NCBI GenBank assembly: GCA_964490285.1
Contig: CAZBCN010000006.1
Coordinates: 13,720-77,719, forward strand
From: an uncultured Gemmatimonas sp.
GTDB taxonomy: Bacteria > Gemmatimonadota > Gemmatimonadetes > Longimicrobiales > Gaopeijiaceae
Length of the DNA stretch: 64,000 bases
Direction: 5' to 3'
Shown: positions 1-64,000 of the stretch, in pieces
Position numbering within the stretch: position 1 is the first letter of the stretch
How the letters are laid out: each line of letters begins with the position of its first letter
Program-made: the position numbers and the translations under genes
Notes under the pieces: model-generated
The model's input: only the letters and a program-made list of their open reading frames with translations
What the model was told of the DNA's origin: nothing
Databases searched by the model: none

Positions 1-914
1 TCCGCTTCGGCTATCGGGGTCACACCGTCGTGTCGATGCCGCCCTCCTCGTCGGGAGGTGTCACGCTGGCCCTGACCGCGCATATCCTGTCCGCGTGGGA
101 TCTCGGTGACCTCCCTTGGCACGGCGAGAAGCACGTGCACCTGCTCGCGGAGGCGTGGAGGCGGGCCTACGCGGACCGCAACCACTACCTCGCCGACCCT
201 GACCACGCGAGGGTCCCGCTCGACGTGCTCACCTCCCCCGCCTACGGCGGTTGGCGGGCACGCGACATCCGCGAGGACCGGGCGAGCCGGTCCCTCGACG
301 TGGGTCCAGGACCAGGAGCCTTCGAAGGGACGCACACCACGCACGTCTCCGTCGTGGACGCGCGTGGGGGCGCCGTCTCCCTCACCACGACGCTCAACAC
401 CTGGTTCGGCAGCAAGGTGGTGGCGGAAGGGACGGGCGTGCTCCTCAACAACGAGATGGACGACTTCACCGCCAAGCCGGGCGCGCCGAACTTCTTCGGG
501 CTCGTCCAGGGCGCGGCCAACGCGATCGCGCCGGGCAAGCGCATGCTCTCGGCGATGACGCCGACGATGGTCCTGGATCCCTCGGGGCGACTGTCTCTCG
601 TCGTCGGAACCCCCGGCGGCGCCACGATCATGACCACCGCCTTCCAGGTGATCTCGAACTTGCTGGACCACCGCATGAGCCTGCCCGATGCCGTGGCCGC
701 TCCGCGCGTGCATCACCAGCACCTCCCGGACCGGATCCAGGTCGAGCCGGGCGGGGTGCCGCCCGCCGTCGCGGAAGCGCTCCGCTCCAGAGGGCACACG
801 GTCGTGGAGGGACCGGAGCACACCGGCGACGTCCAGGCGATTCGGGTGGGCGATGACGGCACGCTCGAAGGCGTCGCAGATCCCCGGCGCGGCGGGGTCG
901 CCCTCGGACGCTGA
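1..914 (+). CDS. ggt: gamma-glutamyltranspeptidase, C-terminal part (5' end lies outside the window)
   Basis: The frame of ORF 30..914 is open to the window edge. It carries GGT motifs THTTHVSVVD (small-subunit N-terminus), LNNEMDDFTAKPG and GTPGGATIMT. Confidence 0.85.
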   Translation, partial: RFGYRGHTVVSMPPSSSGGVTLALTAHILSAWDLGDLPWHGEKHVHLLAEAWRRAYADRNHYLADPDHARVPLDVLTSPAYGGWRARDIREDRASRSLDVGPGPGAFEGTHTTHVSVVDARGGAVSLTTTLNTWFGSKVVAEGTGVLLNNEMDDFTAKPGAPNFFGLVQGAANAIAPGKRMLSAMTPTMVLDPSGRLSLVVGTPGGATIMTTAFQVISNLLDHRMSLPDAVAAPRVHHQHLPDRIQVEPGGVPPAVAEALRSRGHTVVEGPEHTGDVQAIRVGDDGTLEGVADPRRGGVALGR

Positions 915-927
915 CGGAGGACGGAGC

Positions 928-2352
928 TCAGCCCCCCGTGCGCGCCTTCAGCGCATCGAGCAGCTTCCCATGGATCCCCCCGAAGCCGCCGTTCGACATG
1001 ACGAGAAGGACGTCTCCGGAACGCGCCTCGGACGCCATCGTCCGTACGATATCCGCGACCTCGGGGATGTAGTCTGCCGCGACGCCATCGGCTCGCACCC
1101 CCGCGACCAGCTCCGACGGATCCATGCCGGTGCGACGGTCGTAGCGCTCCGGGTGGAAGAGCCCCGCGAGGATCACGCGGTCGGCGGTCGCGAGAGCGGC
1201 ACGAAACGCGTCCTGGAATTCACGGCGCTGCGCCGTGTAGCTCCGTGGCTCGAAGATCGCAACCACACGCGCGCCCGCAAAACGCTGGCGGACCGCGTGG
1301 ATGGTCTCGCGCACGGCGGTCGGATGGTGCGCGAAGTCGTCGACGACCCGCACCCCTCCGACCTCGCCGCGGAGCTCCATCCGCCTGCGCACGCTCTCGA
1401 ACGAAGCGAGACCCTGGCGGATGCCCTCCCACGACGCGCCCACCGCCCGGGCCGCGGCCACGGCCGCGAGACAGTTCTTCACGTTGAAGCCACCTGTGAG
1501 CGGCGTCGCGAATCGCCCGAGCGAGGCCCCGTCATGGAGCAACGTGAACGTCGAGCCGTCCGCACCGTACTCGATGTCCTGCGCGCGCCAGCGCGGGTGG
1601 ACGCCCGTGGCGCCGCTTCCCTCGTCGAGTGCGTACGACTCCACCGGCGCGAATGAGCGGGCCGCGAGATCACGCTCGAAGTCCCCCTCCCATCCGAGGA
1701 CGAGCGCGCCCGTGCGGGGTACGAGGTTCACGAAGCGCTCGAACGCGAAACGATAGGCGATCTCGTCTCGATAGATATCGGCGTGGTCGAACTCCACGTT
1801 GGTCACCACCGCCGTGCGTGGCAGGTAGTGCCACATCTTGGGGCCCTTGTCGAAGTACGCCGTGTCGTACTCGTCGGCCTCGACCACGAAGAAACTCGAG
1901 CCGCGCAGCCGGAAGGAGCTGCCGAAGTTCTCCGCCACCCCTCCTATCAGGAACGACGGGTCGAGCCCGGCGCATTCCAGGAGCCAGGCGAGGATCGACG
2001 TCGTGGTGGTCTTTCCGTGCGTACCGGCCACGGCGAGCACGTGCCTGCCACGCAGAAACTCCTCCTTCAGCACCACGGCCGCCGAAGTGTATCGGAGGCC
2101 CCGGTCCAGCACCGCCTCCAACTCCTCATTGCCGCGACTGATCGCATTCCCCACGACCACGACATCAGGAGTCGGATCGAGGTTCGCCGGATCGAACTCT
2201 CGTGCGTAGGTGATGCCCAGCTCTTCGAGCATCGTGGACATGGGTGGGTACACGCCCTCGTCCGAACCCGTGACGGTATGTCCTTTCGCCCGCAGCAGAC
2301 CCGCCAGCGACGCCATGGCGGTCCCGGCGATGCCTATGAAGTGATAGCGCAT
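928..2352 (-). CDS. mpl: UDP-N-acetylmuramate:L-alanyl-gamma-D-glutamyl-meso-DAP ligase (murein peptide ligase)
   Basis: N-terminus [20 protein letters not shown], then [12 protein letters not shown]-loop and Mur-ligase middle and C domains. I chose the ATG at 2352 (TGATG overlap with the spmB-like stop) over the ORF-track start at 2379. Confidence 0.85.
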
Positions 2353-2894
2353 CAGCCGAAGAGCAGGCTCACGGTCCACACCGCGAGCAGCGTCGCGGCG
2401 AAGTCGGCGGTGAGGCCCGCGCCGATCGCATGGCGGGTGCGGCGAATGTTCACCGCGCCGAAGTACACCGCGACGACGTAGAACGTCGTCTCGCTCGAGC
2501 CGTACATCACCGCGGCCATCTTCACGAGTATCGAGTCCTCACCGTACGTGCGGATCATCTCGGCGACGAGCGCGGCGGAGCCCGAACCGCTCAGCGGTCG
2601 CAGGATCGCCATGGGGAGGACCTCCGCCGGGAAACCGATCAATGCCAGCACCGGGCGCAGCACGTCCGTCATGAAGTCCATCGCACCGCTGGCACGGAAC
2701 ATCCCGATCGCGAACAGGATGGCGACGAGGTAGGGGATGATGCGCACCGCGACCTGGAAGCCCTCCTTGGCACCGTCGACGAACGCCTCGTAGACGGGCA
2801 CGCGCTTGTAGAGCCCGTAGATCGGGAAGGCCACGAGCACCGCTGGAATCACGAAGACCGAGACGAGACCGATCGTTTGGCGGATGATTTCCAT
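2352..2894 (-). CDS. nucleoside-recognition-domain membrane protein, SpmB-like
   Basis: 180-aa polytopic membrane ORF. N-terminus [19 protein letters not shown]...[12 protein letters not shown] resembles spore-maturation-protein-B family proteins. Lies directly downstream of the SpmA-like gene. Confidence 0.7.
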
Positions 2895-2900
2895 GGAGCT

Positions 2901-3914
2901 TCAGACCGACCCGCTCGACGGGGGCGCGGCCGCGGCTGCCCCACCCCGATGGGGATCCGTGGCGCGGTTCCCCGGCAGGCGTCCGTAGACTCGGACGGCG
3001 ACGATGGCTACGACCAGCGAGAGCCCGGTGGTGATCAGAATGGGGAAGATCAGCTGATTGACCCCGAGTCCGAGCAGCGCAAGCAGCAGCACGGGCGGCA
3101 TGATCTGCACGCTCGCGGTGTTGATCGCGAGAAGCATGACCATGGAGTTGGTCGCCGTTTCCTTCTCGGGGTTGAGCGTCTGGAGCTCCTCCATCGCCTT
3201 GATCCCGAACGGCGTCGCCGCATTGCCGAGCCCGAAAACGTTCGCCGTCAGGTTGAGCGCGATCATGCTGAGCGCCGGGTGGTCCGGCGGGATCTCGGGG
3301 AAGAGCGGGCGGAGCACGGGCCGGACGAAGCGCACCAGCGAATGGATGATGCCTGCCTGCTCGCCGATCTTGAGGAGCCCCAGGAAGAGCGCGAGCACGC
3401 CGATCAGGCCGAGCGCGATCTCCGCGGCGGTCGTGGCGAAGTCGAGGGCCGCCTGCCCGATCGCGTTCATCTTGACGAAGCGGACGGGTTCGAACCGGAC
3501 GGCGGCTCCGATCACGCTCGTGGCTCCGGCGGCTGGAACGGCGAACTGCGTGAGCGTGCCCTGCAGCTCGCCGTCCTGGGACTGCGACACGCCTCGAATG
3601 GTGGCGAGTGGCTCGGGGAGCGATGCGCCCGCGTCGAAGCGCAACTGCCGGCCCTCGAGCGACTGGACGAGCTCTCCTGCATAGGTTGCGGCCGGCACGG
3701 CCTCCGTGCCGTAGAAGGCCCGGTACGCATTCGGCTCGAGGCGGATCTCGACGGTGACGGCCCGCGCCTCCGCGTCGTAGTCCGCCGGCACCACCACCTC
3801 GACCGGCAGGGACTCCCCGTTTCGATAGGTGCCGCGCGCGAGGTCCCCCACATCGAACCAGAGCGCGAAGACCAAGCTGGCGACGATCAGCCCGGACCAG
3901 ATGTAGTTGAGCAT
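2901..3914 (-). CDS. nucleoside-recognition-domain membrane protein, SpmA-like, with a soluble insertion of about 130 aa
   Basis: [16 protein letters not shown] start and a C-terminal [18 protein letters not shown] motif are typical of the SpmA/Gate family. A non-membrane segment sits after TM1. Confidence 0.7.
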
Positions 3915-4064
3915 CGACGCGGGACCGGGTGGGACGGCTGCAGGCGGGTGGGCTCTAACTATCGACGCGGCGCGGGGTCCCGCAAGGCGCCCGCCGCCTG
4001 CGGGACTCCATCGGATCCCGTGACCCGGTTACAATCCGTCGACCCACGGCGAGGGAGCGACAGC

Positions 4065-4898
4065 ATGGAGGAGACGGCGGACCCGGGCACGCGAGCGCAG
4101 GGGCGTGTATCGGTCTCCGGTCTCCGGTCCCGCAAGGGAGGTCAGCCGATCGTCTGCCTGACGGCCTATACGACTCCGGTCGCGCAGCGCCTCGATCCGT
4201 ACGTGGACCTCCTGCTCGTCGGCGACTCGGTAGCCATGGTCGTTTACGGCATGGGCACCACGCGAGACGTGACGCTGGAGACGATGATCGCGCATGGGGC
4301 GGCCGTCATGCGCGGCGCGAAGCGAGCATGTGTGATCGTCGATCTTCCGCGCGGCTCGTACGAGCGGAGCCCTCAGTACGCGTTCGCGTCCGCGAGCCAG
4401 GTCATGGACCGGACCGGCGCGCAGGGCGTGAAGATGGAGGGCGGCGTCGAGCTCGCCGAAACGATCCAACATCTGGTCGAGCGCGGGATCCCGGTGATGG
4501 GGCACGTGGGGCTGCTGCCCCAGCGCGTGAGCCATCGACGTGACTTCAAGATCCAGGGTCGGGACGAGGACTCCTGGCGACGCGTCTTCGAGGATGGACT
4601 CGCGGTCGCCGAGTCCGGCGCCTTCTGTATGGTGATCGAAGGCACGGTGGAGCCGCTCGCACGCGCGCTGACCGAGGCGGTCCCGATCCCGACGATCGGC
4701 ATCGGCGCCTCGCCTTCGTGCGACGGCCAGATCCTCGTCACCGACGACCTGCTCGGTCTGTTCAGCGATTTCACGCCGAAGTTCGTCAAGCGCTACGCCG
4801 AGATCGGCGAGGCGATCGAGCGCGCGGTCGCGACCTACGCCGAGGACGTCCGGGCAAGGGCGTTCCCCGGCCCCGAGCACACCTTCCGCGAGCGCTGA
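4065..4898 (+). CDS. panB: 3-methyl-2-oxobutanoate hydroxymethyltransferase
   Basis: C-terminal 277 aa of ORF 2430..4898, starting at ATG 4065. Motifs: [36 protein letters not shown]. Confidence 0.9.
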
Positions 4899-4901
4899 CG
4901 G

Positions 4902-5765
4902 ATGGTCACCGTCACCACGGTCGCCGCGCTGCGCGCGCGGATCAGGGACTGGCGCCGAGCCGGAGATTCCATCGGGCTCGTCCCGACCATGGGGGCGCTG
5001 CACGCAGGACACCTGAGCCTGATCCGTCACGTGCGCGCACTGACGACACGCACGTGCGCGACGGTCTTCGTGAACCCCACGCAATTCGCGCCGGGCGAGG
5101 ACTTCGCCAAGTATCCGCGCGATCCGAGCGGCGACGAAGCGCGGCTGCGCAGCGAGGGCGTGGATGTCCTCTTCATGCCCGATGTCTCCGAGATGTACGC
5201 CGCCGATCACTCGACGCGGGTGCGCGTCGAGGGCCTCGGTGACACGCTCGACGGCACGTTTCGCCCCGGACACTTCGAGGGCGTCGCGACCGTCGTGACC
5301 AAGCTGCTCCTCCAGGCGCTCCCCGACGTCGCCGTCTTCGGTGAGAAAGACTGGCAACAGCTGCAGGTGGTCATGCGTCTGGTCCGCGACCTCGATGTCC
5401 CCGTTCGGATCGAAGCCGCACCCACGGTGCGTGAGGCGGATGGGCTCGCGCTCTCGTCGCGCAATGCCTACCTGACGCCTGAAGAGCGAGCCATCGCGCC
5501 GGCGCTCTTCAGTATTCTCACTCGTGTCGCAGTACACGTCGCTGCGGGCGGCTCTCCTGAGCGCGAGTGTGCGAGGGCCGTGGGTGATCTCGAGCAGGCC
5601 GGCTTCGGCCGCGTCGATTACGTGACGGTGCGAGACGCCGAGACACTCGAGCCCGTGCACGACCCATCACGCCCCGCCCGGGTGCTCGCCGCCGCCTGGC
5701 TCGGACGAGCTCGACTGATCGACAACGTACCAGTTTCCCAACCCCAAACCGCCCCAAGTCCATGA
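4902..5765 (+). CDS. panC: pantoate--beta-alanine ligase
   Basis: GLVPTMGALHAGHLSL motif. Starts 3 nt after the panB stop. Confidence 0.9.
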   Translation: MVTVTTVAALRARIRDWRRAGDSIGLVPTMGALHAGHLSLIRHVRALTTRTCATVFVNPTQFAPGEDFAKYPRDPSGDEARLRSEGVDVLFMPDVSEMYAADHSTRVRVEGLGDTLDGTFRPGHFEGVATVVTKLLLQALPDVAVFGEKDWQQLQVVMRLVRDLDVPVRIEAAPTVREADGLALSSRNAYLTPEERAIAPALFSILTRVAVHVAAGGSPERECARAVGDLEQAGFGRVDYVTVRDAETLEPVHDPSRPARVLAAAWLGRARLIDNVPVSQPQTAPSP

Positions 5766-7024
5766 CGATCCCCTTCAGCACCTTCGCTTCGTCCATCCGT
5801 GTCGAGACGGCCTTCTCCGTCCTCGCCGTCGCCAAGCGCCTCAAGGCCGAGGGCAAGGACGTCGTCGAGCTCGAGATCGGCGACAGCCCCTTCGCCACCC
5901 CGACGGTCGCAGTCGACGCCGCGGCGCGGGCGGTTCGCGAGGGCCATACGCGGTACGGCCCGTCGATGGGTCTACCGGAGTATCGGTCGGCGGCGGCGAC
6001 CTACCTGAACCGCGAGTACGCGCTCGGCGTCTCCGCCGAGAACGTGATCGCCGGCCAGGGTGCGAAGATCTTCGAGCAACTGTTCTGCGAGGCGTTCCTC
6101 GACGCCGGCGACGGCGTCCTCGTCTTCAGTCCCCACTTCCCCACCTATCCTCCCAACATCGAGCGGCGCGCCGCCCGTGTGGTGCTCTCGCGGCTGGAGG
6201 CTTCGCGCGACTTCCGGCCCGATCCCGCCGAGGTGCGCCGCTTCCTGAAGGACGATCCGCGCCCTCGCGCCATCTTCCTCAACAGCCCGCACAACCCTAC
6301 CGGGGGCGTGGCCACGCTCGACGACTTCCGTGCCATCGCGGAAGCGGTGAAGGGAACCGACATCGTCATCTTCAGCGACGAACCGTACGACCGCATGGTC
6401 TGGAAGGGTCGCCACCATTCGCCCCTCGAGGTGCCGGGGATGATGGAGAGGACCGTGGCCGCCTACACCTTCTCGAAGTCGTTCAGCATGAGCGGGTGGC
6501 GGTTGGGATTCGCGGTGGGTGCACCCGCGACCATCGACATGCTCGGCAAGCTGACGAACACGACGCTCTCATGCGTGCCTCCGTTCGTGCAGATGGCCGG
6601 GGTCGCGGCCCTCGAGCACGCCCGTGACGAGCGCGACCGCACCATGCAGGAGTTCAGGAGAAAGATCGAGCTCCTGGTGGCCGCGCTCGGCCGCGTCGAG
6701 GGCATCACCTGTGCCATGCCTGGTGGGACGTTCTACGCGTTCCCCTCCGTAGCGGGTGTCTGCAACCGGCTCGGCATCACCTCGCACGGACTCGCCATGT
6801 ACCTGCTCGAGGGCGCCGACCCGAAGCGCGGTGTCGCCTGCTTGGGCGGGGAGTGCTTCGGCGAGGCGGGTGCCGGCTTCCTGCGTCTCAGCTGCGCGGA
6901 GCCGGATGACCGGCTGAGCACGGCGGTCGACTTCATCGCGGCCGCGGTGACGCGTGGGGACCGGGTGTCGGGGTATCTGGCGGGTCATCCAGAGTACCGA
7001 CTGGCCGAGCCGTACGGCGTCTAG
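5762..7024 (+). CDS. PLP-dependent aminotransferase, class I/II (aspartate aminotransferase-like)
   Basis: NSPHNPTGG and YTFSKSFSMSGWRLG (PLP-lysine) motifs. ATGA overlap with the panC stop. Confidence 0.85.
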   Translation: MTIPFSTFASSIRVETAFSVLAVAKRLKAEGKDVVELEIGDSPFATPTVAVDAAARAVREGHTRYGPSMGLPEYRSAAATYLNREYALGVSAENVIAGQGAKIFEQLFCEAFLDAGDGVLVFSPHFPTYPPNIERRAARVVLSRLEASRDFRPDPAEVRRFLKDDPRPRAIFLNSPHNPTGGVATLDDFRAIAEAVKGTDIVIFSDEPYDRMVWKGRHHSPLEVPGMMERTVAAYTFSKSFSMSGWRLGFAVGAPATIDMLGKLTNTTLSCVPPFVQMAGVAALEHARDERDRTMQEFRRKIELLVAALGRVEGITCAMPGGTFYAFPSVAGVCNRLGITSHGLAMYLLEGADPKRGVACLGGECFGEAGAGFLRLSCAEPDDRLSTAVDFIAAAVTRGDRVSGYLAGHPEYRLAEPYGV

Positions 7025-7111
7025 GCGCGCCCCATCCCCGGTGCGGCCAGGGAACCGTCGCGGGATCCGCGCACACGAAGCCGGTGCCGGACTCGCTCGT
7101 GCCGGGCGAAA

Positions 7112-7148
7112 CCCGACGCCCCGCCTGGGCGTAGGGTGGGGCGTCGGG
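7112..7148 (+). other. GC-rich hairpin: 11-bp stem CCCGACGCCCC / GGGGCGTCGGG with a 15-nt loop
   Basis: Read directly in the aminotransferase-permease spacer. No T-run follows. It covers the ORF-track ATG at 7136, which supports the later permease start at 7175. Confidence 0.3.
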
Positions 7149-7174
7149 ATGACCATCGCGACTCGCGAGGAACG

Positions 7175-9601
7175 ATGATCGAGTTCTTGGGAGAGCTGCG
7201 CTACGCCGGCAGGATGCTGCTCAAGCACCCCGGCGTTTCCGGTCTCGCGATCGTCGCGCTCGGACTGGGAATCGGGCTGCCCGCCGTGATGTTCAGCATC
7301 GTCTACGGCGGGATGCTTCGCCCGCTCCCCTTCGAGAACGGCGAGCGACTCCTCACCGTCGGATGGGTGGATCGCGAGCTCGACTCGGACGTGTTGGGGG
7401 TCCCGGCGCACGACTACTACGACTGGGTCGCGACGCAGAGCTCGTACGACCAGCTCGCCGCCTATTACGAAGGCACGGTCAACGTCCGCTGGATCGACGC
7501 GCCAGAGCGCTTCGACGGCGCGTTCGTCACGTCGAATTTTTTCAGCACGCTCGGCGTGCAACCGCAGGCCGGTAGGGTGTTCCGCGAGGAAGAAGATGAC
7601 TTCGGCTCCCCGGCCACGGTCGTCTTGTCCCACCGCATCTGGGCGGATCGCTTCGGCTCCGATCCGGCGGTGCTCGGCCAGGTCGTGACGGTGAACGGGG
7701 AGCCCGCCGAGATCATCGGTGTCATGCCGGACGGATTCCGCTTTCCCAACGTTCAGGAGATCTGGGTGCCGCTGCGCCGCGACGTGCTCGGCGTGCCGCG
7801 CGGCGAGGGCTTCCCGCTCACCGTGTTCGGGACGCTCGCCGAGGGGGTGACACGGGACGCAGCCATGCTCGAGCTGTCCGGCATCATGTCGCGCCTGGCC
7901 CTTGAGTATCCCGATACGAACGAGCGCATGGTCACGCCGGCGATGCTCCCCTTCCCCGAGCGATTCATCGGCCCAGAGGGGAAGGCGCTGCTCTACAGCA
8001 TGCTCGCCACGGTCTCGCTCGTGTTGCTGATCGCTTGCGCCAACGTGGCGAACCTGCTGCTCGCCCGTGCAGCAGTCCGCACACGTGAGGTCGGCATCCG
8101 CACCGCGATCGGAGCCAGCCGCGCGCGCGTGATCCGCCAGATGGTCCTGGAGGCCTTTGCCATCGCCGCGGTCGCGGCTCTCCTCGGTACGGGCGTCGCC
8201 TGGCTGGGCACTGAGTACTTCGCGCGAGCGATCGTGGTGTCGAATCCGCCTTTCTGGATGGTCTTCCGGCTCGATGCCCCCGTGCTGGTCTTCATCGTCT
8301 TGGGAGCGATGGTCGCCGCGCTGGTGGCGGGCGGCATCCCGGCGCTCAAGGCCTCCGGCGCGGATGTGAGCTCGGTGCTCAAGGACGAGTCGCGCGGATC
8401 GTCGAGCCTCCGCATCGGGCGGCTGAGCCGCGTGCTCGTGGTCGGGCAGATCGCGATGTCGCTGGGGCTGCTCGTGGCAGCCGGGCTCATGACCAAGAGC
8501 ATCGCCACCCTCCGAAACTACGACTACCCGTTCGAGACCGATGCGGTCTTCACGGCGCGTGTCGGGCTCTTCGAGGCGGACTTCCCGGACTCGGTCTCCC
8601 GCCATGCCTTCTATCGCGACGTCGAGGCGCGTCTCCGAGAGATCCCGGAGGTTCGCTTCGCCGCCCTCGGGACCGTGCTGCCGGGACTCGGCTCGGGAGG
8701 TGGCTTCATCGCCATCGAGGGCGCGACGTACGCCCAGGACGGCGACTACCCACGGGCGGAGTCGGGCCAGGTGAGCCCGGGATACTTCGCCACCGTCGGT
8801 GCCGAAGTCCTGCGCGGCCGCGAGTTCGACCTCCAGGACGACGCCGACGCCATGCCGGTCGCCATCGTCAACCAGAGTTTCGGCGACCGCCATTTTCCAG
8901 CCGGGAACGCCCTGGGTGCTCGATTTCGCGAGGGCAACGCGAGCAGCACCCAGCCCTGGCGAACCATCGTGGGCGTGGTCCCCGACCTGCACATGCAGGG
9001 CATGAGCGACACGCGATCCGACCAGTCGGGCTACTACGTCCCCATCGCTCAAGGCGACGCGCGCTTCATGAGTCTTCTCGCGCGGGGCCCGGCGGACCCG
9101 ATGTCGCTCAGCGCAGCGGTCCGCTCCGCCGTGGCCTCGGTGCATCCCGATACCCCGCTCTATTTCGTGCAGACGCTCCAGTCGCGCATCGACGAAGAGA
9201 CCTGGGTCTTCAACATCTTCGGGACGCTCTTCCTCGCCTTCGGCGGCGTCGCGCTCTTCCTCGCGTCGATCGGCCTCTACGGGGTGATGGCGTTCACCGT
9301 CGCACGGCGCACGCCCGAGGTCGGCATTCGCCTCGCGTTGGGCGCGACCCGGGGCCAAGTGCTCTCGCTGGTCATGCGGCAGGGGCTCGGTCAGGTCGCG
9401 CTCGGCCTCCTACTGGGCTCCGGCGTGGCCGCGCTCGCCTCTCGGGGCCTCGCGCTCGTCCTATTCCAAGTGAGCCCCTACGACCCGATCGTGTTCAGTG
9501 GGATTGCCTTCGTTCTCGCTTCGACCGGCGCGCTCGCCACGCTGATCCCGGCGAGCCGAGCGAGCAAGGCCGACCCCGCGAATGCCCTGCGGTACGACTG
9601 A
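7175..9601 (+). CDS. ABC transporter permease, duplicated FtsX/MacB-type (ADOP family)
   Basis: N-terminus MIEFLGELRYAGRMLLKHPG is typical of duplicated orphan permeases. Two MacB_PCD plus FtsX modules. C-terminus ASKADPANALRYD. Confidence 0.85.
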   Translation: MIEFLGELRYAGRMLLKHPGVSGLAIVALGLGIGLPAVMFSIVYGGMLRPLPFENGERLLTVGWVDRELDSDVLGVPAHDYYDWVATQSSYDQLAAYYEGTVNVRWIDAPERFDGAFVTSNFFSTLGVQPQAGRVFREEEDDFGSPATVVLSHRIWADRFGSDPAVLGQVVTVNGEPAEIIGVMPDGFRFPNVQEIWVPLRRDVLGVPRGEGFPLTVFGTLAEGVTRDAAMLELSGIMSRLALEYPDTNERMVTPAMLPFPERFIGPEGKALLYSMLATVSLVLLIACANVANLLLARAAVRTREVGIRTAIGASRARVIRQMVLEAFAIAAVAALLGTGVAWLGTEYFARAIVVSNPPFWMVFRLDAPVLVFIVLGAMVAALVAGGIPALKASGADVSSVLKDESRGSSSLRIGRLSRVLVVGQIAMSLGLLVAAGLMTKSIATLRNYDYPFETDAVFTARVGLFEADFPDSVSRHAFYRDVEARLREIPEVRFAALGTVLPGLGSGGGFIAIEGATYAQDGDYPRAESGQVSPGYFATVGAEVLRGREFDLQDDADAMPVAIVNQSFGDRHFPAGNALGARFREGNASSTQPWRTIVGVVPDLHMQGMSDTRSDQSGYYVPIAQGDARFMSLLARGPADPMSLSAAVRSAVASVHPDTPLYFVQTLQSRIDEETWVFNIFGTLFLAFGGVALFLASIGLYGVMAFTVARRTPEVGIRLALGATRGQVLSLVMRQGLGQVALGLLLGSGVAALASRGLALVLFQVSPYDPIVFSGIAFVLASTGALATLIPASRASKADPANALRYD

Positions 9602-9608
9602 CGATCGG

Positions 9609-9755
9609 CTAGAAGAAGGGGTCGATGATCACAAAGACCAGATAGCCTGCTATCGCCAGAAGGGTCACGACCACCGATATCTTGGTCGCGAGCGACACCT
9701 CGTCGAGAAACGACCCCTCCGATTTCTCGGGCTCCGGGCCCCCGCGTTCGTTCAT
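9609..9755 (-). CDS. possible 48-aa single-pass membrane micro-protein
   Basis: Not in the ORF track because it is under 60 aa. Sequence: MNERGGPEPEKSEGSFLDEVSLATKISVVVTLLAIAGYLVFVIIDPFF. GC3 is about 80 percent. It starts 17 nt after the upstream gene stop. No clear SD. Confidence 0.3.
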   Translation of the reverse strand: MNERGGPEPEKSEGSFLDEVSLATKISVVVTLLAIAGYLVFVIIDPFF

Positions 9756-9772
9756 GCCAGTTCGCCGGCGGC

Positions 9773-10459
9773 TCAGGCCTCCGGCCGTCCCGCGTTGATG
9801 AGCACCTCGGCGACGGTGACGTCCACCTTCGCGCCCGCCACGTTCAGCGTCGTCTTGAACGGCACCCAGAGGCTCTCGATGGGCAGGAAACCCTCCATGT
9901 CGATCTGGATCGTCAGCTCCGCGGGTCCGGCAGCAGTCGCGGCCTCTCCGACGAGCACGACCCTCCTGGGCACGAACATGGTCGTATCGACGTAGAGGCG
10001 AACCGACTTGGCGGTGAACTCCGTCGAGCCCGCGCCGCTCGGGGGCAGGATCGCCAGCACGCTCGCGTCGTCGACCGCGATCACGTGCACCGTGAAGTTT
10101 CCGATCGGCTCGGTCCCCTCGTAACGCCCGTGCTCGATCAGCCGCGGACCATAGAGGAAGACGTCTCCCAAACCGAACTCCTCCCCGGCAAGACTCAGAC
10201 TGAACCCCTGCCCGTCCGACATCTGGAGTCGGAAGACCGGATGTCCGCCGATCAGCTCCTTCTCGAAGTAGCTGAACGTCTCGACACCCATGACCAACTG
10301 GGTCAGCGTGTAGTCCTGCACACCGGCTGCCTGGCGCTCGGCGGCCGCGTACATGCCTTCCATCACCTCCGTGACGGACTGCGCTCCCGCCGGACGCGTC
10401 GCGACGAGCGCGAAAACGATCGCGGAACCGAGACTTGCGGCGATGCGACGCATGTTCAT
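9773..10459 (-). CDS. exported protein, LolA-like / outer-membrane lipoprotein-sorting fold (tentative)
   Basis: Internal start MNMRRIAASLGSAIVFALVATRPAGAQ is a signal peptide. The mostly beta composition resembles LolA-fold proteins, but the family was not verified. Confidence 0.45.
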   Translation of the reverse strand: MNMRRIAASLGSAIVFALVATRPAGAQSVTEVMEGMYAAAERQAAGVQDYTLTQLVMGVETFSYFEKELIGGHPVFRLQMSDGQGFSLSLAGEEFGLGDVFLYGPRLIEHGRYEGTEPIGNFTVHVIAVDDASVLAILPPSGAGSTEFTAKSVRLYVDTTMFVPRRVVLVGEAATAAGPAELTIQIDMEGFLPIESLWVPFKTTLNVAGAKVDVTVAEVLINAGRPEA

Positions 10460-10520
10460 CTCCTGGCGGCCCGTTCGGCCGTCTCGACTCGACGCAGCTC
10501 CGAGCCGGGCCCCGGCTCGG

Positions 10521-10979
10521 TCAGAACGACGAGCCCAGCGAGCCCGCGAGGAGCTCTTCACCGAGGTAACTCTCGACGATCTCTCGCACGACCTTTCCGA
10601 GCCCATCGAGGTCCGCGGGCTTCTGGTAGAACGCGACCGCTCCGAGTGCCATCGACCTGTCCTCGGCCTTGGGATCGGGCGAGGAGGTGAGCACGACGAC
10701 CGGGAGCTTGTCCGCGCCGCGTTTCTCCTGGATCCACCTGAGGACCTCGAATCCGTCGATCTCGGGCATGATCAGGTCGAGGATGATCAGCGACGGCATG
10801 GGATGCGAGCGACGGTCCTGGAAAGGAGGCGTCCCGGCGAGGTAGGCGATCCCCTCGCGACCGTCCCCGGCGACTCGAACGTCCAGCCCGGGAAGCGCTC
10901 GGCGGGCAGCCACCCGAACGAGGATCGCGTGCTCACGCGCGTCCTCGACGACCAACAAGGTTGGATCTGGCATCAGCAC
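10521..10979 (-). CDS. stand-alone response regulator receiver (CheY-like)
   Basis: LLVVEDA, IILDLIMPEIDG (phospho-Asp), VVVLTSS and FYQKP motifs. No output domain. Confidence 0.8.
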   Translation of the reverse strand: MLMPDPTLLVVEDAREHAILVRVAARRALPGLDVRVAGDGREGIAYLAGTPPFQDRRSHPMPSLIILDLIMPEIDGFEVLRWIQEKRGADKLPVVVLTSSPDPKAEDRSMALGAVAFYQKPADLDGLGKVVREIVESYLGEELLAGSLGSSF

Positions 10980-11174
10980 GGATGGTACCCCCGCCGGATG
11001 GACACGCTCATCGTGGGCTCCTGGGGGGTTCTCGTAAGATGAGGCGCGCCATCCCTGCGCTCAAGCATGACGTTGGAGCGAGAGCGCGGCCGGGAGCGGC
11101 CTCGCGGGGGACCTAGCGGGCGGCCGTACGACCTAGTTTATTGCGCGAGGGACCTCACTCCACGGAGGTGTAGC

Positions 11175-11714
11175 ATGGCCAAGAAGGCCGCGAAGAAGAA
11201 GCCGGCTAAGAATAGAGCTGCCAAGCCGAAGGCGAAGGCTCGGAAGAAGGCCAAGCCGACCGCGAAGAAGCGGGTTGCCGGCGTGAAGCGACGAGTGAAG
11301 GCAGCGGTGAAGCGCACAGCCGGAAAGGTGAAGTCGGCGGCGAAGAAGGCCGGCAAGAAGCTGGCGAAGCGGAAGAAGTCCGCTCCTCGCAAGGCGGCGC
11401 CCAAGAAGACCGCCGCGGCGAAGAAGCCGGCCGCGAAGCCCGCTCCGATGGTCCGCCGGGCGACGCCCGCGCCGGCTCCGGCGTCACCGCGACCTGCGCC
11501 AGCGCCGCCTCCTCCTCGGCCAGCCATGCCGGCTCCTGCTCCTCCGCGTCCGATGCCGGCGCCCGCGCCGCGGCCGCCGATGCCCGCCCCGGCCACGCCG
11601 CGACCGATGACGCCACCGACCCCACCGCGGGTCGCGCCGACTCCGTGGCCGAGGCCTACGCCTCCGTCCACTCCGCCCAGCGGCCCTGGGCCTGGCTCGA
11701 GAGACGACACCTAG
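11175..11714 (+). CDS. histone H1-like Lys/Ala-rich protein with a Pro-rich (PAPAP/RP) C-terminal half
   Basis: GGAGG lies 6 nt upstream of ATG 11175. N-terminal half is AKK/KKA repeats (MAKKAAKKKPAKNRAAKPKAKARKKAKPTAKK...). C-terminal half is PAPAPPRPMPAPAPRPPMPAPATPRPM. Confidence 0.6.
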   Translation: MAKKAAKKKPAKNRAAKPKAKARKKAKPTAKKRVAGVKRRVKAAVKRTAGKVKSAAKKAGKKLAKRKKSAPRKAAPKKTAAAKKPAAKPAPMVRRATPAPAPASPRPAPAPPPPRPAMPAPAPPRPMPAPAPRPPMPAPATPRPMTPPTPPRVAPTPWPRPTPPSTPPSGPGPGSRDDT

Positions 11715-11741
11715 CTGGGATCTTCGTGTATAGGACTGCGA

Positions 11742-11772
11742 CCGGCCCGACGACCCGAGGTCGTCGGGCCGG
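11742..11772 (+). terminator. 13-bp perfect hairpin after the H1-like gene (no U-tract)
   Basis: CCGGCCCGACGAC - CCGAG - GTCGTCGGGCCGG, read directly. Confidence 0.35.
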
Positions 11773-11810
11773 CTCGCATCCACACGGCCGCATTCCTTAG
11801 ATTCGATTCG

Positions 11811-13103
11811 ATGCTTCGTTGGATCCCCCCAGTCGTCGTGGCCGCCCTCGTCTGGGCCGCGGCCACGCCATCGCCCGGCTTGGCGCAGGTCGCCACGCGA
11901 TCGGAGGCGATCGGAGCGGGGCCAGCCGTCACGGATGACGACGGCATCGGGCGATACGTCTTCGCCGGGGTCGCGATCGACAGCTTCGCGACAGGATCGC
12001 CTTGGAAGACGCTCGCCAACGCGGTCAACGACCTCGAGGGAGTCCGGGAGGTCCTCCAGGAGCGCTACGGCTTCGAGTCCCCGGACGAATGGGTGCTCAT
12101 CAACGCGGCTGCGACGAAGGACGCCATCGAAGAGCTGCTCGACATGCTGGACGATCCGGCGACGGGTCTGCGTCCCGACGACGCGCTCGTGTTCTTCTAC
12201 GCCGGGCACGGGACTGAACGGGTCGACAGCATCGTGACCGGTGACGTCCAGCGGAGGGGCTACCTGGTGCCCCACGACGTGACGAAGTCTCTCTCCGAGG
12301 CGCGTCGGCAGTACATGGAGATCAGCGAGCTGGTGGAGGCCCTGAGCGTGCTCGGCGCCAATCACGTACTCCTGATCCTCGACTCATGCCAGAGCGGTCT
12401 CGCGCTCACCGCCGACGACGGCCTCAAGGAGGAAGCGCGGGACTTCGAGATGTCTCAGCTCATCGAGGACATGGCTCGCAATCCCAGCCGGCTCGTGGTG
12501 ACCTCCGCGCAGTCCAACCAACTCGCTGCCGACGGGGGACCCTTCGAGGGCCACTCCCTCTTCACCGGCTACCTCGTCGACGGTTTGTTGCGCGCGGCAG
12601 AGGGCGGAATTCCCGACACGCTCCAGACCGAGCGGGGCCGCCTGGTGACGAGTGAGCTCTTCGAGTACGTGCAGGAGCGAGTCGGTCGGGCCCCGGGATC
12701 GACCCAGACGCCGACCTTCGGGGCGTTCCTCGCGCGCGGCGACGCGCCACGAGGGCAGATGGTCTTCGAGTTCGCAGTGGATCCATTCGACGACGCGTAC
12801 ACCGAGGCGATGGAGTATTACCGCGACCGGTCGTACGAAGCCTTCGTCGAAGCCGCCGAGCTCGCGCTCGCGGAGGAGGACGAGGAGAACGGGCCGCGCG
12901 CGGAATATCTGCGATTCCGCATCGCGACCATCCCGAACTCGAGGAACGTAGCCGCCCAGGTGACCGCGCTTCGGCGTCTCAAGCGCTACGCCGACGAAGG
13001 AGTGACGATCCCCCTGGATGCGCTCAATCTCGACGAACTCCTGCTGATGGCAGAAGAGCTCTGCGCCAACCCCAAGCACGCCTGCCCGGCGGCGGGCGCG
13101 TGA
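11811..13103 (+). CDS. exported caspase-family (peptidase C14) protein with a helical C-terminal region
   Basis: Signal peptide ...ATPSPGLAQ. His motif FFYAGHGTE and Cys motif LLILDSCQSGLA. Confidence 0.85.
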   Translation: MLRWIPPVVVAALVWAAATPSPGLAQVATRSEAIGAGPAVTDDDGIGRYVFAGVAIDSFATGSPWKTLANAVNDLEGVREVLQERYGFESPDEWVLINAAATKDAIEELLDMLDDPATGLRPDDALVFFYAGHGTERVDSIVTGDVQRRGYLVPHDVTKSLSEARRQYMEISELVEALSVLGANHVLLILDSCQSGLALTADDGLKEEARDFEMSQLIEDMARNPSRLVVTSAQSNQLAADGGPFEGHSLFTGYLVDGLLRAAEGGIPDTLQTERGRLVTSELFEYVQERVGRAPGSTQTPTFGAFLARGDAPRGQMVFEFAVDPFDDAYTEAMEYYRDRSYEAFVEAAELALAEEDEENGPRAEYLRFRIATIPNSRNVAAQVTALRRLKRYADEGVTIPLDALNLDELLLMAEELCANPKHACPAAGA

Positions 13104-15196
13104 TTTCACTGTCGACCACGGTGAAGCACACGGCCTGGGCGTGGGTAGGTGTGTGCGTTCTCGCGGGGCCGGCGCTCGCGCAGGATCGATCGATCTTCAC
13201 GGCTCTGGATACGGGAGACCGTGTGGTCGACGTGCTGAGCGGGCCGGCACGGGGCACGCTCTCCGCGGAGGACCTCATCGCCACCGGCGGCCGCCGCGTG
13301 CAGGTCTGGCGGCTGGAAGCCAACGTCGGCGACCAACTCCAGGTCGACCTCCGCTCAGGCGACTTCGACGCCTACGTGTACGTCGTGGGACCGGGTCTGG
13401 GCGAGGGCCTCGCGGACGATGACGGGGGCGATGGTCTGAATGCGCGTGTCTGCGTCACCCTCGACGAGCCGGGCGAGTACCGGGTGGTGGCCTCCGCACT
13501 GTCGAGTGCGACCGGCGGATTCACGCTCAGCGTGAGGCAACGCCCGGGCGTGACCAACGGAACGTGCCCGGAGGACGCCGGGGCCGCGACTTCCGCGGAG
13601 GTCGACGACATCGCTGACCTACCGCTCGATGGCCGAACGCTCGACATCGGTGCTGAGGCCGAGGGTAGGTTGTCCACCGCCGACGCCACGATCCTCGGCT
13701 CCCCCGCGCAGGCGTGGGCGCTGGAAGGCGTGGCCGGTCGGAGCGTATCCGTAGACCTGCGCTCGAGCGATTTCGACGCGTATCTCATGGTGGATGGCCC
13801 CGGACTCGAGAGCTGGCTCAGCAACGACGACGGAGCCGGTCGGTGCGATTCGCGGATTACGCTCGATTTCCCGGAGACCGGCGTGTACCGGGTGGTCGCG
13901 TCGACCCTCAACGACGGCATGGGTGAATATCGGCTCATCGTATCGGAGGAGCCGGGCCCCGTGAATGAAGAGGCCTGCATCCCGCCCTCGACCACGACGA
14001 GCGGTGGCGAGGAGGCAGTCGCGACCGTGGGTGCTCTCGCCTGGGAAGAGACCCGCGAAGGCACGCTCACCGGGTCGGAAGGTGAGTACATGGGGCGCCG
14101 CATGCAGGCCTGGACCCTCGAGGCCCAAGCAGGCACCAGGGTAGTGGTCGAGGTACGCTCCTCCGACTTCGACAGTTATACGTCTTTGACCGGTCCCGGC
14201 TTCGAGAGGAATCCGCCGTTCAACGACGACGGTGGTGGCAACCTGAATTCGCGTCTCTGCGCGGAGCTTCCGCAAACCGGAACGTACCGGGTGTTCGCAG
14301 GCCCCTATTCCGGCGGCGAGGCCGGACAGATCTACTCGGTTCGCGCCTCGGTGGCGGACGCCACCAGCCTGTGCACCGAGTTCGAGATGGCGCCCGAGGC
14401 GATCGCCGCCGTGCTTCGCCGACTGCCCACCGCTGGACGGTCGATCGCTCTCGGGGGCGACGCCGAGGGCCGGCTGGATGCTGCGGTCGACTCGCGCCAC
14501 CCCGACACGAATCACCTGATCCAAGCGTGGAGCTTCGAGGGCGTAGCCGGACGCACCGTGTACGTGGACGTCGTGTCGGACGACTTCGATACCGTTCTCT
14601 ACGCGCTCGGCGCGGGCATCGAGGGCATCCTCTTCCTCGACGACGCCGACGCCGGCTGCAACACGCGCATGTCGATCACGCCCTCCGAGTCGGGTCCCAT
14701 CCTCCTCTTCCCCGGAGCGTACGCGGAGGACGGCTCGGGCGTATTCCGTGTCCGGGTCGCGAGCGAGCCCGGCCCGCTGGAGGACAACCAATGCGACTTC
14801 GGTGTGGCCGACGCCGCGGGCGTCGACGCCGGCCGGCTCGCGGGCCTCACGTCCGGCGAGGAACGTCCCGTCCAGCCGGTCACCTTGGCCGAGGGCACGC
14901 TCGGCTCGGACGATCAGCGGCTCGGCTCCGGGGAGCCGGCCCAGCCCTGGTCCCTTTCCGTGAGCGCCGGTGAGGAGCTCGAGATCACGCTCATCTCGGA
15001 AGCGTTCGACCCCGTGCTCTACGTCGACGGGGCGTCGCTCCCCGAGGCACTCATGGACGACGACAGCGCCGGCGACCTCGACTCCAGGATCACCCTGACG
15101 GTGCCCGCCGACGGAGTGCTCAGGATCGTGGCGAGCGCGTTCGCCTCCGACGCCGCGGGCGACTACGAGATACGGATCGTCCGCCGTACCCCGTAG
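13100..15196 (+). CDS. exported protein made of five PPC-like (pre-peptidase C-terminal type) beta-sandwich repeats
   Basis: GTGA overlap with the upstream caspase stop. Signal peptide ...LAGPALAQ. Five modules share W-L-E---G--v-V-L-S-DFDaYl-v-GPG----nDDg-g--nSRi---lp-tG-YRVvas------G-Y-L-V. Confidence 0.75.
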   Translation: MISLSTTVKHTAWAWVGVCVLAGPALAQDRSIFTALDTGDRVVDVLSGPARGTLSAEDLIATGGRRVQVWRLEANVGDQLQVDLRSGDFDAYVYVVGPGLGEGLADDDGGDGLNARVCVTLDEPGEYRVVASALSSATGGFTLSVRQRPGVTNGTCPEDAGAATSAEVDDIADLPLDGRTLDIGAEAEGRLSTADATILGSPAQAWALEGVAGRSVSVDLRSSDFDAYLMVDGPGLESWLSNDDGAGRCDSRITLDFPETGVYRVVASTLNDGMGEYRLIVSEEPGPVNEEACIPPSTTTSGGEEAVATVGALAWEETREGTLTGSEGEYMGRRMQAWTLEAQAGTRVVVEVRSSDFDSYTSLTGPGFERNPPFNDDGGGNLNSRLCAELPQTGTYRVFAGPYSGGEAGQIYSVRASVADATSLCTEFEMAPEAIAAVLRRLPTAGRSIALGGDAEGRLDAAVDSRHPDTNHLIQAWSFEGVAGRTVYVDVVSDDFDTVLYALGAGIEGILFLDDADAGCNTRMSITPSESGPILLFPGAYAEDGSGVFRVRVASEPGPLEDNQCDFGVADAAGVDAGRLAGLTSGEERPVQPVTLAEGTLGSDDQRLGSGEPAQPWSLSVSAGEELEITLISEAFDPVLYVDGASLPEALMDDDSAGDLDSRITLTVPADGVLRIVASAFASDAAGDYEIRIVRRTP
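13196..15193 (+). repeat. 5 tandem protein-level repeats of about 115-145 aa each (PPC-like modules)
   Basis: Repeat cores: LRSGDFDAYVYVVGPG, LRSSDFDAYLMVDGPG, VRSSDFDSYTSLTGPG, VVSDDFDTVLYALGAG, LISEAFDPVLYVDGAS. Confidence 0.7.
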
Positions 15197-15214
15197 CCGC
15201 CCCGCTCACGTCGA

Positions 15215-17005
15215 TCAACGCTGACGGAAGAAGTCCGCCACCGTCATGTTCTGGCGATCACCGCGGATCTGAGGCTCCTGCAGCTCCCTGTTCTCGCGCG
15301 AGTAGGTCGTCACGTCGGCGAAGACCTGCCGGTGCACCTGCGCCAGGGTAGTGTTCGGAGATGCCTCGGTGAGATGCTGCCCGAGGAAGTACGCGAAGAC
15401 GCTCGAGCCCCCGCCGAGCTCGGGCCCTCCGACCCATGACACCTGCATATCGGTGGAGGCACCCCACATGACGTGGCGCTGCGGCGTCTCCATCACCCGC
15501 GCGATCGCGCCGAAATCACCGAAGCCGAGCGAGAAATCGGTCAGGTTCGCCGCCTTGAGATCACTCGTGATGAAGTTGGTCGGCATGCGAACGTGCTCCG
15601 CGATCCCCGGAGCGCTCAGGTCGACCATCTTCGCGGTCGCTCCGCGCGTGACGGATCCCGAGAAACATGCGTCGACCGCAACCATCGAACGGCCCGCGTC
15701 GAGCGTCTCGATCAGGTAGCCGAGCTCCTCATCAAGGATCACCGAAGACTCGCGGTCGGCGCCATACACATAGATGGCCTGATCGCCCTCCTCGTTCTCC
15801 GGATCGAGCGAGCCCGTCACGCCGATGTTCTCGCCGATCTGGGTCCCGTGACCCGAGTAGAAGAAGAACGCCAGCCCGTTCGGGCCCGCCTGGCCCAGGT
15901 GCTGCGCGATGCCCTGCGCGATGTTCTCGCGCGTGGCGTCGGAGTCGGTGAGGGTCACGACGTTTCCGGGCTCGAAGCCGAAGTGGCTCACGAGCATATC
16001 CTGCATGATGCTGACGTCCTCGAGGACGAACGGGCCGAGGTCGGCATCCGTTCCAGGATAGTCTGCGATGCCCACCAGGAGCGCGTAGCGCCCGTTCGGG
16101 TCGCCGCCCGTGCGGAACCCCGCAAACGGGACGCGCTGTGTCGAGGTAGCGCTCAGCGTGTACGCTCCCGTCGCGCCGTCCGCGTACGAGGTGACAAATA
16201 CCGTATACGCTCCACCGGACGGGAGCGTCACCTCGACGCGGCTGTTCGTGCCCTCACTGTCGTCGTTCTCTGCGAGTACGTCGGTGCCCGCGAGGACGCC
16301 CAGGTACGTGTCGAAGTCTTCCGACGCCAAGGTCACGGTGACCTGGTCGCCCGCTCGTCCCTGGAGCGTCCAGGTGTGGTAGTGAGTCCCGTCGGCCACC
16401 GGATCGCTGGCCACGAGCTCACCGCCGGTCGCCCTCCCCGGCACGAGCACGCGCGACTCTTCACCGCCCGTGGGCAGCACGTCGACGGAGATGCCGTAGC
16501 GCCCCGTGGCGCCGCTACCATAGCTCGTCGCCATGGCCGCGTACGTTCCGGGTCCAACCGCGAGCGACAGTCCGGAGTTCGTCCCAACGAGGTCATCGTT
16601 ATAGGCGAGGATCCCGCTCGCCTGACCGGGGGGGCCGTCAGCCAGCGCGACGTACGTGTCGAACGCGTCCGAGCTCATCGCGATCATGACCTCGCTCGGT
16701 TGCGTGACCTCGAAGGTCCAGACGTCCAGGAACGCGCCATTCTCCATCTTGGCGTCGGTGGTCTCGAGGGCCCCGGCCGTCATCTGGCCGGGAGCGATGG
16801 CGGCAATGCCCTTCTGCGCCTCGCCGTTGACGAGCGTCGTGGTCGCCTGCGCCATCCGCACGGCGCTGCTCTCGCCCCCCTTCGCGGAAAGGCCGGCGAG
16901 CGACTTGGAGCCCGGCACCTTCTCGGCTTCGCAAGCAGCCAGCGTCATACATGTCAGCAGCGCGCCGACGCTCGCTACGCGCCGGCCACGATCGGTTGTC
17001 AGCAT
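15215..17005 (-). CDS. lipoprotein: two PPC-like repeats fused to a C-terminal caspase (C14) domain
   Basis: Lipobox LTCMTLAAC. Repeats MSSDAFDTYVALADG...AYNDD and ASEDFDTYLGVLAG...ENDDSEG. Caspase motifs FFFYSGHGTQ and MVAVDACFSGS. Its SD (AGGAGA) overlaps the TAG stop of the upstream gene. Confidence 0.85.
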   Translation of the reverse strand: MLTTDRGRRVASVGALLTCMTLAACEAEKVPGSKSLAGLSAKGGESSAVRMAQATTTLVNGEAQKGIAAIAPGQMTAGALETTDAKMENGAFLDVWTFEVTQPSEVMIAMSSDAFDTYVALADGPPGQASGILAYNDDLVGTNSGLSLAVGPGTYAAMATSYGSGATGRYGISVDVLPTGGEESRVLVPGRATGGELVASDPVADGTHYHTWTLQGRAGDQVTVTLASEDFDTYLGVLAGTDVLAENDDSEGTNSRVEVTLPSGGAYTVFVTSYADGATGAYTLSATSTQRVPFAGFRTGGDPNGRYALLVGIADYPGTDADLGPFVLEDVSIMQDMLVSHFGFEPGNVVTLTDSDATRENIAQGIAQHLGQAGPNGLAFFFYSGHGTQIGENIGVTGSLDPENEEGDQAIYVYGADRESSVILDEELGYLIETLDAGRSMVAVDACFSGSVTRGATAKMVDLSAPGIAEHVRMPTNFITSDLKAANLTDFSLGFGDFGAIARVMETPQRHVMWGASTDMQVSWVGGPELGGGSSVFAYFLGQHLTEASPNTTLAQVHRQVFADVTTYSRENRELQEPQIRGDRQNMTVADFFRQR

Positions 17006-17016
17006 TCTTCGATCTC

Positions 17017-19032
17017 CTAGTTGGGTTGGATGTTGATGATCACTTCACGGCTCACAGCCAGGTCGGGCTCCGAGCCGCCGGTCGAACGGGTGCGCTCCGA
17101 CTCGAACCACGGGCGCAGATCCTGCGGAGCCTCCGTGGCGAAGACCTTCAAGACCTCTTCGCCGACGTCCCCTTCCGAGAGCCGAAAGCAGCGGTCGATC
17201 TCGCGGCCGGCGTCCAGCTGCTCCCCCGCCTGACCCTGGCGGGGCCAGAGGACCTCGACCTGCCCACCCGGACGGAGGTCGACCAAGTAGACGAACGCTC
17301 GCCGTCGGCCCCGATTCGCGACCCGGAGCCAGTAGGTGTCGCCCGGGCTCAGCCGCCACTGACCCCCGCCGAGGTTCTCGGCTCGAGACGCGGCGCCCGC
17401 CCAATCCGCGGGCGAGCAGTACGCCTGGCCACCCGGAGGCTGCACGAGCTGTGGCCGGGGGGATAGCTCGACGACGATGCCGAGCTCCGCGCTTTCGAAC
17501 GTGAGGCGCCGCAGGTATCGGTTGCGCGCGTACTCCTCCACTCGGCCGATGACCTGCTGAGCCCCGGTGGCGAGCACACGGTCGTCGGCGATCACTCGCG
17601 CCTCGGGACGTCCACCCCGATCACCGATGACGACGTCGCCGCCTTCGTCGACGAGCTGCACCATGCCGGACCCCGCGAGGCGGTTCGACAGGCCGGCCCG
17701 GTCGGTCTCCCGGAGCGAGCCGTCGAGGCGAACACGGAGCACGAGGTCCCCATAGCTGCGCTGGGTCACGAACGCCCAGGCTCCGCGCACGTCCTCGGTG
17801 ATGGACCCCGTCATCGCCTCGGCGAAGGAGCGCGTTGCCGACGCCTGCGTCACCAGGAGCGCGGCCAGCTCGGCGCGTTCGCCGGGCGTCGCCGTGCCCA
17901 CGGGATGCACCGCCAGGCGCGTTCCCGGGTTGAGGCCGACCAGCGTGCCACCGGCCAAGACGACCCCTTCGGAAGTGACGGAGTCCACCACCACATACGG
18001 CATCTGCTGCGTGAGGCGATTCGAGAACAGGGAGACGTCTGCATCCCCCTCCATCTGAGGTGTCTGGTTGCTGACCTTCCCGAGCAGGCTGCGCGCGATC
18101 GTGGCGAAGAGGGCGCGGTTCGTCGTCCCGGGGCCTGCTTCTGGAAGCGCGCGGGCGATGGCGAAGCTGAGCGACCCGACCTTCGTGCGGCCATCGAGGT
18201 CGTAGGTCTCCTTCGCCATCTGGCGTGGGCTCGCGGCACTGAAGACCACGAAGGGCGCGAGATCGACCGCTCCGCGGGTCGCGGCCGGCCGCCCAACCTC
18301 GATCCCCGTCCCGCGGTCTTCCTCGGACGCTCCGCGCGCGGCAGGCGCCGTTCCCCCCACGAAGGCGGGAGGGCCGAGCGGCGCCTCCTCTCCGCGTGCA
18401 GGCAGCTCGTCGTCCACGCCCCTCGTCCCCGTTCCGGAGTAGCAGGCGTCCAGGAACACCGTCACGTTCCCGGTCCGTCCCGCGCGCGCACGGATCTGGA
18501 CGATGTACTCCCCCAGCTCGTCGTCACGGATGTGGAGCGAGCCGTCGTAACCCTCGTAGAACTCCGCAGGCGCGCCGTACGGGACGAGCACCTCGTCCAG
18601 CCCGTCGAACTCCTCGTCCTCCGCGGGATTGTCGTTCGTGATCCGGTGCCCGTGCCCGGAGTAGTGGATCACGACCACGTCGCCTCGGTCCGTGTCGCGC
18701 ACGAGCCGCTGGAGCGCCGAGCGAATGCCGTCCGCCGTGGCCTGCGAGTCGGGGAGCACGCGGATGTCTCGCGGAAGGAATCCCTGCCGCTCCAGCGCGC
18801 CCCGCACGAGGACCACGTCGTTCGCCGAGCTGAGGTCACGATACGCGAGAACCGCGCGCCCAGTCGCCGGGTTCACCGGCGGCGGGCCGTACTCCCCGAT
18901 CGCGATGATCAGGGCCCGTTTCGTGCCCTCTTGAGCCGAGGCCGCCCCCCCACCGAGCAGCATGGTCGCGCAGGCGATGGCCGTCAGGCAGACCGCCGCC
19001 GGCCGCGGGCCGCACCGCAACGGGGTCGACAT
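17017..19032 (-). CDS. exported caspase (C14) protein with a DUF4384-like C-terminal domain
   Basis: Start chosen at MSTPLRCGPRPAAVCLTAIACATMLLGGGAASAQ (ATG 19032). Caspase motifs VVIHYSGHGH and VFLDACYSGTG. C-terminus ...SPGDTYWLRVANRGRRRAFVYLVDLRPGGQVEVLWP... resembles DUF4384. Confidence 0.85.
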   Translation of the reverse strand: MSTPLRCGPRPAAVCLTAIACATMLLGGGAASAQEGTKRALIIAIGEYGPPPVNPATGRAVLAYRDLSSANDVVLVRGALERQGFLPRDIRVLPDSQATADGIRSALQRLVRDTDRGDVVVIHYSGHGHRITNDNPAEDEEFDGLDEVLVPYGAPAEFYEGYDGSLHIRDDELGEYIVQIRARAGRTGNVTVFLDACYSGTGTRGVDDELPARGEEAPLGPPAFVGGTAPAARGASEEDRGTGIEVGRPAATRGAVDLAPFVVFSAASPRQMAKETYDLDGRTKVGSLSFAIARALPEAGPGTTNRALFATIARSLLGKVSNQTPQMEGDADVSLFSNRLTQQMPYVVVDSVTSEGVVLAGGTLVGLNPGTRLAVHPVGTATPGERAELAALLVTQASATRSFAEAMTGSITEDVRGAWAFVTQRSYGDLVLRVRLDGSLRETDRAGLSNRLAGSGMVQLVDEGGDVVIGDRGGRPEARVIADDRVLATGAQQVIGRVEEYARNRYLRRLTFESAELGIVVELSPRPQLVQPPGGQAYCSPADWAGAASRAENLGGGQWRLSPGDTYWLRVANRGRRRAFVYLVDLRPGGQVEVLWPRQGQAGEQLDAGREIDRCFRLSEGDVGEEVLKVFATEAPQDLRPWFESERTRSTGGSEPDLAVSREVIINIQPN

Positions 19033-19224
19033 TCGGGTTTTGGGGGGCTTCAGAAGGGGCGGGACGAAATGAGTAGGGTTGGTGCGTCGCGATCGCAAGG
19101 CCGGCACCCGACGACTTCGGGTCGCGGGAATCGGCCGTGTGACACCGCCCACCCTGGCACGTTCCGCAGGTTCCACCCAGATTCGTTCCATAGTGGTCGT
19201 CTGCCCCAATGGAGCATCACACCC

Positions 19225-19800
19225 ATGAAGAAAGCGATCTGCCTCGCCGTGCTGGCGGGGGCGTTCGCGATGGGCGCGCCGGTCGACGCACGCGCTCAGG
19301 GTCTGCTCGCGGTAGGCGAGATGGCACCCGATTTCGAGCTGCCGGGCGCGACCCGGTACGGTGCGCTCGCCAACCCCGTGCGCCTGAGCGACTACCGCGG
19401 CGAAACGGTCGTCCTCGCGTTCTTCTTCCGCGTCAGGACCCCTGGCTGAACAGTTCAAATGACGGCGTACCGTGATCAGTACGCGAGCCTATTCAACGAC
19501 GGACAGAACGTGGTGGTGCTGGGCATCTCGAATGATTCGCAGCAAGAGCTCGGAGCCTGGCTGAAGGACGCGGACTTCCCCTTCGTCTTCGCGAGCGACG
19601 CGGCCAATAACGGCGCGACGTACACGCGATTCGGCGGGGGGCTCCGACCCAACAACATGGTCGACAGCCGTGCCGTGATCGTGGTCGGTCCCGACGGTCG
19701 GGTCGCCGCGACGATCCCGCAGTTCAACCAAGCCGACCCGATGGCGTACGAGCAGCTTGCCGAGATCGTGGACCGAGTGACCCCGGAGCCGGCCCAGTAG
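19225..19800 (+). CDS. exported Bcp/AhpC-TSA-type peroxiredoxin with an in-frame TGA (19447-19449) at the peroxidatic Cys position: candidate selenoprotein, or else a pseudogene
   Basis: ORF ending at 19449 (...VVLAFFFRVRTPG*) and ORF 19459..19800 are in the same frame. Joined, they read RTPG-[TGA]-TVQMTAYRD, matching the Bcp motif TPGCTVQ-C--RD. Signal peptide MKKAICLAVLAGAFAMGAPVDARAQ. Confidence 0.6.
19465..19484 (+). promoter_or_regulatory. candidate bacterial SECIS hairpin
   Basis: GCGUAC-CGUGAUCA-GUACGC: 6-bp stem, 8-nt loop containing GU. It starts 15 nt after the UGA, so the loop lies about 21 nt downstream. Confidence 0.4.
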
Positions 19801-19829
19801 TAGAGGGCTCTCCGGAGCACGCAACGAAA

Positions 19830-19872
19830 GAGGGCCCGGCGCGGACGTCCGCGCCGGGCCCTCGGTCTTTTT
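19830..19872. terminator. intrinsic terminator between convergent genes
   Basis: Near-perfect 15-bp palindrome GAGGGCCCGGCGCGG-ACGT-CCGCGCCGGGCCCTC followed by GGTCTTTTT. An A-run lies on the other side. Confidence 0.6.
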
Positions 19873-19887
19873 CGGCAGTCCTGGGCG

Positions 19888-20412
19888 TCAGCTCCCGAGG
19901 AGCCGCGCCGCCGCGCCGACGAGATCCTGTTCGGCGCCTACGCCCGTGTAGGCCACCCTGCCCTGGGCGTCGAGCATGACGACGATGGACGTGGTCGTGG
20001 CGTTGTATGCGCGAACGGCGGCACCCCGGTCATCCCAGAGGAACGTGTACCCCGGGTCGTGATCCTCCAGGTGGCGCTGTACCCTGCGCACCGTCTGCGC
20101 GACGCCGACCGCGACCGCCACGATGTTGACCCGTTCACCGTGGCGCGCCTGGATCTGGTCCATCTGGGGCTGGAGCCTCTCGCAGATCTCGCACCAGGTC
20201 GCCCAGAACTCGATGATCGCGGGCTTGCCCCTCGTGAAGTCGATCAAGTCGACTGCGTTGCCCTCGAGGTCTTCGAGCGCCGCGCTGGGCCCCATCGTGC
20301 CGATCGGCAGGGAGACCGATCCCTCGCCCGCCGCCTGCGCCCGCACGCCGAGGGGGAGCGCCAGCACCAGGGTCAACGCGATGCGGAGCGACGATTTCCC
20401 GAGCATGGTCAC
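19888..20412 (-). CDS. TlpA/ResA-like periplasmic thiol:disulfide oxidoreductase
   Basis: Signal peptide. IIEFWATWCEICERL is a CxxC motif in a thioredoxin fold. Confidence 0.85.
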   Translation of the reverse strand: MTMLGKSSLRIALTLVLALPLGVRAQAAGEGSVSLPIGTMGPSAALEDLEGNAVDLIDFTRGKPAIIEFWATWCEICERLQPQMDQIQARHGERVNIVAVAVGVAQTVRRVQRHLEDHDPGYTFLWDDRGAAVRAYNATTTSIVVMLDAQGRVAYTGVGAEQDLVGAAARLLGS

Positions 20413-20413
20413 C

Positions 20414-21145
20414 TCACAGGTTGTATCCGGCGGACACGAAGTAATACTCCGCCATGCCGAACATGATCAACGCGGCGATCCGCTTCACCCACACCATCCA
20501 GACACCCGACCGGGGCAGAAGCGCTAGGGTCCCGGAGAACAGGCCCACGGCCACGAGGAGCGCCGTCATTCCCAGCGAGAAGACGAACAGATAGACGAAG
20601 CCCATCAGGCCGGCCCCGGTGGCCGCGACCCAGGTGAGCACGACCGCGAAGGCCGGCGCGCCGCACGGCGCGGCGACCACGCCCGACATCGCCCCCATGA
20701 GGAACACGGCCCCGTAGGAGCCGCCCTCTGTCTGCGCCGCCCGCTGGAGCAGCTTCTGGGGCACGGGCACCGGGAGCACGTCGAGCATCACCAGCCCGAA
20801 CAGGAGCAAGAGATTCCCGATCGCGAGCCGCGCCCACGGACTCGCGCTCACGGTCCCGAAGAGCTGGCCGCTCATTCCCGCGATCGCGCCGAGAACCGCG
20901 TACAGCATGGCGAGCCCCACCGCGTAGGTGAGCGTCAGGCCGATGGTCCGAGCCTTCGACTGTTGCTCCCTCGCAGTCCCCGCGATCACCGCGCTCGTGA
21001 TGGGGATCATCGGATACACGCACGGTGTGAGGCTCGTGAGGAGGCCCGCGCCGAACATTGCACCCAATGCGAGCAATGGGCTCGAGGCCAGCGCCTCGGA
21101 CAGGCCGCCCGGCGGCTCGATCTGCAGCAGGGAGTAGAGGGTCAC
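20414..21145 (-). CDS. ccdA: cytochrome c biogenesis / thiol-reductant transfer membrane protein CcdA (DsbD core)
   Basis: LTSLTPCVYPMIPI and the second Cys motif VVAAPCGAPAF. Polytopic membrane protein. Confidence 0.9.
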   Translation of the reverse strand: MTLYSLLQIEPPGGLSEALASSPLLALGAMFGAGLLTSLTPCVYPMIPITSAVIAGTAREQQSKARTIGLTLTYAVGLAMLYAVLGAIAGMSGQLFGTVSASPWARLAIGNLLLLFGLVMLDVLPVPVPQKLLQRAAQTEGGSYGAVFLMGAMSGVVAAPCGAPAFAVVLTWVAATGAGLMGFVYLFVFSLGMTALLVAVGLFSGTLALLPRSGVWMVWVKRIAALIMFGMAEYYFVSAGYNL

Positions 21146-21243
21146 GTCGGGAAAAGTGGCGGGAAACGTCCACCGACGACACTGCCTCGGATATATTCGT
21201 TGCCCCAGCAGCCGTCCACCTCGCCCGGACTCATCCGCCGTCG

Positions 21244-21912
21244 ATGGAACACGCTACCCGCCCGCGCCCATGGCGCATCAAGACCCGCATGGCCTCCGGC
21301 CTCGTGGTCCTGATTCCCCTCGTCGTCACGCTCGCGGTCATCCGCTTCCTCTTCAATTTCACCTCCGGCATCCTGCTGCCGTTCCTCGACCCTGCGCTCG
21401 CGACTTGGCCCGCGGCGGCTCGGGCCGCTCTCTCCCTCGCCATCCTGCTGGTCACGGTCTACGTGCTGGGAGAGCTCGCGGCTCAGGCGGTGGGTCGCCG
21501 CGTGCTGGCGCTCGGGGAGCGCCTCGTGCTCAAGCTCCCCTTCGTGAAGGTCATCTACTCGGCGTCCAAGCAGGTGGTTGCGACGTTCCAGGGACAGAAG
21601 TCGCAGGCCTTCAAGTCGGTCGTCTTCGTGGAGTTCCCCCATCCGGGCCTGCGTGCCATCGGCTTCGTGACGTCCCGCATCGAGCGCGAGGACGGGTCGA
21701 TCTGGAACCTCGTGTTCATTCCGACGACCCCCAACCCCACCACCGGATTCCTCCAGCTCGTGCCCCCGGAGCGCCTGACGCAGACCAACATCACGGTCGA
21801 GGACGGCATCAAGCTCGTCATGTCACTCGGGGTGCTGACGCCCGACCAATGGAACCCGTCCCGCGCGCCGACCGTAGGGTTCCCGGGCACGCCCCTCGGG
21901 ACCCAACCGTAG
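21244..21912 (+). CDS. DUF502 family membrane protein
   Basis: ATG 21244 chosen. LVVLIPLVVTLAVIRFLFNF TM segments, then FVEFPHPGLRAIGFVT...VFIPTTPNPTTGFLQLVP. Confidence 0.8.
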   Translation: MEHATRPRPWRIKTRMASGLVVLIPLVVTLAVIRFLFNFTSGILLPFLDPALATWPAAARAALSLAILLVTVYVLGELAAQAVGRRVLALGERLVLKLPFVKVIYSASKQVVATFQGQKSQAFKSVVFVEFPHPGLRAIGFVTSRIEREDGSIWNLVFIPTTPNPTTGFLQLVPPERLTQTNITVEDGIKLVMSLGVLTPDQWNPSRAPTVGFPGTPLGTQP

Positions 21913-21924
21913 GCACGAACCCGC

Positions 21925-22596
21925 ATGGCGAAACGATCCAGGTCCAAGCTTCGGTTTCTGGCGGGATTCGGGCTCTTCTTCTCGGTGCTCTGGCTCCTGT
22001 GGGAGACGCCGGTCGTCTATCCCCTCAAGATCTTCGTCGTCCTGTTGCACGAGGTCAGTCACGCCATGGTCGCGGTCGCGACCGGGGGCTCGATCGACCG
22101 CATCACGCTCGATCCGTTTCAGGGCGGCGCGTGTCACTGCCCTGGCGGTAACGCCTTCCTCACGTTGAGCGCAGGTTACCTCGGGAGCTTGCTGTGGGGC
22201 GGGCTGATGCTCTCGGCGGCCCGCGCCAACCGGATCAAGTCCGAGTGGGTGAACGGCCTCATCGGCGCGCTGGTCATCGGCCTCACGGTGCTCTACGTGC
22301 GCAACGGCTTCGGGTTCGCGTTCGGGATCATCTTCGGGCTCGCGATGATCGTCGTGTCGCGGAAGCTCGGCGATGCGGTGAACCGGCCCCTCCTGCTCAC
22401 CCTCGGCCTCACGAGCGCGCTCTACGCGATCCTGGATATCAAGAGCGACGTGCTCGACCGCCCCGAGGTTCGCTCGGATGCGTACATGCTCGCCGAGATC
22501 ACGGGCGTGCCCACCTTGGCCTGGGGAGTCCTTTGGATCGGCGCGGCGCTCGGGTTCAGCTTCTGGCTCCTCCGTCGGGCCTACCGGGACGCCTGA
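21925..22596 (+). CDS. M50B-like integral-membrane metallopeptidase
   Basis: VVLLHEVSHAMVAVATGG is an HExxH motif within a TM helix. Multiple TM segments. Confidence 0.75.
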   Translation: MAKRSRSKLRFLAGFGLFFSVLWLLWETPVVYPLKIFVVLLHEVSHAMVAVATGGSIDRITLDPFQGGACHCPGGNAFLTLSAGYLGSLLWGGLMLSAARANRIKSEWVNGLIGALVIGLTVLYVRNGFGFAFGIIFGLAMIVVSRKLGDAVNRPLLLTLGLTSALYAILDIKSDVLDRPEVRSDAYMLAEITGVPTLAWGVLWIGAALGFSFWLLRRAYRDA

Positions 22597-22665
22597 CGAG
22601 CACCCCCTGCCGGTGGGATCGTGGCGCGCACGACCTACCATCCATCGCGCCGTGCGCCGACGGTC

Positions 22666-22695
22666 TTGCACCCGTCCGGGCACTCTGTGTATGAT
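22666..22695 (+). promoter_or_regulatory. possible sigma70-type promoter TTGCAC-18nt-TATGAT
   Basis: Read directly in the intergenic region downstream of the M50B-like gene. The -35 match is weak. Confidence 0.25.
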
Positions 22696-22699
22696 GGCC

Positions 22700-22912
22700 C
22701 CGTTCCGCCCTTTGTCGACTCCAGATAGGAGGTGATCCCTTGTCTAGTCCGAGTACTCTGTCCAGCCTGGCACGGGCAAGCGATCGCCGGAGCGGCTTCT
22801 AGAAGCCGAACCGCCTGCTGTAAGTCGCTGTTCGCGCCGTACCCGGCCATCGCGCTGGGCTGCGACAGTGCCGACGCCACCGGGAAGTCAGTCCGGTGGC
22901 GTCGCTTTTTTC
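22700..22912 (+). ncRNA. candidate structured small RNA of about 210 nt, or a micro-ORF transcript
   Basis: Intergenic, with locally lower GC. Nested long-range helices 22758-22767/22858-22868 and 22780-22790/22843-22853. Internal hairpin CGGCTT-CTAG-AAGCCG. A strong terminator follows. It contains AGGAGGTGAT (22727-22736). Confidence 0.3.
22872..22911 (+). terminator. rho-independent terminator
   Basis: 12-bp stem CGACGCCACCGG / CCGGTGGCGTCG, 9-nt loop, then C plus TTTTTT. Confidence 0.65.
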
Positions 22913-22922
22913 AGGGCGTGCT

Positions 22923-23480
22923 TCACGACTTCCACTTGATATTGCACCCCACACTGGGTAACTGACTCGCCGAGGGGACTTCTCCCGCGAGGACCGCGTC
23001 GCAAGCGGCCCGCAGATCCGCCCCCGTGACCGGCACGTCGAGGGAGGGACGACTCGAGTCGAACTGCCCTCTGTAGACGAGCCGGCGGTCGGCGTCGTAG
23101 AGGAAGAAGTCGGGCGTGCATGCAGCCGCGTATGCCCTCGCTGCTTCCTGAGACTCGTCGAAGAGGTACGGGAAGGTATAACCACGCCGAGACACCTCCT
23201 CGGCCATCTTCGCCGGGCTGTCGTCCGGGTAGCGGACGACGTCGTTCGCGCAGATCCCCACCATGGCCAGGCCCTTCGCACGATACTCGCGCCCGAAGCG
23301 CGCGAGCTCCGGGGCGATGTGTTTCACGAACGGGCAGTGGTTGGACAGGAACACGACGAGTAGCGCTCGAGCGCCGGCGAAATCCGCGAGCGAGACCGTG
23401 CGCCCCGTCGCGGGCTCGGGCAACAGGAACTCCGGAGCGACGCTTCCGAGCGGCGCCATCGTCGACGGAACGCGAACCAT
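22923..23480 (-). CDS. thioredoxin-fold (AhpC/TSA-redoxin-like) protein
   Basis: LLVVFLSNHCPFVKH single-Cys motif typical of the thioredoxin family NHCP(F/Y)V group. Confidence 0.7.
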   Translation of the reverse strand: MVRVPSTMAPLGSVAPEFLLPEPATGRTVSLADFAGARALLVVFLSNHCPFVKHIAPELARFGREYRAKGLAMVGICANDVVRYPDDSPAKMAEEVSRRGYTFPYLFDESQEAARAYAAACTPDFFLYDADRRLVYRGQFDSSRPSLDVPVTGADLRAACDAVLAGEVPSASQLPSVGCNIKWKS

Positions 23481-23577
23481 CGCATGCCCCCTGCACGGGT
23501 TCGTGGGACCTGAAGACCAACCCCCCTCGCCTCGGCGAGTGCCGCCTGCGGTTGCGCGTCGGGGTCTTCTGGGCTAT

Positions 23578-23593
23578 TCATACGAACGTATGA
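23578..23593. promoter_or_regulatory. perfect 7-2-7 palindrome TCATACG-AA-CGTATGA, candidate TetR operator
   Basis: Read directly. It overlaps the ATG (23590) of the TetR gene. Confidence 0.45.
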
Positions 23594-24258
23594 GTGAGAA
23601 GCGATCCACGGCATCCCGCGGGCGCACCAGACCCCGCGCGCCCATGGGCGCGTCGACGCGCTCGGAGCTGATCACCGCGGGCCGCCGGCTGTTCGCTCAA
23701 CGCGGCTACGACGGCGCATCGATTCGCGCGATCACGCGGGATGCGGGCGCGAACCTCGGCGCGGTCACCTACCATTTCGGCTCGAAGCGCGATCTCTACG
23801 CCGCTGTGCTCGAGGAGGGGTTGCGACCCCTCGCCGCTCGGGTCGCGGAGTCGGTCCGCTCCGGCGGACCCGCGCTGGAGCGGATGCTGCGTGTGGTCGA
23901 GGCGTACTTCGAACATCTACAGCACCACCCCGACCTCCCTCACCTGCTGCTGCAGGAAGTCGCCGCCGGAAAGCAACCGCCGCCGGTCGTCCTCGAGATC
24001 ATCCGTGGCGTGAAGGAGGCGATCGCACGTCTGCAGGTCGAAGGCGCCGCCGACGGCTCGGTGCGCCCCGGTCACCCCGTCTTGACCGCCCTCAGCGTCA
24101 TCTCGCAGCCGGTCTACCTCGCGCTCGTCGCTCCCCTGCTCCGGACCGTCGGCCCGTTCGATCTCGCCGACCCGGAGACACGCCGGGTGGCACTGGAGCA
24201 TACACTCGCCTTCGTCCGCGCAGGCCTGACGCCCGCAAAGAACGAGATCAACAGATGA
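23590..24258 (+). CDS. TetR/AcrR family transcriptional regulator
   Basis: ELITAGRRLFAQRGYDGASIRAITRDAGANLGAVTYHFGSKRDLY is a TetR HTH. Confidence 0.9.
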   Translation: MSEKRSTASRGRTRPRAPMGASTRSELITAGRRLFAQRGYDGASIRAITRDAGANLGAVTYHFGSKRDLYAAVLEEGLRPLAARVAESVRSGGPALERMLRVVEAYFEHLQHHPDLPHLLLQEVAAGKQPPPVVLEIIRGVKEAIARLQVEGAADGSVRPGHPVLTALSVISQPVYLALVAPLLRTVGPFDLADPETRRVALEHTLAFVRAGLTPAKNEINR

Positions 24259-25577
24259 AAGCAATACGGCGGAGCCGCGTCACCCTTGGATTCGTCGGCA
24301 CCTCGCTGCTGCTCCCGGCCAGTCTCGCAGCTCAGGCGCTCACCCTCGTCGAAGCGCTCGATGCGGCGCTCGCGACACACCCTGCGCTCGTGGCCGCCGA
24401 TGCCCGAGTGCTGGCGGCCGACGGAGCGGGCGATGCCGCCCGCTCGGCGCGCATGCCCGCGGCGGCCCTGACCGCGAACCTCACGCGTTTCCAGGAGCCG
24501 ATGGTGGTGGCTCCGCTCCATAGCCTCGACATCCGCACCCCGCCCCTCTTCGATCGCACGCTGGTCCAGGGGCAGCTCGGCGCCCAGTACACCCTTTTCG
24601 ACGGTGGCGTGCGCGCATCGCGGATCCGCGGCGCGGACGCGCTCCACGATGCCTCGCGAGCCGGTCGCAGCTCGGTCGAGATGCGCGTTCTCGAAGAGAC
24701 GATCGCCGCCTACACGGGTGTCATCACGGCGCGTACCATGCTCTCTGCTGCGAGAGCCCAGGTGGTAGCCCTCGCCGAGGAGAGCGCGCGCGCCCAACGC
24801 CACTTCGATGCCGGCTCGGCCGCGCGGCTCGAAGTGCTCCGGGCCGAAGCAGTCCTGCAGGAGGCTCGAGCGGAGGAAGCCGGCGCCACGGCCCGGGCCG
24901 CATTCGCGGAACGGGCGCTTGCTCGTGTCATGGGCACGGCGCCGACCGCGATCTCCGATCGGGATCTCGCAGATGTCACCTTCGCGGCCACGCCGGCGCG
25001 CGGTGATGCGCGAGCGAGTCCGCTGATTCGCCAAGCAGACCGCTCGGTGGCGGCGGCCGAGGCGCGATTCTCCGAGGAGCGTGCGGCGCGCCTCCCGACC
25101 GTGCAGGCTGGCGCCGGCCTATTGGACTTCGGCACCGCAGCCGGGGACCACGTCGTCGAGTGGCGTGCCGGCGTCGAGGTCTCTTGGCCTCTGTTCACGG
25201 GGGGCGCGCGCGGCGCCTCCGTGAGACGCGCGGCATCCGAGCTCGAGGTCGCACGCGCGGAGCTCGGCGCGGCGCGTCTCCTGGTCGAGCATGAGATCGA
25301 CGCGGCCCTGACCGCCGTGCTCGAGGCTGACGCACGCGTGCAGGCGCTCGGCGCGGCGGTCGAACAGTGGGAGGAGGTCGCACGCATCGAGGCCCTCGCG
25401 CTCCAGGCCGGCTCGGGCGAGCAACGCGACCTCCTGCGCGCCGAGGCGGGCCTCTTCCAGGCGCGAGCGGGGCAGGCCCGAGCCCGGCAGGACTCGATCC
25501 TCGCGCGGGTCCAGCAGGCTCGGGCTGAAGGAGTTCTCAATCGGGATTGGATCGACGAATCGATGGAGGATCGATGA
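24255..25577 (+). CDS. TolC-family outer-membrane efflux protein
   Basis: Signal peptide. Two OEP repeats rich in coiled Ala/Arg/Glu. ATGA overlap with the TetR stop. Confidence 0.85.
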   Translation: MKAIRRSRVTLGFVGTSLLLPASLAAQALTLVEALDAALATHPALVAADARVLAADGAGDAARSARMPAAALTANLTRFQEPMVVAPLHSLDIRTPPLFDRTLVQGQLGAQYTLFDGGVRASRIRGADALHDASRAGRSSVEMRVLEETIAAYTGVITARTMLSAARAQVVALAEESARAQRHFDAGSAARLEVLRAEAVLQEARAEEAGATARAAFAERALARVMGTAPTAISDRDLADVTFAATPARGDARASPLIRQADRSVAAAEARFSEERAARLPTVQAGAGLLDFGTAAGDHVVEWRAGVEVSWPLFTGGARGASVRRAASELEVARAELGAARLLVEHEIDAALTAVLEADARVQALGAAVEQWEEVARIEALALQAGSGEQRDLLRAEAGLFQARAGQARARQDSILARVQQARAEGVLNRDWIDESMEDR

Positions 25578-26569
25578 TGACGGTGCGTATCCGGATCGCG
25601 TTGATTCTCACGCTGGTCGCTGCGGGCGCGTGGCTCGCTCTGCGTGGTCGCGGGGGTGCTGCGGACTCGAGCGTGGTCGCGTCGGGAACCGTCGAGGCGA
25701 CCGATGCAGACCTCGGCTTCCAGATGGCCGGCCGCGTTCTGCGGATCTCCGTCGGCGAGGGCGACGCGGTGACCATCGGGGACGAGCTCGCCCGACTCGA
25801 CACGCGTGAGCTCGACGCCGCCCTGGAAGGCGCGCGCGCGCAGCTCGACGCGGCCGAGGCTCGCCTGAACGAGCTCGAGCGGGGCGCGCGCCCTCAAGAG
25901 GTGCAGACCGCGGAAGCGGCGGTGCGGTCGGCGGCCACGCGCACGGAGGAAGCCCGGCGCGAGCGGGAGCGCGCGGTGAGCCTGTTCGCCGGTGGCGCGA
26001 TCAGCCGACAGGCCCTCGACCGAGCCGAGGCGGCGCTCGAAGTCGCCACGGCCGCCCACGATCAAGCCGAGGAGCATCTCGCGCTCGTCGAGGAAGGACC
26101 GCGCACCGAGACGATCCAAGCGCAACGCGCCGCCGTCGCGCAGGCTCGCGCGAACGTCACCCGAGCGGAGGCCGTGCTCCACAACGCCGTGATCACGGCA
26201 CCGTTCGATGGGGTGGTGACGATTCGGCATCGGGAGGTCGGCGAGGCCGTCACGCCCGGCGCGCCGGTCCTCACGCTCCTCGACCCGGGCGACCGATGGG
26301 TTCGCATCTACGTGCGCGAGGACCAGATGGGACTGTTACGGCTGGGGCTCGGCGCACGGATCGTCGCCGACACCCACCCGGATCGCGTCTACACGGGCGA
26401 CGTGGTCTTCATCGGGAGTGAAGCGGAGTTCACGCCACGGAACGTCCAGACCGCGGAAGAGCGCATCAAGCTCGTCTATCCGGTGAAAGTCCGAGTCACC
26501 GGCGATCCCGACTTCGAGCTCAAGCCGGGCGTGCCCGCGGATGTGACTCTCTTGGAAGGGGGCGCGTGA
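25574..26569 (+). CDS. HlyD-family periplasmic adaptor (YbhG-like)
   Basis: ATGA overlap start. N-terminal TM segment, GTVEATDADLGF, coiled coil, ITAPFDGVV, FTPRNVQTAEERIKLVYPVKV. Confidence 0.85.
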   Translation: MMTVRIRIALILTLVAAGAWLALRGRGGAADSSVVASGTVEATDADLGFQMAGRVLRISVGEGDAVTIGDELARLDTRELDAALEGARAQLDAAEARLNELERGARPQEVQTAEAAVRSAATRTEEARRERERAVSLFAGGAISRQALDRAEAALEVATAAHDQAEEHLALVEEGPRTETIQAQRAAVAQARANVTRAEAVLHNAVITAPFDGVVTIRHREVGEAVTPGAPVLTLLDPGDRWVRIYVREDQMGLLRLGLGARIVADTHPDRVYTGDVVFIGSEAEFTPRNVQTAEERIKLVYPVKVRVTGDPDFELKPGVPADVTLLEGGA

Positions 26570-27501
26570 AGCGAGCCGCAGTCGAGGTCGAAGGACTCGT
26601 CCGCACGTTCGCATCGGTGACTGCGGTCGACGGCCTCACCTTCGACGTGGAGCGAGGCGAGCTCTTCGGCATCGTCGGGCCGGACGGAGCCGGCAAGACG
26701 ACCACGCTCCGGATGCTGGCGGGCGTCCTCCGCCCTACGTCCGGGACCGCGCGCGTCGCTGGCATCGACGTCGGCCAGGAGCCCGAGGAGGTCAAACCGC
26801 TCATCGCGTACATGGCACAGCGGTTCGGTCTCTACGAGGACCTCACCGTCGCGGAGAACCTCGACTTCTACGCGGATCTGTACCGCGTGCCCAGCGCCGT
26901 GCGCCCAGCTCGCCTCGATCGCCTCTACGCGTTCAGTCGCCTCGGAGAGTTCAAGGACCGACTGGCGGGCAAGCTGTCCGGAGGGATGAAACAGAAGCTC
27001 TCTCTCTCGTGCTGTTTGGTGCACCATCCCGAAGTCCTTCTGCTGGACGAGCCCACGTTCGGGGTGGATCCGATCTCGCGCCGGGAGCTATGGCTGATCC
27101 TCCACGAGATGGTCAGAGAGGGCGTCACCGTCCTCGTGTCGACGTCGTATCTCGACGAAGCCGAGCGCTGTGACCGCGTGCTGCTGCTCAACGAGGGCAC
27201 GGCACTCGCCCTCGACCAGCCTGTCGCATTGCAGTCTTCGCTTCCCGGATCACTTCTGGCCATCCGCGCCGATCGGCCCCGGGAGGCGCGAGATCTGCTG
27301 CGTACCTCCTCGTCCGTGGAGACCGCGACGCTCTTCGGTGACACCATTCACGTCCTCGTGGCCCCAGGCACGAACGCGCGGGACCTCACGAGCGTGATCG
27401 CGCGTGCCGGAATCCGCGTCACCGACTCACGCACGATCGAGCCATCCCTCGAGGACGTGTTCATCCACCGGGTCCGTCCCGAGATCCTGGCGCATGGATG
27501 A
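26566..27501 (+). CDS. ABC transporter ATP-binding protein (first half of a YbhF-like pair)
   Basis: Walker A GPDGAGKTT, signature LSGGMKQKL, Walker B LLLDEPT. GTGA overlap with the HlyD stop. Confidence 0.9.
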   Translation: MKRAAVEVEGLVRTFASVTAVDGLTFDVERGELFGIVGPDGAGKTTTLRMLAGVLRPTSGTARVAGIDVGQEPEEVKPLIAYMAQRFGLYEDLTVAENLDFYADLYRVPSAVRPARLDRLYAFSRLGEFKDRLAGKLSGGMKQKLSLSCCLVHHPEVLLLDEPTFGVDPISRRELWLILHEMVREGVTVLVSTSYLDEAERCDRVLLLNEGTALALDQPVALQSSLPGSLLAIRADRPREARDLLRTSSSVETATLFGDTIHVLVAPGTNARDLTSVIARAGIRVTDSRTIEPSLEDVFIHRVRPEILAHG

Positions 27502-28444
27502 CACCCTCGCGACTCCGGTGGCAGTGAAGGGTCTCACACGCCGTTTCGGAGACTTCACAGCGGTGGACGCCCTGACGTTCGACGTTCGGCCGGGCGAGAT
27601 CTTCGGCTTCCTCGGCCCGAACGGCGCCGGCAAGACGACGACCATCAAGATGCTCACCGGATTGCTCGCACCCACCGAAGGCGAGGGTCGCGTGGCGGGG
27701 CTCGATATCCGTACCGAACGACGCGCCATCAAGAGCCGGATCGGATACATGTCCCAGAGGTTCTCCCTCTACACGGACCTGACCGTGCGGGAGAACATCG
27801 ACCTCTTCGCGGGGCTCTACGGAGTCGACGGCGCGCGGCTCGAGGAGCGGCGGCGGTGGATCCTCGACATGTCCGAGCTCTCGGGCGCCGAGGCCCGCCC
27901 CACGGCCGAGCTCCCGCTCGGGTGGAAGCAGAGGCTCGCCCTCGGGTGCGCCATGGTGCACGAGCCCCCCATCCTCTTCCTCGACGAGCCGACGTCGGGC
28001 GTCGATCCCGTGGCGCGCAGGCGCTTCTGGGACCTCATCGACGGCTTGTCCGACCGCGGAACCACGGTCTTCGTTTCCACGCACTACATGGAGGAAGCGG
28101 AGTACTGCCACCGACTCGCGCTGCTCAACCGCGGCCGCTTGATCGCGCTCGACACGCCACGCGCCCTGAGAGCTCGCGTCGTGGAGCCGATCCTCGAGGT
28201 GAAGATCGATGACGCGCCCGGAGCGATCGAGGCGCTGCGCGGAGCCGACGGCGTACTCGACGCTGCGATGTTCGGGCGGACCCTGCATGTGACCGTGGGC
28301 GACGCCGCGACCGGCGCCGACGCAGTGCGGCGAGCCGTCGCCGCAGCAGGTGGCCGCGTCGAGACGGTTGCCCCCGTGGAGCCCTCGCTCGAAGACGTAT
28401 TCGTATCTCTCGTCCGCGCCGAGGGCGGCGCCGTCGTGGGCTGA
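27494..28444 (+). CDS. ABC transporter ATP-binding protein (second half of a YbhF-like pair)
   Basis: Walker A GPNGAGKTT and Walker B LFLDEPTSG. 8-nt overlap with the preceding gene. Confidence 0.9.
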   Translation: MDDTLATPVAVKGLTRRFGDFTAVDALTFDVRPGEIFGFLGPNGAGKTTTIKMLTGLLAPTEGEGRVAGLDIRTERRAIKSRIGYMSQRFSLYTDLTVRENIDLFAGLYGVDGARLEERRRWILDMSELSGAEARPTAELPLGWKQRLALGCAMVHEPPILFLDEPTSGVDPVARRRFWDLIDGLSDRGTTVFVSTHYMEEAEYCHRLALLNRGRLIALDTPRALRARVVEPILEVKIDDAPGAIEALRGADGVLDAAMFGRTLHVTVGDAATGADAVRRAVAAAGGRVETVAPVEPSLEDVFVSLVRAEGGAVVG

Positions 28445-28451
28445 GGGCGAC

Positions 28452-29573
28452 GTGGACCTCGTCCGCCTCCGCGCGATCGCCCGCAAAGAGTGGATTCAGC
28501 TCCGGCGCGACACGCGGAGCATGATCCTCGCGTTCGTCCTTCCGCTCTTCCTCCTCCTCTTCTTCGGGTATGCGATCACGTGGGACGTGAACGACATTCC
28601 CATCGCAGTGCTGGACCTCGACCGCACGCCCGAGAGCCGGTCCCTCGTCGAGGCACTCCAGTCCAGCGGCTACTTCACCGTAACCGAGTACCTGGAGTCG
28701 GCTGCCGAGATCGACATGCGTCTCGTCGGCGACGATGCACTCGGCGTGCTCTGGATTCCGGCGGGTTTCACACGCGACCTGTCGGCGCCCGGAAGACCGG
28801 CCGAGGTGCAATTCCTGCTGGACGGAAGCGACGCGAATACAGCGACGATCGCGCTCAATTACGCCGACGCGATCCTGGCGCGCTACGGCGCACGAGCCGC
28901 GCTCGCTGGCCGCAGACTCGAAGCGCCGGTGTCGCTCGAAGCGCGCACGTGGTACAACCCGAACCTCGAGAGCCGGCACATGATCGTGCCGGGTCTCATC
29001 GCGGTGATCATGTCGATCATCGCCGCCATGCTCACCGCCCTCACGATCGCACGCGAGTGGGAGCGCGGCACCATGGAGCAGCTCGCGGCCACACCGGTGA
29101 GGCGCCTCGAAGTCGTGGTCGGAAAACTCCTCCCCTACTTGGCCATCGGCCTCTTCGACGTGGCCGTCACGGTCCTCGCCGGAATGCTGATCTTCGGCAC
29201 GCCCTTGAATGGCAGCGTGCCCCTCCTGGCGGTGCTGACCCTGCTCTTCCTCGTCGGCGCGCTCGGGCTCGGCATGTTCATCTCGGCGGCCGTGAAGTCT
29301 CAGGTGCTGGCGATGCAGATCGCCATGGTGGCGACGTACCTGCCCGCCGTCCTGCTCTCAGGCTTCATGTTCGACATCGCGAGCATGCCGACCGTGCTGC
29401 GCGGAATCACGTTCCTCATTCCGGCGCGCTACTACGTCACCGTGACCCGCGGGATCTTCCTCAAGGGCGTCGGGGCGGACGTGCTCTGGCCGCAGGCGAT
29501 CTTCATGCTGATCTACGCCGGCCTGGGCCTCGCTCTCGCGACGCGAGCCTTCCGTAAGGAGCTCGAGCCATGA
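28452..29573 (+). CDS. ABC-2 type transporter permease (YbhS/YbhR-like)
   Basis: GTG 28452 chosen. RKEWIQLRRDTRSMILAFVLP start, large periplasmic loop, then 5 C-terminal TM segments. Confidence 0.85.
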   Translation: MDLVRLRAIARKEWIQLRRDTRSMILAFVLPLFLLLFFGYAITWDVNDIPIAVLDLDRTPESRSLVEALQSSGYFTVTEYLESAAEIDMRLVGDDALGVLWIPAGFTRDLSAPGRPAEVQFLLDGSDANTATIALNYADAILARYGARAALAGRRLEAPVSLEARTWYNPNLESRHMIVPGLIAVIMSIIAAMLTALTIAREWERGTMEQLAATPVRRLEVVVGKLLPYLAIGLFDVAVTVLAGMLIFGTPLNGSVPLLAVLTLLFLVGALGLGMFISAAVKSQVLAMQIAMVATYLPAVLLSGFMFDIASMPTVLRGITFLIPARYYVTVTRGIFLKGVGADVLWPQAIFMLIYAGLGLALATRAFRKELEP

Positions 29574-30712
29574 GCACCACGGGAGTTCGGCTCTCCATGT
29601 TGCGTATACGCCGCATGGTGGTCAAAGAGATCCGACAGCTCTTCCGCGACCCACGAACCAAGCGTGTCATCTTCGTTGCGCCCATCATTCAACTCGTCCT
29701 CTTCGGGTACGCGGTCAATACGGACGTCCGGAACGTGGCGATGGCGCTCGTCGACCACGACCGCACCGGCGATTCTCGCGAGCTCGTCGACGCGCTCACG
29801 GCCTCGGGCTACTTCCGGGTCGTGAGCACCTCGGACCGCTCCGCCGACCTCCGGCGGGCGCTCGACGCAGGGGACGCGCTGGTGGGTCTCGAGATTCCCG
29901 TCGGGTACGGGCGGGACCTGGCGGCGGGCCGCGCGCCGTCGGTTCAACTGCTCGTGGACGGCACCAACTCGAACACGGCGACGGTCGCACAAGGGTACGC
30001 GCTTCGCATCGTCGCCAACCTGGGATCGCGCCTGGATGCCGGAGGGCTTCCCGCAGGGGTTGCGTCGCAGCCAGCGATCGACCTGCGGGCCAGAGCCTGG
30101 TTCAACCCGTCTCTCGAGTCTCGCGTCTACAACGTGCCCGCCGTCATCGGGGTGATCGTCCTGCTCATGTGCCTCCTTCTCACCGCCCTGGCGGTGGTGC
30201 GCGAGCGGGAGGTCGGCACGCTGGAGCAGCTCCTGGTGTCGCCGCTCTCCGCGGGGGAGCTCATGCTCGGCAAGACCATCCCCGTCGCCGGCATCGCGCT
30301 CGTCCAGATGGCCCTGGTCACCACCGTAGCCATCCTCTGGTTCGATGTGCCGCTCCGAGGCCCCCTCCCCACGCTCGTCCTCGCCGCCGCGCTCTTCATC
30401 CTCGCAGGGCTCTCCCTCGGCCTCTTCATCTCGACGATCTCCGCGACGCAGCAGGAGGCCTTCCTCGCGATGTTCCTCTTCCTCCTGCCCGCGATCATCT
30501 TGTCCGGCTTCCTCTACCCGATCGACACGATGCCAGAGCTCTTCCAGCGTCTCACGCTGGCCAATCCCCTCAGACACTTCTTGGAGATCGTACGAGGGAT
30601 CTTCCTGCGGGGTGCTGGAGTCGCCGACCTCTGGGTGCAGTTCGTGGTGCTGAGCGGAATGGCCGCGACGGGGCTCGCGGTAGCGACGTGGAGGTTCCGC
30701 AGGACATTATAG
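29570..30712 (+). CDS. ABC-2 type transporter permease (YbhS/YbhR-like)
   Basis: Paralogue of the preceding gene (VKEIRQLFRDPRTKRVIFVAP). ATGA overlap. Confidence 0.85.
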   Translation: MSTTGVRLSMLRIRRMVVKEIRQLFRDPRTKRVIFVAPIIQLVLFGYAVNTDVRNVAMALVDHDRTGDSRELVDALTASGYFRVVSTSDRSADLRRALDAGDALVGLEIPVGYGRDLAAGRAPSVQLLVDGTNSNTATVAQGYALRIVANLGSRLDAGGLPAGVASQPAIDLRARAWFNPSLESRVYNVPAVIGVIVLLMCLLLTALAVVREREVGTLEQLLVSPLSAGELMLGKTIPVAGIALVQMALVTTVAILWFDVPLRGPLPTLVLAAALFILAGLSLGLFISTISATQQEAFLAMFLFLLPAIILSGFLYPIDTMPELFQRLTLANPLRHFLEIVRGIFLRGAGVADLWVQFVVLSGMAATGLAVATWRFRRTL

Positions 30713-30733
30713 GCGCCGCTCCGCACGCCTAGA

Positions 30734-31654
30734 ATGGACTCAGCGACATCCATGGCCACGAACCACCTTCGATTCCTGCGGAGGCTCTGGCATCACATCG
30801 GCCAGGTGAACCAAGGACGGCACCCGATCTATCTCGACTATCCGGTGCATCCCTCTCCCCGATACGGGTGGGGGCGACCCCTCCACCCCAGGCTCAACGA
30901 CCTCATCGCCTCGCAGAGGAGTCGATACGCAGGCATTCTCGACGAACTCGCGCCGTTCGGACGAGGGTTGAGGGCGATCCCCTTCACGACCACCGACGAG
31001 CGCGAGCCTCGTTGGACCAATGCCTACATGGCGGGGCTCGACGCCGCCACGCTGTATGCGTTCCCCAAGCTCTACTCCTCGGCACGCTACCTGGAGATCG
31101 GCTCGGGGAACTCGACCCGCTTCGTGCGTCGGTCGATTCGGGACCACGACCTCACGACGAGGATCACGTCGATCGATCCGAAGCCGCGCGGCTTCGTGGA
31201 CGAGATCTGTGACGAGGTGATCAGGACGAGCCTGGAGGAAGCGCCGCTCGAGATCTTCGACGCGCTGGAGCCGAACGACATCCTGATGCTCGATGGGTCC
31301 CACCGCTGCTATCAGAGCAGCGACGTCACGGTGGCGTTCCTCGAGCTGCTACCGAGGCTCAGACCAGGGGTGCTCGTCTTCATCCACGATATCTTCCTTC
31401 CCAGCGACTACCCCGAGGAGTGGAAGTCGCGGTTCTACTCGGAGCAGTATCTCCTGGCGGTGCTTCTCTTGGCCGACCAAGGGCGCCGATTCGAGGTCTT
31501 GTTCCCCGCGCACTTCTGCGCCACCGACCCGGAGCTGGCACCTCGTACGCTCGAGACCTGGCAGCAGATCGCGCCCGCCGATCGGGAGATCCGGGCGAGC
31601 GGCTTCTGGCTGCGGGTGAAAGAGACCGGAAACGCCGGCCTTGATAATCCTTGA
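30734..31654 (+). CDS. probable class I SAM-dependent methyltransferase
   Basis: YLEIGSGNSTRF (motif I-like) and ILMLDGSHR. Family not verified. Confidence 0.5.
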   Translation: MDSATSMATNHLRFLRRLWHHIGQVNQGRHPIYLDYPVHPSPRYGWGRPLHPRLNDLIASQRSRYAGILDELAPFGRGLRAIPFTTTDEREPRWTNAYMAGLDAATLYAFPKLYSSARYLEIGSGNSTRFVRRSIRDHDLTTRITSIDPKPRGFVDEICDEVIRTSLEEAPLEIFDALEPNDILMLDGSHRCYQSSDVTVAFLELLPRLRPGVLVFIHDIFLPSDYPEEWKSRFYSEQYLLAVLLLADQGRRFEVLFPAHFCATDPELAPRTLETWQQIAPADREIRASGFWLRVKETGNAGLDNP

Positions 31655-31669
31655 AACTTAAATGATATT
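31641..31669 (+). promoter_or_regulatory. sigma70-like promoter TTGATA-17nt-GATATT in an AT-rich patch
   Basis: Read directly. It spans the stop codon of the methyltransferase gene, 37 nt upstream of the dioxygenase ATG. Confidence 0.4.
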
Positions 31670-31705
31670 GGCACGTCATCCCCTCCCGCAATTCGGACGC
31701 ACAGG

Positions 31706-32776
31706 ATGAAGCCGCTCCTCACACAGGGTTTCCACCATATCACGATGGTGTCGACGAACGCGCCCAGAACCCTCGCGTTCTACGGCGGGCTGCTCGGGTT
31801 CGACCTCGTGAAAAAGACGGTCAACTTCGACGACCCGGGTGCCTACCACCTCTACTTCGGACGGGACGGCGGTCGCCCGGGCACGATCCTCACGTTCTTC
31901 GAGTGGGCGCACGCGCGGCGCGGGCACTGGGGCGTAGGCGGCGTGCACCATCTCGCCCTCGGGGTGGCGAGCCCCGAGGCGCAGCTCAAGTGGAAGCGTA
32001 GGCTGACCGACGCCGGCGTGGCCGTGAGCGGACCGATCGACCGTGGCTACTTCCAGAGCCTCTACTTCGCCGACCCGGACGGCCAGGTGCTCGAGATCGC
32101 GACCGCCGGTCCGGGCTACGCGATCGACGAGCCAACCGACGCGCTCGGCCGGCGGTTGGTCGTGCCGCCCGCCGAGCGCCTACCGGGTGGCCGCGACGAA
32201 GCTGCGATCGGGCGGCTCACACACCCCGAGCCGGTGCCGGACGTCACGCCCGACATGGTCCTCGACGGGATCCACCACATCACCGGCATCACCGACGACA
32301 TCGAGCGCGCCGGCGACTTCTACGAGCAGGCCCTCGGGCTCCGGATCGTCAAGAAGACGTTCAACCAGGACGACGAGCGCACCAAGCACTACTTCTGGGC
32401 CCGGTACGACGGCACAACGGTCGGGCCTCACTCGGCCCTGACGCTCTTCGGCTGGGAAGGCTCGCGCTACGTCGCGCGCCCCGGCGCAGGCCAGACGCAC
32501 CACATCGCCTTCCGGACGGAGAGCGCGGAGGAGCAGGCGGCCTGGCGCGAGCGCTTGCTCTCGCTCGGCATCGAGGTCACCACCGTGCGGGACCGCATCT
32601 ATTTCGAGAGCATCTACTTCAACGCCCCCGACGGGCTGCTCCTCGAGATCGCGACGGACGGCCCGGGCTTCGCGATCGACGAGCCGATCCACGAGCTCGG
32701 CGCTGCCTTGAAGCTGCCGTCGTGGCTGGAACCCCGACGACACGATATCGAGCAGAGCCTGGTGGCCCTCGGATGA
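31706..32776 (+). CDS. two-domain VOC/glyoxalase-family ring-cleaving dioxygenase (MhqA/MhqO-like)
   Basis: GFHHITMVSTNAPRTLAFYGGLLGF repeats in the second half as GIHHITGITDDIERAGDFYEQALGL. Confidence 0.85.
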   Translation: MKPLLTQGFHHITMVSTNAPRTLAFYGGLLGFDLVKKTVNFDDPGAYHLYFGRDGGRPGTILTFFEWAHARRGHWGVGGVHHLALGVASPEAQLKWKRRLTDAGVAVSGPIDRGYFQSLYFADPDGQVLEIATAGPGYAIDEPTDALGRRLVVPPAERLPGGRDEAAIGRLTHPEPVPDVTPDMVLDGIHHITGITDDIERAGDFYEQALGLRIVKKTFNQDDERTKHYFWARYDGTTVGPHSALTLFGWEGSRYVARPGAGQTHHIAFRTESAEEQAAWRERLLSLGIEVTTVRDRIYFESIYFNAPDGLLLEIATDGPGFAIDEPIHELGAALKLPSWLEPRRHDIEQSLVALG

Positions 32777-33432
32777 GCTCCGCGAGGCCCGGCCACCGTC
32801 TCGATTTCGACGTGGCGCACGGCTCGGCGGCCGACGGCGCCACGGTCGCCGTGCTCCTGCACGGACGCGGCAGCGACAAGAACGACCTGCAGGGGTTGCG
32901 ACCGCTCCTGCCCGCGGATTGGTCGCTCGTCACGCCACGCGCACCATTCCCCGCGGCGCCCTGGGGCTACGGACCAGGCTATGCCTGGTACCGATACGAG
33001 GAAGAGGACAGGGTCGTGACCGATACGCTCGAGGAGAGTTTGAGCCAGGTCGATGACTTCCTCGGTGCTGCGCGCAAGATCTTGGGATTTCGGCCCGGGC
33101 GAATCATCCTGGGAGGGTTCTCGCAGGGGGGCACCGTCAGCCTGGCCTATGCAATCACCCGACCCGGGGCCGTGACGGCAGTCCTGAATTTCTCAGGCTT
33201 CCTGGCGGCCTGGGTCGAACTCGACGAGTCCGGCGCCGCCCCGCCACCGACACCGATTTTCTGGGGCCACGGCACGGGCGACCCGGCCATTCCGATCGCT
33301 CTGGCGGAGAAGGGTCGGAGCCGACTGCGACGTTCCGGTGCGAAGCTCCTCGCGCGGGACTACCGCGTAGGTCACTGGATCACGGCCGAGGAAGTCGCGG
33401 ACGCCGTCGCGATGGTAGAGAGCCTCGGGTAG
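32773..33432 (+). CDS. phospholipase/carboxylesterase-family alpha/beta hydrolase (MhqD-like)
   Basis: ATGA overlap start. LHGRGSDKNDL, GGFSQGG nucleophile elbow, WGHGTGDPAIP. Confidence 0.8.
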   Translation: MSSARPGHRLDFDVAHGSAADGATVAVLLHGRGSDKNDLQGLRPLLPADWSLVTPRAPFPAAPWGYGPGYAWYRYEEEDRVVTDTLEESLSQVDDFLGAARKILGFRPGRIILGGFSQGGTVSLAYAITRPGAVTAVLNFSGFLAAWVELDESGAAPPPTPIFWGHGTGDPAIPIALAEKGRSRLRRSGAKLLARDYRVGHWITAEEVADAVAMVESLG

Positions 33433-33437
33433 CGCCC

Positions 33438-33935
33438 TTACTTCGTGGAGTCCAGTTGCTGGGGCAGCGTCGTCAGCGTCAGGATCTTGTAGCGACGGAC
33501 GCCCGCGGGGAGATTCACCGTGACCTCCTCACCCGGCTTCGAGCCGAGCAGACCTTTCCCGATGGGAGACGCGAGCGAGACCTGCCCCGCGTCGAGGTCG
33601 ATGAAGTCACCAGCGGTGATGGTGAACGTGAACTCCTCGCCCATCTCGATGTCGGTGATCGTCACCTGCGAGCCGAAGCCGACCCGGTCGTACGCCATCT
33701 GAGTGATGTCGATACGCGAGATTTCCGTCATGCGCGTGGTCAAATGGTTCAGCCGCGCCTCGACGAACGACTGTCGCTCCTTGGCCGCCTTGAATTCGGC
33801 GTTCTCCCTCAGGTCCCCGTGCTCCCTCGCAATCTTGATGCGAACGGGCAGGTCCTGGGTCAGCTCGTTCGTGAGGTTCGCGATCTCCCCTTCGATCTTG
33901 GCGCGGATCTCGTCGAGCATGGAACGGTTCGCCAT
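33438..33935 (-). CDS. greA: transcription elongation factor GreA
   Basis: AREHGDLRENAEFKAAKERQ coiled-coil motif and the C-terminal SPIGKGLLG motif. Confidence 0.9.
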   Translation of the reverse strand: MANRSMLDEIRAKIEGEIANLTNELTQDLPVRIKIAREHGDLRENAEFKAAKERQSFVEARLNHLTTRMTEISRIDITQMAYDRVGFGSQVTITDIEMGEEFTFTITAGDFIDLDAGQVSLASPIGKGLLGSKPGEEVTVNLPAGVRRYKILTLTTLPQQLDSTK

Positions 33936-33938
33936 TCC

Positions 33939-34076
33939 CTATCCCCTCGGGTCCGGGTTCTCGAGCACGGATCGCCGGCGGGCGTCCCGATCGGCCTTCA
34001 CCGCTGCGCGGATCCGCTCGTCCCTCGAGCCCAGGGTCCGGCCGTCTAGCAAGGCACCCGCCAAGGCGTTCGCCAT
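33939..34076 (-). CDS. possible 45-aa upstream ORF coupled to greA
   Basis: MANALAGALLDGRTLGSRDERIRAAVKADRDARRRSVLENPDPRG. AAGAGG lies 9 nt upstream. High GC3. Its stop is 3 nt before the greA ATG. It is the only plausible part of the 307-aa antisense ORF 33939..34862. Confidence 0.25.
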   Translation of the reverse strand: MANALAGALLDGRTLGSRDERIRAAVKADRDARRRSVLENPDPRG

Positions 34077-34150
34077 CGTGCCAAGCCTCTTTCGGGGGTA
34101 ATCTTCGTGCGCACCCGCGCGCGGTAGCTCGGCACGTTGGCGGAAGGGCC

Positions 34151-36520
34151 GTGCAGGATCAAGGGTACACCGCGATCGACCTCCATGGAGCAGCTGGCGT
34201 GACACGTATCGCGAAAGAGTTGGTGTGGCCGGAGGACGAGCCGGAGCTCGTGCCCTTCCTCCCATTCGTCTTTTCGGTGTGGGTCGACGGATCGCTTTCG
34301 GCGCCCGAGCTCGCGGCGCTCGGGCGCACGGTCGATTCGCTCGACTGGCTGCGCCCTCAGGCCCGGAACCTCCTGGCCGCGTGGCTCGATCCCGGGGCAC
34401 CGCCGACGCCCTCGGCGCTTCATTCGCTGCGCTCGCGCATTCGCGGCCGCGTCCCGATCCACGACAAAGAAGCGACACGCTCGCTGACCGGTCTCGGCCT
34501 CGCCCTTTGGCGCCAGTCGTCCGGCACCGGGCCCTGGGAGCGTCCTGAGACGCAGGCAGCACTGCGCGGCCTGGAGAAGGCGCTCGGTCTGCTCGGCGCC
34601 GAGGCGGCGCGGTCGGCGCTCGGGCTCCTACCCGCCACTGCCCCACTTGCCCGGCCCGCCTCGGGCTTCGACGTCCCGACGCTTCGCGCCTATCTCGAGC
34701 GAGACCGCGCCGAGGCTCGGGCGCGTGCGCTCGCAGCCCTGGCCGCGCCAGCGCTGCGCATCCCGCCCGGCCTCCCGACAGCCGAGTACCGCGAGCGTGT
34801 GTTGGAAGCCCTGAGATATCTCGCGGACCAGGGCCTCGGCCGACACGGGTACCCCGTCGCATATGGCGGCTCGGGTGACCCGGCCGCCGCGGTCGCGGTC
34901 TTCGAGACGCTGGCGTTCGGAGACCTGAGCGTGGTGGTGAAGCTGGGGGTGCAGTTCGGGCTCTTCGGCGGGAGCGTGCTCCAGCTCGGCACCGCCCGTC
35001 ATCACGCGGCTTACCTCCGCGCCATCGGCAGCCTCGAGCTGCCGGGCTGCTACGCGATGACCGAGACGGGACATGGATCGAACGTGCGAGATCTCGAAAC
35101 CATCGCGCGCTTCGACCCAGCGACGGACGAGTTGGTCGTCCACACTCCTCACGAGCGTGCGGCGAAGGACTACATCGGCAACGCGGCGGTGCACGGTCGG
35201 ATGGCGACCGTATTCGCGCGCTTGATCGTCGCGGACGAGGACCACGGCGTACACGCCATCCTGGTTCCGCTGCGCGACGAAAAACTCCGGGTCCTGCCCG
35301 GGATCCGCATCGAAGACTGCGGCTTGAAGGCGGGACTCAATGGCGTCGACAACGGCCGCATCTGGTTCGACCACGTGCGCGTGCCGCGCGCCAACCTGCT
35401 CGACCGATTCGGGGCGATCGACGATCGAGGCCGTTACCACAGCGATATTCCGAGCTCGGGCCGACGCTTCTTCCGGATGCTCCGAACCCTCGTGATCGGC
35501 AGGGTGAGCATCGCCGCAGCATCGGTGAGTGCCGCAAAGGTGGGCCTCACGATCGCCGTGCGATACGCCGCCTCGCGGCGTCAGTTCGGCCCCGAAGGAG
35601 CGAACGAGATCCCGATTCTCGACTATCCTCTCGTCCAGCGCGAGCTCATGCCCCGCCTAGCGACCACGCTGGGACTGCACTTCGCGATCCGCCGGCTCGA
35701 GCAGCAGCTGGCCGATGCCGAACGAGCGGACTCCGCCGAGCTCGAGGTCTCGGCAGCGGGCCTCAAGGCCTACGCCTCCGAGCACTGCGTGGTTGCCCTC
35801 CAGGCCAGTCGCGAGGTGTGTGGCGGCGCCGGCTACCTGGCGGAGAATCGCTTCGCGGCCCTCAAGGCGGACACGGACGTGTTCACGACCTTCGAAGGCG
35901 CGAACCTCGTCCTCTATCAGCTGGTGGCCAAGGGGCTCCTCTCCCGCTTCCGCGAGGAGATGGGCGACCTGACGCTCGGCGGCGCGGTACGGTATCTGGC
36001 GGAAAGAGCGGAGACCGCGCTCACCGAGCTCAACCCCCTGGTCACCCGCCGCACGGACGCCGAGCACCTGGTCGACCCGGACTTCCACCGGGCGGCTCTG
36101 GCGTACCGGGAAGCGCGGCTAGTCCGGTCCGCGGCGACGAGAATCCGCGCGCGGCTCGACGAAGGAGTCGACTCCTTCCGCGCAGTCGTGGAGTGTCAGG
36201 ACCATTTGGTGTCGCTTGCGCTCGCGCACGTCGAGCGCGTGGTCCTGGATGCGTTCGAGGAGGCCATCCTGCATGCCCCGACCCCCGGCCTCTCGGAGGT
36301 CCTCGCAGCCGCCTCGGCGCTCTTCACCCTGTCGAGCATCGAGCGCGACCGCGGTTGGTTCCTCGAATCGGGGTACCTGGAGGCTCCGAAGGCGCGGGCG
36401 ATCCGGGCCCGCGTCGGCATCCTCTGCGGGGAGCTCCGGGACCAGGCCGAGCTGCTCGTGGAGGGCTTCGGGATCCCGGACCCGGTCCTCCCCGAGATGG
36501 CCCGGATCGGCGGGCGCTGA
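34151..36520 (+). CDS. acyl-CoA oxidase/dehydrogenase (ACOX-like) with an N-terminal extension of about 200 aa
   Basis: YAMTETGHGSNVRDLET, KDYIGNAA and the C-terminal ACOX-type helical domain. Start is uncertain: GTG 34151, or GTG 34199. Confidence 0.8.
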   Translation: MQDQGYTAIDLHGAAGVTRIAKELVWPEDEPELVPFLPFVFSVWVDGSLSAPELAALGRTVDSLDWLRPQARNLLAAWLDPGAPPTPSALHSLRSRIRGRVPIHDKEATRSLTGLGLALWRQSSGTGPWERPETQAALRGLEKALGLLGAEAARSALGLLPATAPLARPASGFDVPTLRAYLERDRAEARARALAALAAPALRIPPGLPTAEYRERVLEALRYLADQGLGRHGYPVAYGGSGDPAAAVAVFETLAFGDLSVVVKLGVQFGLFGGSVLQLGTARHHAAYLRAIGSLELPGCYAMTETGHGSNVRDLETIARFDPATDELVVHTPHERAAKDYIGNAAVHGRMATVFARLIVADEDHGVHAILVPLRDEKLRVLPGIRIEDCGLKAGLNGVDNGRIWFDHVRVPRANLLDRFGAIDDRGRYHSDIPSSGRRFFRMLRTLVIGRVSIAAASVSAAKVGLTIAVRYAASRRQFGPEGANEIPILDYPLVQRELMPRLATTLGLHFAIRRLEQQLADAERADSAELEVSAAGLKAYASEHCVVALQASREVCGGAGYLAENRFAALKADTDVFTTFEGANLVLYQLVAKGLLSRFREEMGDLTLGGAVRYLAERAETALTELNPLVTRRTDAEHLVDPDFHRAALAYREARLVRSAATRIRARLDEGVDSFRAVVECQDHLVSLALAHVERVVLDAFEEAILHAPTPGLSEVLAAASALFTLSSIERDRGWFLESGYLEAPKARAIRARVGILCGELRDQAELLVEGFGIPDPVLPEMARIGGR

Positions 36521-36676
36521 AGAAAACATTTGTTTTTTGGCCACTGCCCCGGCATTTTCCTGGGGTTCGCCATGTGGGAGAGCCGGGCAAAGCGGTCCCG
36601 GCGCTCCTATATTAGGCGCACCGTGACGTCCGAAAGGCGCGGGGTAAGGCGCCCAAACCGTGTCGGAGGAATTTCC

Positions 36677-37693
36677 ATGGTTCGTAGGAGCCTGATCGCG
36701 GCAGCCCTGATCGCCGTGTCGTCCCCGGTGGCCGCCCAAGAGGAATACGCGTGGACGTCGGGTCGTCCCGACTCCGACGCCCCGATTGGCGTGCTCGGCG
36801 CGGCCACGCTCGACGCCGGCGCCCTGGAGCTCACGTACCGCTACAACCAGCAGAACTCGCGCGGCGTCTGGTTCTCGACGGACTCGCTGCCGCTCGCGAC
36901 CACTCTGCAGCTCTACACGGTCGCACCCCTGACCCTGTCGAACATCACCCACAGCGTCACCGCCTCGTACGGCGTGAGCGATCGGCTCACGCTCATGGGC
37001 ACCGCGGAGTTCTCGCTGATCGAGCGCGAGCAGATCACGAACGGCGGCGTTCTGTACATCACGGGCGTCGAGGCCCTGGGCGACGTTACCGCATCCGCCC
37101 TCTACGAGGTGTATCGCGGGGGTGCGTACCGGATGAACATGTCCCTTGGCGCGGTCCTACCGACAGGCGCGTCCCGGACGTATGCGGACACCCCGTTCGG
37201 CGCCGACCAGGCTCTACCGTACGACCAGCGGCCCAGCGGCGGCGCCTTCGCGGTCATGCCCGGTGCCAGCGCTCAGGTGCAGAACGAGGTCGCCTCGCTC
37301 GGCGCGCAGTTCAAGGCCAGGATTCACGTCGGCGAAGGGGTATCGGACTACACCCCCGGAGACCGCTACCAGGCCGATGGTTGGGCCGCGTACCGCGTCA
37401 ACAGCGTGTTGAGCGTATCGGCCGGACTCCGGTGGCAGATCTGGGGGCGGCTCGAGGGCGCGGATCCGCAGCTGCTCCCGACCCAGGACCCCGGCAACGA
37501 CAACGTCACGGGCATGGCAGGTGGTCAGCGGGCCGACATGCCGATCGGCGTGAACTTCCTCATGCCCGAGGGCTCGGTCCTCGGCGGACACAAGCTCGCC
37601 GTCGAGGCCATCTACGCGATGCACCACGACTACGAGGGCGTGCGGCTCGGACTCGACTGGGGACTCAACTTCGGCTGGACGATGCCCTTCTGA
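36677..37693 (+). CDS. outer-membrane beta-barrel protein (MetA-pathway/transporter-like, tentative)
   Basis: GGAGGA SD. Signal peptide MVRRSLIAAALIAVSSPVAAQ. Alternating beta pattern and a C-terminal ...NFGWTMPF. Confidence 0.55.
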   Translation: MVRRSLIAAALIAVSSPVAAQEEYAWTSGRPDSDAPIGVLGAATLDAGALELTYRYNQQNSRGVWFSTDSLPLATTLQLYTVAPLTLSNITHSVTASYGVSDRLTLMGTAEFSLIEREQITNGGVLYITGVEALGDVTASALYEVYRGGAYRMNMSLGAVLPTGASRTYADTPFGADQALPYDQRPSGGAFAVMPGASAQVQNEVASLGAQFKARIHVGEGVSDYTPGDRYQADGWAAYRVNSVLSVSAGLRWQIWGRLEGADPQLLPTQDPGNDNVTGMAGGQRADMPIGVNFLMPEGSVLGGHKLAVEAIYAMHHDYEGVRLGLDWGLNFGWTMPF

Positions 37694-37714
37694 GGCATTC
37701 CGCCAAGGTCGGAC

Positions 37715-37752
37715 CAGAGAGCGCCCGGGGAGACACCCCCGGGCGCTCTCTG
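37715..37752. terminator. 16-bp perfect hairpin between convergent genes
   Basis: CAGAGAGCGCCCGGGG-AGACAC-CCCCGGGCGCTCTCTG followed by CTTTCTC. Confidence 0.6.
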
Positions 37753-37757
37753 CTTTC

Positions 37758-39053
37758 TCAGCCCCGGATGCCGATCAAGTGGTACCGCTTCTTCCCCATG
37801 CGGATGAGGATGAAGCGCCCCTCGATCGCGTCTCGCATGGTGACGGCCCGCGCGACGTCGTCCACGCGGACGTTGTTCACGTAGACCCCACCGCCCTCGA
37901 TCGACCGCCGGGCATCGCCCTTGGAGCTGGCCACCCCGGTTTCGGGCAACAGGTCGACCAGGGCCTTCCCGTCGCCCCCCAGCACCTCTTTGGCGACGTC
38001 GTGCGACGGCACGTCCGCGAAGATGTCCGCGATGTCGTCGGCGCCGAGTCCTTCCACCTCACCACCGAACAAGGCACGCGTCGCCTGCTGGGCGCGGACG
38101 AGTCCGGCCTCTCCGTGCAGCCGGCGCGTCACGTCGTCCGCGAGCGCCCTCTGCGCGGAGCGCTTCTCCGGCGCCGAGGCGACGTCGTGCGCGAGCTCCG
38201 CGATGCGACCGACGTCGAGCAAGGTGAAGAACTTCAGGTACTTCACCACGTCGGCATCGTCGACGTTGATCCAGTACTGGTAGAAGCGGAACGGGGACGT
38301 CAGCGCGGCGTCGAGCCAAACGGCTCCTTCCTCCGTCTTGCCGAACTTCACGCCTGAGGCCTGCGTGATGAGCGGGAAGACCACGCCGTAGGCGCGCGCG
38401 CCCTCAACGCGACGCACGAGATCGATGCCCGACGTGATGTTTCCCCACTGGTCGCTCCCCCCCATCTGCACCGTGCACCCCTCGGATCGGTACAGCTCGA
38501 GGAAGTCGTAGGACTGGAGCAGAGCGTAGGAGAACTCCGTGAACGAGATGCCGGTCTCCTCGGTCGCCAGGCGACGCTTCACCGACTCCTTGGCGAGCAT
38601 CTGATTCACCGAAAAGTGTTTGCCGATGTCGCGCAGGAAGTCGACGAGCGACAGCCCGCCGAGCCAGTCCAGGTTGTTGCGCATGCGAGCGGGGTTGGAC
38701 TTCACCTCGAAGTCCAGGAAGTGCTCGAGCTGCGCGCGGATCGCTTCGGTATTGGCCGCAACCTGCTCTTTCGTCAGGAGCCGCCGCTCGGAGGTCTTCC
38801 CCGACGGATCGCCGATCAGGCCCGTGCCCCCACCCACGAGGGCGATCGGCGTGTGGCCGGCGCGCTGTGCGTGTACGAGCCCCATGATCGGGAGCAGGGT
38901 GCCGATATGTAGGCTGGCTCCGGTGGGATCGAACCCGATGTAGACGGTTCTCCGTGCCTCGGCGAAGTGCTCCGCGGCGCCCTCCGTCGCGTCGTGGAGC
39001 AACCCCCTCCACTGCAGCTCGTCGAGCACGGACGTCGGGATCGGTGCGCTCAC
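37758..39053 (-). CDS. tyrS: tyrosine--tRNA ligase
   Basis: GTG start 39053 (VSAPIPTSVLDELQWRGLL). GFDPTGASLHIGT is the HIGH motif and KFGKTEEG is the KMSKS-like motif. C-terminal S4 domain. Confidence 0.9.
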   Translation of the reverse strand: MSAPIPTSVLDELQWRGLLHDATEGAAEHFAEARRTVYIGFDPTGASLHIGTLLPIMGLVHAQRAGHTPIALVGGGTGLIGDPSGKTSERRLLTKEQVAANTEAIRAQLEHFLDFEVKSNPARMRNNLDWLGGLSLVDFLRDIGKHFSVNQMLAKESVKRRLATEETGISFTEFSYALLQSYDFLELYRSEGCTVQMGGSDQWGNITSGIDLVRRVEGARAYGVVFPLITQASGVKFGKTEEGAVWLDAALTSPFRFYQYWINVDDADVVKYLKFFTLLDVGRIAELAHDVASAPEKRSAQRALADDVTRRLHGEAGLVRAQQATRALFGGEVEGLGADDIADIFADVPSHDVAKEVLGGDGKALVDLLPETGVASSKGDARRSIEGGGVYVNNVRVDDVARAVTMRDAIEGRFILIRMGKKRYHLIGIRG

Positions 39054-39054
39054 G

Positions 39055-39585
39055 CTACCAGCCCTTGCGCGCCCGCAGGCCCGTGATGTGCGCGACGTGA
39101 TGCGCGCCGTGCCACCCATAGAGCTCGACGAGCGTATCGACCGTGATGTCCCCCATCTCCGGGTGATGGAGCGGGCGTGTGAACTGCTCGGGCGTGAGGG
39201 AGTCCAGCAGGACCGTCCAACGCGCGTGGATCCCCTCGAGGACCGAGAGCGACACCTCGACCGGCAGCGTCCTCGCATCCGGCAGCTCTGCCCACAGCTT
39301 CTCCTGGTAGGGGCGGACGGTCGGCTTGTCCTCGGTGATGGCGAGCTTGAACCGGATGTACGCGTTGAGGTGCGAGTCCGCCACGTGGTGCACGACCTGT
39401 CGCACCGTCCACCCGCCGTCGCGATACGGGGTGTCGAGCTGCGCGTCGCCGAGACCTGCGACGGCGGTACGCAGCTTCGAGGGGTGGATCCGGATCGCGT
39501 GCGTTCGGGCGGCCCTCTCGTCCTGTGTGAGCGGTCGCTTCACCGACGAGAATCGACCGGTGGGGTACCTCAGATCATCGGACAT
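39055..39585 (-). CDS. DinB/YfiT-family metal-dependent (thiol transferase-like) protein
   Basis: HHVADSHLNAYIRF and WHGAHHVAHI His triad motifs. Start is ATG 39585 or 39597. Confidence 0.8.
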   Translation of the reverse strand: MSDDLRYPTGRFSSVKRPLTQDERAARTHAIRIHPSKLRTAVAGLGDAQLDTPYRDGGWTVRQVVHHVADSHLNAYIRFKLAITEDKPTVRPYQEKLWAELPDARTLPVEVSLSVLEGIHARWTVLLDSLTPEQFTRPLHHPEMGDITVDTLVELYGWHGAHHVAHITGLRARKGW

Positions 39586-39664
39586 GGCTGCGTCCATGCG
39601 GGCAGTCCTCGTTGGGAGTCCTCGGTTTGCGTCGAAGCGCGAATCTTCCCACGGTTCCCCGGCC

Positions 39665-39982
39665 ATGTCCAGCCGCGCCCGCATCTACGCCGCCGTCCAG
39701 AGGATCCCCCGCGGCCGCGTGGCCACCTATGGCGCGGTCGCCACGGCCGCAGGAATTCCTGGGCACCCGCGGCAGGTGGGCTACGCGCTCGCCGCGCTCG
39801 AGGACGACTCCGACGTGCCGTGGCATCGGGTGGTCAACGCGCGCGGCCAGGTGAGCGTGCGGGCTCGGGACCCCGCGGCCGAACGGCTCCAACGCGTCCT
39901 CCTGGAGTCCGAGGGTGTGCGTTTCGATCCGCACGGGCGCATAGACCTCATGGTCTTTGCAGTCAAGCCACAACACCGATAA
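39665..39982 (+). CDS. alkyltransferase-like protein (MGMT DNA-binding fold; active-site Cys replaced by Trp)
   Basis: IYAAVQRIPRGRVATYGAVA...PWHRVVNARG, with PWHRV in place of PCHRV. Confidence 0.75.
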   Translation: MSSRARIYAAVQRIPRGRVATYGAVATAAGIPGHPRQVGYALAALEDDSDVPWHRVVNARGQVSVRARDPAAERLQRVLLESEGVRFDPHGRIDLMVFAVKPQHR

Positions 39983-39992
39983 AATCGGTTTT
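39975..39992 (+). terminator. weak hairpin ACCGAT-AAA-ATCGGT plus TTT, overlapping the stop codon
   Basis: Read directly. The stem is only 6 bp. Confidence 0.3.
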
Positions 39993-40003
39993 ACAGGTTA
40001 TTC

Positions 40004-40032
40004 TTGACCTGAACCTGAAAACGTTGTGTTAT
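40004..40032 (+). promoter_or_regulatory. possible promoter TTGACC-17nt-TGTTAT, implying a near-leaderless CGNR mRNA
   Basis: AT-rich spacer. The -10 element ends 9 nt before ATG 40042. No SD is visible. Confidence 0.3.
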
Positions 40033-40041
40033 ACGGTTATC

Positions 40042-40638
40042 ATGGCGCCCGAAGCCACTCCTGACGTCGCCCTCGGCAGCCTCGCCCTGGACTTCCTCCA
40101 CACCCTACGCCGGACCAGGCACGGGACGGTGGATCTCGTCCATACGCCCGAAGACCTGGTTGGATGGCTCACAGCCCATCCAGAGGGTGGCCTCGGCGCC
40201 GAGTCTCAGGCCCCCATCGGGGTGCCCGCCGCGCGCGCGCTATTGACCGAAGCCCGCCGTCTACGCGCAGACATCGGGGCCCTCGTGGAGGCTCACGCCC
40301 GGAGGCAGGAGCCCCCCAGCCTCGCCACGCACGGCATCCAACGCGTCCTCTCCGCCACCCACTGGTCGTGGCACCTGGAGCGAACGCCCGGCGGCCCGCG
40401 CCTCGTCGAGCGTGCGGCCGGTGACATGCCGATCTGCCTGCTCGGCCCGGTCGCACTCGCGGCCGCGCGCCTGGTGACGCGCGTGGAGCCCTCGCGGCTC
40501 CGGGCGTGCGCCTCGGCCCGGTGCGGGGCCTGGTTCGTCGACACGAGCAAGGGGGGGCGGCGGCGGTGGTGCTCGATGGCGCGCTGCGGCAATCGCGCGA
40601 AGGCGGCCACTCACCGCTCGAGGAAGCAGCCGGGTTGA
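40042..40638 (+). CDS. CGNR zinc-finger (ABATE-domain) protein
   Basis: C-terminus CASARCGAWFVDTSKGGRRRWCSMARCGNRAKAATHR. Confidence 0.8.
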   Translation: MAPEATPDVALGSLALDFLHTLRRTRHGTVDLVHTPEDLVGWLTAHPEGGLGAESQAPIGVPAARALLTEARRLRADIGALVEAHARRQEPPSLATHGIQRVLSATHWSWHLERTPGGPRLVERAAGDMPICLLGPVALAAARLVTRVEPSRLRACASARCGAWFVDTSKGGRRRWCSMARCGNRAKAATHRSRKQPG

Positions 40639-40734
40639 GGCCGATGGCGGCCGGGGCCGTCGACGAGACCGCTTGCCGCGCGGGGAGCCGACTCGTATCT
40701 CCACCGGCAGCCGCATCCCATCCAGAGGTGGTCC

Positions 40735-41388
40735 ATGCGTGATACGATCCTCCGCGTCGCCACACTCGTCTTCGCGACCGCGTCATCCCTGAGCGCACAG
40801 GCAAACCCGACCCACCTGCACATCGGATATCTGGCGGACGCCTACCCCGGTACGCCGAGCGGAGGAGGTCTTCTGGCCACGGCCGCAGCCGAGGCCGAAA
40901 TCGCCGCCGAGCATGCCGAGCTGGCGGTTGCCGCCAGGTCCAACTTCGAGGACGTGAGGCTCCATGTCGGGCACGTGCTCCACGCCCTCGACCCTACGCT
41001 CACCGCCGAAGGCCCCGGGCTCGGCTACGGCGTGAGACGGGCCGTCGCCGACGCCGCGACCCACATTGGCTTGATCACGGCGGACTCGGCTGCGTCGGAC
41101 AACGTGAAGCTACACGCGGCTCATATCTCCGCTGCGATCGCGAACGCGGTGGAGCGAGCTGACATGATGGTTTCGCTGGCCCGACAGATCGAGGCGGCCG
41201 GCTCGGGCGCCTCAGCGGATCCGCTGATCGATCAGTTGAACGCCCTCGGCGCGGCCCTCGTCCAAGGCAGGGACGCCGATGGCGACGGCCGAGCCGGAGC
41301 GCGGCCCGGCGAGGGCGGTCTGCGGCAGGCCATTCAACACATGACCCTCCTGAAGCGCGGCGAGGGACGAATCGGAGATCAACCATGA
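40735..41388 (+). CDS. exported hypothetical protein: His-containing, Ala-rich and helical
   Basis: Signal peptide ...ASSLSAQA. Repeated H-x-G/A-H segments (HLHIGYL, HVGHVLHAL, HAAHISAA). No family recognised. Confidence 0.5.
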   Translation: MRDTILRVATLVFATASSLSAQANPTHLHIGYLADAYPGTPSGGGLLATAAAEAEIAAEHAELAVAARSNFEDVRLHVGHVLHALDPTLTAEGPGLGYGVRRAVADAATHIGLITADSAASDNVKLHAAHISAAIANAVERADMMVSLARQIEAAGSGASADPLIDQLNALGAALVQGRDADGDGRAGARPGEGGLRQAIQHMTLLKRGEGRIGDQP

Positions 41389-42635
41389 ATCGAAGCTCGG
41401 GCCTCATCGTCGCGACCCTGATCGTGGCCACTGCCTGCGGCACGGAAAGCACCGCGACCGCCTACACCGGGGCGATCGTGTGGGATGGAACCGGCGCTCC
41501 AGCCGCGGCGGCAACGCTCGTGGTCGACAGCGGCCGGATCGTCGCGGTCGGCGCGGGCGTCGAACCGCCCCGCGGCGCCACCGTCGTGCCCCTCGACGGC
41601 AAGTACGTGATCCCCGGGTTGATCGAGACCCACGGCCACGTCACCGGAGCGTGGGCGCCCGAGGAGGTCACGGATCCGGTGGAGCGCGTGCGCGGCGATC
41701 TGTTGCTGTACGCGCGCTACGGAGTCACGACGGTCAACAGCCTCGGCGACGACGCGCCGACGCTCGCGGCTCGCGATGCGGCCTCCCCCAGGGACCCTCG
41801 GGCGCGCCTCCTCGCCGCCGGTCCGGTGGTGGCCGCGAACGATCCTGTGGCGGCGCGCGCCGCCGCGACGGCCAACGCCGATGCCGGCGTCGACTGGCTC
41901 AAGCTGCGTGTCGACGACAATCTGGGATCCGCCCAGAAGATGCCATGGGAGGCCGTCGCAGCCGTCATGGAGGTGGGGCGGGAGCGCGGCATCCGGGTCG
42001 CGACGCACCTCTTCTATCTGGGGGACGCGAAGAGGCTCCTCGAGCTGGGCACCGGACTCCTGGCGCATTCGGTGCGGGATACCGATGTGGACGCGGAGTT
42101 CATCGCGAGCCTTCGATCTAGTGGCGCCTGCTACGTGCCTACGCTCGTGCGCGAGGTGAGCACGTTCGTGTACGCGGAGCGCCCCACCTGGTTCGACGAC
42201 CCGTTCTTCGTCGCGTACGCCCACCGTGGCGAACTCGAAAGGGCTTCGGATCCTCGGTTCATGGCGGAGATGCGCCAGAGCGCGTCGGCGGCCGCGTATC
42301 GGGTCGCGCTCGGCCAGGCCCAGCGGAACCTGAAGGTGCTCTCGGACGAGGGGATCCCGATCGCGATGGGGACCGACGCCGGACCCGCTGTGCGTTTCCC
42401 CGGCTACTTCGAGCACATGGAGCTTCAGCTCATGGCCGACGCCGGCCTCTCTCCCGAGCAGATTCTCCGCAGCGCGACCGGCGTCGCGGCCCAATGTCTG
42501 GAACTCCCGGACGTCGGGACGCTCGAGCCTGGCAAGTGGGCGGATTTTCTGGTGCTCGGAGCCGATCCCCTTCGAGACATCCAGGCGACGCGACGTCTGG
42601 AGCGCGTCTTCATCGGAGGCAGCGAGGTTCGATGA
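41385..42635 (+). CDS. amidohydrolase-family lipoprotein
   Basis: Lipobox LIVATAC. PGLIETHGHV metal-binding motif and GTDAG. ATGA overlap. Confidence 0.8.
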   Translation: MNRSSGLIVATLIVATACGTESTATAYTGAIVWDGTGAPAAAATLVVDSGRIVAVGAGVEPPRGATVVPLDGKYVIPGLIETHGHVTGAWAPEEVTDPVERVRGDLLLYARYGVTTVNSLGDDAPTLAARDAASPRDPRARLLAAGPVVAANDPVAARAAATANADAGVDWLKLRVDDNLGSAQKMPWEAVAAVMEVGRERGIRVATHLFYLGDAKRLLELGTGLLAHSVRDTDVDAEFIASLRSSGACYVPTLVREVSTFVYAERPTWFDDPFFVAYAHRGELERASDPRFMAEMRQSASAAAYRVALGQAQRNLKVLSDEGIPIAMGTDAGPAVRFPGYFEHMELQLMADAGLSPEQILRSATGVAAQCLELPDVGTLEPGKWADFLVLGADPLRDIQATRRLERVFIGGSEVR

Positions 42636-42645
42636 AGTGCTACGT

Positions 42646-43539
42646 CTACCAGGGCCGTCGCTCGATGTTGGGCACCGGTCCGGACGTGCGCGAGGGTCGC
42701 GTGGCGCGTCGAGTAGCCATGTCGTAGCCATCGCCCGGCGCCAGAAAATAGAACGTACCATCACGACCCGTCGTGGTACGGCGGTCGTAGATGAGCGCGT
42801 ACGATTCGCCGATCACCTCGAAGAAGTCGCCCCGCACGATGATCGCCGTGTCTTCGTCGAGCCCGATCCCCAACAAGTCGGGACGGGCATCCAGCAGCTC
42901 GAGCATGTCGAAGTGCCGGTTGCGCCGGAGCACGTGCTGGTCGATCGCGACCCCACGGAGGTACCCGAACCCCTCCTGATGATCGCCCATGATGATCTCG
43001 TTGGTGTTCGTGTCGCCGCGGACGAGAAACGAACCGAGAACCGAAGCCCCCGCCGACGTGCCGCCGATGACGCCCCCGCGCTCCAGCACCCGGCGTAGCT
43101 CCTCCTCCGTCCTGGTGCCGGCGTACGCCTCGACGAGGCGAAACTGCCGCCCGCCGAAGAAGAAGACGCCTCGGGCCGTGGTCAGCGGCTCGACGAACTC
43201 CTCCGTGTCGGCGGTCGTCCGGTCGATGGTGTGCAGGACCGTCAGGTTACGCGCCCCGTGCTCTCGCCAGGCGCCGAGGCCCGCGTAGGAGTCGTCGTAC
43301 TCGTCGTCGCCCGCCGCCGTCGGGATCAACACGATGTGGGCGCTCGGCCCGCCCGCGAGATCGATGAATGCCCGGTAGATCTCCTCGGACGCCATCGCCC
43401 CACCGACCACGACCAGCGCACCGTTTTCTGGCCCGACGCGGGTCGTCTGCGCCCCGACTGGCACGCACGTCGTAGCGAGGCCCGCCAGGAGGCCGAGTGC
43501 CCGCCAACGGGGCGCCAGGTGGACTCTCTCCCTGTCCAT
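42646..43539 (-). CDS. cyanophycinase-like peptidase S51
   Basis: ATG 43539 (MDRERVHL...). Signal peptide. FFFGGRQ and GGTSAGASVLG (Ser nucleophile). Confidence 0.75.
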   Translation of the reverse strand: MDRERVHLAPRWRALGLLAGLATTCVPVGAQTTRVGPENGALVVVGGAMASEEIYRAFIDLAGGPSAHIVLIPTAAGDDEYDDSYAGLGAWREHGARNLTVLHTIDRTTADTEEFVEPLTTARGVFFFGGRQFRLVEAYAGTRTEEELRRVLERGGVIGGTSAGASVLGSFLVRGDTNTNEIIMGDHQEGFGYLRGVAIDQHVLRRNRHFDMLELLDARPDLLGIGLDEDTAIIVRGDFFEVIGESYALIYDRRTTTGRDGTFYFLAPGDGYDMATRRATRPSRTSGPVPNIERRPW

Positions 43540-43668
43540 CTCGTCCCTCCGCGGAGTCGGCGCCGGCGAACGCCGGAGCCGAAATCGAACATGGCCCTGC
43601 CGCGGCCAGGGCAGCAAGAGTGCTGTCGGCGCTCGACGCTCACTGTAGATTCGCGCGCGACCCCTTCC

Positions 43669-45222
43669 ATGAGACAGGATCCGCGGCGCATGCCCATCGA
43701 GCCCATCACCCGACGCCAACTCCTGAAGAGCTTCGGCGCGCTCGGTGGCTCGTCCCTCATGCTCGGCGCGATGGACGCCTGGGGGCTCAAGGGCCCCCCC
43801 GCGGGCCCGAAGCCGACGTGGCGCGGCGCACAGCCCAAGGCGCGCGTGGTCGTCTTGGGAGGCGGGCTCGCCGGCCTGATCGTCGGCCACGAGCTCCGAA
43901 AGCTCGACTACGACTGCCGGGTGCTCGAGGCACGAGACTGGTCCGGCGGGCTCCTCTGGACGGTGCGCCGCGGATCCGAGCACACCGAGATCGGCGGCGA
44001 GCGACAGGTCTGCGACTTCGACGAGGGCCAGTACATCAATGTGGGAGCCTGGCGCATCCCACACTCCGACCAGGGCATCCTCGGCTACTGCAAGGAGCTC
44101 GGGGTTCGGCTCGAGCTCTTCGTGAACGCCGATGACGCCAACTACTTCTACCAGGAGAACGCCGCGATCGGTCGCCTCTCCGGAAAGCGAGTTCGGCTGC
44201 GCGAGGTGAAGGCGGATCTGTGGGGCGCTACCACCGAGTTGCTCGCCAAGGCCATGAATCGCGGCGACATCGACGTCCCGTTGAGCGACGCGGACAAGGA
44301 GCTGCTCGTCCAGTTCCTCGTGCGCTCGGGGTATCTCGACAATGCCGACCAGGTGTACCGTCCACCGGCGTCGCGCGGCTCGGACGACGTGTACGACCTG
44401 TCGGAGCTGCTCCGCTCCGGCTTCGGCGCGCGTGCCCGCTCACTCAACCAGGAGACGGGCGGCCCCGCTCCGCTCTTCCAGCCCGTCGGCGGCATGCAGC
44501 AGATCGCCTTCGCGTTCCAACGCGCGCTGGGCGACAGGCTGGCGCTCGGTGCCGAGGTCCGCTCGGTCCGTCAGACCGCGGACGAGGTGCGGATCGTCTA
44601 CCGCGACGTGCGCACGGGCGAGGACCGCGAGATCGTGGCGGACTACTGCGTCTCGTGCCTGCCGATGTCGATCCTGAAGACCATCGACATCAACCTGTCG
44701 CCCCAGATGGCTCAGGCCGTGAGTGAGACCGCCCACGCCTCCATTGCCAAGATGGGCCTGCAGATGCGGCGGCGCTTCTGGGAGGAGGACGACGGAATCT
44801 TCGGCGGCCATCTCTGGGCCCCCGGCCTCCAGCTGGGCGAGTTCTCGTACCCGAGCAACGATTATTTTTCGGCGAAGGGTGTGCTGCTGGGTTACTACGG
44901 GAGCAGCCTACAAGCGGGACTCGACCGGCTGCCCGTGCGAGACCGCATCGAGCACGTGCTCACCCAAGCGAGCAAGGTGCACCCCCAGATCCGAGAGGAG
45001 TTCGAGTCCGGCTACTGCGTGTGGTGGGAGAAGGTCCCGTACAGCGCGGGGGCCTACGGCAGGAGCCCGTCGTCCGATCTGCTCGCGAGGCTCAGCGTGC
45101 CGGACGGGCGGGTCTATCTCGCTTCGGCGGGAGCGAGCACGGATCCCTCCTGGATGGAGGGGGCCGTGGAGGCCGCGTGGCGCGCCGTCGAGGGGATCCA
45201 CGGCCGGGTGTCCCGGGGCTGA
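43669..45222 (+). CDS. Tat-exported flavin amine oxidase / L-amino-acid oxidase family protein
   Basis: Tat motif TRRQLLKSFGALGG. FAD fold VVVLGGGLAGLIVGHELRK...VLEARDWSGG. Alternative start at 43690. Confidence 0.8.
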   Translation: MRQDPRRMPIEPITRRQLLKSFGALGGSSLMLGAMDAWGLKGPPAGPKPTWRGAQPKARVVVLGGGLAGLIVGHELRKLDYDCRVLEARDWSGGLLWTVRRGSEHTEIGGERQVCDFDEGQYINVGAWRIPHSDQGILGYCKELGVRLELFVNADDANYFYQENAAIGRLSGKRVRLREVKADLWGATTELLAKAMNRGDIDVPLSDADKELLVQFLVRSGYLDNADQVYRPPASRGSDDVYDLSELLRSGFGARARSLNQETGGPAPLFQPVGGMQQIAFAFQRALGDRLALGAEVRSVRQTADEVRIVYRDVRTGEDREIVADYCVSCLPMSILKTIDINLSPQMAQAVSETAHASIAKMGLQMRRRFWEEDDGIFGGHLWAPGLQLGEFSYPSNDYFSAKGVLLGYYGSSLQAGLDRLPVRDRIEHVLTQASKVHPQIREEFESGYCVWWEKVPYSAGAYGRSPSSDLLARLSVPDGRVYLASAGASTDPSWMEGAVEAAWRAVEGIHGRVSRG

Positions 45223-45235
45223 GTCGGCGCCGCAG

Positions 45236-46135
45236 CTATCGATCTCGAGCCGGCGGCCCGAACAAGGCCTTGGCCCCATCCCCGGTGATCTGCGGGCTCT
45301 GACCCAGCTCCTCGTACTCGAGCCGCTCGGCGACGCGGCGCAGTACGTCCTCGTAGGTCGCGGACGGCGTAACCTCGCCGAGCGCCTCCGCCAGGTAGCG
45401 CGTGAACATCCCTCCGTGCTCGCCGCCGGGAGAGGCGGTGGCATCGAGCGGGCCCTCGAGCGCGGCCTGATTGGGCGCCGCCGCCGCGAGCTCGAGAATG
45501 CTCGTCGCCGCGTCGGCCATGGACTCGGGATCGTACCGCTGGCGAACCACCGCAGGCTCCCTACCGCCCTCGGAGGGGACCGCACGCTCGAGCGAGCGCG
45601 TCCGCATGTTCGCGGCCCGTGTGGCGGTGCCCGAGTGGCAGCTGTCCAAGATGACCACGACGTCCGTACGGATCGTCGACAGCCAGGCGCGAAACTCGTC
45701 GTCGCGGATGTCGTTCGCGCTCGACAGCGGCAGGACATCGACCGGAGCGAGCGTCTCGTCGAGGCCGTCCGGCTCGTCGCCGTCGAGGTCGTAGACCTGG
45801 GACCCGTGCCCCGCGAAGTAGAAGATCGCGAGGTCACCAGGGGCTGCGCGGCCGGCGAGCCAGACCGTGATCGCCTCACGGATCGCCTCCTTCGTCGCCT
45901 CGCGCCCCAACAGGGCCATCGAGTTCGCCGGGTCCAGTCCCCAACGCTCGACGAGCACGTCCCTCATGACGCGCGCGTCCCGCTCGGCGCCGAGCAGGTC
46001 GCCTCCCGGCTCGTCGTCGAACTCGATGTAGTCGTTGATGCCCACGAAGACGGCATACTTCGTCTGTGCGAGCGCCGGGGGCGCGACCGACGACGCAGCG
46101 AGCACGAGGAGGAGCGGCAGGGCGCGCGGGGACAT
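45236..46135 (-). CDS. exported caspase-family (C14) protein, single domain
   Basis: Signal peptide MSPRALPLLLVLAASSVAPPALAQ. Motifs IFYFAGHGSQ and VVILDSCHSGT. Confidence 0.85.
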   Translation of the reverse strand: MSPRALPLLLVLAASSVAPPALAQTKYAVFVGINDYIEFDDEPGGDLLGAERDARVMRDVLVERWGLDPANSMALLGREATKEAIREAITVWLAGRAAPGDLAIFYFAGHGSQVYDLDGDEPDGLDETLAPVDVLPLSSANDIRDDEFRAWLSTIRTDVVVILDSCHSGTATRAANMRTRSLERAVPSEGGREPAVVRQRYDPESMADAATSILELAAAAPNQAALEGPLDATASPGGEHGGMFTRYLAEALGEVTPSATYEDVLRRVAERLEYEELGQSPQITGDGAKALFGPPARDR

Positions 46136-46186
46136 GGAGCGTGCTACCCGCGATAGGCCTGATTGGCTCGATGCCACGTGTGTGGG

Positions 46187-47518
46187 TCAGCCGGGCTTTC
46201 CGAGCGCGGCACGCACCGCCCGGCGATCCACCTTCCCGTTCGGGTTCCGGGGAAGGCCGCCCCCGACCTGGTAACTTCGCGGCAGCTTGGCCGCGCTCAG
46301 GCGGGTCCGCAGATACGCGTCGAGCTCGTCGACATCGAGTCGGTCGCCGACCGGCTCGATCCAGGCGGCGACCCTCTCTCCCCACTCGGCGTCGGCCACG
46401 CCCACCGCACAGGCGTCGGCCACCGCCGGGTGCGACCGGAGCGCCTCCTCGACCTCGACCGCATCGATGGTCACACCCCCGCTGACGATCCGATCGATGC
46501 GGCGGCCCGTCACCCAGAGGTCGCCATCCGCGTCCAGCCGGCCGAGGTCTCCCGTGTGGTGCCATCCGTCCGCATCGACGAGCGAGTCGACGTCCTCACC
46601 TACGTACCCGGAGGCCAGCGTCGTCCCGCGTACGAGGATCTCCTCGTCGATGCCTATGCACAGGTCGACTCCATGCAGCGGACGGCCCACGGTCCCGGGC
46701 TTGCGTCGCGTTGCCTCGGGCGGCGATGTCGCCACCTGAGAGGTCGCCTCCGTCAGCCCGTACGTGAGCGCGATCGGCCAGCCCGCGGCCAACGCTCTCG
46801 CGAGTAAGCCACTCGGCGTCTCCGCCCCTCCCACCAACGCGCAACGGAACGACCCCGGTGGGGGTGCGCCCGCCGACACGTCGAGGAGCCGGAGGAGTTG
46901 CGTCGGCACGACCGAAACGTGGGTCACCGGTGTCCGCACGCCGCTCGGCAGTCCCCGGCCCGTGAGAAGCCCCCAAGCCAGCGCGGCATCGAACGGACCG
47001 ACAGCCACGAGCGCGCCGCCGAGCAGGATCGACCGCGTGACGAGAGCGAGCCCCCCGACATGCGCGGGCGAGAGGGACGCCAGCCAGACGTCGCCGGCGC
47101 CGAGCGACAGGCGCTCGGCCGCCCCGCCGGCGCTCGCCCGGAGCGCGTCGAAGCCGATCGCGACACCCCGCGGTCTGCCCGCGGTGCCCGAGGTCCAGAG
47201 GATCGCCTGCGCTCCTGGGGGGGCGCGCTTCAGACCCGCCCGGGCCGCCTCCTGCTCGGGCGGAGACAGCCTGGGGCTGAGCGGCGCGGGCGTCGCGCCG
47301 ATTCTCCAGAGCGCGAGCAGCTCGACCACGCCCGCGACATCCGGGTGGAGCACGCAGGGCACGGTCTCATCCTTTCGGTGGCCGCTCGCCCGCAAGGTGC
47401 TGGCGCGCTCGTCCACGGCACGGTCGAGCTCGCGGTACGTCCACGTCCTGTCGAGCTCGATCAGCGCGAGCGCCTCGTCGTTCGCTCGCGTGGCGCCCAG
47501 GAGGTCGACGACGGTCAT
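46187..47518 (-). CDS. menE: o-succinylbenzoate--CoA ligase (AMP-dependent synthetase)
   Basis: WTSGTAGRPRGV AMP motif and the GWHHTGDLG motif. Position in the men operon, with an ATGA overlap with menA. Confidence 0.75.
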   Translation of the reverse strand: MTVVDLLGATRANDEALALIELDRTWTYRELDRAVDERASTLRASGHRKDETVPCVLHPDVAGVVELLALWRIGATPAPLSPRLSPPEQEAARAGLKRAPPGAQAILWTSGTAGRPRGVAIGFDALRASAGGAAERLSLGAGDVWLASLSPAHVGGLALVTRSILLGGALVAVGPFDAALAWGLLTGRGLPSGVRTPVTHVSVVPTQLLRLLDVSAGAPPPGSFRCALVGGAETPSGLLARALAAGWPIALTYGLTEATSQVATSPPEATRRKPGTVGRPLHGVDLCIGIDEEILVRGTTLASGYVGEDVDSLVDADGWHHTGDLGRLDADGDLWVTGRRIDRIVSGGVTIDAVEVEEALRSHPAVADACAVGVADAEWGERVAAWIEPVGDRLDVDELDAYLRTRLSAAKLPRSYQVGGGLPRNPNGKVDRRAVRAALGKPG

Positions 47519-48402
47519 CCCACCGCCAGCCCTAGGGCGAACAAAGTCCCGTAGACGGCGACCACCCGCGCGGTGGCGCCGAGCGCAGGGATCAGCGAGT
47601 GCGGTTCCGTCGCGGTCATGACGGCGCGCGCCGGCGCCCAGCAGAGCGGCGCCGCGAGCAGGGCGCCCAGTGCGGGATATGGCCAGCCCAACGTCGCGAC
47701 CCCGACCGGCGGCACGGCCATCGCGGTCGCCAGCAGGACCAGGTACTCGACCCTGGTGCCCGTCCGTCCGAGCCGGACGGCGAGCGTGCGCTTCCCTGCC
47801 GCCGCGTCCGTGTCGATGTCACGGAGGTTGTTCGCCACGAGGATCGCCGTGCTGAGAGCGCCGAGGCCGACGCCCGCCAGCACGGCGCCGGGCGGCCACG
47901 CGAGCGCCTGCACCCAATACGTGCCGCCGACGGCCACCAGGCCGAAGAAGACGAAGACGAACAGGTCTCCCAGCCCGTGGTACGCGAGCGGGTAGGGGCC
48001 GCCCGTGTAGAGGACGGCGCACGCGAGCGAAGCGAGGCCGATCCACACGATTGGCCAGCCACCGACGGCCACCAGATACACGCCCGGGAGGAAGGCCAGG
48101 AGGAGCACGGCGACCATGGCGCGCCGAACGGCGTCGGGTGCGATCAGACCCGCTTGGGTCACGCGCACGGGCCCGACGCGGTCGACGGTATCGCCGCCGC
48201 GCACGAAGTCGTAGTAGTCGTTCGCGAGGTTCGTGGCGACTTGGATCAGGATCGCCCCGACGAGGGCCGCGACTGCAGGCAACACGGCGAGCCGACCGTC
48301 ATGGCTCGCCAACCCGGTGCCCACCAGGACCGGCGCGACCGCGGCGGTGAGGGTCTTCGGCCGCGCCGCCAGGATCCAGGCTTGGACGGTGCCTATCGCC
48401 AC
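47515..48402 (-). CDS. menA: 1,4-dihydroxy-2-naphthoate polyprenyltransferase
   Basis: GTG 48402 (VAIGTVQAWILAARPKTL). UbiA motifs NLANDYYDFVRG and NNLRDIDTD. Confidence 0.85.
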   Translation of the reverse strand: MAIGTVQAWILAARPKTLTAAVAPVLVGTGLASHDGRLAVLPAVAALVGAILIQVATNLANDYYDFVRGGDTVDRVGPVRVTQAGLIAPDAVRRAMVAVLLLAFLPGVYLVAVGGWPIVWIGLASLACAVLYTGGPYPLAYHGLGDLFVFVFFGLVAVGGTYWVQALAWPPGAVLAGVGLGALSTAILVANNLRDIDTDAAAGKRTLAVRLGRTGTRVEYLVLLATAMAVPPVGVATLGWPYPALGALLAAPLCWAPARAVMTATEPHSLIPALGATARVVAVYGTLFALGLAVG

Positions 48403-49058
48403 TCTTGGACGATGCGCGTCGTCACGATCGAATCCAGCTGTGGGTAGCGCCGACGCAGGTACTCGTTCCCGAGCTGGGCGATCGAGTCCTGCTGCGGCGG
48501 GTCGTCCGTATAGCCCGGATAGAACCCGTCGATCACGTCCAGGCCGCGAACGACCCGCCCGATCGGCGGATAACCCACGACGCCGCCCGCGGGGATCTCG
48601 TCCAGCCTCTCGTTGTCCACGAGGTTGACGAAGAGCGTGTACGAGCGGGTCTCCGGCCCCGCCCGCGCGTAGCTCACCATGCCTCGGACGTTGCTCTCCA
48701 CGACGGGCTCGTCGGCGATCGGACGCTCCTCCCAGATCGAGTCGAGCACGGGGTCCCCTGAGAAGCCCCACTGGGCGACGAACCCGCTCACGACCCGGTA
48801 GAAGCGGGCCCCCGCGTAGAAGTCGTTGCTCAGCAAGTGGTACATCCGATCCACGCCGAGCGGAGACCAGGAGCGATGCAGGGCGACGTCGAACGTGCCC
48901 TCGCTCGTGACGACCTCCGCCACGAACGAGTCCGGAGCGGCGACGGCGAGTGCCTCGGGGGTCGGCTGCCAGAGCGCGGCGTTCGGCCCACATGCCGCGA
49001 CCGGCAGCGCCGCGACGCTCACGGTCACGAGCGCCCACGAGCGGAGGAGGGGCCTCAT
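48393..49058 (-). CDS. exported cyclophilin-type peptidyl-prolyl isomerase
   Basis: Signal peptide/lipobox MRPLLRSWALVTVSVAALPVAAC. Cyclophilin motifs FYRVVSGFVAQWG and MVSYARAG. Confidence 0.85.
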   Translation of the reverse strand: MRPLLRSWALVTVSVAALPVAACGPNAALWQPTPEALAVAAPDSFVAEVVTSEGTFDVALHRSWSPLGVDRMYHLLSNDFYAGARFYRVVSGFVAQWGFSGDPVLDSIWEERPIADEPVVESNVRGMVSYARAGPETRSYTLFVNLVDNERLDEIPAGGVVGYPPIGRVVRGLDVIDGFYPGYTDDPPQQDSIAQLGNEYLRRRYPQLDSIVTTRIVQEWR

Positions 49059-49068
49059 GCGCCGCGCC

Positions 49069-49908
49069 TCACCACGGGAGCCATGGATACTTCCGGAAGT
49101 CGGGCTTTCTCTTCTCGACATAGGCGTTCCTCCCCTCCTGTCCCTGCTCCGTCATGTAGAACAGGAGCGTCGCGTTCCCCGCGAGCTCCTGGAGTCCCGC
49201 CTGCCCGTCCAGGTCGGCGTTGAATGCACTCTTGAGGAGCCGGATCGCGAGCGGACTCTTGGCGAGGATCTCCTGTGCCCACTCCCACCCCTCGGCCTCG
49301 AGACGTTCGAGCTGCACGACCTTGTTCACCAGGCCCATCTCGTACGCCTCCGCCGCCGAATACTGCCGGCAGAGGTACCAGATCTCGCGAGCGCGCTTCT
49401 GCCCCACGCACCGCGCCAGGTAGGACGACCCGAAGCCCCCGTCGAACGAGCCGACGATGGGTCCGGTCTGGCCGAACACCGCGTTCTCCGCCGCGATGGT
49501 CAGGTCGCAGACTACGTGGAGCACGTGTCCGCCGCCGATCGCGTACCCCGCGACCAGGGCGATCACCGGCTTCGGCATGGAGCGCATGTAGCGCTGCAGC
49601 TCGAGCACGTTGAGCCGCGGAACGCCGCTGGCGCCGACGTAGCCGGAGTCGCCGCGGACCTTCTGGTCGCCGCCCGAGCAGAACGCCCACTTACCGTCCT
49701 TGGAGGGGCCGTTCCCGGTGAGAAGTACGACGCCCACCTCCGTGTCCTCACCGGCGTTGCGGAACGCCTCGCTCATCTCGAGCAGGGTATCCGGACGAAA
49801 CGCGTTCCTGACCTCGGGGCGATTGAACGCGATCCGCGCCACGCCATCGCACTTGTGGTAGGTGATGTCCTGATATCGCTTCACTTCCTTCCAGTCTGGC
49901 TTCTTCAT
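49069..49908 (-). CDS. menB: 1,4-dihydroxy-2-naphthoyl-CoA synthase
   Basis: [25 protein letters not shown]...[11 protein letters not shown]...[11 protein letters not shown]... Confidence 0.92.
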
Positions 49909-51701
49909 TGCGGAGCGGTCTCCATGGAAACTGTCTCGCTTTCTCGGTCGAGGGCGCCTCGCACGCTGAGCGCAACCGCCTCTGCCAGCTCCAGGCGACG
50001 TCGATGGCTCGCCGCGCGCTCGGTGCGGACCCGCAGGATCTTCGTCCCTCCCGCAGCGATCGCTTTCTCCAGCGCCTCGCCGAGGTCGCCGAGTTCGGTG
50101 TCCTCGAGCTCGAGGCCGTGCAGCGCAGCCGCGTGACGGAAGTCGAGTCCGTGCGGCGTGGCGAAGTACCTCGTGAACTGCGTCTCGTGCTCGGCCACGG
50201 GCAACGCGTGGAAGATGCCGCCGCCGTCGTTGTCCACGAGCACGAAGGTCACCGCCGCATCTGGTTCGCGACTCCAGAGCAAACCGTTCTGGTCGTGGAA
50301 GAAGGCCACGTCACCCGTCACGCAGACCGTGCGACCCCGCCCCTGCGACGCGATGCCGAATGCCGTGGACACGATTCCGTCGATGCCGCTCGCACCCCGG
50401 TTGCCGAGCACCTCGAGCCCCTCCTCTCGAGGCAGGGCCAGGGCGTCGAGGTCCCGGACGGGCATCGAGTTGGACACGAAGAGCGTGCTTCCCTCGGTCA
50501 ATGACGAGAGCACTGCACCCCAGATATCTCCCTCCAGGAGCGTCCCCCGCATGGGCGAGAGGGCTTCCAGCGCGGCGGACTCCACCCTCCGCCAGAGGTC
50601 TTCCCACTCGGGTGCCACCGTACGGGTCGCGCGCGCGGCCAACGCCCGCAGTGTGTCCGCCGGGTCGGCCTGAACGTATCGCGTCGCGGTGGCCAGGTGA
50701 TCTTTCCACCTGCCGCCGGCGTCGATGACCACCTGCGACACGCCGTTGTGGTGCAGCAACCACGAGAGCAGTGCACCGGACGTCGGCGACGCACCTATCC
50801 GCAGAACCACGCTCGGGCTCAGTCGCTCGATCGTGAGAGCGTCGCGCAGGAACAGGTCGTACGCCGCGACGCAGTATGCCCCGCCCGCTGGACCGAAGCG
50901 CGCACCCGAGAGAGGATCCGCCAGCACGGGGAAGCCCGTGCTCGCCGCGAGCTCCCGGACCGCGGGCCCGACCCTCGCCGGATCGGCGCTCGGCCCGACG
51001 ACGATCACGCCCCTCGGGCTCGCGATCTCCTCGCGCAGGGCCTCGAGCTCCGGGACGGACGGCTGGGCGCGCGCACACGTGACGGCCACGAACGGCTCGC
51101 CGTCGGGTCGCCCCCGCGCGGCCAGGGGATGCGCGGCGGAGAACGCCTGTGGAACCTCGATGGGTTCGAGGGGCTTGTCGAACGGGATGTTCACGTGCAC
51201 GGGTCCGGCGGGTCGTCCCACGGCTGCGGCGACCGCCCGACCGGCCAGTCCGCGGAAATGGCGAAGCGCGGGGCCCTCGAGCGCGGGCTCGGGTGACTCG
51301 AAGAACTCTCTCACGTAGCCGCCGAACATCCGCACCTGATCGATGGTCTGGTTCGCGTCGGCACCCCTCAGCCGCGGCGGTCGGTCAGCGGTCACCACGA
51401 TGAGCGGTACCTCGGCAGCCCACGCCTCGACGACTGCGGGATAGACGTTGGCGACGGCCGTCCCCGAAGTCGTGAGAACAACCGCCGGCGTCCCGCTCGC
51501 CTTTCCCACACCGAGGGCGAAGAACGCCGCCGACCGCTCGTCGAGGTGGACCCTCGGCCGAAATCTGCCGTCGGCCGCGAATGCCATGACGAGAGGCGTC
51601 GATCGCGACCCGGGTGCGAGCGCGACTTCCCTGACGCCCGCGCGCGCGAGCTCGTCGACGAACGCTCGGGCCCAGGCGGTGTTCGCGGCCGCGTCGCTCA
51701 T
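49905..51701 (-). CDS. menD: 2-succinyl-5-enolpyruvyl-6-hydroxy-3-cyclohexene-1-carboxylate synthase
   Basis: ATG 51701 ([37 protein letters not shown]). ThDP motif GDVAFFHD...NNDGGGIF. ATGA overlaps at both ends. Confidence 0.9.
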
Positions 51702-53077
51702 ACGCTCGTGCGCGGAGATGCCGCGCGCCGCACGCTCACATCGCCCGCGAGCGCGAGCTGAGCGCCGCTCGCCGCCAGGGCCTCGAGCATGGGCTCGAAC
51801 TTGATTGCAGTCTCTTCCCACTCCGAAGCCGGCACCGAGCCCTCCACGATCCCCGCGCCTGCGAAGAGGCGCCAGCCGGACCCCGTCGAGACGCCCATGC
51901 GGAGAGAAGGCACGAAGATGCCGTTCCCGTCGGCGTCGAAGAGGCCCACGGGTCCCGCGTACCATCCGCGCTCGAAGGGTTCCTCTTCCGCGAGGAACGC
52001 CATCGCCGCGTCCCGTGGCAGCCCACACACCGCGGGCGTGGGGTGCAGGAGCCTCAGCAGATCGAGGATTCCGATCTCGGACGGCACGCTCGCCCGGATC
52101 TCCGTCTCGAGATGCTGGATGCGATCGAGCGTCAAGACGTGCGGTTGTGGATCCGTGCGGATCTGGTGTGCCACGGTCCCGAGCCTCGCAACCATGTCAT
52201 CCAGCGCGATGCGCTGCTCCACTCGGTCCTTTTCGCTGGCGAGCAAACGAGCCGCCAATTCCGCCTGCTCGCGCGGCGTGTCGCCCCGCCGGATCGAGCC
52301 CGCCACGGCGGTCGCATGGAATACGCCGTCGCGGAGCGTCGCCACCGTCTCCGGCGCGGCCCCCACGAGCGTCGAGCCGCGCGTCGGCTCGAACAGGAAG
52401 ACGTAACTCCCCCGGTTGACCCTCCAGAGATGGGCCACGACGTCGACCGGGTCGACCGACTCCTCGAGCTCGACGTCCAACGTCCGGGCGAGCACAGCTT
52501 TGGAGATGAGGCCACGGCGGATTGCCTCGAGCGACTCTCGAACCGTTTCCTCCCACCGGGCGCGATCGGTGGCCGCCCCGCTACCGCGAACCGCGGCGCG
52601 CGCGCGCGACGCGCCCTCGCCGGCGGCGGTGAGCTCGGCCCTGAGTGCTTCGGCACGCCGACGCAGGCGCCCGAACACATCCTGACCCGATCGTGCATCG
52701 ACCATCGCCCGCACGCGAAGCCAGGCGTCCCCCTCGCCCTCGCCCTCGAGCTCGAAGACCGGGACTTGGAAGAGCCAAGCCGGGAAATCGACCCATACCC
52801 CCTCGGCCACGTGATCCGGACGAAAGGAGAAGCCTCCGTAGAAGCGCAGCCGGGGCGCCCGCGTCGTGCCCTCGGGCACGAACGGGTCCGTCGCGAGCTC
52901 GCGCGCTGCCGACGCGACCTCCTCGAAGCGGTCCCCCGCCGAATCGACGCAGCGCAGCTCGGCCGCGACGCCACGGTGGGCGATCCATCGGTCGCCCCTC
53001 GCCCAGAAGCCCCGTTCCTCACCTTCGGCGTGGCGCAGGAACGCCTCGGGCCGGAGGTCGGGCGCAGGTATGGTCAC
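51698..53077 (-). CDS. menF: isochorismate synthase
   Basis: Chorismate-binding motifs HPTPAVCGLP and GWYAGPVG. The start is uncertain: GTG 53077 chosen, and the ORF-track extension to 53464 was judged non-coding. Confidence 0.8.
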   Translation of the reverse strand: MTIPAPDLRPEAFLRHAEGEERGFWARGDRWIAHRGVAAELRCVDSAGDRFEEVASAARELATDPFVPEGTTRAPRLRFYGGFSFRPDHVAEGVWVDFPAWLFQVPVFELEGEGEGDAWLRVRAMVDARSGQDVFGRLRRRAEALRAELTAAGEGASRARAAVRGSGAATDRARWEETVRESLEAIRRGLISKAVLARTLDVELEESVDPVDVVAHLWRVNRGSYVFLFEPTRGSTLVGAAPETVATLRDGVFHATAVAGSIRRGDTPREQAELAARLLASEKDRVEQRIALDDMVARLGTVAHQIRTDPQPHVLTLDRIQHLETEIRASVPSEIGILDLLRLLHPTPAVCGLPRDAAMAFLAEEEPFERGWYAGPVGLFDADGNGIFVPSLRMGVSTGSGWRLFAGAGIVEGSVPASEWEETAIKFEPMLEALAASGAQLALAGDVSVRRAASPRTSV

Positions 53078-53225
53078 CGTCGCGAGACGGGCCCTTCCGG
53101 GGTCTCGACTCAGGGGGGGCTCCTTCAGGCAGGGGGCGGCGCAGGCCCGCCAATATAGGGGGGCGCGGGCGTTCCTGAAGGTCAGGAAGCCGGTTTCTTG
53201 GCCGTGTGCATCACCCTGGGTCAGC

Positions 53226-53636
53226 ATGGTGCTGGAACGCACCACCATCTCACTGCCGGACGACCTGATTCGGCGTTTGCGCTCGATCGCGGCCGAGGAG
53301 GGTACGTCGGTGTGGGCATTGGCGCCGCGGGCCACAGGGACACGGCCCGTCGGGCCGGGCAGGAGCGAACGGAGCCACACCCGTGGCCGGGAGGCTGATC
53401 GAGACGGCGAGCCGTGGTCTCGGCGATCCTGCTTCACCTCGAGCTCCTCCACCGGCCCCCCCACTCTCGCCCGCGCGCGGGCCGCCCAGATCGAGCTGCT
53501 CGCAGACGAACTCTCCTCAGACCCGTCGGACTCGCGCGACCCCTCCGAGCCCGAGCGCCTCCCGGTTTCGAGCTCGATCAGTCCGTGCCCGCCGAGGTGT
53601 GGGGCCCCCTTGCTGAGGGCGATCGCCGTCGACTAG
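53226..53636 (+). CDS. possible ribbon-helix-helix (CopG-like) protein with a low-complexity tail; may be degenerate
   Basis: N-terminus MVLERTTISLPDDLIRRLRSIAAEEGTS is a textbook RHH strand plus helix 1. The rest (VWALAPRATGT...) does not look like helix 2. GC3 cannot discriminate, because the antisense ORF shares the third codon position. Confidence 0.35.
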   Translation: MVLERTTISLPDDLIRRLRSIAAEEGTSVWALAPRATGTRPVGPGRSERSHTRGREADRDGEPWSRRSCFTSSSSTGPPTLARARAAQIELLADELSSDPSDSRDPSEPERLPVSSSISPCPPRCGAPLLRAIAVD

Positions 53637-53738
53637 AGTGGGAAATGCGCCCCCCTGACCGTGCTCCTGGTCTCCGAGACCGGGGTACGAAGGGCACCCT
53701 CCGGCGCTGACTGGCAACCCCCCACCAGGAGGCCCCCC

Positions 53739-56306
53739 ATGCGTCGGCACTTCAGCCGAAGCTCTCGGCTCGTCGTACCCGGCTCACTCGCGCTCCTGCT
53801 CCTCGGTTCGTGCACCGACGAGCAGGCACTTCCCACTGGCTCGGACCTCGTCGCGCCCCAGCTCGCCATCACGGGCGGCAACGGAACCCCGGGCGGGCTG
53901 GACGCCGCCACCGTGCGCGAGACCGGCCAGGTCTCGCTCTCCGTGGACGGGCTCGGGTTCCTCTCGGGGAACGTGGGGCTCATCCAGGTCCAGAAGCCGG
54001 CCGGCGCCACGGTCCGGAAGGCCTACCTGGCCACGTCGAACGCCTTCAACACCCTGGCGCGCAACATGCCGCCCGGGGACACCCATATCCTCCAGCCCAC
54101 GGGCGGCCCGACCGTCGCGACGTCCGTGGCCCACAGCGTGGTCGTGGTCAACCACATATCCTCACACAACGGCTGGGCCGACGTCACGCAGCACGTGAAG
54201 AGCCAGATCGACACCGCCCCCGCGGGTGTCGTCGACGTCAGGCTCTGGGAGACGTTCCCGGGCATTACCGAGGGCCAGATCCTCTCCGTCATCTTCGACG
54301 ATCCGTCCGTCACGACCGACAACACCATCTTGCTCTTCTTCGGGGCGATGCGAGAGAACGGCGTCGTGGACGCGCGGCTCAATGTTCAGTTCGACGATCC
54401 GATCGACCTCTCCGATCCGGCGCTCAGAATCGACATGTCGGTCGGGATCTCGCACAGCAATCAGGGCTTCGGCCTCGACGACGCCACGTACATCAGCGTG
54501 AACGGTGCGCGTATGACCTCGTGCGCCGGAGGGTACGACGACGGTGGGGCCGCCATCGGTGCGTTCATCACGGTCGGCGGCGTCGGCAACAGCATCGCGA
54601 ACCCCTCGGACCCGAACTGCCGCGCATCCTACGGGTCGTTCTACGACGACGAGCTCTACAACCTGGTGCCGTTCGTCCAACCGAGCGCGACGCAGATCCA
54701 GATCGAGCTGGGGCACGCGGAAGGGGTGCTGGACGACAACCTCTTCTTCGCGGCGTTTTCCATCGCGCAGACGCCCGCTCCCACCAACAACGCACCCACC
54801 GCGAACGCGGGTGGACCATACTCGGGGTTCGAGGGCTCACCGGTGACGTACACCGGAGCCGGCTCGTCCGACCCGGACGGCGACGCGCTCACGTACGCGT
54901 GGACCTTCGGCGACGGCGGTACGGCGACCGGTGCGGATCCGACCCACGTGTACGCCGACAACGGGGTCTACACCGTGGGGCTGACCGTCGCCGACCCCTC
55001 CTCCGCAACGGGCTCCGCGACGGCCACGGCTACGATCGCGAACGTCCGGCCGAGCCTTCCGTCCCTCGCCGGCCCGAACGCGCCGGTCGCGTCCGGAGCC
55101 GCCGTTACCGTGGGCGGAGCCTTCACCGATCCGGGCGTCCTCGACACCCACACGGTCAGCTACGACTGGGGAGACGGGACGGTGGAGCCGGGAGCCGTCA
55201 GCGAGACCAACGGTTCGGGAAGTGTGAGCGGCACGCACGTGTATGCGGCTCCCGGCACCTACGTCGTCACCGTCGTCGTGACGGACAAGGACGGGGATTC
55301 CGGATCCGCGACGTTGGAGATCGTCGTCGAGGACAGCAACGCGGCGCCGACGGCGAACGGCGGAGGCCCGTACGTCCGCCTCGAAGGGTCGATGGTGAGC
55401 TTCGACGGAACGGCCTCCGCCGACCCCGACGGGGATGCGCTCACCTACACATGGGACTTCGGCGACGGGGCGACGGGCGTGGGGGCGACGCCGAGCCACA
55501 CCTACCTCGACAATGGTGTCTACACGGTGACGCTCGTCGTCGAGGATCCGTCCGGGGCGACCGGGTCCGCTTCGACCACCGTGAGCGTCGCGAACGTGGC
55601 GCCGACCCTCGGCGGCCTCACCGGTCCGATCGATCCGACGCGGGTCGGGACCCCGGTCACGGTGGGCGGCAACTTCACGGATCCTGGCGTCATCGATACG
55701 CACTCGGTCGCGTTCGACTGGGGCGACGGGGCGACGAGCGTGGGCAGCGTCACCGGCGGCGGCGGTTCGGGCGGGGTCGGCGCCGGCCACGTGTACGCTG
55801 CGGCCGGGGTCTATACCGTGACCGTCACACTCACGGATGACGACGGGGGCGTGCACCAACTCGGTTACGAGTTCGTGGTCGTGTACGATCCGGACGCGGG
55901 CTTCGTGACCGGCGGCGGTTGGATCGACTCGCCCGCGGGTGCTTATCGGCCCGACACCGGGCTCACGGGCCGGGCCAACTTCGGTTTCGTGTCCCGCTAC
56001 AAGCAGGGCGCGTCGACTCCCAGCGGGAACACGGAATTCCAGTTCCGCGCCGGGGACCTGAACTTCAAGAGTTCGGCGTACGAGTTCCTCGTCATCACCC
56101 AGGGCGGAACCCGAGCGCAGTACAAGGGCGCCGGCACGATCAACGGCGCCGGGGCCTATCAGTTCATGATCTGGGCGACCGACGGATCGCCGGACACGTT
56201 CCGCATCAAGATCTGGAGCGAGTCCGGAGGGGTCGAGACAGTCGTCTACGACAACGGGTTCGATCAAGCGCTCGGAGGTGGCTCGATCGTCATCCACAGG
56301 AAGTAG
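53739..56306 (+). CDS. lipoprotein: unknown N-terminal domain of about 340 aa, four PKD domains, and a C-terminal beta-rich domain of about 140 aa
   Basis: AGGAGG SD. Lipobox LLLLGSC. PKD signatures GSSDPDGDALTYAWTFGDG, YDWGDG, ASADPDGDALTYTWDFGDG, FDWGDG. Confidence 0.8.
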   Translation: MRRHFSRSSRLVVPGSLALLLLGSCTDEQALPTGSDLVAPQLAITGGNGTPGGLDAATVRETGQVSLSVDGLGFLSGNVGLIQVQKPAGATVRKAYLATSNAFNTLARNMPPGDTHILQPTGGPTVATSVAHSVVVVNHISSHNGWADVTQHVKSQIDTAPAGVVDVRLWETFPGITEGQILSVIFDDPSVTTDNTILLFFGAMRENGVVDARLNVQFDDPIDLSDPALRIDMSVGISHSNQGFGLDDATYISVNGARMTSCAGGYDDGGAAIGAFITVGGVGNSIANPSDPNCRASYGSFYDDELYNLVPFVQPSATQIQIELGHAEGVLDDNLFFAAFSIAQTPAPTNNAPTANAGGPYSGFEGSPVTYTGAGSSDPDGDALTYAWTFGDGGTATGADPTHVYADNGVYTVGLTVADPSSATGSATATATIANVRPSLPSLAGPNAPVASGAAVTVGGAFTDPGVLDTHTVSYDWGDGTVEPGAVSETNGSGSVSGTHVYAAPGTYVVTVVVTDKDGDSGSATLEIVVEDSNAAPTANGGGPYVRLEGSMVSFDGTASADPDGDALTYTWDFGDGATGVGATPSHTYLDNGVYTVTLVVEDPSGATGSASTTVSVANVAPTLGGLTGPIDPTRVGTPVTVGGNFTDPGVIDTHSVAFDWGDGATSVGSVTGGGGSGGVGAGHVYAAAGVYTVTVTLTDDDGGVHQLGYEFVVVYDPDAGFVTGGGWIDSPAGAYRPDTGLTGRANFGFVSRYKQGASTPSGNTEFQFRAGDLNFKSSAYEFLVITQGGTRAQYKGAGTINGAGAYQFMIWATDGSPDTFRIKIWSESGGVETVVYDNGFDQALGGGSIVIHRK
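54783..55890 (+). repeat. four tandem PKD modules arranged as a duplicated two-module unit (A-B-A'-B')
   Basis: Modules 1 and 3 share APTANxGGPY...DPDGDALTYxWxFGDG...NGVYTV. Modules 2 and 4 share VTVGGxFTDPGVxDTHxVxxDWGDG. Confidence 0.7.
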
Positions 56307-56451
56307 CGGCTGAACCGAGTCGGGGGGGGGACGCGGCGTCGCGTTCCCCCTCCCAACGGCTCTTGGGGGGATGGCACCAATCGGTTCTGCCTTGATTCGA
56401 GGGGAGAGTGGCGCGTTCGTAACGCTGTGCCCTCCTTGCCCCTCCTTCCAT

Positions 56452-56666
56452 GACCCTGGTCGACTGGCTCCTCAATGAGGAGCTTCTGCGGATCGTGCCG
56501 TCGACTGGGGTTGGCAGACGAGGTTCGCTACTCGATCGTGCCCGTCTTGATCGGTGACGGCATTTCCTTCTTCCAAGGGCTCGAGAAGGACGTGGCGCTG
56601 CACCTGCTGGAAGCGAAGGCTTACAAGAAGTTGGCGGGTATGGTCGTCGACATCTACAAGTTGCAG
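56452..56666 (+). pseudogene. 5'-truncated, frameshifted remnant of a RibD-C/dihydrofolate-reductase-family gene
   Basis: GLADEVRYSIVPVLIGDGISFFQGLEKDVALHLLEAKAYK..GMVVDIYK matches only the last 55 aa or so of the roughly 180-aa family. The preceding TLVDWLLNE lies in another frame. GC is locally lower. Confidence 0.45.
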
Positions 56667-56752
56667 AGAGGGTATGACCGCAAGGCGCCCGTCGCGTGGA
56701 TGCTGATTCACTCCCTGATCATCGGCTCGGGCCTCTACTTCCTCGGCGGCGC

Positions 56753-57787
56753 TTGACGCGCGTACGTACGTCGGCTCTCGCGATGGCCCTCTGGGCCGCG
56801 GGCGCCGCCCTCTCGGGATGCAGCGGAACCACGAGTCCGGAGGACGAGTGGACGGGCCCTTTGCGTCCCGCCGTCTTCGTCCAATCACCGCTCCGGCTTT
56901 CGGACATCACCGAGATCATCTCGATCGGTAACCTGGCGCCCCCTGGGCACACGCTCCCTACCGAGCACGCGTACTTCTTCTTCGAGAAGGACTACGCTCC
57001 GAGCGCGCCCCTCCCGCGGCTGCCGGTCTTCGTCCCCGCTTCCGGAAGGGTGACGCGAACGATGGTGATGGACCACCCGAACAGCTTTCGGGTGGACATC
57101 CAGGTGAACCCCTGGCTGTCGTACTACATGATCCTGATCGATCTCGATCCCGCGAAATACACGCCAGGGCGGGCGGTCACCGCAGGCGAGCAGATCGGCG
57201 TGACGTTCGGGATCGCGAATACGCTCGACCTGGGTGTCATCAATCGGCGTCTGGAGCGGAAAAGCTTCGCGCGGCCGGAGCGTTACGACCACGCCGACAC
57301 CCATTGGATCGATTCGCCTTTCCGCTATTTCGCGGAGCCGGTGCGCAGCGACATCTACGCTCGGGTGAACCGCGAAGGGGCGGACAAGGACGGGACTCTG
57401 GAAGTCGACGTCGTCGGGAGCCTCGCCGGGATGTGGTACCGGGAGGACGTTCCGGTGAATACGGCCGATCGCGCGCTCCTTTCTCGCGCCATCGTCTTCG
57501 CTCCGGACGTTCGTCGTCCCACGGAGAAGCGCGTTTCGATCGGCGAGGGCTTCTCGATCCAAGGGCTCTACGGCGTCCAGGCCGGAGCGCCCGAGTTCGC
57601 GGACGTCGGGCCCGGCACCGGGCGCATCGGCTACCGTCTCGACGCGATGGACAACAGCTCGGACCCATGGCGCGGGGTCCTGGTGGTGCAGCTCGTCGAC
57701 GCGACCTCGCTCGATGTCGAGTTCTTCCCGGGCGCTACGGACCTGGCACTGGCGTTCACGGGCGACAAGACGCGGTACGTGCGATAG
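56753..57787 (+). CDS. hypothetical lipoprotein
   Basis: TTG 56753 gives MTRVRTSALAMALWAAGAALSGC, with a lipobox. ATG 56783 is the alternative. No family recognised; a degenerate M23-like barrel is only a guess. Confidence 0.55.
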   Translation: MTRVRTSALAMALWAAGAALSGCSGTTSPEDEWTGPLRPAVFVQSPLRLSDITEIISIGNLAPPGHTLPTEHAYFFFEKDYAPSAPLPRLPVFVPASGRVTRTMVMDHPNSFRVDIQVNPWLSYYMILIDLDPAKYTPGRAVTAGEQIGVTFGIANTLDLGVINRRLERKSFARPERYDHADTHWIDSPFRYFAEPVRSDIYARVNREGADKDGTLEVDVVGSLAGMWYREDVPVNTADRALLSRAIVFAPDVRRPTEKRVSIGEGFSIQGLYGVQAGAPEFADVGPGTGRIGYRLDAMDNSSDPWRGVLVVQLVDATSLDVEFFPGATDLALAFTGDKTRYVR

Positions 57788-57866
57788 GCGCCGCCATGCG
57801 CCCCCCGCACTCGGGCCTTCGCTGGTCCATGCCGCGGGGGTCCCGTGTCATGACGTCGACCCGAGC

Positions 57867-58193
57867 ATGTCTCGACGTGGAGCCATCTTGGCAGAGTCGA
57901 CACCTGTATCGCGCAGGGGGTTCGTCAAGGCGGCCGGCGGCATGGCGGGCGTCGCCGCGCTGCCCACGGACCACTGGACGCCGCCGGACTCGCCCCAGGT
58001 GTCCGCTCCAGCCGGGCCCGCGCTGACGCTCCGGAACGTCGGGGGCTACCCCGGCCTGACGCCGCGCGGCGCCGGTTGGCTGCGGTTCCTTTGGGAGAAG
58101 GCCACGACGCGCAACGATTGGACCTCGGCCGGCGTTCCTCATCCGTGGTGGGATCGGTACACGGCGCCGGTCGTGCTGAGCGGGTCGAGCTGA
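57867..58193 (+). pseudogene. 108-aa N-terminal fragment of a Tat-exported protein (apparently truncated)
   Basis: Tat signal SRRGFVKAAGGMAGVAAL. The frame stops after ...WWDRYTAPVVLSGSS, and no continuation is visible in any frame. Confidence 0.4.
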
Positions 58194-58245
58194 GGTGATC
58201 GAGACGGGACCCCAGAACGGACGAGACGAACCGCACGGGAGTGTT

Positions 58246-58420
58246 ATGTCCGACATCTACCACGCCGGAAGCCGAGACCTCCAGGATAAGCACGACAGGT
58301 TCACGGCCGACGAAAGGCGTTCATCGAGCACCTCGACATGGTCAACATCGGCGCCGCCGGGACCTTCGTGGTTCGGCGCCCCGTCCCCCGACGCCGGCTC
58401 CGCGCCGAGTTGGCGCGCAG
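58246..58420 (+). pseudogene. possible degraded pyridoxamine-5-phosphate-oxidase-family (FMN split-barrel) gene
   Basis: MSDIYHAGSRDLQDK resembles the family N-terminus (YH-GeR-lQ). AFIEHLDMVNIGAAG continues in a different frame. After that nothing is recognisable. Confidence 0.3.
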
Positions 58421-58995
58421 GCTCCCTTCGATGCCGAGGTCGTGATCTGCGAAGGGATGGAGATCGTCCGACTCCTGTCTGGACGAAGTCGGCCTGTCGA
58501 AGCGGGCCAGGTATCGGGCACTCCAACGGGCCATCGTCCTGTCGGCCGGATTCGCCCCGCAACGGGTGAATTCAGGGGCGGCCTCGGCGCCATCTTGCGG
58601 ACTCCGGTGGGCTAGCTAAGACTGTCCGCCGCCCCCCCATGGCGAACATCCCTGTAATCCTCACCTTGCGCGACGCACCCGTGCATCCGCTCGCTGCGGC
58701 TAAGTCGCGCGCAGTGGTAGCCGCATTGTTCGCTGGTGTGGCCCTCCCGCCATCGTCTGCGGCGCCGAGTGACGGACGCTTCTCGTTCGTCGACCCCTCG
58801 TGTTGGACGGTCGGCCTGAACCGGAGCACGGGGCAACGATCACGTCATCCGAGCCGACGTTTTTCAAGCCATCCAGCTCACTGTTTTTCCACCCGGGCGC
58901 GTCTCGCCGGGTCTCGTACGTGGGTCGACGTTGCCGTCAAGGCATCGGCGGCAACGGCACCGCCATTAGATAGCTCAAGTCAATAGGAGAACATC

Positions 58996-61900
58996 GTGAA
59001 GTGCACGCGTCGTTGGGCGAATGCCCTGGTCGCAATGCTGATGGTCGGCACGTTCATCAGTTGCCGAGAAGTCGAGCCGCTGGCCCCGCTGGCGGATAGA
59101 CCGAACTTCGCCATTTCAGACGCTGTGCACGGAGATGGAGTCGCGGGCTTCTACTTCCGTTCTCCCATGGTCCCCGACGTGCCGCTCCCCGGCACGTTCG
59201 ATCCTGGATTGAATCCGGAGGTCACGGTCTGTGAATGGGATGGGACGACCTGCGCCGCGCTCATCGCGCATTTCACGACCACGTCGGGCCCGGGGGCGGA
59301 GAGCGTCAGGGCCAACGGCGACCACTACCAGGTCAATTGGCACGCGAGGGACTACGATCTCGACCCTGCCAAGACCTACCGGATCGTCGTGGCCGTCGGT
59401 GGAACGGAGTTGGGCTTTGCCGATGTGGATGTCGTCGCCAACGGCCGAGAGCTAAAGAACGTGAACACCGGCGAGTTCATTCCGCTCGTCGAGGATCGCA
59501 CCCTGCCCATCAAGTTCTACATCCAAGCCGGAACGGTTGCGGCGTTCGGACCGTCGGGCGGGCACTTCGTTTTGGCGGACGGCGACGTCGAGATCACGGT
59601 TCCCGAGGGTCTCCTGCAGCAGCCACTGGGCATCACCGTGCGTCGCGCTCCGCTCGATGCGGGTGAGTACGCGGATGCCGCGCTGATGCCGGGCACGACG
59701 TACGACTTCGGGCCCGACGGTACCGTGTTCGACGCCCCAGGCATCCGCGTCACGATTCACTACGATCCGGCGAATCTCGGTGACATGACTCCCGACCAGC
59801 TGACGCTGGTGACGCAGATCGACGGACTCTGGGCTGACCTCGGCAACGTCGCCGTGGATGAGAGCGCCCGCACTGTAAGCGCAGATCTGGCGCACTTCAC
59901 GTTGGTGAACATCGCGGCGATCATCAAGCCGGTCATCACTGGTCCAGACCCGCTGAACATGGTCACAGGGCAGGTCCTCGACCTGATTGGCGAGGTCGGC
60001 TACCGTCGCGCGGCGTACTGGAGGTCCAGCGCATCCACGATCGTTTCCGTCGACACGCCGATCGGGCCGCTGAGCGGGAGGATCACGGCCAGGACGCCAG
60101 GCACGGCGAACATCTATCTCACCACCGAGGACCCGGTGGTCGCGACGGTCGTGAGGGCGGACACACTCAGGGTGAACGTCAGCGCACCGGGCATCGGTTC
60201 TCTCCACAACGTGACGGGCGGGTTCAACTTCACATGCGGCCAGGACGGAAGTGGTGTCGCGTATTGCTGGGGCCAGAACTCATTCGGTCAACTGGGTGAT
60301 CGCACCACCACGAATCGCTCGACACCTGTGCCGGTAGCTGGTAACCTGCAGTATACCACGGTTGTCGCCGGGGGCGCGCACGCGTGTGGACTCACCGTGG
60401 ATGGCAGGGCCTGGTGCTGGGGACGCAACAACTTCGGTCAGCTGGGTGACAACACGCTCATCGATCGCGCGGCGCCCGCGCCGGTCATGGGGGACTGGCG
60501 CTTCGCGCTGATCACGGCGGGTGACCGACACACGTGCGGCTTCACGCTGGTGCAGCCGACCCAACCAGCCGCTCTGCTCTGCTGGGGATCCAACGAGTGG
60601 GGCCAGTCCGGCGGTGCGCTCGGCGGAGCGGCAGCAAAGCAGCCGTTTGCCCTTCAGGTGAACCCGGCCGGCGGCGTCAGCAGTCTGGACGCGGGCCTGG
60701 GTCATACCTGCGCCGTGATTGGCGGTGCCGCCACGTGCTGGGGGCTCAACAGCAACGGTCAGCTCGGCGATGGGTCGACCACGAACTCGACCTTCGCTTA
60801 CAACCGAGTCCAGCCGCCAAGGCCGTTCCGTTCGATCAGCGCCGGACCCGCGCACACGTGCGCGATCACGACGTCCGATGAAGCCTACTGCTGGGGCCGC
60901 AACACTGCTGGCCAGCTCGGTGACAACACTACGACGGATCGAGGCCTCGCGAACCTGCCGGTCAGCGGCGTGGAACTGTGGTCTCAGATCGACGCCGGTG
61001 GATCCACCGGCACGACCTGCGCCCTCACGACTTCCGCGAGCCTGAACCCCGACAAGCTGTACTGCTGGGGCCGTAACGCGGCGGGCAATGTCGGCGACGG
61101 CACGAACATCGACCGCGCGGTGCCCGTCGAGGTGAGCAGCGGCGAAACTTTCCGCCAAGTCGGCGCCACCGGTGGGGGGCACGTATGCGCGACGGAGGTG
61201 GGCGGCGGTGGCTGGTGCTGGGGCCTCAACGCCTTCGGGCAGTTGGGGGACAACTCGCTCACCAGCCGAAATGCGCCAGTACAGGTCGGCGCGTTCACGG
61301 TGGTACCGGGCCTCCTCCCGGGGTCGCTGTCCGGGTCCGTCAAGCGGCTGTTCTTGAACACGCCGCTGCACACGGTGCGGGTATCACCCACCTATGGGTT
61401 CCCGTCGCTGACGGACGCGCAGGGGGCCTATGCGCTCGGCCCAATGATTCCGGGCCCGACGACGCTGAAGCTCGAGTTCCTGCCGGCCGGGTGCGTCGAT
61501 CCCGGCATCAACTGGACGATTCAGAGTGGTCAAAATCCCGGGCTGCTCATCCAGGTTCCGTGCTACGAGATCGCGTCGGTGGCGATCGCTCCTGCGGCGG
61601 CTACACTGCAGGTAGGGACGATCCTGACGCCAGTCGTCACCGTTCGGGACAATCAGGGCACGGTCGTGCCCGTGCAGGCGACGTTCTCCACCACGGGGCC
61701 GATCTCCGTGACACCGACCGGCCAGGTGACCGCGCAGTTCGTGGGTAGCGGCGTGTTGACGGCGACTGCCTCGCCCGCGTTCGGCCAATCGCGGATCACG
61801 GTGCAGGGCGGTTGTGCCGCGGCTCCCGTGGCCGGCTGCGTGCTGACGGGTCACGTGCCCGCGCTCGCGCCGTACCTCCGTTCCGTCGGCGCTCCCGCCG

Positions 61901-62982
61901 CGACCACGATCGAGTTCACGAACGCAGGCATCTTTGGCATCAAGGTGTTCTGGCTGGACTACAATGGAACGCCGCAGCCGTACCTCGACCTGGCCCCGGG
62001 TCAGACCCAGGGCATCGGCACATTCACGACGCATCCCTGGCTCGTGACCAATGATTTTGGGACGCCTCTCGGCGTCTACGTGAATCCTGCGACGACGCTC
62101 GCGAGGGTGATCCAAGGAGGTGTCTTACCGTCGTACACGAACGTGCGGGACAACGGCTTCCCCCTCAGCTCGGTCTGGGGCTCATCCGCGAGCGACGTGT
62201 GGGCCGTTGGATTTGGCGCCCATCCGCTACGCTACCAGGGTGGAACCTGGGGCGTGGTGAACACACCCACGACGCCGCCGCACGGGCCCCTCAACGACGT
62301 TTGGGGCACCGGCGCCAACGATGTCTATGCAGTTGGTTGGAGCGGCCGGATCATTCACTTCGATGGAGCCAACTGGAGTGCCCCCGCGCCCGGTATCCCC
62401 GACGTATTCCTGAACGGTGTGTGGGGTGCCGGCGGCCGGGTGTATGCGGTCGGCAGCGCGGGCACGATCATGGCGTACGATGGCGTGAGCTGGGCGCCGG
62501 AAGTCAGCAACACGGCGGTCCAGTTGCAAGACGTGTGGGCGGCCGACGCCAACAACGTGTGGGCAGTCGGAGACGGCGGGGTCATCGTTCGTCGTGTGGG
62601 CGGCGTTTGGGTGGAGCAGGTGGTAGGTCCGCCCACGCGAAGCTTCCGTGGCGTATGGGGCACGTCGATCAGCAACGTGTACGCGGTCGGTCAGGGCGGG
62701 ATGATCTACCGCTTCGACGGGAGCAACTGGATCGCGGAGACAAGCAACACGACCCAGACGCTGCAGGCGGTCGGCGGCACGTCGACGGGCGCCGTCGTTG
62801 CGATCGGCGCTCAGGGCACGTACCTACGCCGCACGGGCGTGGGCGGCTGGGTCCCGCAGCCGGTCCCGTCAGCGGATGTATTGGAGGGGATCTGGTTCGC
62901 CTCATCGACCGACGCGGTCGTCGTCAGCAGCATCTCGACGACAGTGCCGCAGACCGGGGCGATCCTGCGCGGACTTCCCTGA
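58996..62982 (+). CDS. 1328-aa multidomain lipoprotein: N-terminal domain, Ig-like, 7x RCC1 propeller, CarboxypepD_reg-like, Ig-like, VHL-beta-like, and a second 7-blade propeller
   Basis: AGGAGA SD and GTG start. Lipobox MVGTFISC. Seven CWG-N--GQLGD repeats. Segment LRSV...FTN...WLDYNGTPQPY...HPWL. Seven L-dVWG---n-VyAVG--G-i--fDG--W blades. Confidence 0.85.
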   Translation: MKCTRRWANALVAMLMVGTFISCREVEPLAPLADRPNFAISDAVHGDGVAGFYFRSPMVPDVPLPGTFDPGLNPEVTVCEWDGTTCAALIAHFTTTSGPGAESVRANGDHYQVNWHARDYDLDPAKTYRIVVAVGGTELGFADVDVVANGRELKNVNTGEFIPLVEDRTLPIKFYIQAGTVAAFGPSGGHFVLADGDVEITVPEGLLQQPLGITVRRAPLDAGEYADAALMPGTTYDFGPDGTVFDAPGIRVTIHYDPANLGDMTPDQLTLVTQIDGLWADLGNVAVDESARTVSADLAHFTLVNIAAIIKPVITGPDPLNMVTGQVLDLIGEVGYRRAAYWRSSASTIVSVDTPIGPLSGRITARTPGTANIYLTTEDPVVATVVRADTLRVNVSAPGIGSLHNVTGGFNFTCGQDGSGVAYCWGQNSFGQLGDRTTTNRSTPVPVAGNLQYTTVVAGGAHACGLTVDGRAWCWGRNNFGQLGDNTLIDRAAPAPVMGDWRFALITAGDRHTCGFTLVQPTQPAALLCWGSNEWGQSGGALGGAAAKQPFALQVNPAGGVSSLDAGLGHTCAVIGGAATCWGLNSNGQLGDGSTTNSTFAYNRVQPPRPFRSISAGPAHTCAITTSDEAYCWGRNTAGQLGDNTTTDRGLANLPVSGVELWSQIDAGGSTGTTCALTTSASLNPDKLYCWGRNAAGNVGDGTNIDRAVPVEVSSGETFRQVGATGGGHVCATEVGGGGWCWGLNAFGQLGDNSLTSRNAPVQVGAFTVVPGLLPGSLSGSVKRLFLNTPLHTVRVSPTYGFPSLTDAQGAYALGPMIPGPTTLKLEFLPAGCVDPGINWTIQSGQNPGLLIQVPCYEIASVAIAPAAATLQVGTILTPVVTVRDNQGTVVPVQATFSTTGPISVTPTGQVTAQFVGSGVLTATASPAFGQSRITVQGGCAAAPVAGCVLTGHVPALAPYLRSVGAPAATTIEFTNAGIFGIKVFWLDYNGTPQPYLDLAPGQTQGIGTFTTHPWLVTNDFGTPLGVYVNPATTLARVIQGGVLPSYTNVRDNGFPLSSVWGSSASDVWAVGFGAHPLRYQGGTWGVVNTPTTPPHGPLNDVWGTGANDVYAVGWSGRIIHFDGANWSAPAPGIPDVFLNGVWGAGGRVYAVGSAGTIMAYDGVSWAPEVSNTAVQLQDVWAADANNVWAVGDGGVIVRRVGGVWVEQVVGPPTRSFRGVWGTSISNVYAVGQGGMIYRFDGSNWIAETSNTTQTLQAVGGTSTGAVVAIGAQGTYLRRTGVGGWVPQPVPSADVLEGIWFASSTDAVVVSSISTTVPQTGAILRGLP
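60200..61290 (+). repeat. seven RCC1-type repeats (beta-propeller)
   Basis: YCWGQNSFGQLGD, WCWGRNNFGQLGD, LCWGSNEWGQSGG, TCWGLNSNGQLGD, YCWGRNTAGQLGD, YCWGRNAAGNVGD, WCWGLNAFGQLGD. Confidence 0.8.
62165..62979 (+). repeat. seven repeats of about 40 aa forming a second predicted propeller
   Basis: VWGSSASDVWAVG, VWGTGANDVYAVG, VWGAGGRVYAVG, VWAADANNVWAVG, VWGTSISNVYAVG, VGGTSTGAVVAIG, IWFASSTDAVVVS. Confidence 0.65.
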
Positions 62983-63006
62983 GATTCGAGCTACTGTTGC
63001 AGCCGG

Positions 63007-63042
63007 GAGCCGGAAGCCCAGGAACGCCTGGGCTTCCGGCTC
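63007..63042 (+). terminator. 16-bp perfect hairpin 24 nt after the giant gene (no U-tract)
   Basis: GAGCCGGAAGCCCAGG-AACG-CCTGGGCTTCCGGCTC. Confidence 0.5.
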
Positions 63043-63149
63043 GGCGACACCTCGACCGAGTCCGACGGTCCGCGCTACGAGCGAGGGCGCCTTCGCCACG
63101 GTGGGCGCGAGCACCGGGATCGTGACGGGCGTGGGCGGCGGCCTCACCT

Positions 63150-63560
63150 CCGTCCTCCACGGTCGGCCCGAGGGCGCTGTCCTCGGTCGACGTACCGGTC
63201 CCGCGTTCTCCCGACGGGCAAGAAGAGCGTGCCGTCGGGAGCGAAGAGGATACGCGCTCCGGACGAGGTCGTGAACGGAGTGCCGGTCGACTCGTACAGG
63301 ATCTCCAGATCGCGGAGCGCGCCGCCGTCGAAGCGCGCGCGGGCCAGCGCGACCCGGGCCTCTTCGTTCGCCGTCCTGTAGGTGAGATAGACGTAGCGGT
63401 CTCCGCAAACCGCGGATGGAGCGCGACCTCGGCTATGGGTGCTGGAGATTCGCTGTCGTATGGATCTCGGCGAGGAAGCGCTCCGCGCCCAGGACTGCGG
63501 CGAGCGCGGGCTTCAGACGTTGAGCGCGACCTTCCGGCCGTGACGGAGATCTTCAACCAG
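63150..63560 (-). pseudogene. frameshifted, truncated remnant of a PQQ-dependent sugar (glucose/sorbosone) dehydrogenase-like gene
   Basis: One frame reads ...EVALHPRFAE. The next frame reads DRYVYLTYRTANEEARVALARARFDGGALRDLEILYESTGTPFTTSSGARILFAPDGTLFLPVG and then stops. Together these match the family motif alHPdFa-n-yvY-tY ... FgPDG-Ly. Confidence 0.4.
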
Positions 63561-63717
63561 GTTCCGCCCCACACGCGCTGACAGAGCCCTCCCGACAGAG
63601 GTAGGCCCCACCCCGCGGTAGTCTCTTTCGACAACTGTCCGTACTCCCATCGGACCGCCCGCTCTGCCTCCCCGGAGGGCTCTCCCTTTGGGAGGCCCAT
63701 ACTCGGCGGGGGGACCT

Positions 63718-64000
63718 ATGTTACGGGGCAAGAAGCGGAGCGGCGGGCTGAGATTGGTACTCGGACTCCTCGCCGCGCTCACAGGCGCGTGCAAAGGGGG
63801 CGACTCCACGGGCCCACAGGTGACGACCGGGTCGATCAGGGTCGCCACGGTGACCACGGGGGTCGACCTCGACGCTGATGGATTCCAGTTCTCCGTGGAT
63901 GGCGGCGTCCCGCAGGCGATCGGAGTGAACGGCACGGTCACAGTGCCGAACGTGTCGGCCGGAAGTCATTCTATCTCACTCACGGGTTTGGCCGCGAACT
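63718..64000 (+). CDS. lipoprotein, N-terminal part (continues beyond the window)
   Basis: Not in the ORF track because it is open at the window edge. MLRGKKRSGGLRLVLGLLAALTGAC has a lipobox and is followed by beta-rich IRVATVTTGVDLDADGFQFSVDGG... Confidence 0.55.
   Translation, partial: MLRGKKRSGGLRLVLGLLAALTGACKGGDSTGPQVTTGSIRVATVTTGVDLDADGFQFSVDGGVPQAIGVNGTVTVPNVSAGSHSISLTGLAAN

What the first reader, a model, noticed from the sequence alone, without database searches (positions are those of the whole stretch)
11811..19032. Convergent cluster of three exported caspase-like (C14) proteases interleaved with PPC-like repeat arrays
About 7.2 kb is devoted to four exported proteins:
- caspase (11811-13103, +)
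- five-repeat PPC-like protein (13100-15196, +)
- PPC x2-caspase lipoprotein (15215-17005, -)
- caspase-DUF4384 (17017-19032, -)

All three protease domains keep the His (xxGHG) and Cys (D-[SA]-C-x-SG) dyad motifs. All four proteins have a signal peptide or lipobox, so the chemistry is predicted to occur in the periplasm or on the cell surface, not in the cytoplasm where bacterial caspase-like proteins are usually discussed. The two arms are translationally coupled: a GTGA overlap in one, and an SD overlapping the upstream stop in the other. I know of no characterised bacterial system with this composition. An extracytoplasmic proteolytic cascade or surface-processing, lysis or predation module is an inference only.
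Basis: partly seen in the sequence, partly recalled or inferred. Interest (0 to 1): 0.8.

Follow-up and report, generated by a model that had tools for sequence, protein, structure and literature searches.

The report
Exported triple metacaspase-like protease module
Some Gemmatimonadota carry a conserved four-gene block encoding three exported caspase-like cysteine proteases and a lysine-free five-domain binding protein; no such protease set acting outside the cytoplasm has been described, and its biological role is still unknown.

Summary
There are four ORFs in two convergent, translationally coupled pairs: A (11811-13103, +) with B (13100-15196, +), and D (17017-19032, -) with C (15215-17005, -).

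- **Domains:** A, C and D pass the Pfam Peptidase_C14 threshold and keep the His/Cys dyad and the two metacaspase S1 aspartates. B is five PPC beta-sandwiches and C carries two more.
- **DUF4384 in D:** it is sub-threshold in D itself, but 35 of 43 relatives sharing D's C-terminal module match it.
- **Export:** this is inferred. Signal peptides and C's lipobox Cys are kept in all orthologues, and there are conserved non-catalytic Cys pairs.
- **Synteny:** the same four genes in the same order occur in eight further Gemmatimonadota contigs (A identity down to 42%). Two of these have unrelated flanks, so the block moves as a unit.
- **New finding:** B is almost lysine-free (54 of 86 orthologues have none). 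In A and C an almost invariant Lys lies 12-13 residues after the catalytic Cys.

Best reading: a periplasmic or surface protease module, probably Lys-directed, with PPC arrays as substrate-binding partners in trans (A with B) and in cis (C). The biological role is not settled; protein foraging is favoured over a processing or lysis cascade. It is a new variant of a known kind.

The parts
11742..11772 (.). Perfect 14-bp GC-rich inverted repeat with 3 nt between the arms. It lies between the upstream Lys-rich gene and gene A. It looks like a terminator hairpin but has no T-run, and it probably separates A-B from upstream transcription.
   Evidence: the repeat finder; sequence read. Its function as a terminator is inferred.
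11811..13103 (+). Gene A, 430 aa: an exported metacaspase-like C14 protease. It has a signal peptide (about residues 1-25), His133, Cys193, S1 aspartates D74 and D191, an invariant Lys206 in a disordered loop after the catalytic Cys, and a C-terminal five-helix bundle (residues 325-430) with the invariant pair Cys418/Cys425.
   Evidence: Pfam; motifs; 18-sequence alignment invariants; AlphaFold model, pLDDT 70.5; Foldseek top hits GSU0716 (3bij), MALT1, AtMC9 and CgMCA1.
12426..12428 (+). Codon of Lys206 in A, the candidate (auto)processing site. It lies 13 residues after the catalytic Cys193.
   Evidence: Invariant in 18/18 sequences and K in 100% of 25. It lies in the segment 196-225 with pLDDT below 50. 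Cleavage here is inferred.
13100..15196 (+). Gene B, 698 aa: an exported array of five PPC/collagen-binding-domain-like beta-sandwiches. Repeats span about residues 31-160, 167-296, 299-428, 438-567 and 578-698. Repeats 1-4 each carry a conserved Cys pair. The mature protein has no lysine. The GTG start overlaps A's TGA stop.
   Evidence: Pfam PPC; repeat alignment; Cys pairs; AlphaFold pLDDT 89.7; Foldseek hit to the ColG tandem collagen-binding domain 5iku; lysine statistics.
15215..17005 (-). Gene C, 596 aa: a lipoprotein (lipobox LAAC, Cys25) with two PPC repeats (about residues 57-302) and a C14 domain (306-581; His386, Cys447). Its lysines sit almost only in the N-terminal tether (K29, K42, K65) and in the linker after the catalytic Cys (K459, K484).
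   Evidence: Pfam; lipobox Cys conserved 8/8; lysine profile over 85 orthologues; closest PDB sequences are metacaspases.
17017..19032 (-). Gene D, 671 aa: an exported C14 protease (domain 38-328; His127, Cys197) with a conserved acidic loop, E141-D143-G144-D146-E147, aligned to the GFDE segment of AtMC4. It also has an invariant Arg213-Gly214 in the linker. A ~337-aa C-terminal module follows, whose last part (about residues 574-635) is a divergent DUF4384. Cys539 and Cys615 form a conserved pair.
   Evidence: Pfam; invariants over 43 family members; 35/43 relatives match DUF4384; 463 representatives share the C-terminal module; Cys pair.
17005..17022 (-). The D-to-C junction: D's TAG stop overlaps a GGAG Shine-Dalgarno-like motif, and C's ATG follows 11 nt after the stop.
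   Evidence: Sequence read directly.

Best explanation
This is a self-contained module of exported proteases, confined so far to Gemmatimonadota. It has two convergent bicistronic operons.

**Parts**
- A, C and D are metacaspase/orthocaspase-type cysteine proteases. They belong to three old C14 subfamilies, only 23-31% identical to one another.
- All three keep the His-Cys dyad and the two S1 aspartates that give metacaspases their preference for basic P1 residues.
- Each operon pairs such a protease with PPC beta-sandwich repeats. The pairing is in trans for A and B, and in cis in the lipoprotein C, whose operon also encodes D.
- D adds a DUF4384-type C-terminal module.

**Proposed mechanism (inferred)**
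1. After Sec export the proteins fold in the periplasm or on the cell surface, with disulfide-stapled domains.
2. The proteases are made as zymogens. They are activated by cleavage in the flexible linker after the catalytic Cys, at the invariant Lys206 in A and the near-invariant Lys459 in C.
3. They then cleave target proteins after Lys, and perhaps after Arg.
4. The PPC arrays capture and present protein substrates.
5. B is nearly lysine-free, and the folded domains of C are too, so that they survive next to a Lys-directed protease.

**Most likely role:** degradation of extracytoplasmic proteins for peptide and amino-acid acquisition. Processing or turnover of envelope proteins is second.

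**Shown versus inferred**
- Shown: gene structure, domains, conserved residues, synteny, lysine depletion.
- Inferred: export, complex formation, Lys specificity, zymogen activation, biological role.
For: **Domains and catalytic residues**
- Pfam and motif results.
- The nearest solved sequences and folds are metacaspases and other caspase-fold proteins: AtMC4, Yca1, CgMCA1, AtMC9, GSU0716 and MALT1.
- The two S1 aspartates, equivalent to TbMCA2 D95 and D211 (defined in PMC6426788), are present in all three. A has D74/D191, C has D329/D445 and D has D72/D195.

**Export**
- Signal peptides are kept in every orthologue, and C's lipobox Cys is kept 8/8.
- Conserved non-catalytic Cys pairs: A 418/425, four pairs in B, D 539/615.

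**Functional linkage**
- The same four genes, in the same order and orientation, occur in L001, L003, L004, L005, L006, L008, L009 and L087 (L002 is a second copy of L001). A identity falls to 42%.
- L003 and L087 have unrelated flanks, so the block relocates as a unit.
- A 4-nt A/B overlap is called in five of the seven gene-called orthologous loci.
- 28 contig lengths are shared between the listed B hits and C hits.
- C is a natural fusion of B-type repeats with a C14 domain. The repeats of B and C cross-hit at E 1e-14 to 1e-18.

**PPC as a substrate binder**
- PPC domains of protease E495 bind protein substrates through D26, D28 and Y30 (PMC3327674).
- The matching D-F-D-x-Y motif is complete in four of the seven repeats here: B1-B3 and C2.
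- B-like arrays are also fused to trypsin-like and C14 domains in relatives.
- Foldseek finds the Ca-dependent ColG collagen-binding tandem.

**Lysine signal**
- B orthologues have 0.11% Lys, and 54 of 86 have none. This compares with 1.15-1.57% in co-encoded A and C, 1.66% in the window background, and 0.6-2.7% in most other exported-looking proteins. Arg is normal at 5.7%.
- In C, Lys is absent or rare in the PPC repeats and most of the caspase domain. It is conserved at K29, K42, K65, K459 and K484.
- A K206 and C K459 lie 13 and 12 residues after the catalytic Cys. A's lies in a loop with pLDDT below 50.
- B's first two inter-domain linkers are depleted in Lys and Arg.

**Degradative role**
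- An M19 dipeptidase gene is inserted inside the cluster in L005.
- A distant C relative sits among papain-like, astacin-fused and LRR-fused C14 genes.
- Gemmatimonadetes metacaspase genes are frequent and expressed in Baltic Sea surveys (PMC4933709).
Against: - No enzyme activity, localisation or interaction data exist.
- Export rests on sequence features only. No SignalP or LipoP run was possible, and nothing indicates transport beyond the periplasm.
- Lysine depletion is a weaker trend in related PPC-array proteins generally (0.1-1.5% Lys). One unrelated exported lipoprotein in the window also has no Lys. The signal is therefore suggestive and not proof of Lys specificity.
- Arg is abundant in all four proteins, which sits poorly with the usual Arg/Lys specificity of metacaspases unless Lys is strongly preferred.
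- D has no conserved linker Lys; it has an invariant Arg213-Gly214 instead.
- Three anciently diverged proteases kept in strict synteny look more like a coordinated machine than redundant digestive enzymes.
- Metacaspase-type enzymes are usually selective processing enzymes and not bulk degraders.
- No promoter, terminator or regulator could be assigned.
Confidence: 0.6

Rival explanations
1. A regulated extracytoplasmic zymogen cascade. One protease, for example D, activates the others by linker cleavage. The output is envelope or surface remodelling, programmed autolysis, fratricide or predation, and not nutrition.
For: - Three distinct C14 subfamilies are kept together in fixed order over deep divergence.
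- Conserved basic residues sit in the linkers after the catalytic Cys of all three: A K206, C K459 and D R213. This is as expected for cross-activation.
- C and D keep a conserved acidic loop at the position aligned to the GFDE/DGMDD segment of metacaspases. This suggests Ca2+-gated activation.
- Extracellular metacaspases acting in cell death or fratricide were proposed in PMC3501461.
Against: - No sensor, regulator, lysin, toxin or immunity gene travels with the block. The flanks differ in L003 and L087.
- An M19 dipeptidase insertion, PPC domains typical of degradative secreted proteases and relatives sitting beside astacin and papain genes all fit catabolism better.
Confidence: 0.2
2. The four genes are functionally independent exported proteins. 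They are adjacent only through shared ancestry within one lineage.
For: Most loci with the cluster also share flanking genes: a response regulator, a MacB-like permease, the TGA-containing peroxiredoxin and a DsbD-like gene. Much of the synteny could therefore be plain vertical inheritance.
Against: - The block is intact in two unrelated contexts, L003 and L087.
- The A/B start-stop overlap is conserved.
- PPC repeats occur both in trans and fused to a C14 domain.
- Lysine depletion is specific to B among the exported-looking proteins nearby, apart from one unrelated lipoprotein.
Confidence: 0.1
3. The C14 domains act as transpeptidases or sorting enzymes and not as hydrolases. They would attach or process surface proteins, as some other clan CD enzymes do. 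B avoids lysine so that it does not become an acyl acceptor.
For: - B is nearly free of Lys while Arg is normal. This would also fit avoidance of epsilon-amine acyl transfer.
- C is membrane-anchored by a lipobox.
- That clan CD enzymes such as PorU, GPI transamidase and legumain-type ligases carry out transpeptidation is from my own knowledge and was not tested here.
Against: - No conserved C-terminal sorting signal is evident in B or D, or in neighbouring genes.
- No characterised C14 member is known to me as a sortase.
- The conserved linker lysines fit zymogen processing more simply.
Confidence: 0.06
4. A cytoplasmic caspase-like anti-phage defence or abortive-infection system, of the EACC1, gasdermin or CHAT type.
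For: - There are generic hits to the PADLOC 'caspase' model (E 1e-12 to 1e-16, covering only the first ~130 of 453 profile positions).
- There are generic hits to NCBIfam caspase_w_EACC1.
Against: - The NCBIfam scores of 29-63 bits are far below the 140-bit cut-off.
- All four proteins carry export signals and conserved disulfide-type Cys pairs.
- No NTPase, gasdermin, CRISPR or sensor genes lie nearby.
- GC content matches that of the surrounding window.
Confidence: 0.02

Closest known systems
Metacaspases and bacterial orthocaspases (Peptidase C14B; AtMC4 6w8s, Yca1 4f6o, C. glabrata MCA1 7qp0, TbMCA2 4afp, MaOC1)
   Same: - Pfam C14 domain, His-Cys dyad and the two S1 aspartates that accommodate basic P1 residues.
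- C and D keep an acidic loop at the position aligned to the GFDE/DGMDD segment of metacaspases.
- A flexible linker with a conserved basic residue follows the catalytic Cys. From my own knowledge, AtMC4 self-cleaves at a linker Lys.
   Different: - These proteins are exported or lipid-anchored. The characterised members are intracellular.
- They are encoded as three divergent paralogues in one fixed module with PPC partners.
- A lacks the acidic loop.
- The partner proteins are lysine-depleted.
- No cell-death or NLR-type domains are present.
Secreted bacterial proteases with PPC or collagen-binding domains (Pseudoalteromonas E495, Grimontia hollisae collagenase, ColG s3a-s3b 5iku)
   Same: - PPC beta-sandwich domains carrying the D-x-D-x-Y protein-binding motif.
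- Tandem arrangement of the domains.
- Association with an exported protease, where the domain raises affinity for protein substrates (PMC3327674, PMC6168687).
   Different: - In the known cases PPC is C-terminal to a metallo- or serine protease and is often removed.
- Here it is N-terminal to a cysteine C14 domain in C, or forms a separate five-domain protein (B) translationally coupled to a C14 gene.
- Each of B's first four repeats is disulfide-stapled, and B is almost lysine-free.
Gingipains Kgp and Rgp of Porphyromonas gingivalis (clan CD, family C25). This comparison is from my own knowledge and was not tested here.
   Same: They work alike in outline: exported clan CD cysteine proteases with strict Lys or Arg P1 specificity, made as zymogens, acting with non-catalytic beta-sandwich adhesin domains at the cell surface for protein foraging.
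   Different: They belong to a different family (C25, not C14), use a different secretion route (the T9SS C-terminal domain, absent here) and have a different accessory domain type. The present module is not a member of this family.
C14 + DUF4384 proteins (a widespread uncharacterised architecture)
   Same: D shares its whole ~320-aa C-terminal module with 463 representative proteins, most of them about 650-730 aa. Of 43 sampled, 43 carry C14 and 35 match DUF4384.
   Different: D itself scores below the Pfam threshold for DUF4384. No member of this family has a known function, so the comparison adds no mechanism.
GSU0716 of Geobacter sulfurreducens (PDB 3bij), a structural-genomics caspase-like protein
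   Same: It is the best Foldseek match to the model of A (E 5e-8, TM 0.57 on the target), so the fold is a bacterial caspase fold.
   Different: It has no known function, only 20% identity, no PPC partner and no helical C-terminal domain.

Membership tests
Peptidase C14 (caspase/metacaspase, clan CD) | The sequence matches the family profile above the curated threshold. | tested here: met
   PF00656: A 58.6, C 57.6 and D 60.5 bits against a 21.4-bit cut-off.
Peptidase C14 (caspase/metacaspase, clan CD) | Catalytic His (in x-G-H-G) and Cys (in D-x-C-x-S-G) are present and conserved. | tested here: met
   A H133/C193, C H386/C447 and D H127/C197. They are invariant in the alignments and align to the metacaspase catalytic motifs.
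Peptidase C14 (caspase/metacaspase, clan CD) | Caspase/hemoglobinase alpha-beta fold. | tested here: met
   Tested for A only. The AlphaFold model (pLDDT 70.5) matches GSU0716, MALT1, AtMC9, CgMCA1 and caspases at E 5e-8 to 1e-4. C and D were not modelled.
Peptidase C14 (caspase/metacaspase, clan CD) | Cysteine-dependent peptidase activity. | not testable with these tools
   Needs an enzyme assay.
Metacaspase/orthocaspase type (basic P1 specificity) | Two acidic S1-pocket residues equivalent to TbMCA2 Asp95 and Asp211. | tested here: met
   The residues are defined in PMC6426788 section 17. A has D74 (invariant N-D) and D191. C has the Asp of L-E-D (D329) and D445. D has D72 and D195.
Metacaspase/orthocaspase type (basic P1 specificity) | Acidic Ca2+-binding loop between the catalytic His and Cys. 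| tested here: inconclusive
   D has the invariant E141-D143-G144-D146-E147, aligned to GFDE of AtMC4. C has the conserved LDPE...GD loop. A has RRGYLVP with no acidic residues. That this loop binds Ca2+ in metacaspases is from my own knowledge.
[quoted passage not shown] | Profile match above threshold, and a beta-sandwich fold. | tested here: met
   B 58.2 bits and C 30-32 bits against a 25.9-bit cut-off. Five repeats in B and two in C align with one another. The model of B has five beta-sandwiches at pLDDT 89.7. Foldseek finds the ColG collagen-binding tandem 5iku.
[quoted passage not shown] | Protein-binding residues D26, D28 and Y30 of the E495 PPC domains. | tested here: met
   The full D-F-D-x-Y motif is in B1-B3 and C2. 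It is partial in B4 (DFDTV), B5 (AFDPV) and C1 (AFDTY). The residues are defined in PMC3327674. The second Asp is invariant in all five B repeats over 55 orthologues.
DUF4384 (PF14326) | Profile match above the curated threshold. | tested here: inconclusive
   D scores 17.3 bits against a 27-bit cut-off, E 0.005. Only 2 of 8 cluster orthologues match at E<=1. However, 35 of 43 wider relatives sharing the same C-terminal module match at E<=0.01, best 8e-9.
Sec-exported protein / bacterial lipoprotein | An N-terminal signal peptide, or a lipobox [LVI][ASTVI][GAS]C for lipoproteins. | tested here: met
   Judged by inspection and hydropathy only, and conserved in seven orthologues of each protein. 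C's Cys25 is kept 8/8. No dedicated predictor (SignalP, LipoP) was available, and localisation itself is not testable here.
EACC1-associated caspase / known anti-phage defence systems | A match to NF047832 above its cut-off, and defence-type partner genes nearby. | tested here: not met
   Scores of 63, 41 and 29 bits against a 140-bit cut-off. PADLOC gives only a generic partial caspase match. No NTPase, EACC1 or gasdermin-type neighbours were found.

The most novel reading that the evidence does not exclude
The module is a true extracytoplasmic caspase-type zymogen cascade. Three Lys-directed, metacaspase-like proteases would activate one another at conserved linker residues, on a lysine-free PPC scaffold that both recruits targets and resists its own proteases. 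The cascade would control an all-or-none envelope event such as surface remodelling, autolysis or killing of neighbouring cells. This would be a bacterial counterpart of caspase cascades operating outside the cytoplasm.
Probability: 0.15. Interest if true: 0.8.

Novelty: new variant of a known kind. Interest (0 to 1): 0.55.

Why it matters
- **Context:** bacterial caspase homologues are numerous, but almost none has a known function. Discussion has centred on cytoplasmic cell death and defence.
- **What is new:** this is a conserved operon-level module of exported C14 proteases with dedicated binding partners. Its sequence signature yields concrete predictions that are cheap to test:
  - the proteases should prefer Lys at P1;
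  - processing should occur at A Lys206 and C Lys459;
  - A and B should form a complex.
- **If confirmed:**
  - it would give C14 peptidases a defined extracytoplasmic role;
  - it would explain why Gemmatimonadota metacaspase genes are abundant and expressed in aquatic surveys (PMC4933709);
  - it might provide a new Lys-specific endopeptidase.
- **Wider use:** depletion of one residue in a partner protein, as seen in B, may also serve as a general clue to the specificity of co-encoded proteases.

Tried and rejected
- **Promoters and terminators:** the consensus scan over 10900-19500 found no promoter and only chance-level terminators. There is no inverted repeat in the 18-nt B/C gap.
- **RNA genes:** Rfam at gathering thresholds and ARAGORN found nothing in the window.
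- **PDB sequence searches:** no hit for B or for a profile of D's C-terminal module.
- **Structure of D's C-terminal module:** That module remains unmodelled.
- **Exact look-ups:** the window's own A protein, its NCBI version P0001 and the C homologue P0147 were not on record.
- **Taxonomy of D relatives:** The listing of cluster members gave none.
- **Defence-system reading:** rejected.
- **B as a polyprotein cut at its linkers:** rejected. B has no Lys, and its first two linkers are depleted in Lys and Arg.
- **Lysine depletion as a general property of exported proteins here:** rejected. Most other exported-looking proteins have 0.6-2.7% Lys. Related PPC-array proteins are also Lys-poor, at 0.1-1.5%.
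- **Response regulator and Lys-rich protein upstream as parts of the module:** rejected, because they are absent from L003 and L087.
- **A-like gene in Sorangium (L010):** it is an 854-aa protein with no evident signal peptide and no B, C or D neighbours. The module does not extend there.

Full report
**1. The observation**

The four ORFs are present as described:
- A: 11811-13103 (+), 430 aa.
- B: 13100-15196 (+), 698 aa.
- C: 15215-17005 (-), 596 aa.
- D: 17017-19032 (-), 671 aa.

GC content across the region (0.67-0.69) matches that of the rest of the window.

Pfam assigns Peptidase_C14 to A, C and D at E 9e-16, 2e-15 and 2.5e-16, each about 58-60 bits against a 21.4-bit threshold. It assigns PPC to B (E 1.5e-15) and to C (E 1e-6).

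- A: G-H133-G and D191-S-C193-Q-S-G.
- C: G-H386-G and D445-A-C447-F-S-G.
- D: G-H127-G and D195-A-C197-Y-S-G.

The junctions read as stated:
- gcGTGAtt at the A/B junction.
- aacTAGGAGatcgaagaATG at the D/C junction.
- 18 nt between the convergent stops of B and C.

A perfect 14-bp hairpin at 11742-11772 separates A from the upstream gene.

B consists of five ~130-aa repeats that are 25-44% identical to one another, and C has two of the same kind. An AlphaFold model of B built on 55 homologues (pLDDT 89.7) shows five beta-sandwiches joined by short low-confidence linkers. Foldseek finds the Ca-bound ColG tandem collagen-binding domain among its top hits.

One correction is needed. DUF4384 in D is sub-threshold, at 17.3 bits against 27.

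**2. Export**

No signal-peptide predictor was available, so export is an inference. It rests on three kinds of evidence:
- All four N-termini have a basic n-region, a hydrophobic core and an Ala-x-Ala-like site (GLA|Q, ALA|Q, ASA|Q). C has the lipobox L-A-A-C.
- These features are kept in all seven orthologues examined per protein, and C's Cys25 is invariant.
- Conserved non-catalytic cysteines come in pairs, as expected for disulfides in an oxidising compartment. These are A C418/C425, B C118/C156, C249/C293, C387/C425 and C520/C565, and D C539/C615.

**3. Synteny**

A has about 25 orthologues at 42-100% identity. Gene neighbourhoods and tblastn show the same four genes, in the same order and orientation, in these loci:
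- L001 (with its duplicate L002), a Gemmatimonadales MAG.
- L003, L004, L005 and L006.
- L008, Gemmatimonadales.
- L009, Longimicrobiales.
- L087.

In most of them the flanks are also conserved. In L003 (an MFS transporter on one side, an Mnh antiporter on the other) and in L087 (TPR, GSDH, Peptidase_S9, a methyltransferase and CBM9) the flanks are unrelated. The block therefore moves as a unit.

In L005 an M19 dipeptidase gene sits between B and C. A 4-nt A/B overlap is called in L001, L005, L006 and L087, and in L001's duplicate L002.

The C family (437 hits) and the B family (717 hits, more than 80 of them full-length five-repeat proteins) are larger. Where named, almost all are Gemmatimonadota. 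Twenty-eight contig lengths recur in both lists, an indirect sign of co-occurrence down to about 38% identity.

Outside the phylum I found only isolated relatives. One is an A-like 854-aa protein in Sorangium without partners. Another is a C-like gene next to a D-like gene in a Rhodothermales MAG.

**4. What the proteases are**

Their closest solved sequences are metacaspases: AtMC4, Yca1, C. glabrata MCA1, AtMC9 and TbMCA2. The model of A has a caspase fold plus a confident five-helix C-terminal bundle.

The two aspartates that give metacaspases basic P1 specificity are TbMCA2 D95 and D211, as summarised in PMC6426788. Both are present in all three proteins.

C and D keep an acidic loop at the position aligned to the GFDE/DGMDD segment of metacaspases, which I recall as the Ca2+-binding site. 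A does not have it.

The three caspase domains are only 23-31% identical to one another. They are old, distinct subfamilies and not recent duplicates.

D's 337-aa C-terminal module is shared with 463 representative proteins, most of them about 650-730 aa. Of 43 sampled, all carry C14 and 35 match DUF4384. D is therefore a divergent member of a widespread, uncharacterised C14+DUF4384 architecture.

**5. A new feature: lysine avoidance**

Mature B has no lysine but 45 arginines. The comparison across families and background is:

| Protein set | Lys content |
|---|---|
| B, 86 full-length orthologues | 0.11% (54 have none, 19 have one); Arg 5.7% |
| A and C, co-encoded | 1.57% and 1.15% |
| Likely genes in the window | 1.66% |
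| Most other exported-looking proteins in these loci | 0.6-2.7% |

At the background rate about 11 lysines would be expected in mature B.

In C (85 sequences), Lys is absent or rare (0-0.4%) in the PPC repeats and most of the caspase domain. It is concentrated at conserved positions. K29, K42 and K65 lie in the tether after the lipid anchor. K459 (96%) and K484 (71%) lie in the linker after the catalytic Cys.

In A, K206 is invariant and lies in a loop with pLDDT below 50. A's K206 is 13 residues after the catalytic Cys, and C's K459 is 12 residues after it.

B's first two inter-domain linkers are depleted in both Lys and Arg.

Two caveats apply. Related PPC-array proteins fused to trypsin-like or other domains are also Lys-poor, at 0.1-1.5%. 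One unrelated exported lipoprotein in the window also has no Lys.

**6. Mechanism**

The evidence best fits an exported proteolytic module. Metacaspase-type proteases would be activated by cleavage at a conserved linker Lys and would cut targets after Lys, perhaps also after Arg. PPC arrays would bind the protein substrates.

PPC domains of protease E495 bind proteins through D26, D28 and Y30 (PMC3327674). The matching D-F-D-x-Y motif is complete in four of the seven repeats here and partial in the other three.

C is a natural fusion of B-type repeats with a C14 domain. A and B are translationally coupled. Both points argue that A and B work as a complex. B's lack of Lys is what one would expect of a protein that must survive next to a Lys-directed protease.

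For the biological role I favour degradation of extracytoplasmic proteins for nutrition. The supporting observations are:
- the M19 dipeptidase insertion in L005;
- B-like arrays fused to trypsin-like domains;
- a distant C relative embedded among papain-like, astacin-fused and LRR-fused C14 genes.

A processing or lysis cascade is not excluded. All of section 6 is inference.

**7. Comparison with what is known**

Surveys have noted that about 15% of prokaryotic metacaspases carry a predicted transmembrane helix, often an N-terminal one that may be a signal peptide. They also noted that some may act outside the cell (PMC3501461). Gemmatimonadetes metacaspase genes are frequent and expressed in the Baltic Sea (PMC4933709).

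I found no description of this module, or of any C14-PPC association, in the held library.

The defence-system reading fails on several counts:
- NF047832 scores are far below its cut-off.
- PADLOC gives only a generic caspase match.
- The proteins are exported.

Functionally the nearest analogue is the gingipain system: exported clan CD proteases with Lys or Arg specificity and adhesin domains. That is a different family and secretion route, and the comparison comes from my own knowledge.

**8. Verdict**

This is a new variant of a known kind: exported bacterial C14 proteases organised as a conserved four-gene module with a lysine-free PPC partner. Interest is moderate to high (0.55). The function is untested, but the sequence gives sharp, testable predictions.

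Noticed in passing
window 19225-19800 (+), in-frame TGA at 19447-19449: An exported AhpC/BCP-type peroxiredoxin gene is interrupted by an in-frame TGA exactly at the peroxidatic Cys position (FFFRVRTPG-TGA-TVQMTAYRDQY). The TGA and the protein sequence on both sides are conserved in six orthologous loci (75-92% identity read through the stop). A hairpin 17 nt downstream, GCGTAC-CGTGATCA-GTACGC, is identical at nucleotide level in all seven sequences. This is probably a selenocysteine peroxiredoxin that gene callers split into 73-74-aa and 113-114-aa ORFs. The hairpin's folding energy is not better than that of shuffled sequences, and Rfam gave no match.
   Followed up: partly
window 19888-20412 (-) and 20414-21145 (-), next to the peroxiredoxin gene and gene D: An exported TlpA-like thioredoxin and a DsbD/CcdA-type membrane electron transporter lie beside the TGA-containing peroxiredoxin, together forming a periplasmic reductant pathway. 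The peroxiredoxin gene is adjacent to gene D, on the opposite strand, in 7 of the 9 distinct loci with a complete cluster, counting the window; it is absent in L003 and L087. Exported cysteine proteases need a reduced catalytic thiol, so a functional link is conceivable, but it is speculation.
   Followed up: partly
window 45236-46177 (-): A fourth C14 gene encodes a stand-alone 313-aa metacaspase-like protein. It has a signal peptide, FAGHG, DSCHSG and an acidic DGDEPDGLDE loop. The genome therefore carries further exported C14 proteases outside the cluster.
   Followed up: partly
window 11067-11714 (+): Directly upstream of A lies a gene for a protein with a very Lys/Ala-rich, histone H1-like N-terminal half and a Pro-rich C-terminal half. 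It has no signal peptide. It is present in L001 and L006 but not in L003 or L087, so it is not part of the module. It is notable as an extremely Lys-rich protein next to a Lys-avoiding cluster.
   Followed up: no
L088:1-12647: A more distant C homologue (41% identity) sits in a different island of exported-protease-type genes: C14 fused to LRRs, an LRR protein, C14+DUF4384, a papain-like C1/C39 peptidase, the C-like gene, a C14-astacin fusion, and then FGE-sulfatase-domain genes.
   Followed up: no
L005:5041-6093: In this orthologous locus a Peptidase_M19 (membrane dipeptidase) gene is inserted between B and C. The cluster is otherwise unchanged.
   Followed up: no
L007:9878-10930: In a Gemmatimonadetes MAG (isolate K_Offshore_80m_m2_041) only a shortened A homologue is found (60% identity, residues 18-294). 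No B, C or D scored at least 70 bits in the 10 kb downstream. This may be a decayed or lost cluster.
   Followed up: no
window 48393-49121 (-): A probable exported lipoprotein (…ALPVAACGPN…) has no lysine at all in 242 residues. It is the only other Lys-free protein among the window's likely genes.
   Followed up: no

What the first reader, a model, noticed from the sequence alone, without database searches (positions are those of the whole stretch)
13100..17005. Rosetta-stone relationship: the PPC-like array is a separate gene in one arm and fused to the caspase in the other
On the plus strand the caspase and the five-repeat protein are separate polypeptides joined only by a 4-nt GTGA overlap. 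On the minus strand two copies of the same repeat type (SSDAFDTYVALADG...NDD, ASEDFDTYLGVLAG...NDD) are fused N-terminally to a caspase domain in one lipoprotein. Split and fused versions of the same domain pair, facing each other, argue that the repeat module works physically with the protease, for example as a substrate or surface targeting module or as an inhibitory pro-region.
Basis: inference. Interest (0 to 1): 0.6.

Follow-up and report, generated by a model that had tools for sequence, protein, structure and literature searches.

The report
Exported caspase quartet with PPC arrays
Three secreted caspase-like proteases and a five-repeat binding-domain protein form a gene set conserved in some Gemmatimonadota; the repeat domain is split from one protease and fused to another, a new twist on the ordinary design of a secreted protease with a substrate-binding module.

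Summary
Caspase A (11811-13103) ends in a GTGA overlap with B (13100-15196), an exported protein of five ~107-aa PPC repeats. On the minus strand, lipoprotein C (15215-17005) carries two repeats of the same family ahead of an intact caspase domain. The B and C repeat profiles match at hhalign probability 99.9% (E 3e-32).

- A, B, C and a third caspase, D (17017-19032), form a four-gene set.
- That set stays linked in four different gene orders across Gemmatimonadota.
- A-B coupling is tight: the gap is 13 nt or less in 9 of 9 loci.
- A true fused counterpart of A+B exists. At least 24 C14-(PPC)n proteins have a caspase that is sister to A-type caspases.

The repeats were not exchanged recently. 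Each of B's five positions forms its own clade across species, and C's repeats form a separate clade.

All four proteins are exported. All three proteases keep the His/Cys dyad and the two acidic S1-pocket residues typical of metacaspases.

The most likely role of the repeats is Ca-dependent binding of a protein or surface target for Arg/Lys-specific proteases. This role is inferred, not shown. PPC domains attached to secreted proteases are a known design; the pairing with C14 and the split quartet appear undescribed. Interest is moderate.

The parts
11811..13103 (+). Gene A. Exported A-type caspase/metacaspase-like protease, 430 aa. Signal peptide ends ...GLAQ. C14 domain at aa 66-303. His133/Cys193 dyad, Asp191 (two residues before the catalytic Cys) and Asp74 (helix alpha1). 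C-terminal region of about 125 aa, helical and without any Pfam hit.
   Evidence: Pfam C14 58.6 bits. Residues read from the sequence. No Pfam hit on the C-terminal region. Orthologs lie directly upstream of every B ortholog.
13100..13103 (+). GTGA overlap of the A stop codon and the B start codon (translational coupling).
   Evidence: Sequence. ATGA or GTGA is conserved in 7 of 9 loci; the A-stop to B-start distance is 13 nt or less in 9 of 9.
13100..15196 (+). Gene B. Exported stand-alone array of five PPC/CBD-like beta-sandwich repeats, 698 aa. Four conserved Cys pairs (118/156, 249/293, 387/425, 520/565), each linking a repeat core to the following linker.
   Evidence: Pfam PPC 58.2 bits. 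Custom repeat HMM. Conserved Cys columns across 86 orthologs (positions). AF2 pLDDT 91.5, pTM 0.67. Best Foldseek hit is the ColG tandem collagen-binding domain 5iku.
13226..13543 (+). B repeat 1 (aa 43-148). DxDxY...Y motif intact.
13637..13951 (+). B repeat 2 (aa 180-284). DxDxY...Y motif intact.
14033..14356 (+). B repeat 3 (aa 312-419). DxDxY...Y motif intact.
14441..14767 (+). B repeat 4 (aa 448-556). The two aromatic positions of the motif are replaced (Val, Ile).
14867..15187 (+). B repeat 5 (aa 590-696). Motif decayed (Ala, Val, Leu). No Cys pair.
15215..17005 (-). Gene C. Lipoprotein (lipobox Cys25) with two N-terminal PPC repeats fused to a C-type caspase domain. His386/Cys447 dyad, Asp445 and Asp330.
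   Evidence: Pfam PPC and C14. H386, C447, D445 and D330 are invariant and C25 near-invariant in 92 orthologs. AF2 pLDDT 83.5, pTM 0.82. Foldseek hits to metacaspases AtMC9/AtMC4, GSU0716 and MALT1, and to ColG tandem CBD for the N-terminal pair.
16478..16801 (-). C repeat 1 (aa 69-176).
16139..16450 (-). C repeat 2 (aa 186-289).
15263..16090 (-). C caspase domain (aa 306-581).
17017..19032 (-). Gene D. Exported D-type caspase, 671 aa counted from MSTPLRCG. His127/Cys197 dyad, Asp195 and Asp72. C-terminal region of about 340 aa with a weak DUF4384 match. Ends 11 nt upstream of C.
   Evidence: Pfam C14 59.9 bits. DUF4384 E 0.005, below cut-off. Start position and residues. D-then-C order is kept in the window, L013-L017, L019, L020 and L024; it is reversed to C-then-D only in L067.

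Best explanation
Genes A, B, C and D form a conserved extracytoplasmic protease module of some Gemmatimonadota. It consists of three catalytically intact, metacaspase-like (probably Arg/Lys-specific) C14 proteases and a non-catalytic array of five PPC/collagen-binding-domain-like beta-sandwich repeats.

All four products are exported by Sec. C is then lipid-anchored. B is stapled by four disulfides.

The PPC repeats most likely act as Ca-dependent modules that bind a protein or surface target and raise the local concentration of the proteases on a macromolecular substrate. In C the module is attached covalently (PPC2-caspase). For A it is supplied in trans by B, which is made in fixed proportion through translational coupling.

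**Shown here:**
- homology of the repeats;
- intact active sites;
- export signals;
- conserved linkage of the four genes in several gene orders;
- existence of natural A-type caspase-PPC fusions.

**Inferred:**
- physical A-B contact;
- the binding (rather than inhibitory) role of the repeats;
- P1 specificity;
- the physiological substrate, with extracellular or cell-surface protein degradation or processing as the leading guess.
For: **The repeats are one family.**
- hhalign gives 99.9%, E 3e-32.
- Pfam PPC scores are above the cut-off in both B and C.
- The ColG tandem collagen-binding domain is the top or a specific Foldseek hit for both AF2 models.

**Binding residues are kept.** The four PPC residues needed for protein binding in protease E495 are D26, D28, Y30 and Y/W65 (PMC3327674). 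They correspond by motif and exact spacing to DxDxY-35-Y. This motif is kept in B1-B3, C1 and C2 across orthologs.

**Linkage is conserved.**
- A>B <C<D in the window and in L002, L004, L007, L013-L017.
- D>C>A>B in L019.
- A>B>D>C in L024.
- caspase>8-repeat array>PPC1-C14>caspase in L067.
- The A/B start-stop overlap or near-abutment holds in 9 of 9 loci.
- Full-length B and full-length C are present in the same 3 of 251 phylum genomes.

**Fusions occur in every order.**
- C14-(PPC)n: at least 24 proteins, whose caspase is sister to A-type with support 0.98.
- (PPC)5-6-C14, (PPC)1-2-C14 and (PPC)2-C14-M48.
- The same repeat type is also fused to trypsin-like proteases, so it serves as a general accessory of proteases.

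**The proteins are exported.**
- Signal peptides and a lipobox are present.
- The lipobox Cys is near-invariant.
- B has four conserved Cys pairs.

**The active sites are intact.**
- The His/Cys dyad is invariant.
- Asp two residues before the catalytic Cys and Asp on helix alpha1 are conserved, as in the TbMCA2 and MALT1 S1 pockets (PMC4357240).
- The closest solved folds are metacaspases.
Against: - No direct test of A-B contact was possible.
- About 45 other loci in Gemmatimonadota carry arrays of 1-5 repeats of this type with no caspase within 8 kb. One is in this genome itself. The repeat is therefore not dedicated to caspases.
- Repeats B4 and B5 have lost the aromatic binding residues in many orthologs, so not all repeats can work the same way.
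- The high pTM of the C model (0.82) suggests that the PPC pair packs firmly on the caspase domain. That would fit an autoinhibitory pro-region equally well.
- The correspondence to E495 residues rests on motif and spacing, not on an alignment with the E495 sequence.
Confidence: 0.6

Rival explanations
1. The PPC modules act as inhibitory or chaperone-like pro-regions. In C the N-terminal PPC pair keeps the caspase latent until it is removed. B does the same in trans for A, as a co-secreted inhibitor or folding partner made in fixed proportion.
For: - The PPC domain is named for being removed from pre-peptidases during maturation (E495 has forms with 0, 1 and 2 PPC domains; PMC3327674).
- The closest solved sequence relatives of the repeat profile are PliG periplasmic lysozyme inhibitors (4dy3, 4dy5; E 5e-4 to 7e-4). 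This shows that a related beta-sandwich can act as a periplasmic enzyme inhibitor.
- The C model has pTM 0.82, which implies a fixed PPC-caspase arrangement.
- Translational coupling of A and B resembles protease-inhibitor operons.
Against: - Five repeats, each conserved as its own position-specific lineage, are more than a 1:1 inhibitor needs.
- Arrays of the same type occur widely without any protease nearby.
- The experimentally defined substrate-binding residues of PPC are conserved.
- No conserved processing site between PPC2 and the caspase domain was identified.
Confidence: 0.2
2. B is not a partner of A. It is either a substrate (for example, an array processed by the caspases into single domains) or an independent surface or matrix protein that is only co-regulated with the proteases.
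For: - PPC arrays exist as stand-alone exported proteins in many contexts. Several lie next to an amino-acid permease gene.
- The short low-confidence segments of the B model (residues 161-163, 298-300, 569-571) lie in the inter-repeat linkers and could be protease-accessible.
Against: - Natural fusions of an A-type caspase to the array argue for action within one complex.
- Most linker sequence is confidently structured and disulfide-stapled.
- The conserved Arg residues before the repeats align with the first beta-strand of the repeat in both B and C, and are not exposed linker sites.
Confidence: 0.15
3. The adjacency is chance, or the ORFs are annotation artefacts.
For: At 68% G+C, long spurious ORFs are common in this window.
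Against: - All four ORFs have Pfam domains above the cut-off.
- B and C each have more than 100 homologs of matching length, and A and D have orthologs at every conserved locus.
- Linkage is kept through four different gene orders.
Confidence: 0.02

Closest known systems
Secreted proteases carrying PPC (PF04151) or collagen-binding domains. Examples: Pseudoalteromonas thermolysin-like E495, the Grimontia hollisae M9A collagenase, and ColG/ColH of Hathewaya histolytica.
   Same: - Exported protease plus one or more PPC beta-sandwich modules.
- Tandem PPC pair whose fold matches ColG s3a-s3b.
- DxDxY...Y binding motif conserved.
- In those enzymes the PPC domain binds protein or collagen substrate and raises activity on macromolecular substrates (PMC3327674, PMC6168687).
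   Different: - The catalytic domain here is a clan CD C14 caspase homolog, not a metallo- or serine protease.
- In C the PPC modules are N-terminal rather than C-terminal.
- For A the module is a separate five-repeat polypeptide made from an overlapping gene.
- Each of B's first four repeats carries an extra conserved Cys pair reaching into the linker; repeat 5 has none.
Metacaspases and orthocaspases (MEROPS C14B). Examples: TbMCA2, Yca1, AtMC4/AtMC9, and bacterial GSU0716 (3bij).
   Same: - His/Cys dyad.
- Asp two residues before the catalytic Cys and Asp on helix alpha1, which form an acidic S1 pocket.
- These are the best sequence and fold matches in the PDB.
   Different: - Characterised members are cytoplasmic and act in stress or cell-death contexts.
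- The proteins here carry signal peptides or a lipobox.
- They occur as a linked trio together with PPC arrays.
- The 2012 census of prokaryotic caspase homologs does not mention PPC anywhere in its main text and found only one homolog, with a substituted dyad, in Gemmatimonadetes (PMC3501461).
PliG, the periplasmic inhibitor of g-type lysozyme (4dy3, 4dy5, 4g9s).
   Same: It is the closest solved relative by sequence to the repeat profile (E 5e-4 to 7e-4, aligned over about 80 residues, including the D-T-Y-L..GPG segment). It is also periplasmic.
   Different: PliG is a single domain that inhibits lysozyme. Nothing here shows inhibition, and the similarity is marginal.
The caspase_w_EACC1 family (NF047832) and caspase-like effectors of defence systems (PADLOC 'caspase').
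   Same: The caspase domain shows partial profile matches.
   Different: - Scores are far below the NCBIfam cut-off (63, 41 and 28 bits against 140).
- Only the N-terminal third or so of the PADLOC profile matches (positions up to 129-130 of 453).
- The proteins are exported, and no NTPase or other conflict-system partner lies nearby.

Membership tests
[quoted passage not shown] | Profile match above Pfam's gathering score | tested here: met
   B scores 58.2 bits and C 30.0 bits against a cut-off of 25.9. All seven repeats match a custom HMM at 116-136 bits.
[quoted passage not shown] | Beta-sandwich fold like the collagen-binding domains of ColG/ColH | tested here: met
   The AF2 models are all-beta in the repeats, with pLDDT 83-92. 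Foldseek finds 5iku (ColG s3a-s3b) as the top hit for B (E 1.2e-9) and as rank 15 for C (E 2.8e-11). TM-scores are low because the models are multi-domain.
[quoted passage not shown] | Conserved polar and aromatic residues needed for protein binding (D26, D28, Y30, Y/W65 of E495) | tested here: met
   All four residues are present in four of the seven window repeats (B1, B2, B3, C2). C1 keeps three, with Ala at the D26 position. B4 and B5 have lost the aromatic residues. The match is by motif and spacing only; no alignment with the E495 sequence was made.
[quoted passage not shown] | Located at the C-terminus of a secreted peptidase and removed on maturation | tested here: not met
   In C the repeats are N-terminal to the protease. 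B has no protease domain at all. Whether the repeats are removed on maturation cannot be tested with these tools.
Peptidase C14 (caspase/metacaspase), subfamily C14B-like | Profile match above the cut-off and the caspase/haemoglobinase fold | tested here: met
   PF00656 scores 57.6-59.9 bits against a cut-off of 21.4 for A, C and D. For C, Foldseek gives E 1e-14 to AtMC9/AtMC4, and also hits GSU0716 and MALT1.
Peptidase C14 (caspase/metacaspase), subfamily C14B-like | Catalytic His/Cys dyad | tested here: met
   A: H133/C193. C: H386/C447, invariant in 92 orthologs. D: H127/C197.
Peptidase C14 (caspase/metacaspase), subfamily C14B-like | Acidic S1 pocket (Asp on helix alpha1 and Asp two residues before the catalytic Cys) giving Arg/Lys specificity | tested here: inconclusive
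   Both Asp residues are present in A, C and D and invariant in C orthologs (D330, D445). Their equivalence to TbMCA2 Asp95/Asp211 and MALT1 Asp365/Asp462 rests on motif position. Cleavage specificity itself cannot be tested here.
caspase_w_EACC1 (NF047832) | Score above NCBIfam's cut-off of 140 bits | tested here: not met
   A, C and D score 63.2, 40.6 and 28 bits.
Anti-phage defence caspase-like effectors (PADLOC) | Full-length match to a defence-system model, with system partners nearby | tested here: not met
   Only positions 4-130 of the 453-position model match. All the proteins are exported, and the neighbours are redox and housekeeping genes.

The most novel reading that the evidence does not exclude
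The quartet is a dedicated cell-envelope multi-caspase machine. B would be a non-catalytic scaffold whose five position-specific repeats each dock a different partner: A, C, D and the substrate. The three paralogous proteases would then act as a cascade or as a combined degradosome on the cell surface. This would be an extracytoplasmic bacterial counterpart of a caspase activation platform.
Probability: 0.12. Interest if true: 0.7.

Novelty: new variant of a known kind. Interest (0 to 1): 0.4.

Why it matters
Bacterial caspase homologs are discussed almost entirely as cytoplasmic cell-death or defence effectors. Here three intact ones are exported, kept together with a binding-domain array, and conserved as a unit through several rearrangements.

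If the binding model holds, PPC-assisted proteolysis extends to clan CD cysteine proteases. It would also provide a natural split-versus-fused pair for studying how accessory domains target a protease.

It would also point to a protein-degrading or envelope-processing function in Gemmatimonadota, a widespread phylum that has been little studied experimentally. The practical value is modest until a substrate is known.

Tried and rejected
- **Recent exchange or concerted evolution between the repeats of B and C: rejected.** B1-B5 each form position-specific clades across species. C1 and C2 form a separate clade with support 0.88.
- **C as the fused ortholog of A+B: rejected.** The A and C caspase domains share only 22% identity and fall in different clades. 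The true fused counterpart of A is the P0232 family.
- **Defence-system or EACC1 membership: rejected**.
- **The repeat being specific to caspases: rejected.** Most arrays of this type in the phylum have no caspase within 8 kb.
- **The gene upstream of a distant B-like array (L010) being a degenerate A caspase: rejected.** It shows no similarity to A and has no Pfam hit.
- **Conserved Arg residues before the repeats as cleavage sites: rejected.** They belong to the first strand of the repeat.
- **Promoter and terminator scan of 11000-19500: uninformative**.
- **Literature: nothing found.** No paper in the held library mentions PF04151 together with PF00656, and the main census of prokaryotic caspase homologs does not mention PPC in its main text.
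Full report
**Observation**

The region holds four real genes.

- **A (11811-13103, +, 430 aa).** It has a signal peptide and a Peptidase_C14 domain (58.6 bits, cut-off 21.4).
- **A/B junction.** A's TGA stop overlaps the GTG start of B as GTGA at 13100-13103.
- **B (13100-15196, +, 698 aa).** It has a signal peptide and matches Pfam PPC (58.2 bits, cut-off 25.9).
- **B's repeats.** An HMM built from the window's own repeats finds five units of about 107 aa at residues 43-148, 180-284, 312-419, 448-556 and 590-696.
- **C's repeats.** The same HMM finds two units in C, at residues 69-176 and 186-289.
- **C (15215-17005, -, 596 aa).** It begins with a lipobox (LAAC, Cys25) and ends in a C14 domain.
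- **D (17017-19032, -).** This third exported caspase ends 11 nt before C's start.

The repeats of B and C are clearly homologous. blastp gives E 7e-19. A profile-profile comparison of ortholog-enriched alignments gives probability 99.9%, E 3e-32, over 105 columns.

**Source organism and family sizes**

Homologs are annotated as Gemmatimonadota, in the orders Longimicrobiales and Gemmatimonadales. The genome is 3.55 Mb and encodes six C14 proteins, four of them in this window.

C belongs to a large family. More than 100 proteins of about 600 aa were listed. With the custom HMM, 99 of the 120 listed homologs of C carry two repeats and the other 21 carry one or 4-7. NCBI names them only 'caspase family protein'.

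B belongs to a family of about 700-aa stand-alone proteins, most with five repeats, named 'hypothetical' or 'PPC domain-containing'.

**Conserved linkage**

The four genes travel together.

| Gene order | Loci |
|---|---|
| A>B <C<D (the window's layout) | L002, L004/L005 (C 47% identical, different flanking genes), L007, L013-L017 |
| D>C>A>B, one strand | L019 |
| A>B>D>C | L024 |
| caspase > eight-repeat array > PPC1-C14 > caspase | L067, a more distant family |

- The convergent, 'facing' layout is therefore incidental. The A>B pair is conserved in every order. The D>C pair is conserved in all but the distant L067, where the order is C then D. The two pairs always stay adjacent.
- In GTDB species genomes, 8 of 8 testable B orthologs have an A-type caspase directly upstream. 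C and D lie within 8 kb in 8 of 9.
- The A stop and B start overlap as ATGA or GTGA in 7 of 9 loci. They are never more than 13 nt apart.
- In an even sample of 251 genomes of the phylum, full-length B occurs in three genomes. Full-length C occurs in exactly the same three.
- The module is patchy in the phylum but strictly coordinated.

**The Rosetta-stone argument, corrected**

C is not the fused form of A+B. The A and C caspase domains share only 22% identity, and A, C and D form three old clades.

A genuine fused counterpart does exist. P0232 (1154 aa) has an N-terminal C14 domain followed by six repeats, and at least 24 such proteins of 987-1656 aa were found. Their caspase domain is sister to A-type caspases with support 0.98.

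Other fusions of the same repeat type:
- (PPC)5-6-C14, whose caspase groups with D-type (support 0.76);
- (PPC)1-2-C14;
- (PPC)2-C14-M48;
- trypsin-(PPC)4;
- (PPC)4-TonB_C.

Each of the three caspase lineages in the cluster therefore has relatives fused to PPC arrays, and domain order tracks caspase type.

**Repeat history**

In a tree of 191 repeats, B1, B2, B3, B4 and B5 each form a position-specific clade across species. C1 and C2 together form a separate clade with support 0.88.

The five-fold array is old and has not been homogenised. There has been no recent exchange between B and C. The fused families (P0232, P0092/P0104) expanded their own repeats independently.

**What the proteins look like**

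- **C model.** pLDDT 83.5, pTM 0.82.
  - Its caspase part matches plant metacaspases AtMC9 and AtMC4 (E about 1e-14), the bacterial GSU0716 and MALT1.
  - Its N-terminal pair matches the ColG tandem collagen-binding domain 5iku.
- **B model.** pLDDT 91.5, pTM 0.67, with mostly well-ordered linkers. Its best hit is also 5iku.
- **Closest solved relatives by sequence.** For the repeat profile these are the PliG periplasmic lysozyme inhibitors (E 5e-4).
- **Disulfides in B.** B has eight mature Cys residues forming four conserved pairs. Each pair joins a repeat core to the following linker. This fits an oxidising, extracytoplasmic location.
- **Active sites.** A, C and D all keep the His/Cys dyad. 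They also keep an Asp two residues before the catalytic Cys and an Asp on helix alpha1.
- **S1 pocket.** These positions form the acidic S1 pocket in TbMCA2 and MALT1, whereas caspases proper have Gln/Arg there (PMC4357240). Arg/Lys specificity is therefore predicted but not shown.

**Mechanism**

In characterised secreted proteases, PPC domains bind protein or collagen substrates and raise activity on macromolecules but not on small peptides (PMC3327674 and PMC6168687).

The four residues required for binding in E495 are D26, D28, Y30 and Y/W65. They correspond by motif and exact spacing to the DxDxY-35-Y signature. That signature is conserved in B1-B3, C1 and C2. It has decayed in B4 and B5.

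My best reading, at confidence 0.6: the PPC modules target the proteases to a macromolecular substrate or to the cell surface. The attachment is covalent in C. For A it is made through the co-translated partner B.

Rival readings:
- **Inhibitory or chaperone pro-region (0.2).** This is supported by the PliG similarity, by the maturation behaviour of PPC domains, and by the compact C model.
- **B as substrate or as an unrelated co-regulated surface protein (0.15).**
- **Chance (about 0.02).** This is excluded by the conservation.

Limits:
- Physical contact could not be tested.
- The repeat is not caspase-specific. About 45 loci in the phylum carry arrays of 1-5 repeats with no caspase nearby. 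One is in this genome, and several follow an amino-acid permease gene.

**Comparison with known systems**

This is the familiar design of a secreted protease with a PPC or collagen-binding module, with three unusual features:
- the catalytic domain is a clan CD C14 caspase homolog;
- the module is N-terminal in one protein and a separate five-repeat polypeptide for another;
- three paralogous proteases are kept with it as a quartet.

It is not a member of the EACC1-associated caspase family or of a defence system.

In the held literature, no paper mentions PF04151 together with PF00656. The main census of prokaryotic caspase homologs does not mention PPC in its main text and found only one homolog, with a substituted dyad, in Gemmatimonadetes.

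**Verdict**

The finding is a new variant of a known kind, and interest is moderate (0.4).

Noticed in passing
window 19225-19800 (+): An exported AhpC/TSA-type peroxiredoxin appears split into two ORFs (the tail of 17905-19449, then 19459-19800). I first read this as a frameshift. Gene calls in L001 and L002 split the ortholog in the same way, into 113 aa plus 73-74 aa, so the interruption is conserved.
   Followed up: no
window 45236-46177 (-): A fourth exported caspase homolog of 313 aa, with a signal peptide, YFAGHG and a classic metacaspase DSCHSG motif, and no PPC repeat. Two further C14 genes lie on contig C2 of the same genome.
   Followed up: partly
L009 3510-4847 (G000 contig C59): The same genome encodes a stand-alone 445-aa PPC-repeat protein far from any caspase. 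It lies between an Aminotran_5 gene and a PhoU-domain gene.
   Followed up: partly
L021 5741-9704; L025 5141-9677; L028 5703-9218: In several Gemmatimonadota MAGs, a 3-4-repeat PPC array gene directly follows a gene for an amino-acid permease fused to PTS_EIIA_2 and TrkA_C domains. A beta-propeller gene lies upstream in L021 and L028. This may hint at a role in peptide or amino-acid acquisition.
   Followed up: partly
L010 5613-9028: A distant B-like array (675 aa, 36% identical) in a 7.1-Mb contig overlaps by 4 nt with an upstream 463-aa gene. That gene has no Pfam hit and no similarity to caspase A. The array can therefore be coupled to a different, unknown partner.
   Followed up: partly
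L067 3538-11985 (G168 contig C10): A variant of the quartet on one strand: caspase, an eight-repeat array of roughly 1100 aa, a one-repeat PPC-C14 protein, then another caspase.
   Followed up: partly
window 11067-11714 (+): A Lys/Ala-rich then Pro-rich 215-aa ORF lies just upstream of A. A 188-aa gene without any Pfam hit occupies the same position next to A in L002 and L003, so it may be a conserved neighbour.
   Followed up: no
proteins P0094 and P0102 (homologs of C): These homologs extend the PPC2-C14 architecture with a C-terminal Peptidase_M48 segment, and a Sel1 repeat in P0102. Each is a single exported protein of about 980 aa carrying two proteases.
   Followed up: no
window 17017-18051 (-), C-terminal part of D: D's C-terminal region of about 340 aa has only a weak, sub-threshold DUF4384 match (E 0.005). 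A's last ~125 aa have no match and end in a CxxxxxxC motif (C418, C425). Both regions are conserved in orthologs (the Actd and Dctd scores).
   Followed up: partly

What the first reader, a model, noticed from the sequence alone, without database searches (positions are those of the whole stretch)
19225..19800. In-frame TGA exactly at the peroxidatic Cys of an exported Bcp-type peroxiredoxin, followed by a SECIS-like hairpin
The six-frame track splits this gene at TGA 19447-19449. The two halves are in the same frame and together form one complete thioredoxin-fold peroxiredoxin. The stop aligns with the Cys of the T-P-G-C-T-V-Q motif: this window has RTPG-TGA-TVQMTAYRD, and E. coli Bcp as I recall it has MTPGCTVQACGLRD. 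Fifteen nt downstream is a 6-bp hairpin GCGUAC/GUACGC with an 8-nt loop CGUGAUCA containing GU. That places the loop about 21 nt from the UGA, within the geometry described for bacterial SECIS elements. Peroxiredoxin-like selenoproteins are known from bacterial and metagenomic surveys. An exported one, with a signal peptide, paired with TlpA/CcdA would be notable. The alternative is a TGC/TGT-to-TGA pseudogene.
Basis: partly seen in the sequence, partly recalled or inferred. Interest (0 to 1): 0.7.

Follow-up and report, generated by a model that had tools for sequence, protein, structure and literature searches.

The report
Exported selenocysteine peroxiredoxin gene, mis-annotated as two
The "stop" codon inside this gene is almost certainly read as selenocysteine, giving an exported selenium peroxiredoxin that is conserved across Gemmatimonadota and that public annotations split into two fragments; it is a new member of a known selenoprotein family.

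Summary
ORF 19225-19800 (+) has one in-frame TGA at 19447-19449. A 6-bp/8-nt-loop hairpin lies at 19465-19484.

The selenoprotein reading is strongly supported. All 84 gene copies in 80 Gemmatimonadota species genomes carry TGA at this codon. Both halves are under purifying selection in one frame (dN/dS 0.09 and 0.16, dS about 1). The TGA aligns with the peroxidatic Cys of E. coli Bcp and of archaeal BCP structures.

The hairpin meets every criterion of the published bacterial SECIS model. Its synonymous sites are frozen: dS 0.11 against about 1.05 elsewhere, and no run like it in 100,000 shuffles.

TGA is the normal stop in this window, so pseudogene, split-gene and code-reassignment readings fail.

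The protein has a signal peptide, no Cys in the mature part, and Thr and Arg of the Prx active site. The canonical Pro is replaced by Phe/Tyr. A convergent ccdA-tlpA pair is conserved in 56-60 of 76 loci, which resembles the Caulobacter ScsB-TlpA-PprX envelope peroxide pathway.

The main gap is the Sec machinery: selA/B/C/D could not be checked because only about 1.4 Mb of flanks was reachable.

Prx "TxxU" selenoproteins are already known, so this is a new member of a known kind.

The parts
19211..19214 (+). GGAG, a likely ribosome-binding site 10 nt upstream of the ATG
   Evidence: Read directly from the sequence. This is inference only.
19225..19800 (+). Complete selenoprotein gene of 191 codons plus stop: an exported BCP/PrxQ-like peroxiredoxin with Sec at codon 75
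   Evidence: Translation. Pfam AhpC-TSA 4.5e-23. PDB BCP chains 2ywn and 2cx3 at E about 1e-11 to 1e-12 over the whole domain. Conserved in 80 species genomes.
19225..19296 (+). Signal peptide MKKAICLAVLAGAFAMGAPVDARA, with predicted cleavage after A-R-A
   Evidence: A basic n-region, a hydrophobic core and an A-x-A-Q motif are present in nearly all of the 84 copies examined; the three paralogue copies instead have lipobox-type signals (L-A-x-C-G). No dedicated signal-peptide predictor was run.
19438..19440 (+). Thr72 of the TxxU active-site motif
   Evidence: It aligns with the conserved Thr of BCP structures and of E. coli Bcp. Thr in 94% of copies (Gly or Ser in the rest) (column 43).
19447..19449 (+). 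In-frame TGA, the predicted selenocysteine codon (U75), at the peroxidatic position
   Evidence: TGA in 84 of 84 orthologous or paralogous copies. It aligns with the peroxidatic Cys of 2ywn, 2cx3 and E. coli Bcp.
19465..19484 (+). SECIS-like hairpin: stem 19465-19470 / 19479-19484 (6 bp) and loop 19471-19478 (CGUGAUCA)
   Evidence: Invariant stem in 71 distinct sequences. Codons GCG TAC CGT GAT CAG TAC are fixed in 83-84 of 84 copies; dS is 0.107 against about 1.05 elsewhere; a run of 6 frozen codons was reached in 0 of 100,000 shuffles. It meets the published bSECIS criteria (PMC13188914).
19669..19671 (+). Arg149, the conserved Prx active-site arginine (VDSRAV)
   Evidence: It aligns with the Arg of BCP structures. 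Invariant in all copies (column 123).
19830..19863 (.). A 15-bp GC-rich hairpin with T-runs on both strands: a bidirectional terminator between the convergent prx and tlpA-ccdA genes
   Evidence: Terminator scan.
19888..20412 (-). Exported TlpA/ResA-like thioredoxin with WCEIC (CxxC), the proposed direct reductant
   Evidence: Pfam Redoxin, AhpC-TSA and Thioredoxin. NCBIfam ResA and TlpA hits, all below cut-off. Found convergent and downstream of the prx gene in 60 of 76 loci that have enough flank.
20414..21145 (-). CcdA (DsbD-family transmembrane electron transporter), immediately upstream of tlpA on the minus strand
   Evidence: Pfam DsbD_TM 5.6e-44. Found next to the prx gene in 56 of 76 loci.

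Best explanation
This is one gene, not two. Its mRNA carries a UGA at codon 75 that is most likely decoded as selenocysteine. A 20-nt hairpin starting 15 nt downstream would act as a bacterial SECIS that recruits SelB carrying Sec-tRNA(Sec) to the ribosome. The product is exported through the Sec translocon and its signal peptide is cut after A-R-A. It is a BCP/PrxQ-like thioredoxin-fold protein. Its only redox-active residue is Sec75, set in a TxxU motif with the conserved Thr72 and Arg149. The most likely job is reduction of peroxides in the cell envelope. Sec75 attacks the peroxide and becomes a selenenic acid. With no resolving Cys present, it is then reduced by the CxxC of the neighbouring exported TlpA-like thioredoxin. 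That thioredoxin is in turn recharged across the membrane by CcdA from cytoplasmic thioredoxin. What is shown: the gene is intact, and it is conserved and translated through the TGA in one frame. The hairpin is under nucleotide-level selection. The active-site alignment and the conserved neighbourhood are also shown. What is inferred: that the inserted residue is Sec, that the protein is exported, that it has peroxidase activity, and that the electron path is CcdA to TlpA to Prx.
For: TGA is present at this codon in all 84 copies from 80 species-level Gemmatimonadota genomes. dN/dS is 0.094 upstream and 0.155 downstream of the TGA, with dS about 1. The T-V-Q codons between the TGA and the next ATG are conserved as protein and match the Bcp motif CTVQ. 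The U position aligns with the peroxidatic Cys of BCP structures 2ywn and 2cx3 and of E. coli Bcp; Thr and Arg are conserved. For the hairpin, the stem is invariant in 71 distinct sequences. Six consecutive codons have essentially zero synonymous variation, including the otherwise disfavoured CGT and GAT; this was reached in 0 of 100,000 shuffles, and dS is 0.107. The only two natural changes lie in the loop and do not alter the hairpin's energy. Every possible synonymous stem change, even compensated ones, costs 1.4-2.6 kcal/mol in a stem that is already minimal. All four bSECIS model criteria are met: loop 8 nt, stem 6 bp, G at loop position 2 followed by U, spacing 21 nt, and -8.5 kcal/mol in context (criteria from PMC13188914). 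TGA is the ordinary stop for 19 of 30 long ORFs in the window. Prx with a TxxU motif is an established selenoprotein family (PMC2398784 Table 2; PMC13188914). A signal peptide is conserved and there is no Cys in the mature protein. ccdA-tlpA is adjacent in 56-60 of 76 loci. An experimentally shown analogue exists in ScsB-TlpA-PprX (PMC3322552).
Against: selA, selB, selC and selD were not found. They could only be sought in the 64-kb window and about 1.35 Mb of flanks, so the Sec-decoding trait of these genomes is unverified. No open-access paper in the library mentions Sec use in Gemmatimonadota. The hairpin shows no covariation because it is invariant. It has no Rfam match even at E <= 10. 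As a bare 20-mer it reaches only -7.0 kcal/mol. In this single sequence it is not unusual. The loop is 8 nt, which is longer than the commonest bSECIS loop pattern. The 'absolutely conserved' Pro of PxxxTxxC is Phe or Tyr in this clade. The protein scores below the NCBIfam cut-offs for Bcp (56 against 140 bits), PrxQ and PrxU, so peroxidase activity is less certain than Sec insertion. The prx and tlpA-ccdA genes are convergent, not co-transcribed.
Confidence: 0.85

Rival explanations
1. The gene is a pseudogene, or the TGA is a sequencing or assembly error in which TGC or TGT became TGA.
For: One metagenome contig (L083, encoding P0001) carries TGC at this codon.
Against: TGA is present in 84 of 84 copies from 80 independently assembled species genomes. 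Strong purifying selection acts on both sides of it (dN/dS 0.09 and 0.16, dS about 1). The TGC contig is identical to the TGA-bearing genome L013 over 573 nt except for 2 bases that lie 8 nt apart. It is therefore the exception: a strain variant or a local assembly error.
Confidence: 0.01
2. Two separate genes encode a split peroxiredoxin: a 74-aa N-terminal piece ending at TGA and a 113-aa C-terminal piece starting at ATG 19459. This is how gene callers annotate it.
For: Public gene calls give exactly these two pieces, in more than 1,600 and more than 970 protein clusters respectively. An ATG lies 9 nt after the TGA.
Against: The split would delete the catalytic residue. The three codons between the TGA and the ATG are conserved as Thr-Val/Ile-Gln, matching the Prx CTVQ motif, so they are translated. 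In 4 copies the Met is replaced by Leu (CTG), which leaves no start codon there. The frame is always continuous, with no indels.
Confidence: 0.02
3. The UGA is read through, but not as Sec. It could be near-cognate suppression or Cys, Trp or Gly insertion, or these genomes could use a different recoding mechanism, with the hairpin acting as a generic read-through stimulator.
For: The Sec machinery could not be demonstrated in these genomes. No literature was found on Sec use in Gemmatimonadota.
Against: The UGA sits exactly at a catalytic Cys position of a family with known Sec forms. The hairpin matches bSECIS geometry. Genome-wide reassignment is excluded, because TGA ends 19 of 30 long ORFs in the window. 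A residue other than Sec or Cys would kill the active site. If Cys were the intended residue, TGC or TGT would be one mutation away and would not need a frozen hairpin.
Confidence: 0.06
4. The gene is a genuine selenoprotein, but not a peroxidase. It could be an envelope thiol/selenol oxidoreductase with another substrate, for example reduction of sulfenylated or disulfide-bonded envelope proteins, or metal or metalloid handling. The adjacent CcdA-TlpA pair might serve cytochrome c maturation rather than this protein.
For: The canonical Pro of PxxxTxxC is missing. Scores fall below all NCBIfam Prx equivalog cut-offs, and there is a weak ResA-like hit. In Caulobacter a Prx-like ScsB substrate (PrxL) had no peroxidase activity (PMC3322552). 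CcdA-TlpA/ResA pairs are classically cytochrome c maturation factors (established knowledge).
Against: The best Pfam, PDB and NCBIfam matches are all peroxiredoxins of the BCP/PrxQ type. Thr, Sec and Arg sit at the catalytic positions. No ResB/ResC-type cytochrome c synthase genes lie beside ccdA-tlpA here; the next genes are DUF502 and M50B-like. The neighbourhood with prx is conserved in 56-60 of 76 loci.
Confidence: 0.2

Closest known systems
Peroxiredoxin (Prx) selenoprotein family with a TxxU motif. Sources: Zhang & Gladyshev surveys, PMC2398784 Table 2, with 253 members in the GOS data; review PMC13188914. The biochemical prototype, from my own knowledge and not checked here, is PrxU of Eubacterium acidaminophilum.
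   Same: The domain is PF00578 (AhpC/TSA). Sec replaces the peroxidatic Cys in a T-x-x-U motif. A SECIS hairpin lies just downstream of the UGA.
   Different: It is not an equivalog of PrxU: NF040737 scores 41.7 bits against a cut-off of 270. It is BCP/PrxQ-like rather than AhpC/Prx1-like. The Pro of PxxxTxxU is replaced by Phe or Tyr. It has a signal peptide and no other Cys. It is found across Gemmatimonadota, a phylum not named in the selenoproteome papers I could search.
Caulobacter crescentus envelope peroxide-reduction pathway ScsB -> TlpA -> PprX (Cho et al. 2012, PMC3322552)
   Same: An exported BCP/PrxQ-type peroxiredoxin with an N-terminal signal sequence. A periplasmic TlpA-like thioredoxin acts as direct reductant. 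A DsbD-family membrane protein supplies the electrons. Here the three genes are neighbours.
   Different: PprX uses Cys, has the full Pro/Thr/Cys/Arg set and has a resolving Cys. The membrane component there is ScsB (or DsbD), whereas here it is the minimal CcdA. Electron transfer has been shown experimentally there and is only inferred here.
E. coli Bcp and the archaeal BCP structures 2ywn/4g2e (Sulfolobus) and 2cx3 (Aeropyrum)
   Same: The fold and active-site register are the same. U75 aligns with the peroxidatic Cys, Thr72 with Thr and Arg149 with Arg. Identity to Bcp is 28% at E 8e-16.
   Different: Those proteins are cytoplasmic and Cys-based. E. coli Bcp has a resolving Cys five residues after the peroxidatic Cys, where this protein has Thr. 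The NCBIfam Bcp equivalog cut-off is not reached (56 against 140 bits).
Bacterial SECIS elements, as described by the consensus bSECIS model and exemplified by E. coli fdhF
   Same: A stem-loop inside the coding region just 3' of the UGA. The loop has G at position 2 followed by U. Spacing from the UGA to the loop is 21 nt. The stem has 6 bp and the energy is about -8.5 kcal/mol.
   Different: There is no Rfam match. The loop of 8 nt is longer than the commonest pattern. No bulged U or lower stem is conserved. The element is sequence-invariant across the clade rather than covarying.

Membership tests
Bacterial selenoprotein gene (Sec-UGA plus bSECIS) | In-frame UGA at a position where homologues carry a catalytic Cys | tested here: met
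   U75 aligns with the peroxidatic Cys of 2ywn, 2cx3 and E. coli Bcp.
Bacterial selenoprotein gene (Sec-UGA plus bSECIS) | UGA conserved in orthologues, with coding constraint on both sides in the same frame | tested here: met
   TGA in 84 of 84 copies. dN/dS is 0.094 and 0.155, with dS about 1.
Bacterial selenoprotein gene (Sec-UGA plus bSECIS) | bSECIS model: apical loop 3-9 nt, upper stem 4-16 bp, G in the first two loop positions, 16-37 nt from UGA to loop, MFE <= -7.5 kcal/mol (PMC13188914) | tested here: met
   Loop 8 nt (CGUGAUCA), stem 6 bp, spacing 21 nt, -8.5/-8.6 kcal/mol in context. The bare 20-mer gives -7.0. bSECISearch itself was not run.
Bacterial selenoprotein gene (Sec-UGA plus bSECIS) | The hairpin is under selection as RNA (covariation or synonymous constraint) | tested here: met
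   No covariation is possible because the stem is invariant. Synonymous sites are frozen: dS 0.107 against about 1.05, and the run was reached in 0 of 100,000 shuffles.
Bacterial selenoprotein gene (Sec-UGA plus bSECIS) | selA, selB, selD and tRNA-Sec present in the same genome | not testable with these tools
   None were found in the window or in 80 flanking loci, about 1.4 Mb in all. The rest of the genomes could not be fetched, so this absence says nothing either way.
Bacterial selenoprotein gene (Sec-UGA plus bSECIS) | Selenium is actually incorporated at the UGA | not testable with these tools
   This needs 75Se labelling or mass spectrometry.
Prx (TxxU) selenoprotein family | PF00578 domain with Sec in a T-x-x-U motif | tested here: met
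   AhpC-TSA 4.5e-23. The motif is T-P-G-U, or T-R-G-U in relatives. The family definition comes from PMC2398784 Table 2.
Peroxiredoxin, BCP/PrxQ subfamily | Absolutely conserved Pro, Thr, Cys and Arg (PxxxTxxC ... R) | tested here: not met
   Thr72, U75 (in place of Cys) and Arg149 are present. The Pro at position -7 is Phe here and Phe or Tyr in all 84 copies.
Peroxiredoxin, BCP/PrxQ subfamily | Score above the curated equivalog cut-off (NCBIfam Bcp NF006960, PrxQ NF053650) | tested here: not met
   56 bits against a cut-off of 140, and 41.5 against 260. The best PDB matches are nevertheless BCPs, at E 6e-12 and 1e-11.
Peroxiredoxin, BCP/PrxQ subfamily | Resolving Cys (atypical 2-Cys mechanism) | tested here: not met
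   The mature protein has no Cys in any copy. The resolving Cys of Bcp aligns with Thr. The protein would therefore work as a 1-Sec enzyme that needs an external reductant.
Peroxiredoxin, BCP/PrxQ subfamily | Thiol-dependent peroxidase activity | not testable with these tools
   This needs an enzyme assay.
PrxU (NF040737 equivalog) | Score above the curated cut-off | tested here: not met
   41.7 bits against a cut-off of 270.
Envelope peroxide-reduction pathway (DsbD-family -> TlpA -> exported Prx, the PprX type) | The Prx carries an export signal | tested here: met
   A conserved n-region, h-region and AxA signal are present in the orthologues, and the paralogues have a lipobox. This rests on sequence features only; no predictor and no localisation data were used.
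Envelope peroxide-reduction pathway (DsbD-family -> TlpA -> exported Prx, the PprX type) | An exported TlpA-like CxxC thioredoxin and a DsbD-family membrane transporter are available and linked | tested here: met
   TlpA-like protein (WCEIC) and CcdA (PF02683, 5.6e-44). They are adjacent in 60 and 56 of 76 loci.
Envelope peroxide-reduction pathway (DsbD-family -> TlpA -> exported Prx, the PprX type) | Electron transfer from the membrane protein to TlpA to Prx | not testable with these tools
   This was shown for Caulobacter only (PMC3322552).

The most novel reading that the evidence does not exclude
Gemmatimonadota as a phylum may decode UGA as Sec. I found no paper stating this. Their hallmark selenoprotein may be a cell-envelope selenoperoxidase recycled by CcdA-TlpA. 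That would be the first Sec-dependent peroxide-reduction pathway in a bacterial periplasm. It would use an unusually small, sequence-invariant SECIS and a Pro-less FxxxTxxU active site.
Probability: 0.4. Interest if true: 0.55.

Novelty: new member of a known kind. Interest (0 to 1): 0.4.

Why it matters
Three reasons.

1. Annotation. Thousands of database entries called "peroxiredoxin" or "redoxin domain-containing protein", of 74 and about 113 aa, are halves of one selenoprotein. More than 1,600 N-terminal and more than 970 C-terminal protein clusters are affected. No NCBIfam model captures the family, so automated pipelines will keep splitting it.

2. Biology. The gene implies that a widespread, mostly aerobic soil, freshwater, marine and sponge-associated phylum depends on selenium. 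It places a selenol-based peroxidase in the cell envelope, coupled to a CcdA-TlpA electron supply. That would extend the only known envelope peroxiredoxin pathway (PprX) to a Sec enzyme.

3. Method. The invariant 20-nt hairpin shows how a minimal SECIS can be recognised from frozen synonymous sites when covariation is absent.

None of this overturns current knowledge. Sec peroxiredoxins and DsbD-fed periplasmic peroxiredoxins are both known.

Tried and rejected
1. Rfam gave nothing, either at gathering thresholds over the whole window or at E <= 10 on 19400-19560. Bacterial SECIS families in Rfam are lineage-specific, so this is uninformative.

2. RNAalifold and covariation: only the 6-bp stem is predicted, with zero covarying pairs because it is invariant. 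I switched to a synonymous-site test. A possible lower stem pairing UGAACAG with CUNUUCA was considered and dropped, because its central partner (column 57) varies freely.

3. Sec machinery: ARAGORN on the window and 80 loci found no tRNA-Sec. tblastn with E. coli SelA, SelB and SelD, fetched from NC_000913.3, found nothing. Pfam annotation of 28 window ORFs found none.

4. Literature on Sec in Gemmatimonadota or Gemmatimonas: nothing relevant.

5. A scan for other TGA-interrupted genes in the window and loci, using GC3 periodicity, found no convincing second selenoprotein family.

6. The "Cys orthologue" P0001 turned out to be a 2-nt variant of a TGA-bearing genome. It is therefore weak evidence for a distinct Cys lineage.

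7. An alignment for AlphaFold (A4) mis-aligned the N-terminal fragments. Structure prediction was dropped as unnecessary, given full-length PDB sequence matches.

8. Two Pfam calls failed because of wrong coordinates, and one script crashed. All three were rerun.
Full report
**Observation**

An ORF starts at ATG 19225, with a GGAG 10 nt upstream. It runs in one frame to TAG 19798-19800. The only interruption is TGA 19447-19449 (codon 75), in the context AFFFRVRTPG-TGA-TVQMTAYRD. With the stop replaced by Cys, the 191-aa product matches Pfam AhpC-TSA across residues 30-162 (E 4.5e-23) and Redoxin.

The inverted repeat GCGTAC/GTACGC with the 8-nt loop CGTGATCA lies at 19465-19484. It starts 15 nt after the TGA, and the loop starts 21 nt after it. 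Taken alone, the hairpin is unremarkable: a 71-nt fold has z = 0.49 against shuffles. The window has no tRNA gene and no Rfam match.

**Is the TGA real and functional?**

A protein search returned 119 of the top 120 hits as 111-116-aa proteins. Each covered only the part after the TGA. A second search with the N-terminal part returned only 59-87-aa proteins that end where the TGA is. Gene callers therefore split this gene in the same place in more than 1,600 and more than 970 protein clusters.

A scan of GTDB species genomes found 262 genomes that encode a relative. The best 80 loci were fetched. All are Gemmatimonadota: Gemmatimonadales, Longimicrobiales and Candidatus Palauibacter, plus a few bins deposited under other names. 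The aligned codon is TGA in every one of the 84 gene copies; three loci hold two paralogues.

The flanks have diverged to synonymous saturation (dS about 1.0). Yet dN/dS is 0.094 for the 46 codons before the TGA and 0.155 for the 117 codons after it. Both halves are therefore translated in the same frame and kept by selection. This excludes a pseudogene and a base-call error.

It also argues against two separate polypeptides:
- The T-V/I-Q codons between the TGA and the next ATG are conserved as protein.
- That ATG is CTG in four copies.
- A split would remove the catalytic residue.

Genome-wide reassignment of TGA is excluded as well, because 19 of 30 long GC3-rich ORFs in the window end in TGA.

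The one apparent Cys orthologue is P0001. It is encoded on a 2-kb contig that is identical to the TGA-bearing genome L013 over 573 nt, except for CCT to ACT and TGA to TGC, 8 nt apart. It is a strain variant or a local assembly error.

**The hairpin**

In 71 distinct sequences the alignment from the TGA onward is ungapped. RNAalifold predicts only the 6-bp stem, and every pair is invariant, so there is no covariation to count.

The informative signal is at synonymous sites. The six codons that form the hairpin are GCG TAC CGT GAT CAG TAC. They are fixed in 83-84 of 84 copies. Other invariant Ala, Arg, Asp and Tyr positions of the same gene use two to six codons, and CGT and GAT are minority codons elsewhere. 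Of 97 conserved degenerate columns, only 7 have normalised codon entropy below 0.1, and six of those are consecutive here. A run that long was reached in 0 of 100,000 shuffles. dS across the hairpin codons is 0.107, against about 1.05 in the rest of the gene.

Two stem pairs (33-48 and 36-45 in alignment A2) join two third-codon positions. They could change freely without altering the protein, yet neither wobble nor compensated variants occur. Energy evaluation explains this. The stem is minimal: -7.0 kcal/mol as a bare 20-mer and -8.5/-8.6 in context. Every synonymous stem variant, including the compensated A-U forms, loses 1.4-2.6 kcal/mol. The only two natural variants are CGG in L057 and GAC in L039. 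Both are in the loop and are energetically neutral.

The element satisfies each criterion of the published bacterial SECIS model (PMC13188914, Fig. 2 legend):

| Criterion | Model | Observed |
|---|---|---|
| Apical loop | 3-9 nt | 8 nt |
| Upper stem | 4-16 bp | 6 bp |
| G in first two loop positions | required | C-G-U... |
| Spacing, UGA to loop | 16-37 nt | 21 nt |
| MFE | <= -7.5 kcal/mol | -8.5 kcal/mol |

**What the protein is**

The best solved relatives are BCP-type peroxiredoxins: 2ywn/4g2e at E 5.7e-12 and 2cx3 at E 1e-11. Both match over the whole domain. The substituted Cys aligns with their peroxidatic Cys, and VDSRAV aligns with their conserved Arg.

Identity is 28% at E 8e-16. 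U75 aligns with the peroxidatic Cys. The resolving Cys of Bcp aligns with Thr.

The protein is nevertheless divergent. It falls below the NCBIfam cut-offs for Bcp (56 against 140 bits), PrxQ and PrxU. The "absolutely conserved" Pro of PxxxTxxC is Phe or Tyr in all copies.

All orthologues have a basic n-region, a hydrophobic core and an A-x-A-Q signal peptide. The second paralogues in L034, L051 and L059 instead have lipobox-type signals. The mature protein contains no Cys at all, so Sec is the only redox residue.

**Neighbourhood**

A 15-bp GC-rich bidirectional terminator lies at 19830-19863. Beyond it, on the opposite strand, sit ccdA (20414-21145; DsbD_TM 5.6e-44) and, 1 nt after it, a TlpA/ResA-like exported thioredoxin with WCEIC (19888-20412). 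This convergent pair is found within 3 kb in 60 (tlpA) and 56 (ccdA) of the 76 loci with enough flank. The upstream caspase-domain genes are not conserved. No cytochrome c synthase genes accompany the pair here.

**Mechanism proposed**

SelB carrying Sec-tRNA(Sec) binds the hairpin and inserts Sec at UGA 75. The pre-protein is exported and its signal peptide is cleaved. Sec75, activated by Thr72 and Arg149, reduces peroxides in the envelope. The resulting selenenic acid is resolved by the CxxC of the TlpA-like protein. CcdA keeps that protein reduced using cytoplasmic thioredoxin.

- Shown: the gene's integrity, conservation and frame; RNA-level selection on the hairpin; the active-site register; the conserved linkage.
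- Inferred: Sec as the inserted residue, export, peroxidase activity and the electron path.

**Comparison with what is known**

Prx with a TxxU motif (PF00578) is an established selenoprotein family, with 253 members already in the GOS survey (PMC2398784 Table 2; PMC13188914). An exported BCP/PrxQ peroxiredoxin, reduced by TlpA and fed by a DsbD-family protein, was demonstrated in Caulobacter as ScsB-TlpA-PprX (PMC3322552).

The present gene combines the two. It differs in four ways:
- the Pro-less motif;
- the lack of any resolving Cys;
- CcdA as the membrane partner;
- its distribution across Gemmatimonadota.

That phylum does not appear in the selenoproteome papers I could search. One recent database explicitly excludes unnamed species.

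**The gap**

selA, selB, selD and tRNA-Sec were not found in the window or in about 1.35 Mb of relatives' flanks. This is only about 20 kb per genome and says nothing about the rest. Sec insertion therefore rests on strong but indirect evidence. The residual alternative is non-Sec read-through, which I put at about 6%.

**Verdict**

It is a new, systematically mis-annotated member of a known selenoprotein family rather than a new kind of system. Interest is moderate (0.4). The most novel reading still open is a phylum-wide Sec trait with a periplasmic selenoperoxidase pathway. I give it about 0.4 probability and an interest of about 0.55 if confirmed.

Noticed in passing
window 11715-13103 (+), 15215-17005 (-), 17017-18990 (-), 45236-46186 (-): There are four separate caspase-domain (Peptidase_C14) genes in one 64-kb window. 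One has a PPC pre-peptidase domain and one has a weak EACC1-associated caspase hit. The two next to the prx gene are not conserved neighbours in related genomes.
   Followed up: partly
window 58987-62982 (+): A 1331-aa RCC1-repeat protein gives a Pfam hit to the VHL beta domain (PF01847, E 3e-9) at residues 965-1027. That is an unusual domain for a bacterium.
   Followed up: no
L034:14226, L051:14308, L059:10920 (the TGA of each second copy): Three Longimicrobiales/Gemmatimonadota genomes carry a second paralogue 0.7-4 kb from the first. It has the same TGA and the identical hairpin, but a lipoprotein-type signal peptide (L-A-x-C-G) and the motif RARGxGU.
   Followed up: partly
window 19464 and 19485 (alignment A2, columns 30 and 51): The bases immediately flanking the 6-bp stem co-vary as G...G or A...A (rarely A...C). 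This is not Watson-Crick pairing. Both are third codon positions. The pattern may be phylogenetic, or it may reflect a non-canonical contact. It remains unexplained.
   Followed up: no
L083:1246-1818 compared with L013:6321-6893: A metagenome contig is identical to genome UBA2982 over the whole gene, except for CCT to ACT and TGA to TGC, 8 nt apart. This gives a full-length Cys form (P0001). It is either a natural Sec-to-Cys strain variant or an assembly artefact.
   Followed up: partly
L012, L045, L046, L047 (record titles): These loci have the same gene, the same TGA and the same synteny as the Gemmatimonadota loci. They are deposited as 'Methanobacteriota archaeon' and 'Gammaproteobacteria bacterium' MAGs, and P0014 is named 'Thermoplasmatota archaeon'. 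The likely cause is mis-binning or mis-naming.
   Followed up: no
window 22923-23480 (-): This is a second, Cys-based Redoxin/AhpC-TSA protein of 185 aa (motif NHCPFV), 3 kb from the selenoprotein gene. It appears somewhere in 26 of the related loci but is rarely adjacent (1 within 3 kb).
   Followed up: partly
window 20414-21145 (-): The best NCBIfam hit for the CcdA is the DsbD-like part of the selenoprotein TsoB (NF045694, 164 bits against a cut-off of 805). This is domain-level similarity only and is not evidence of a Tso operon.
   Followed up: no
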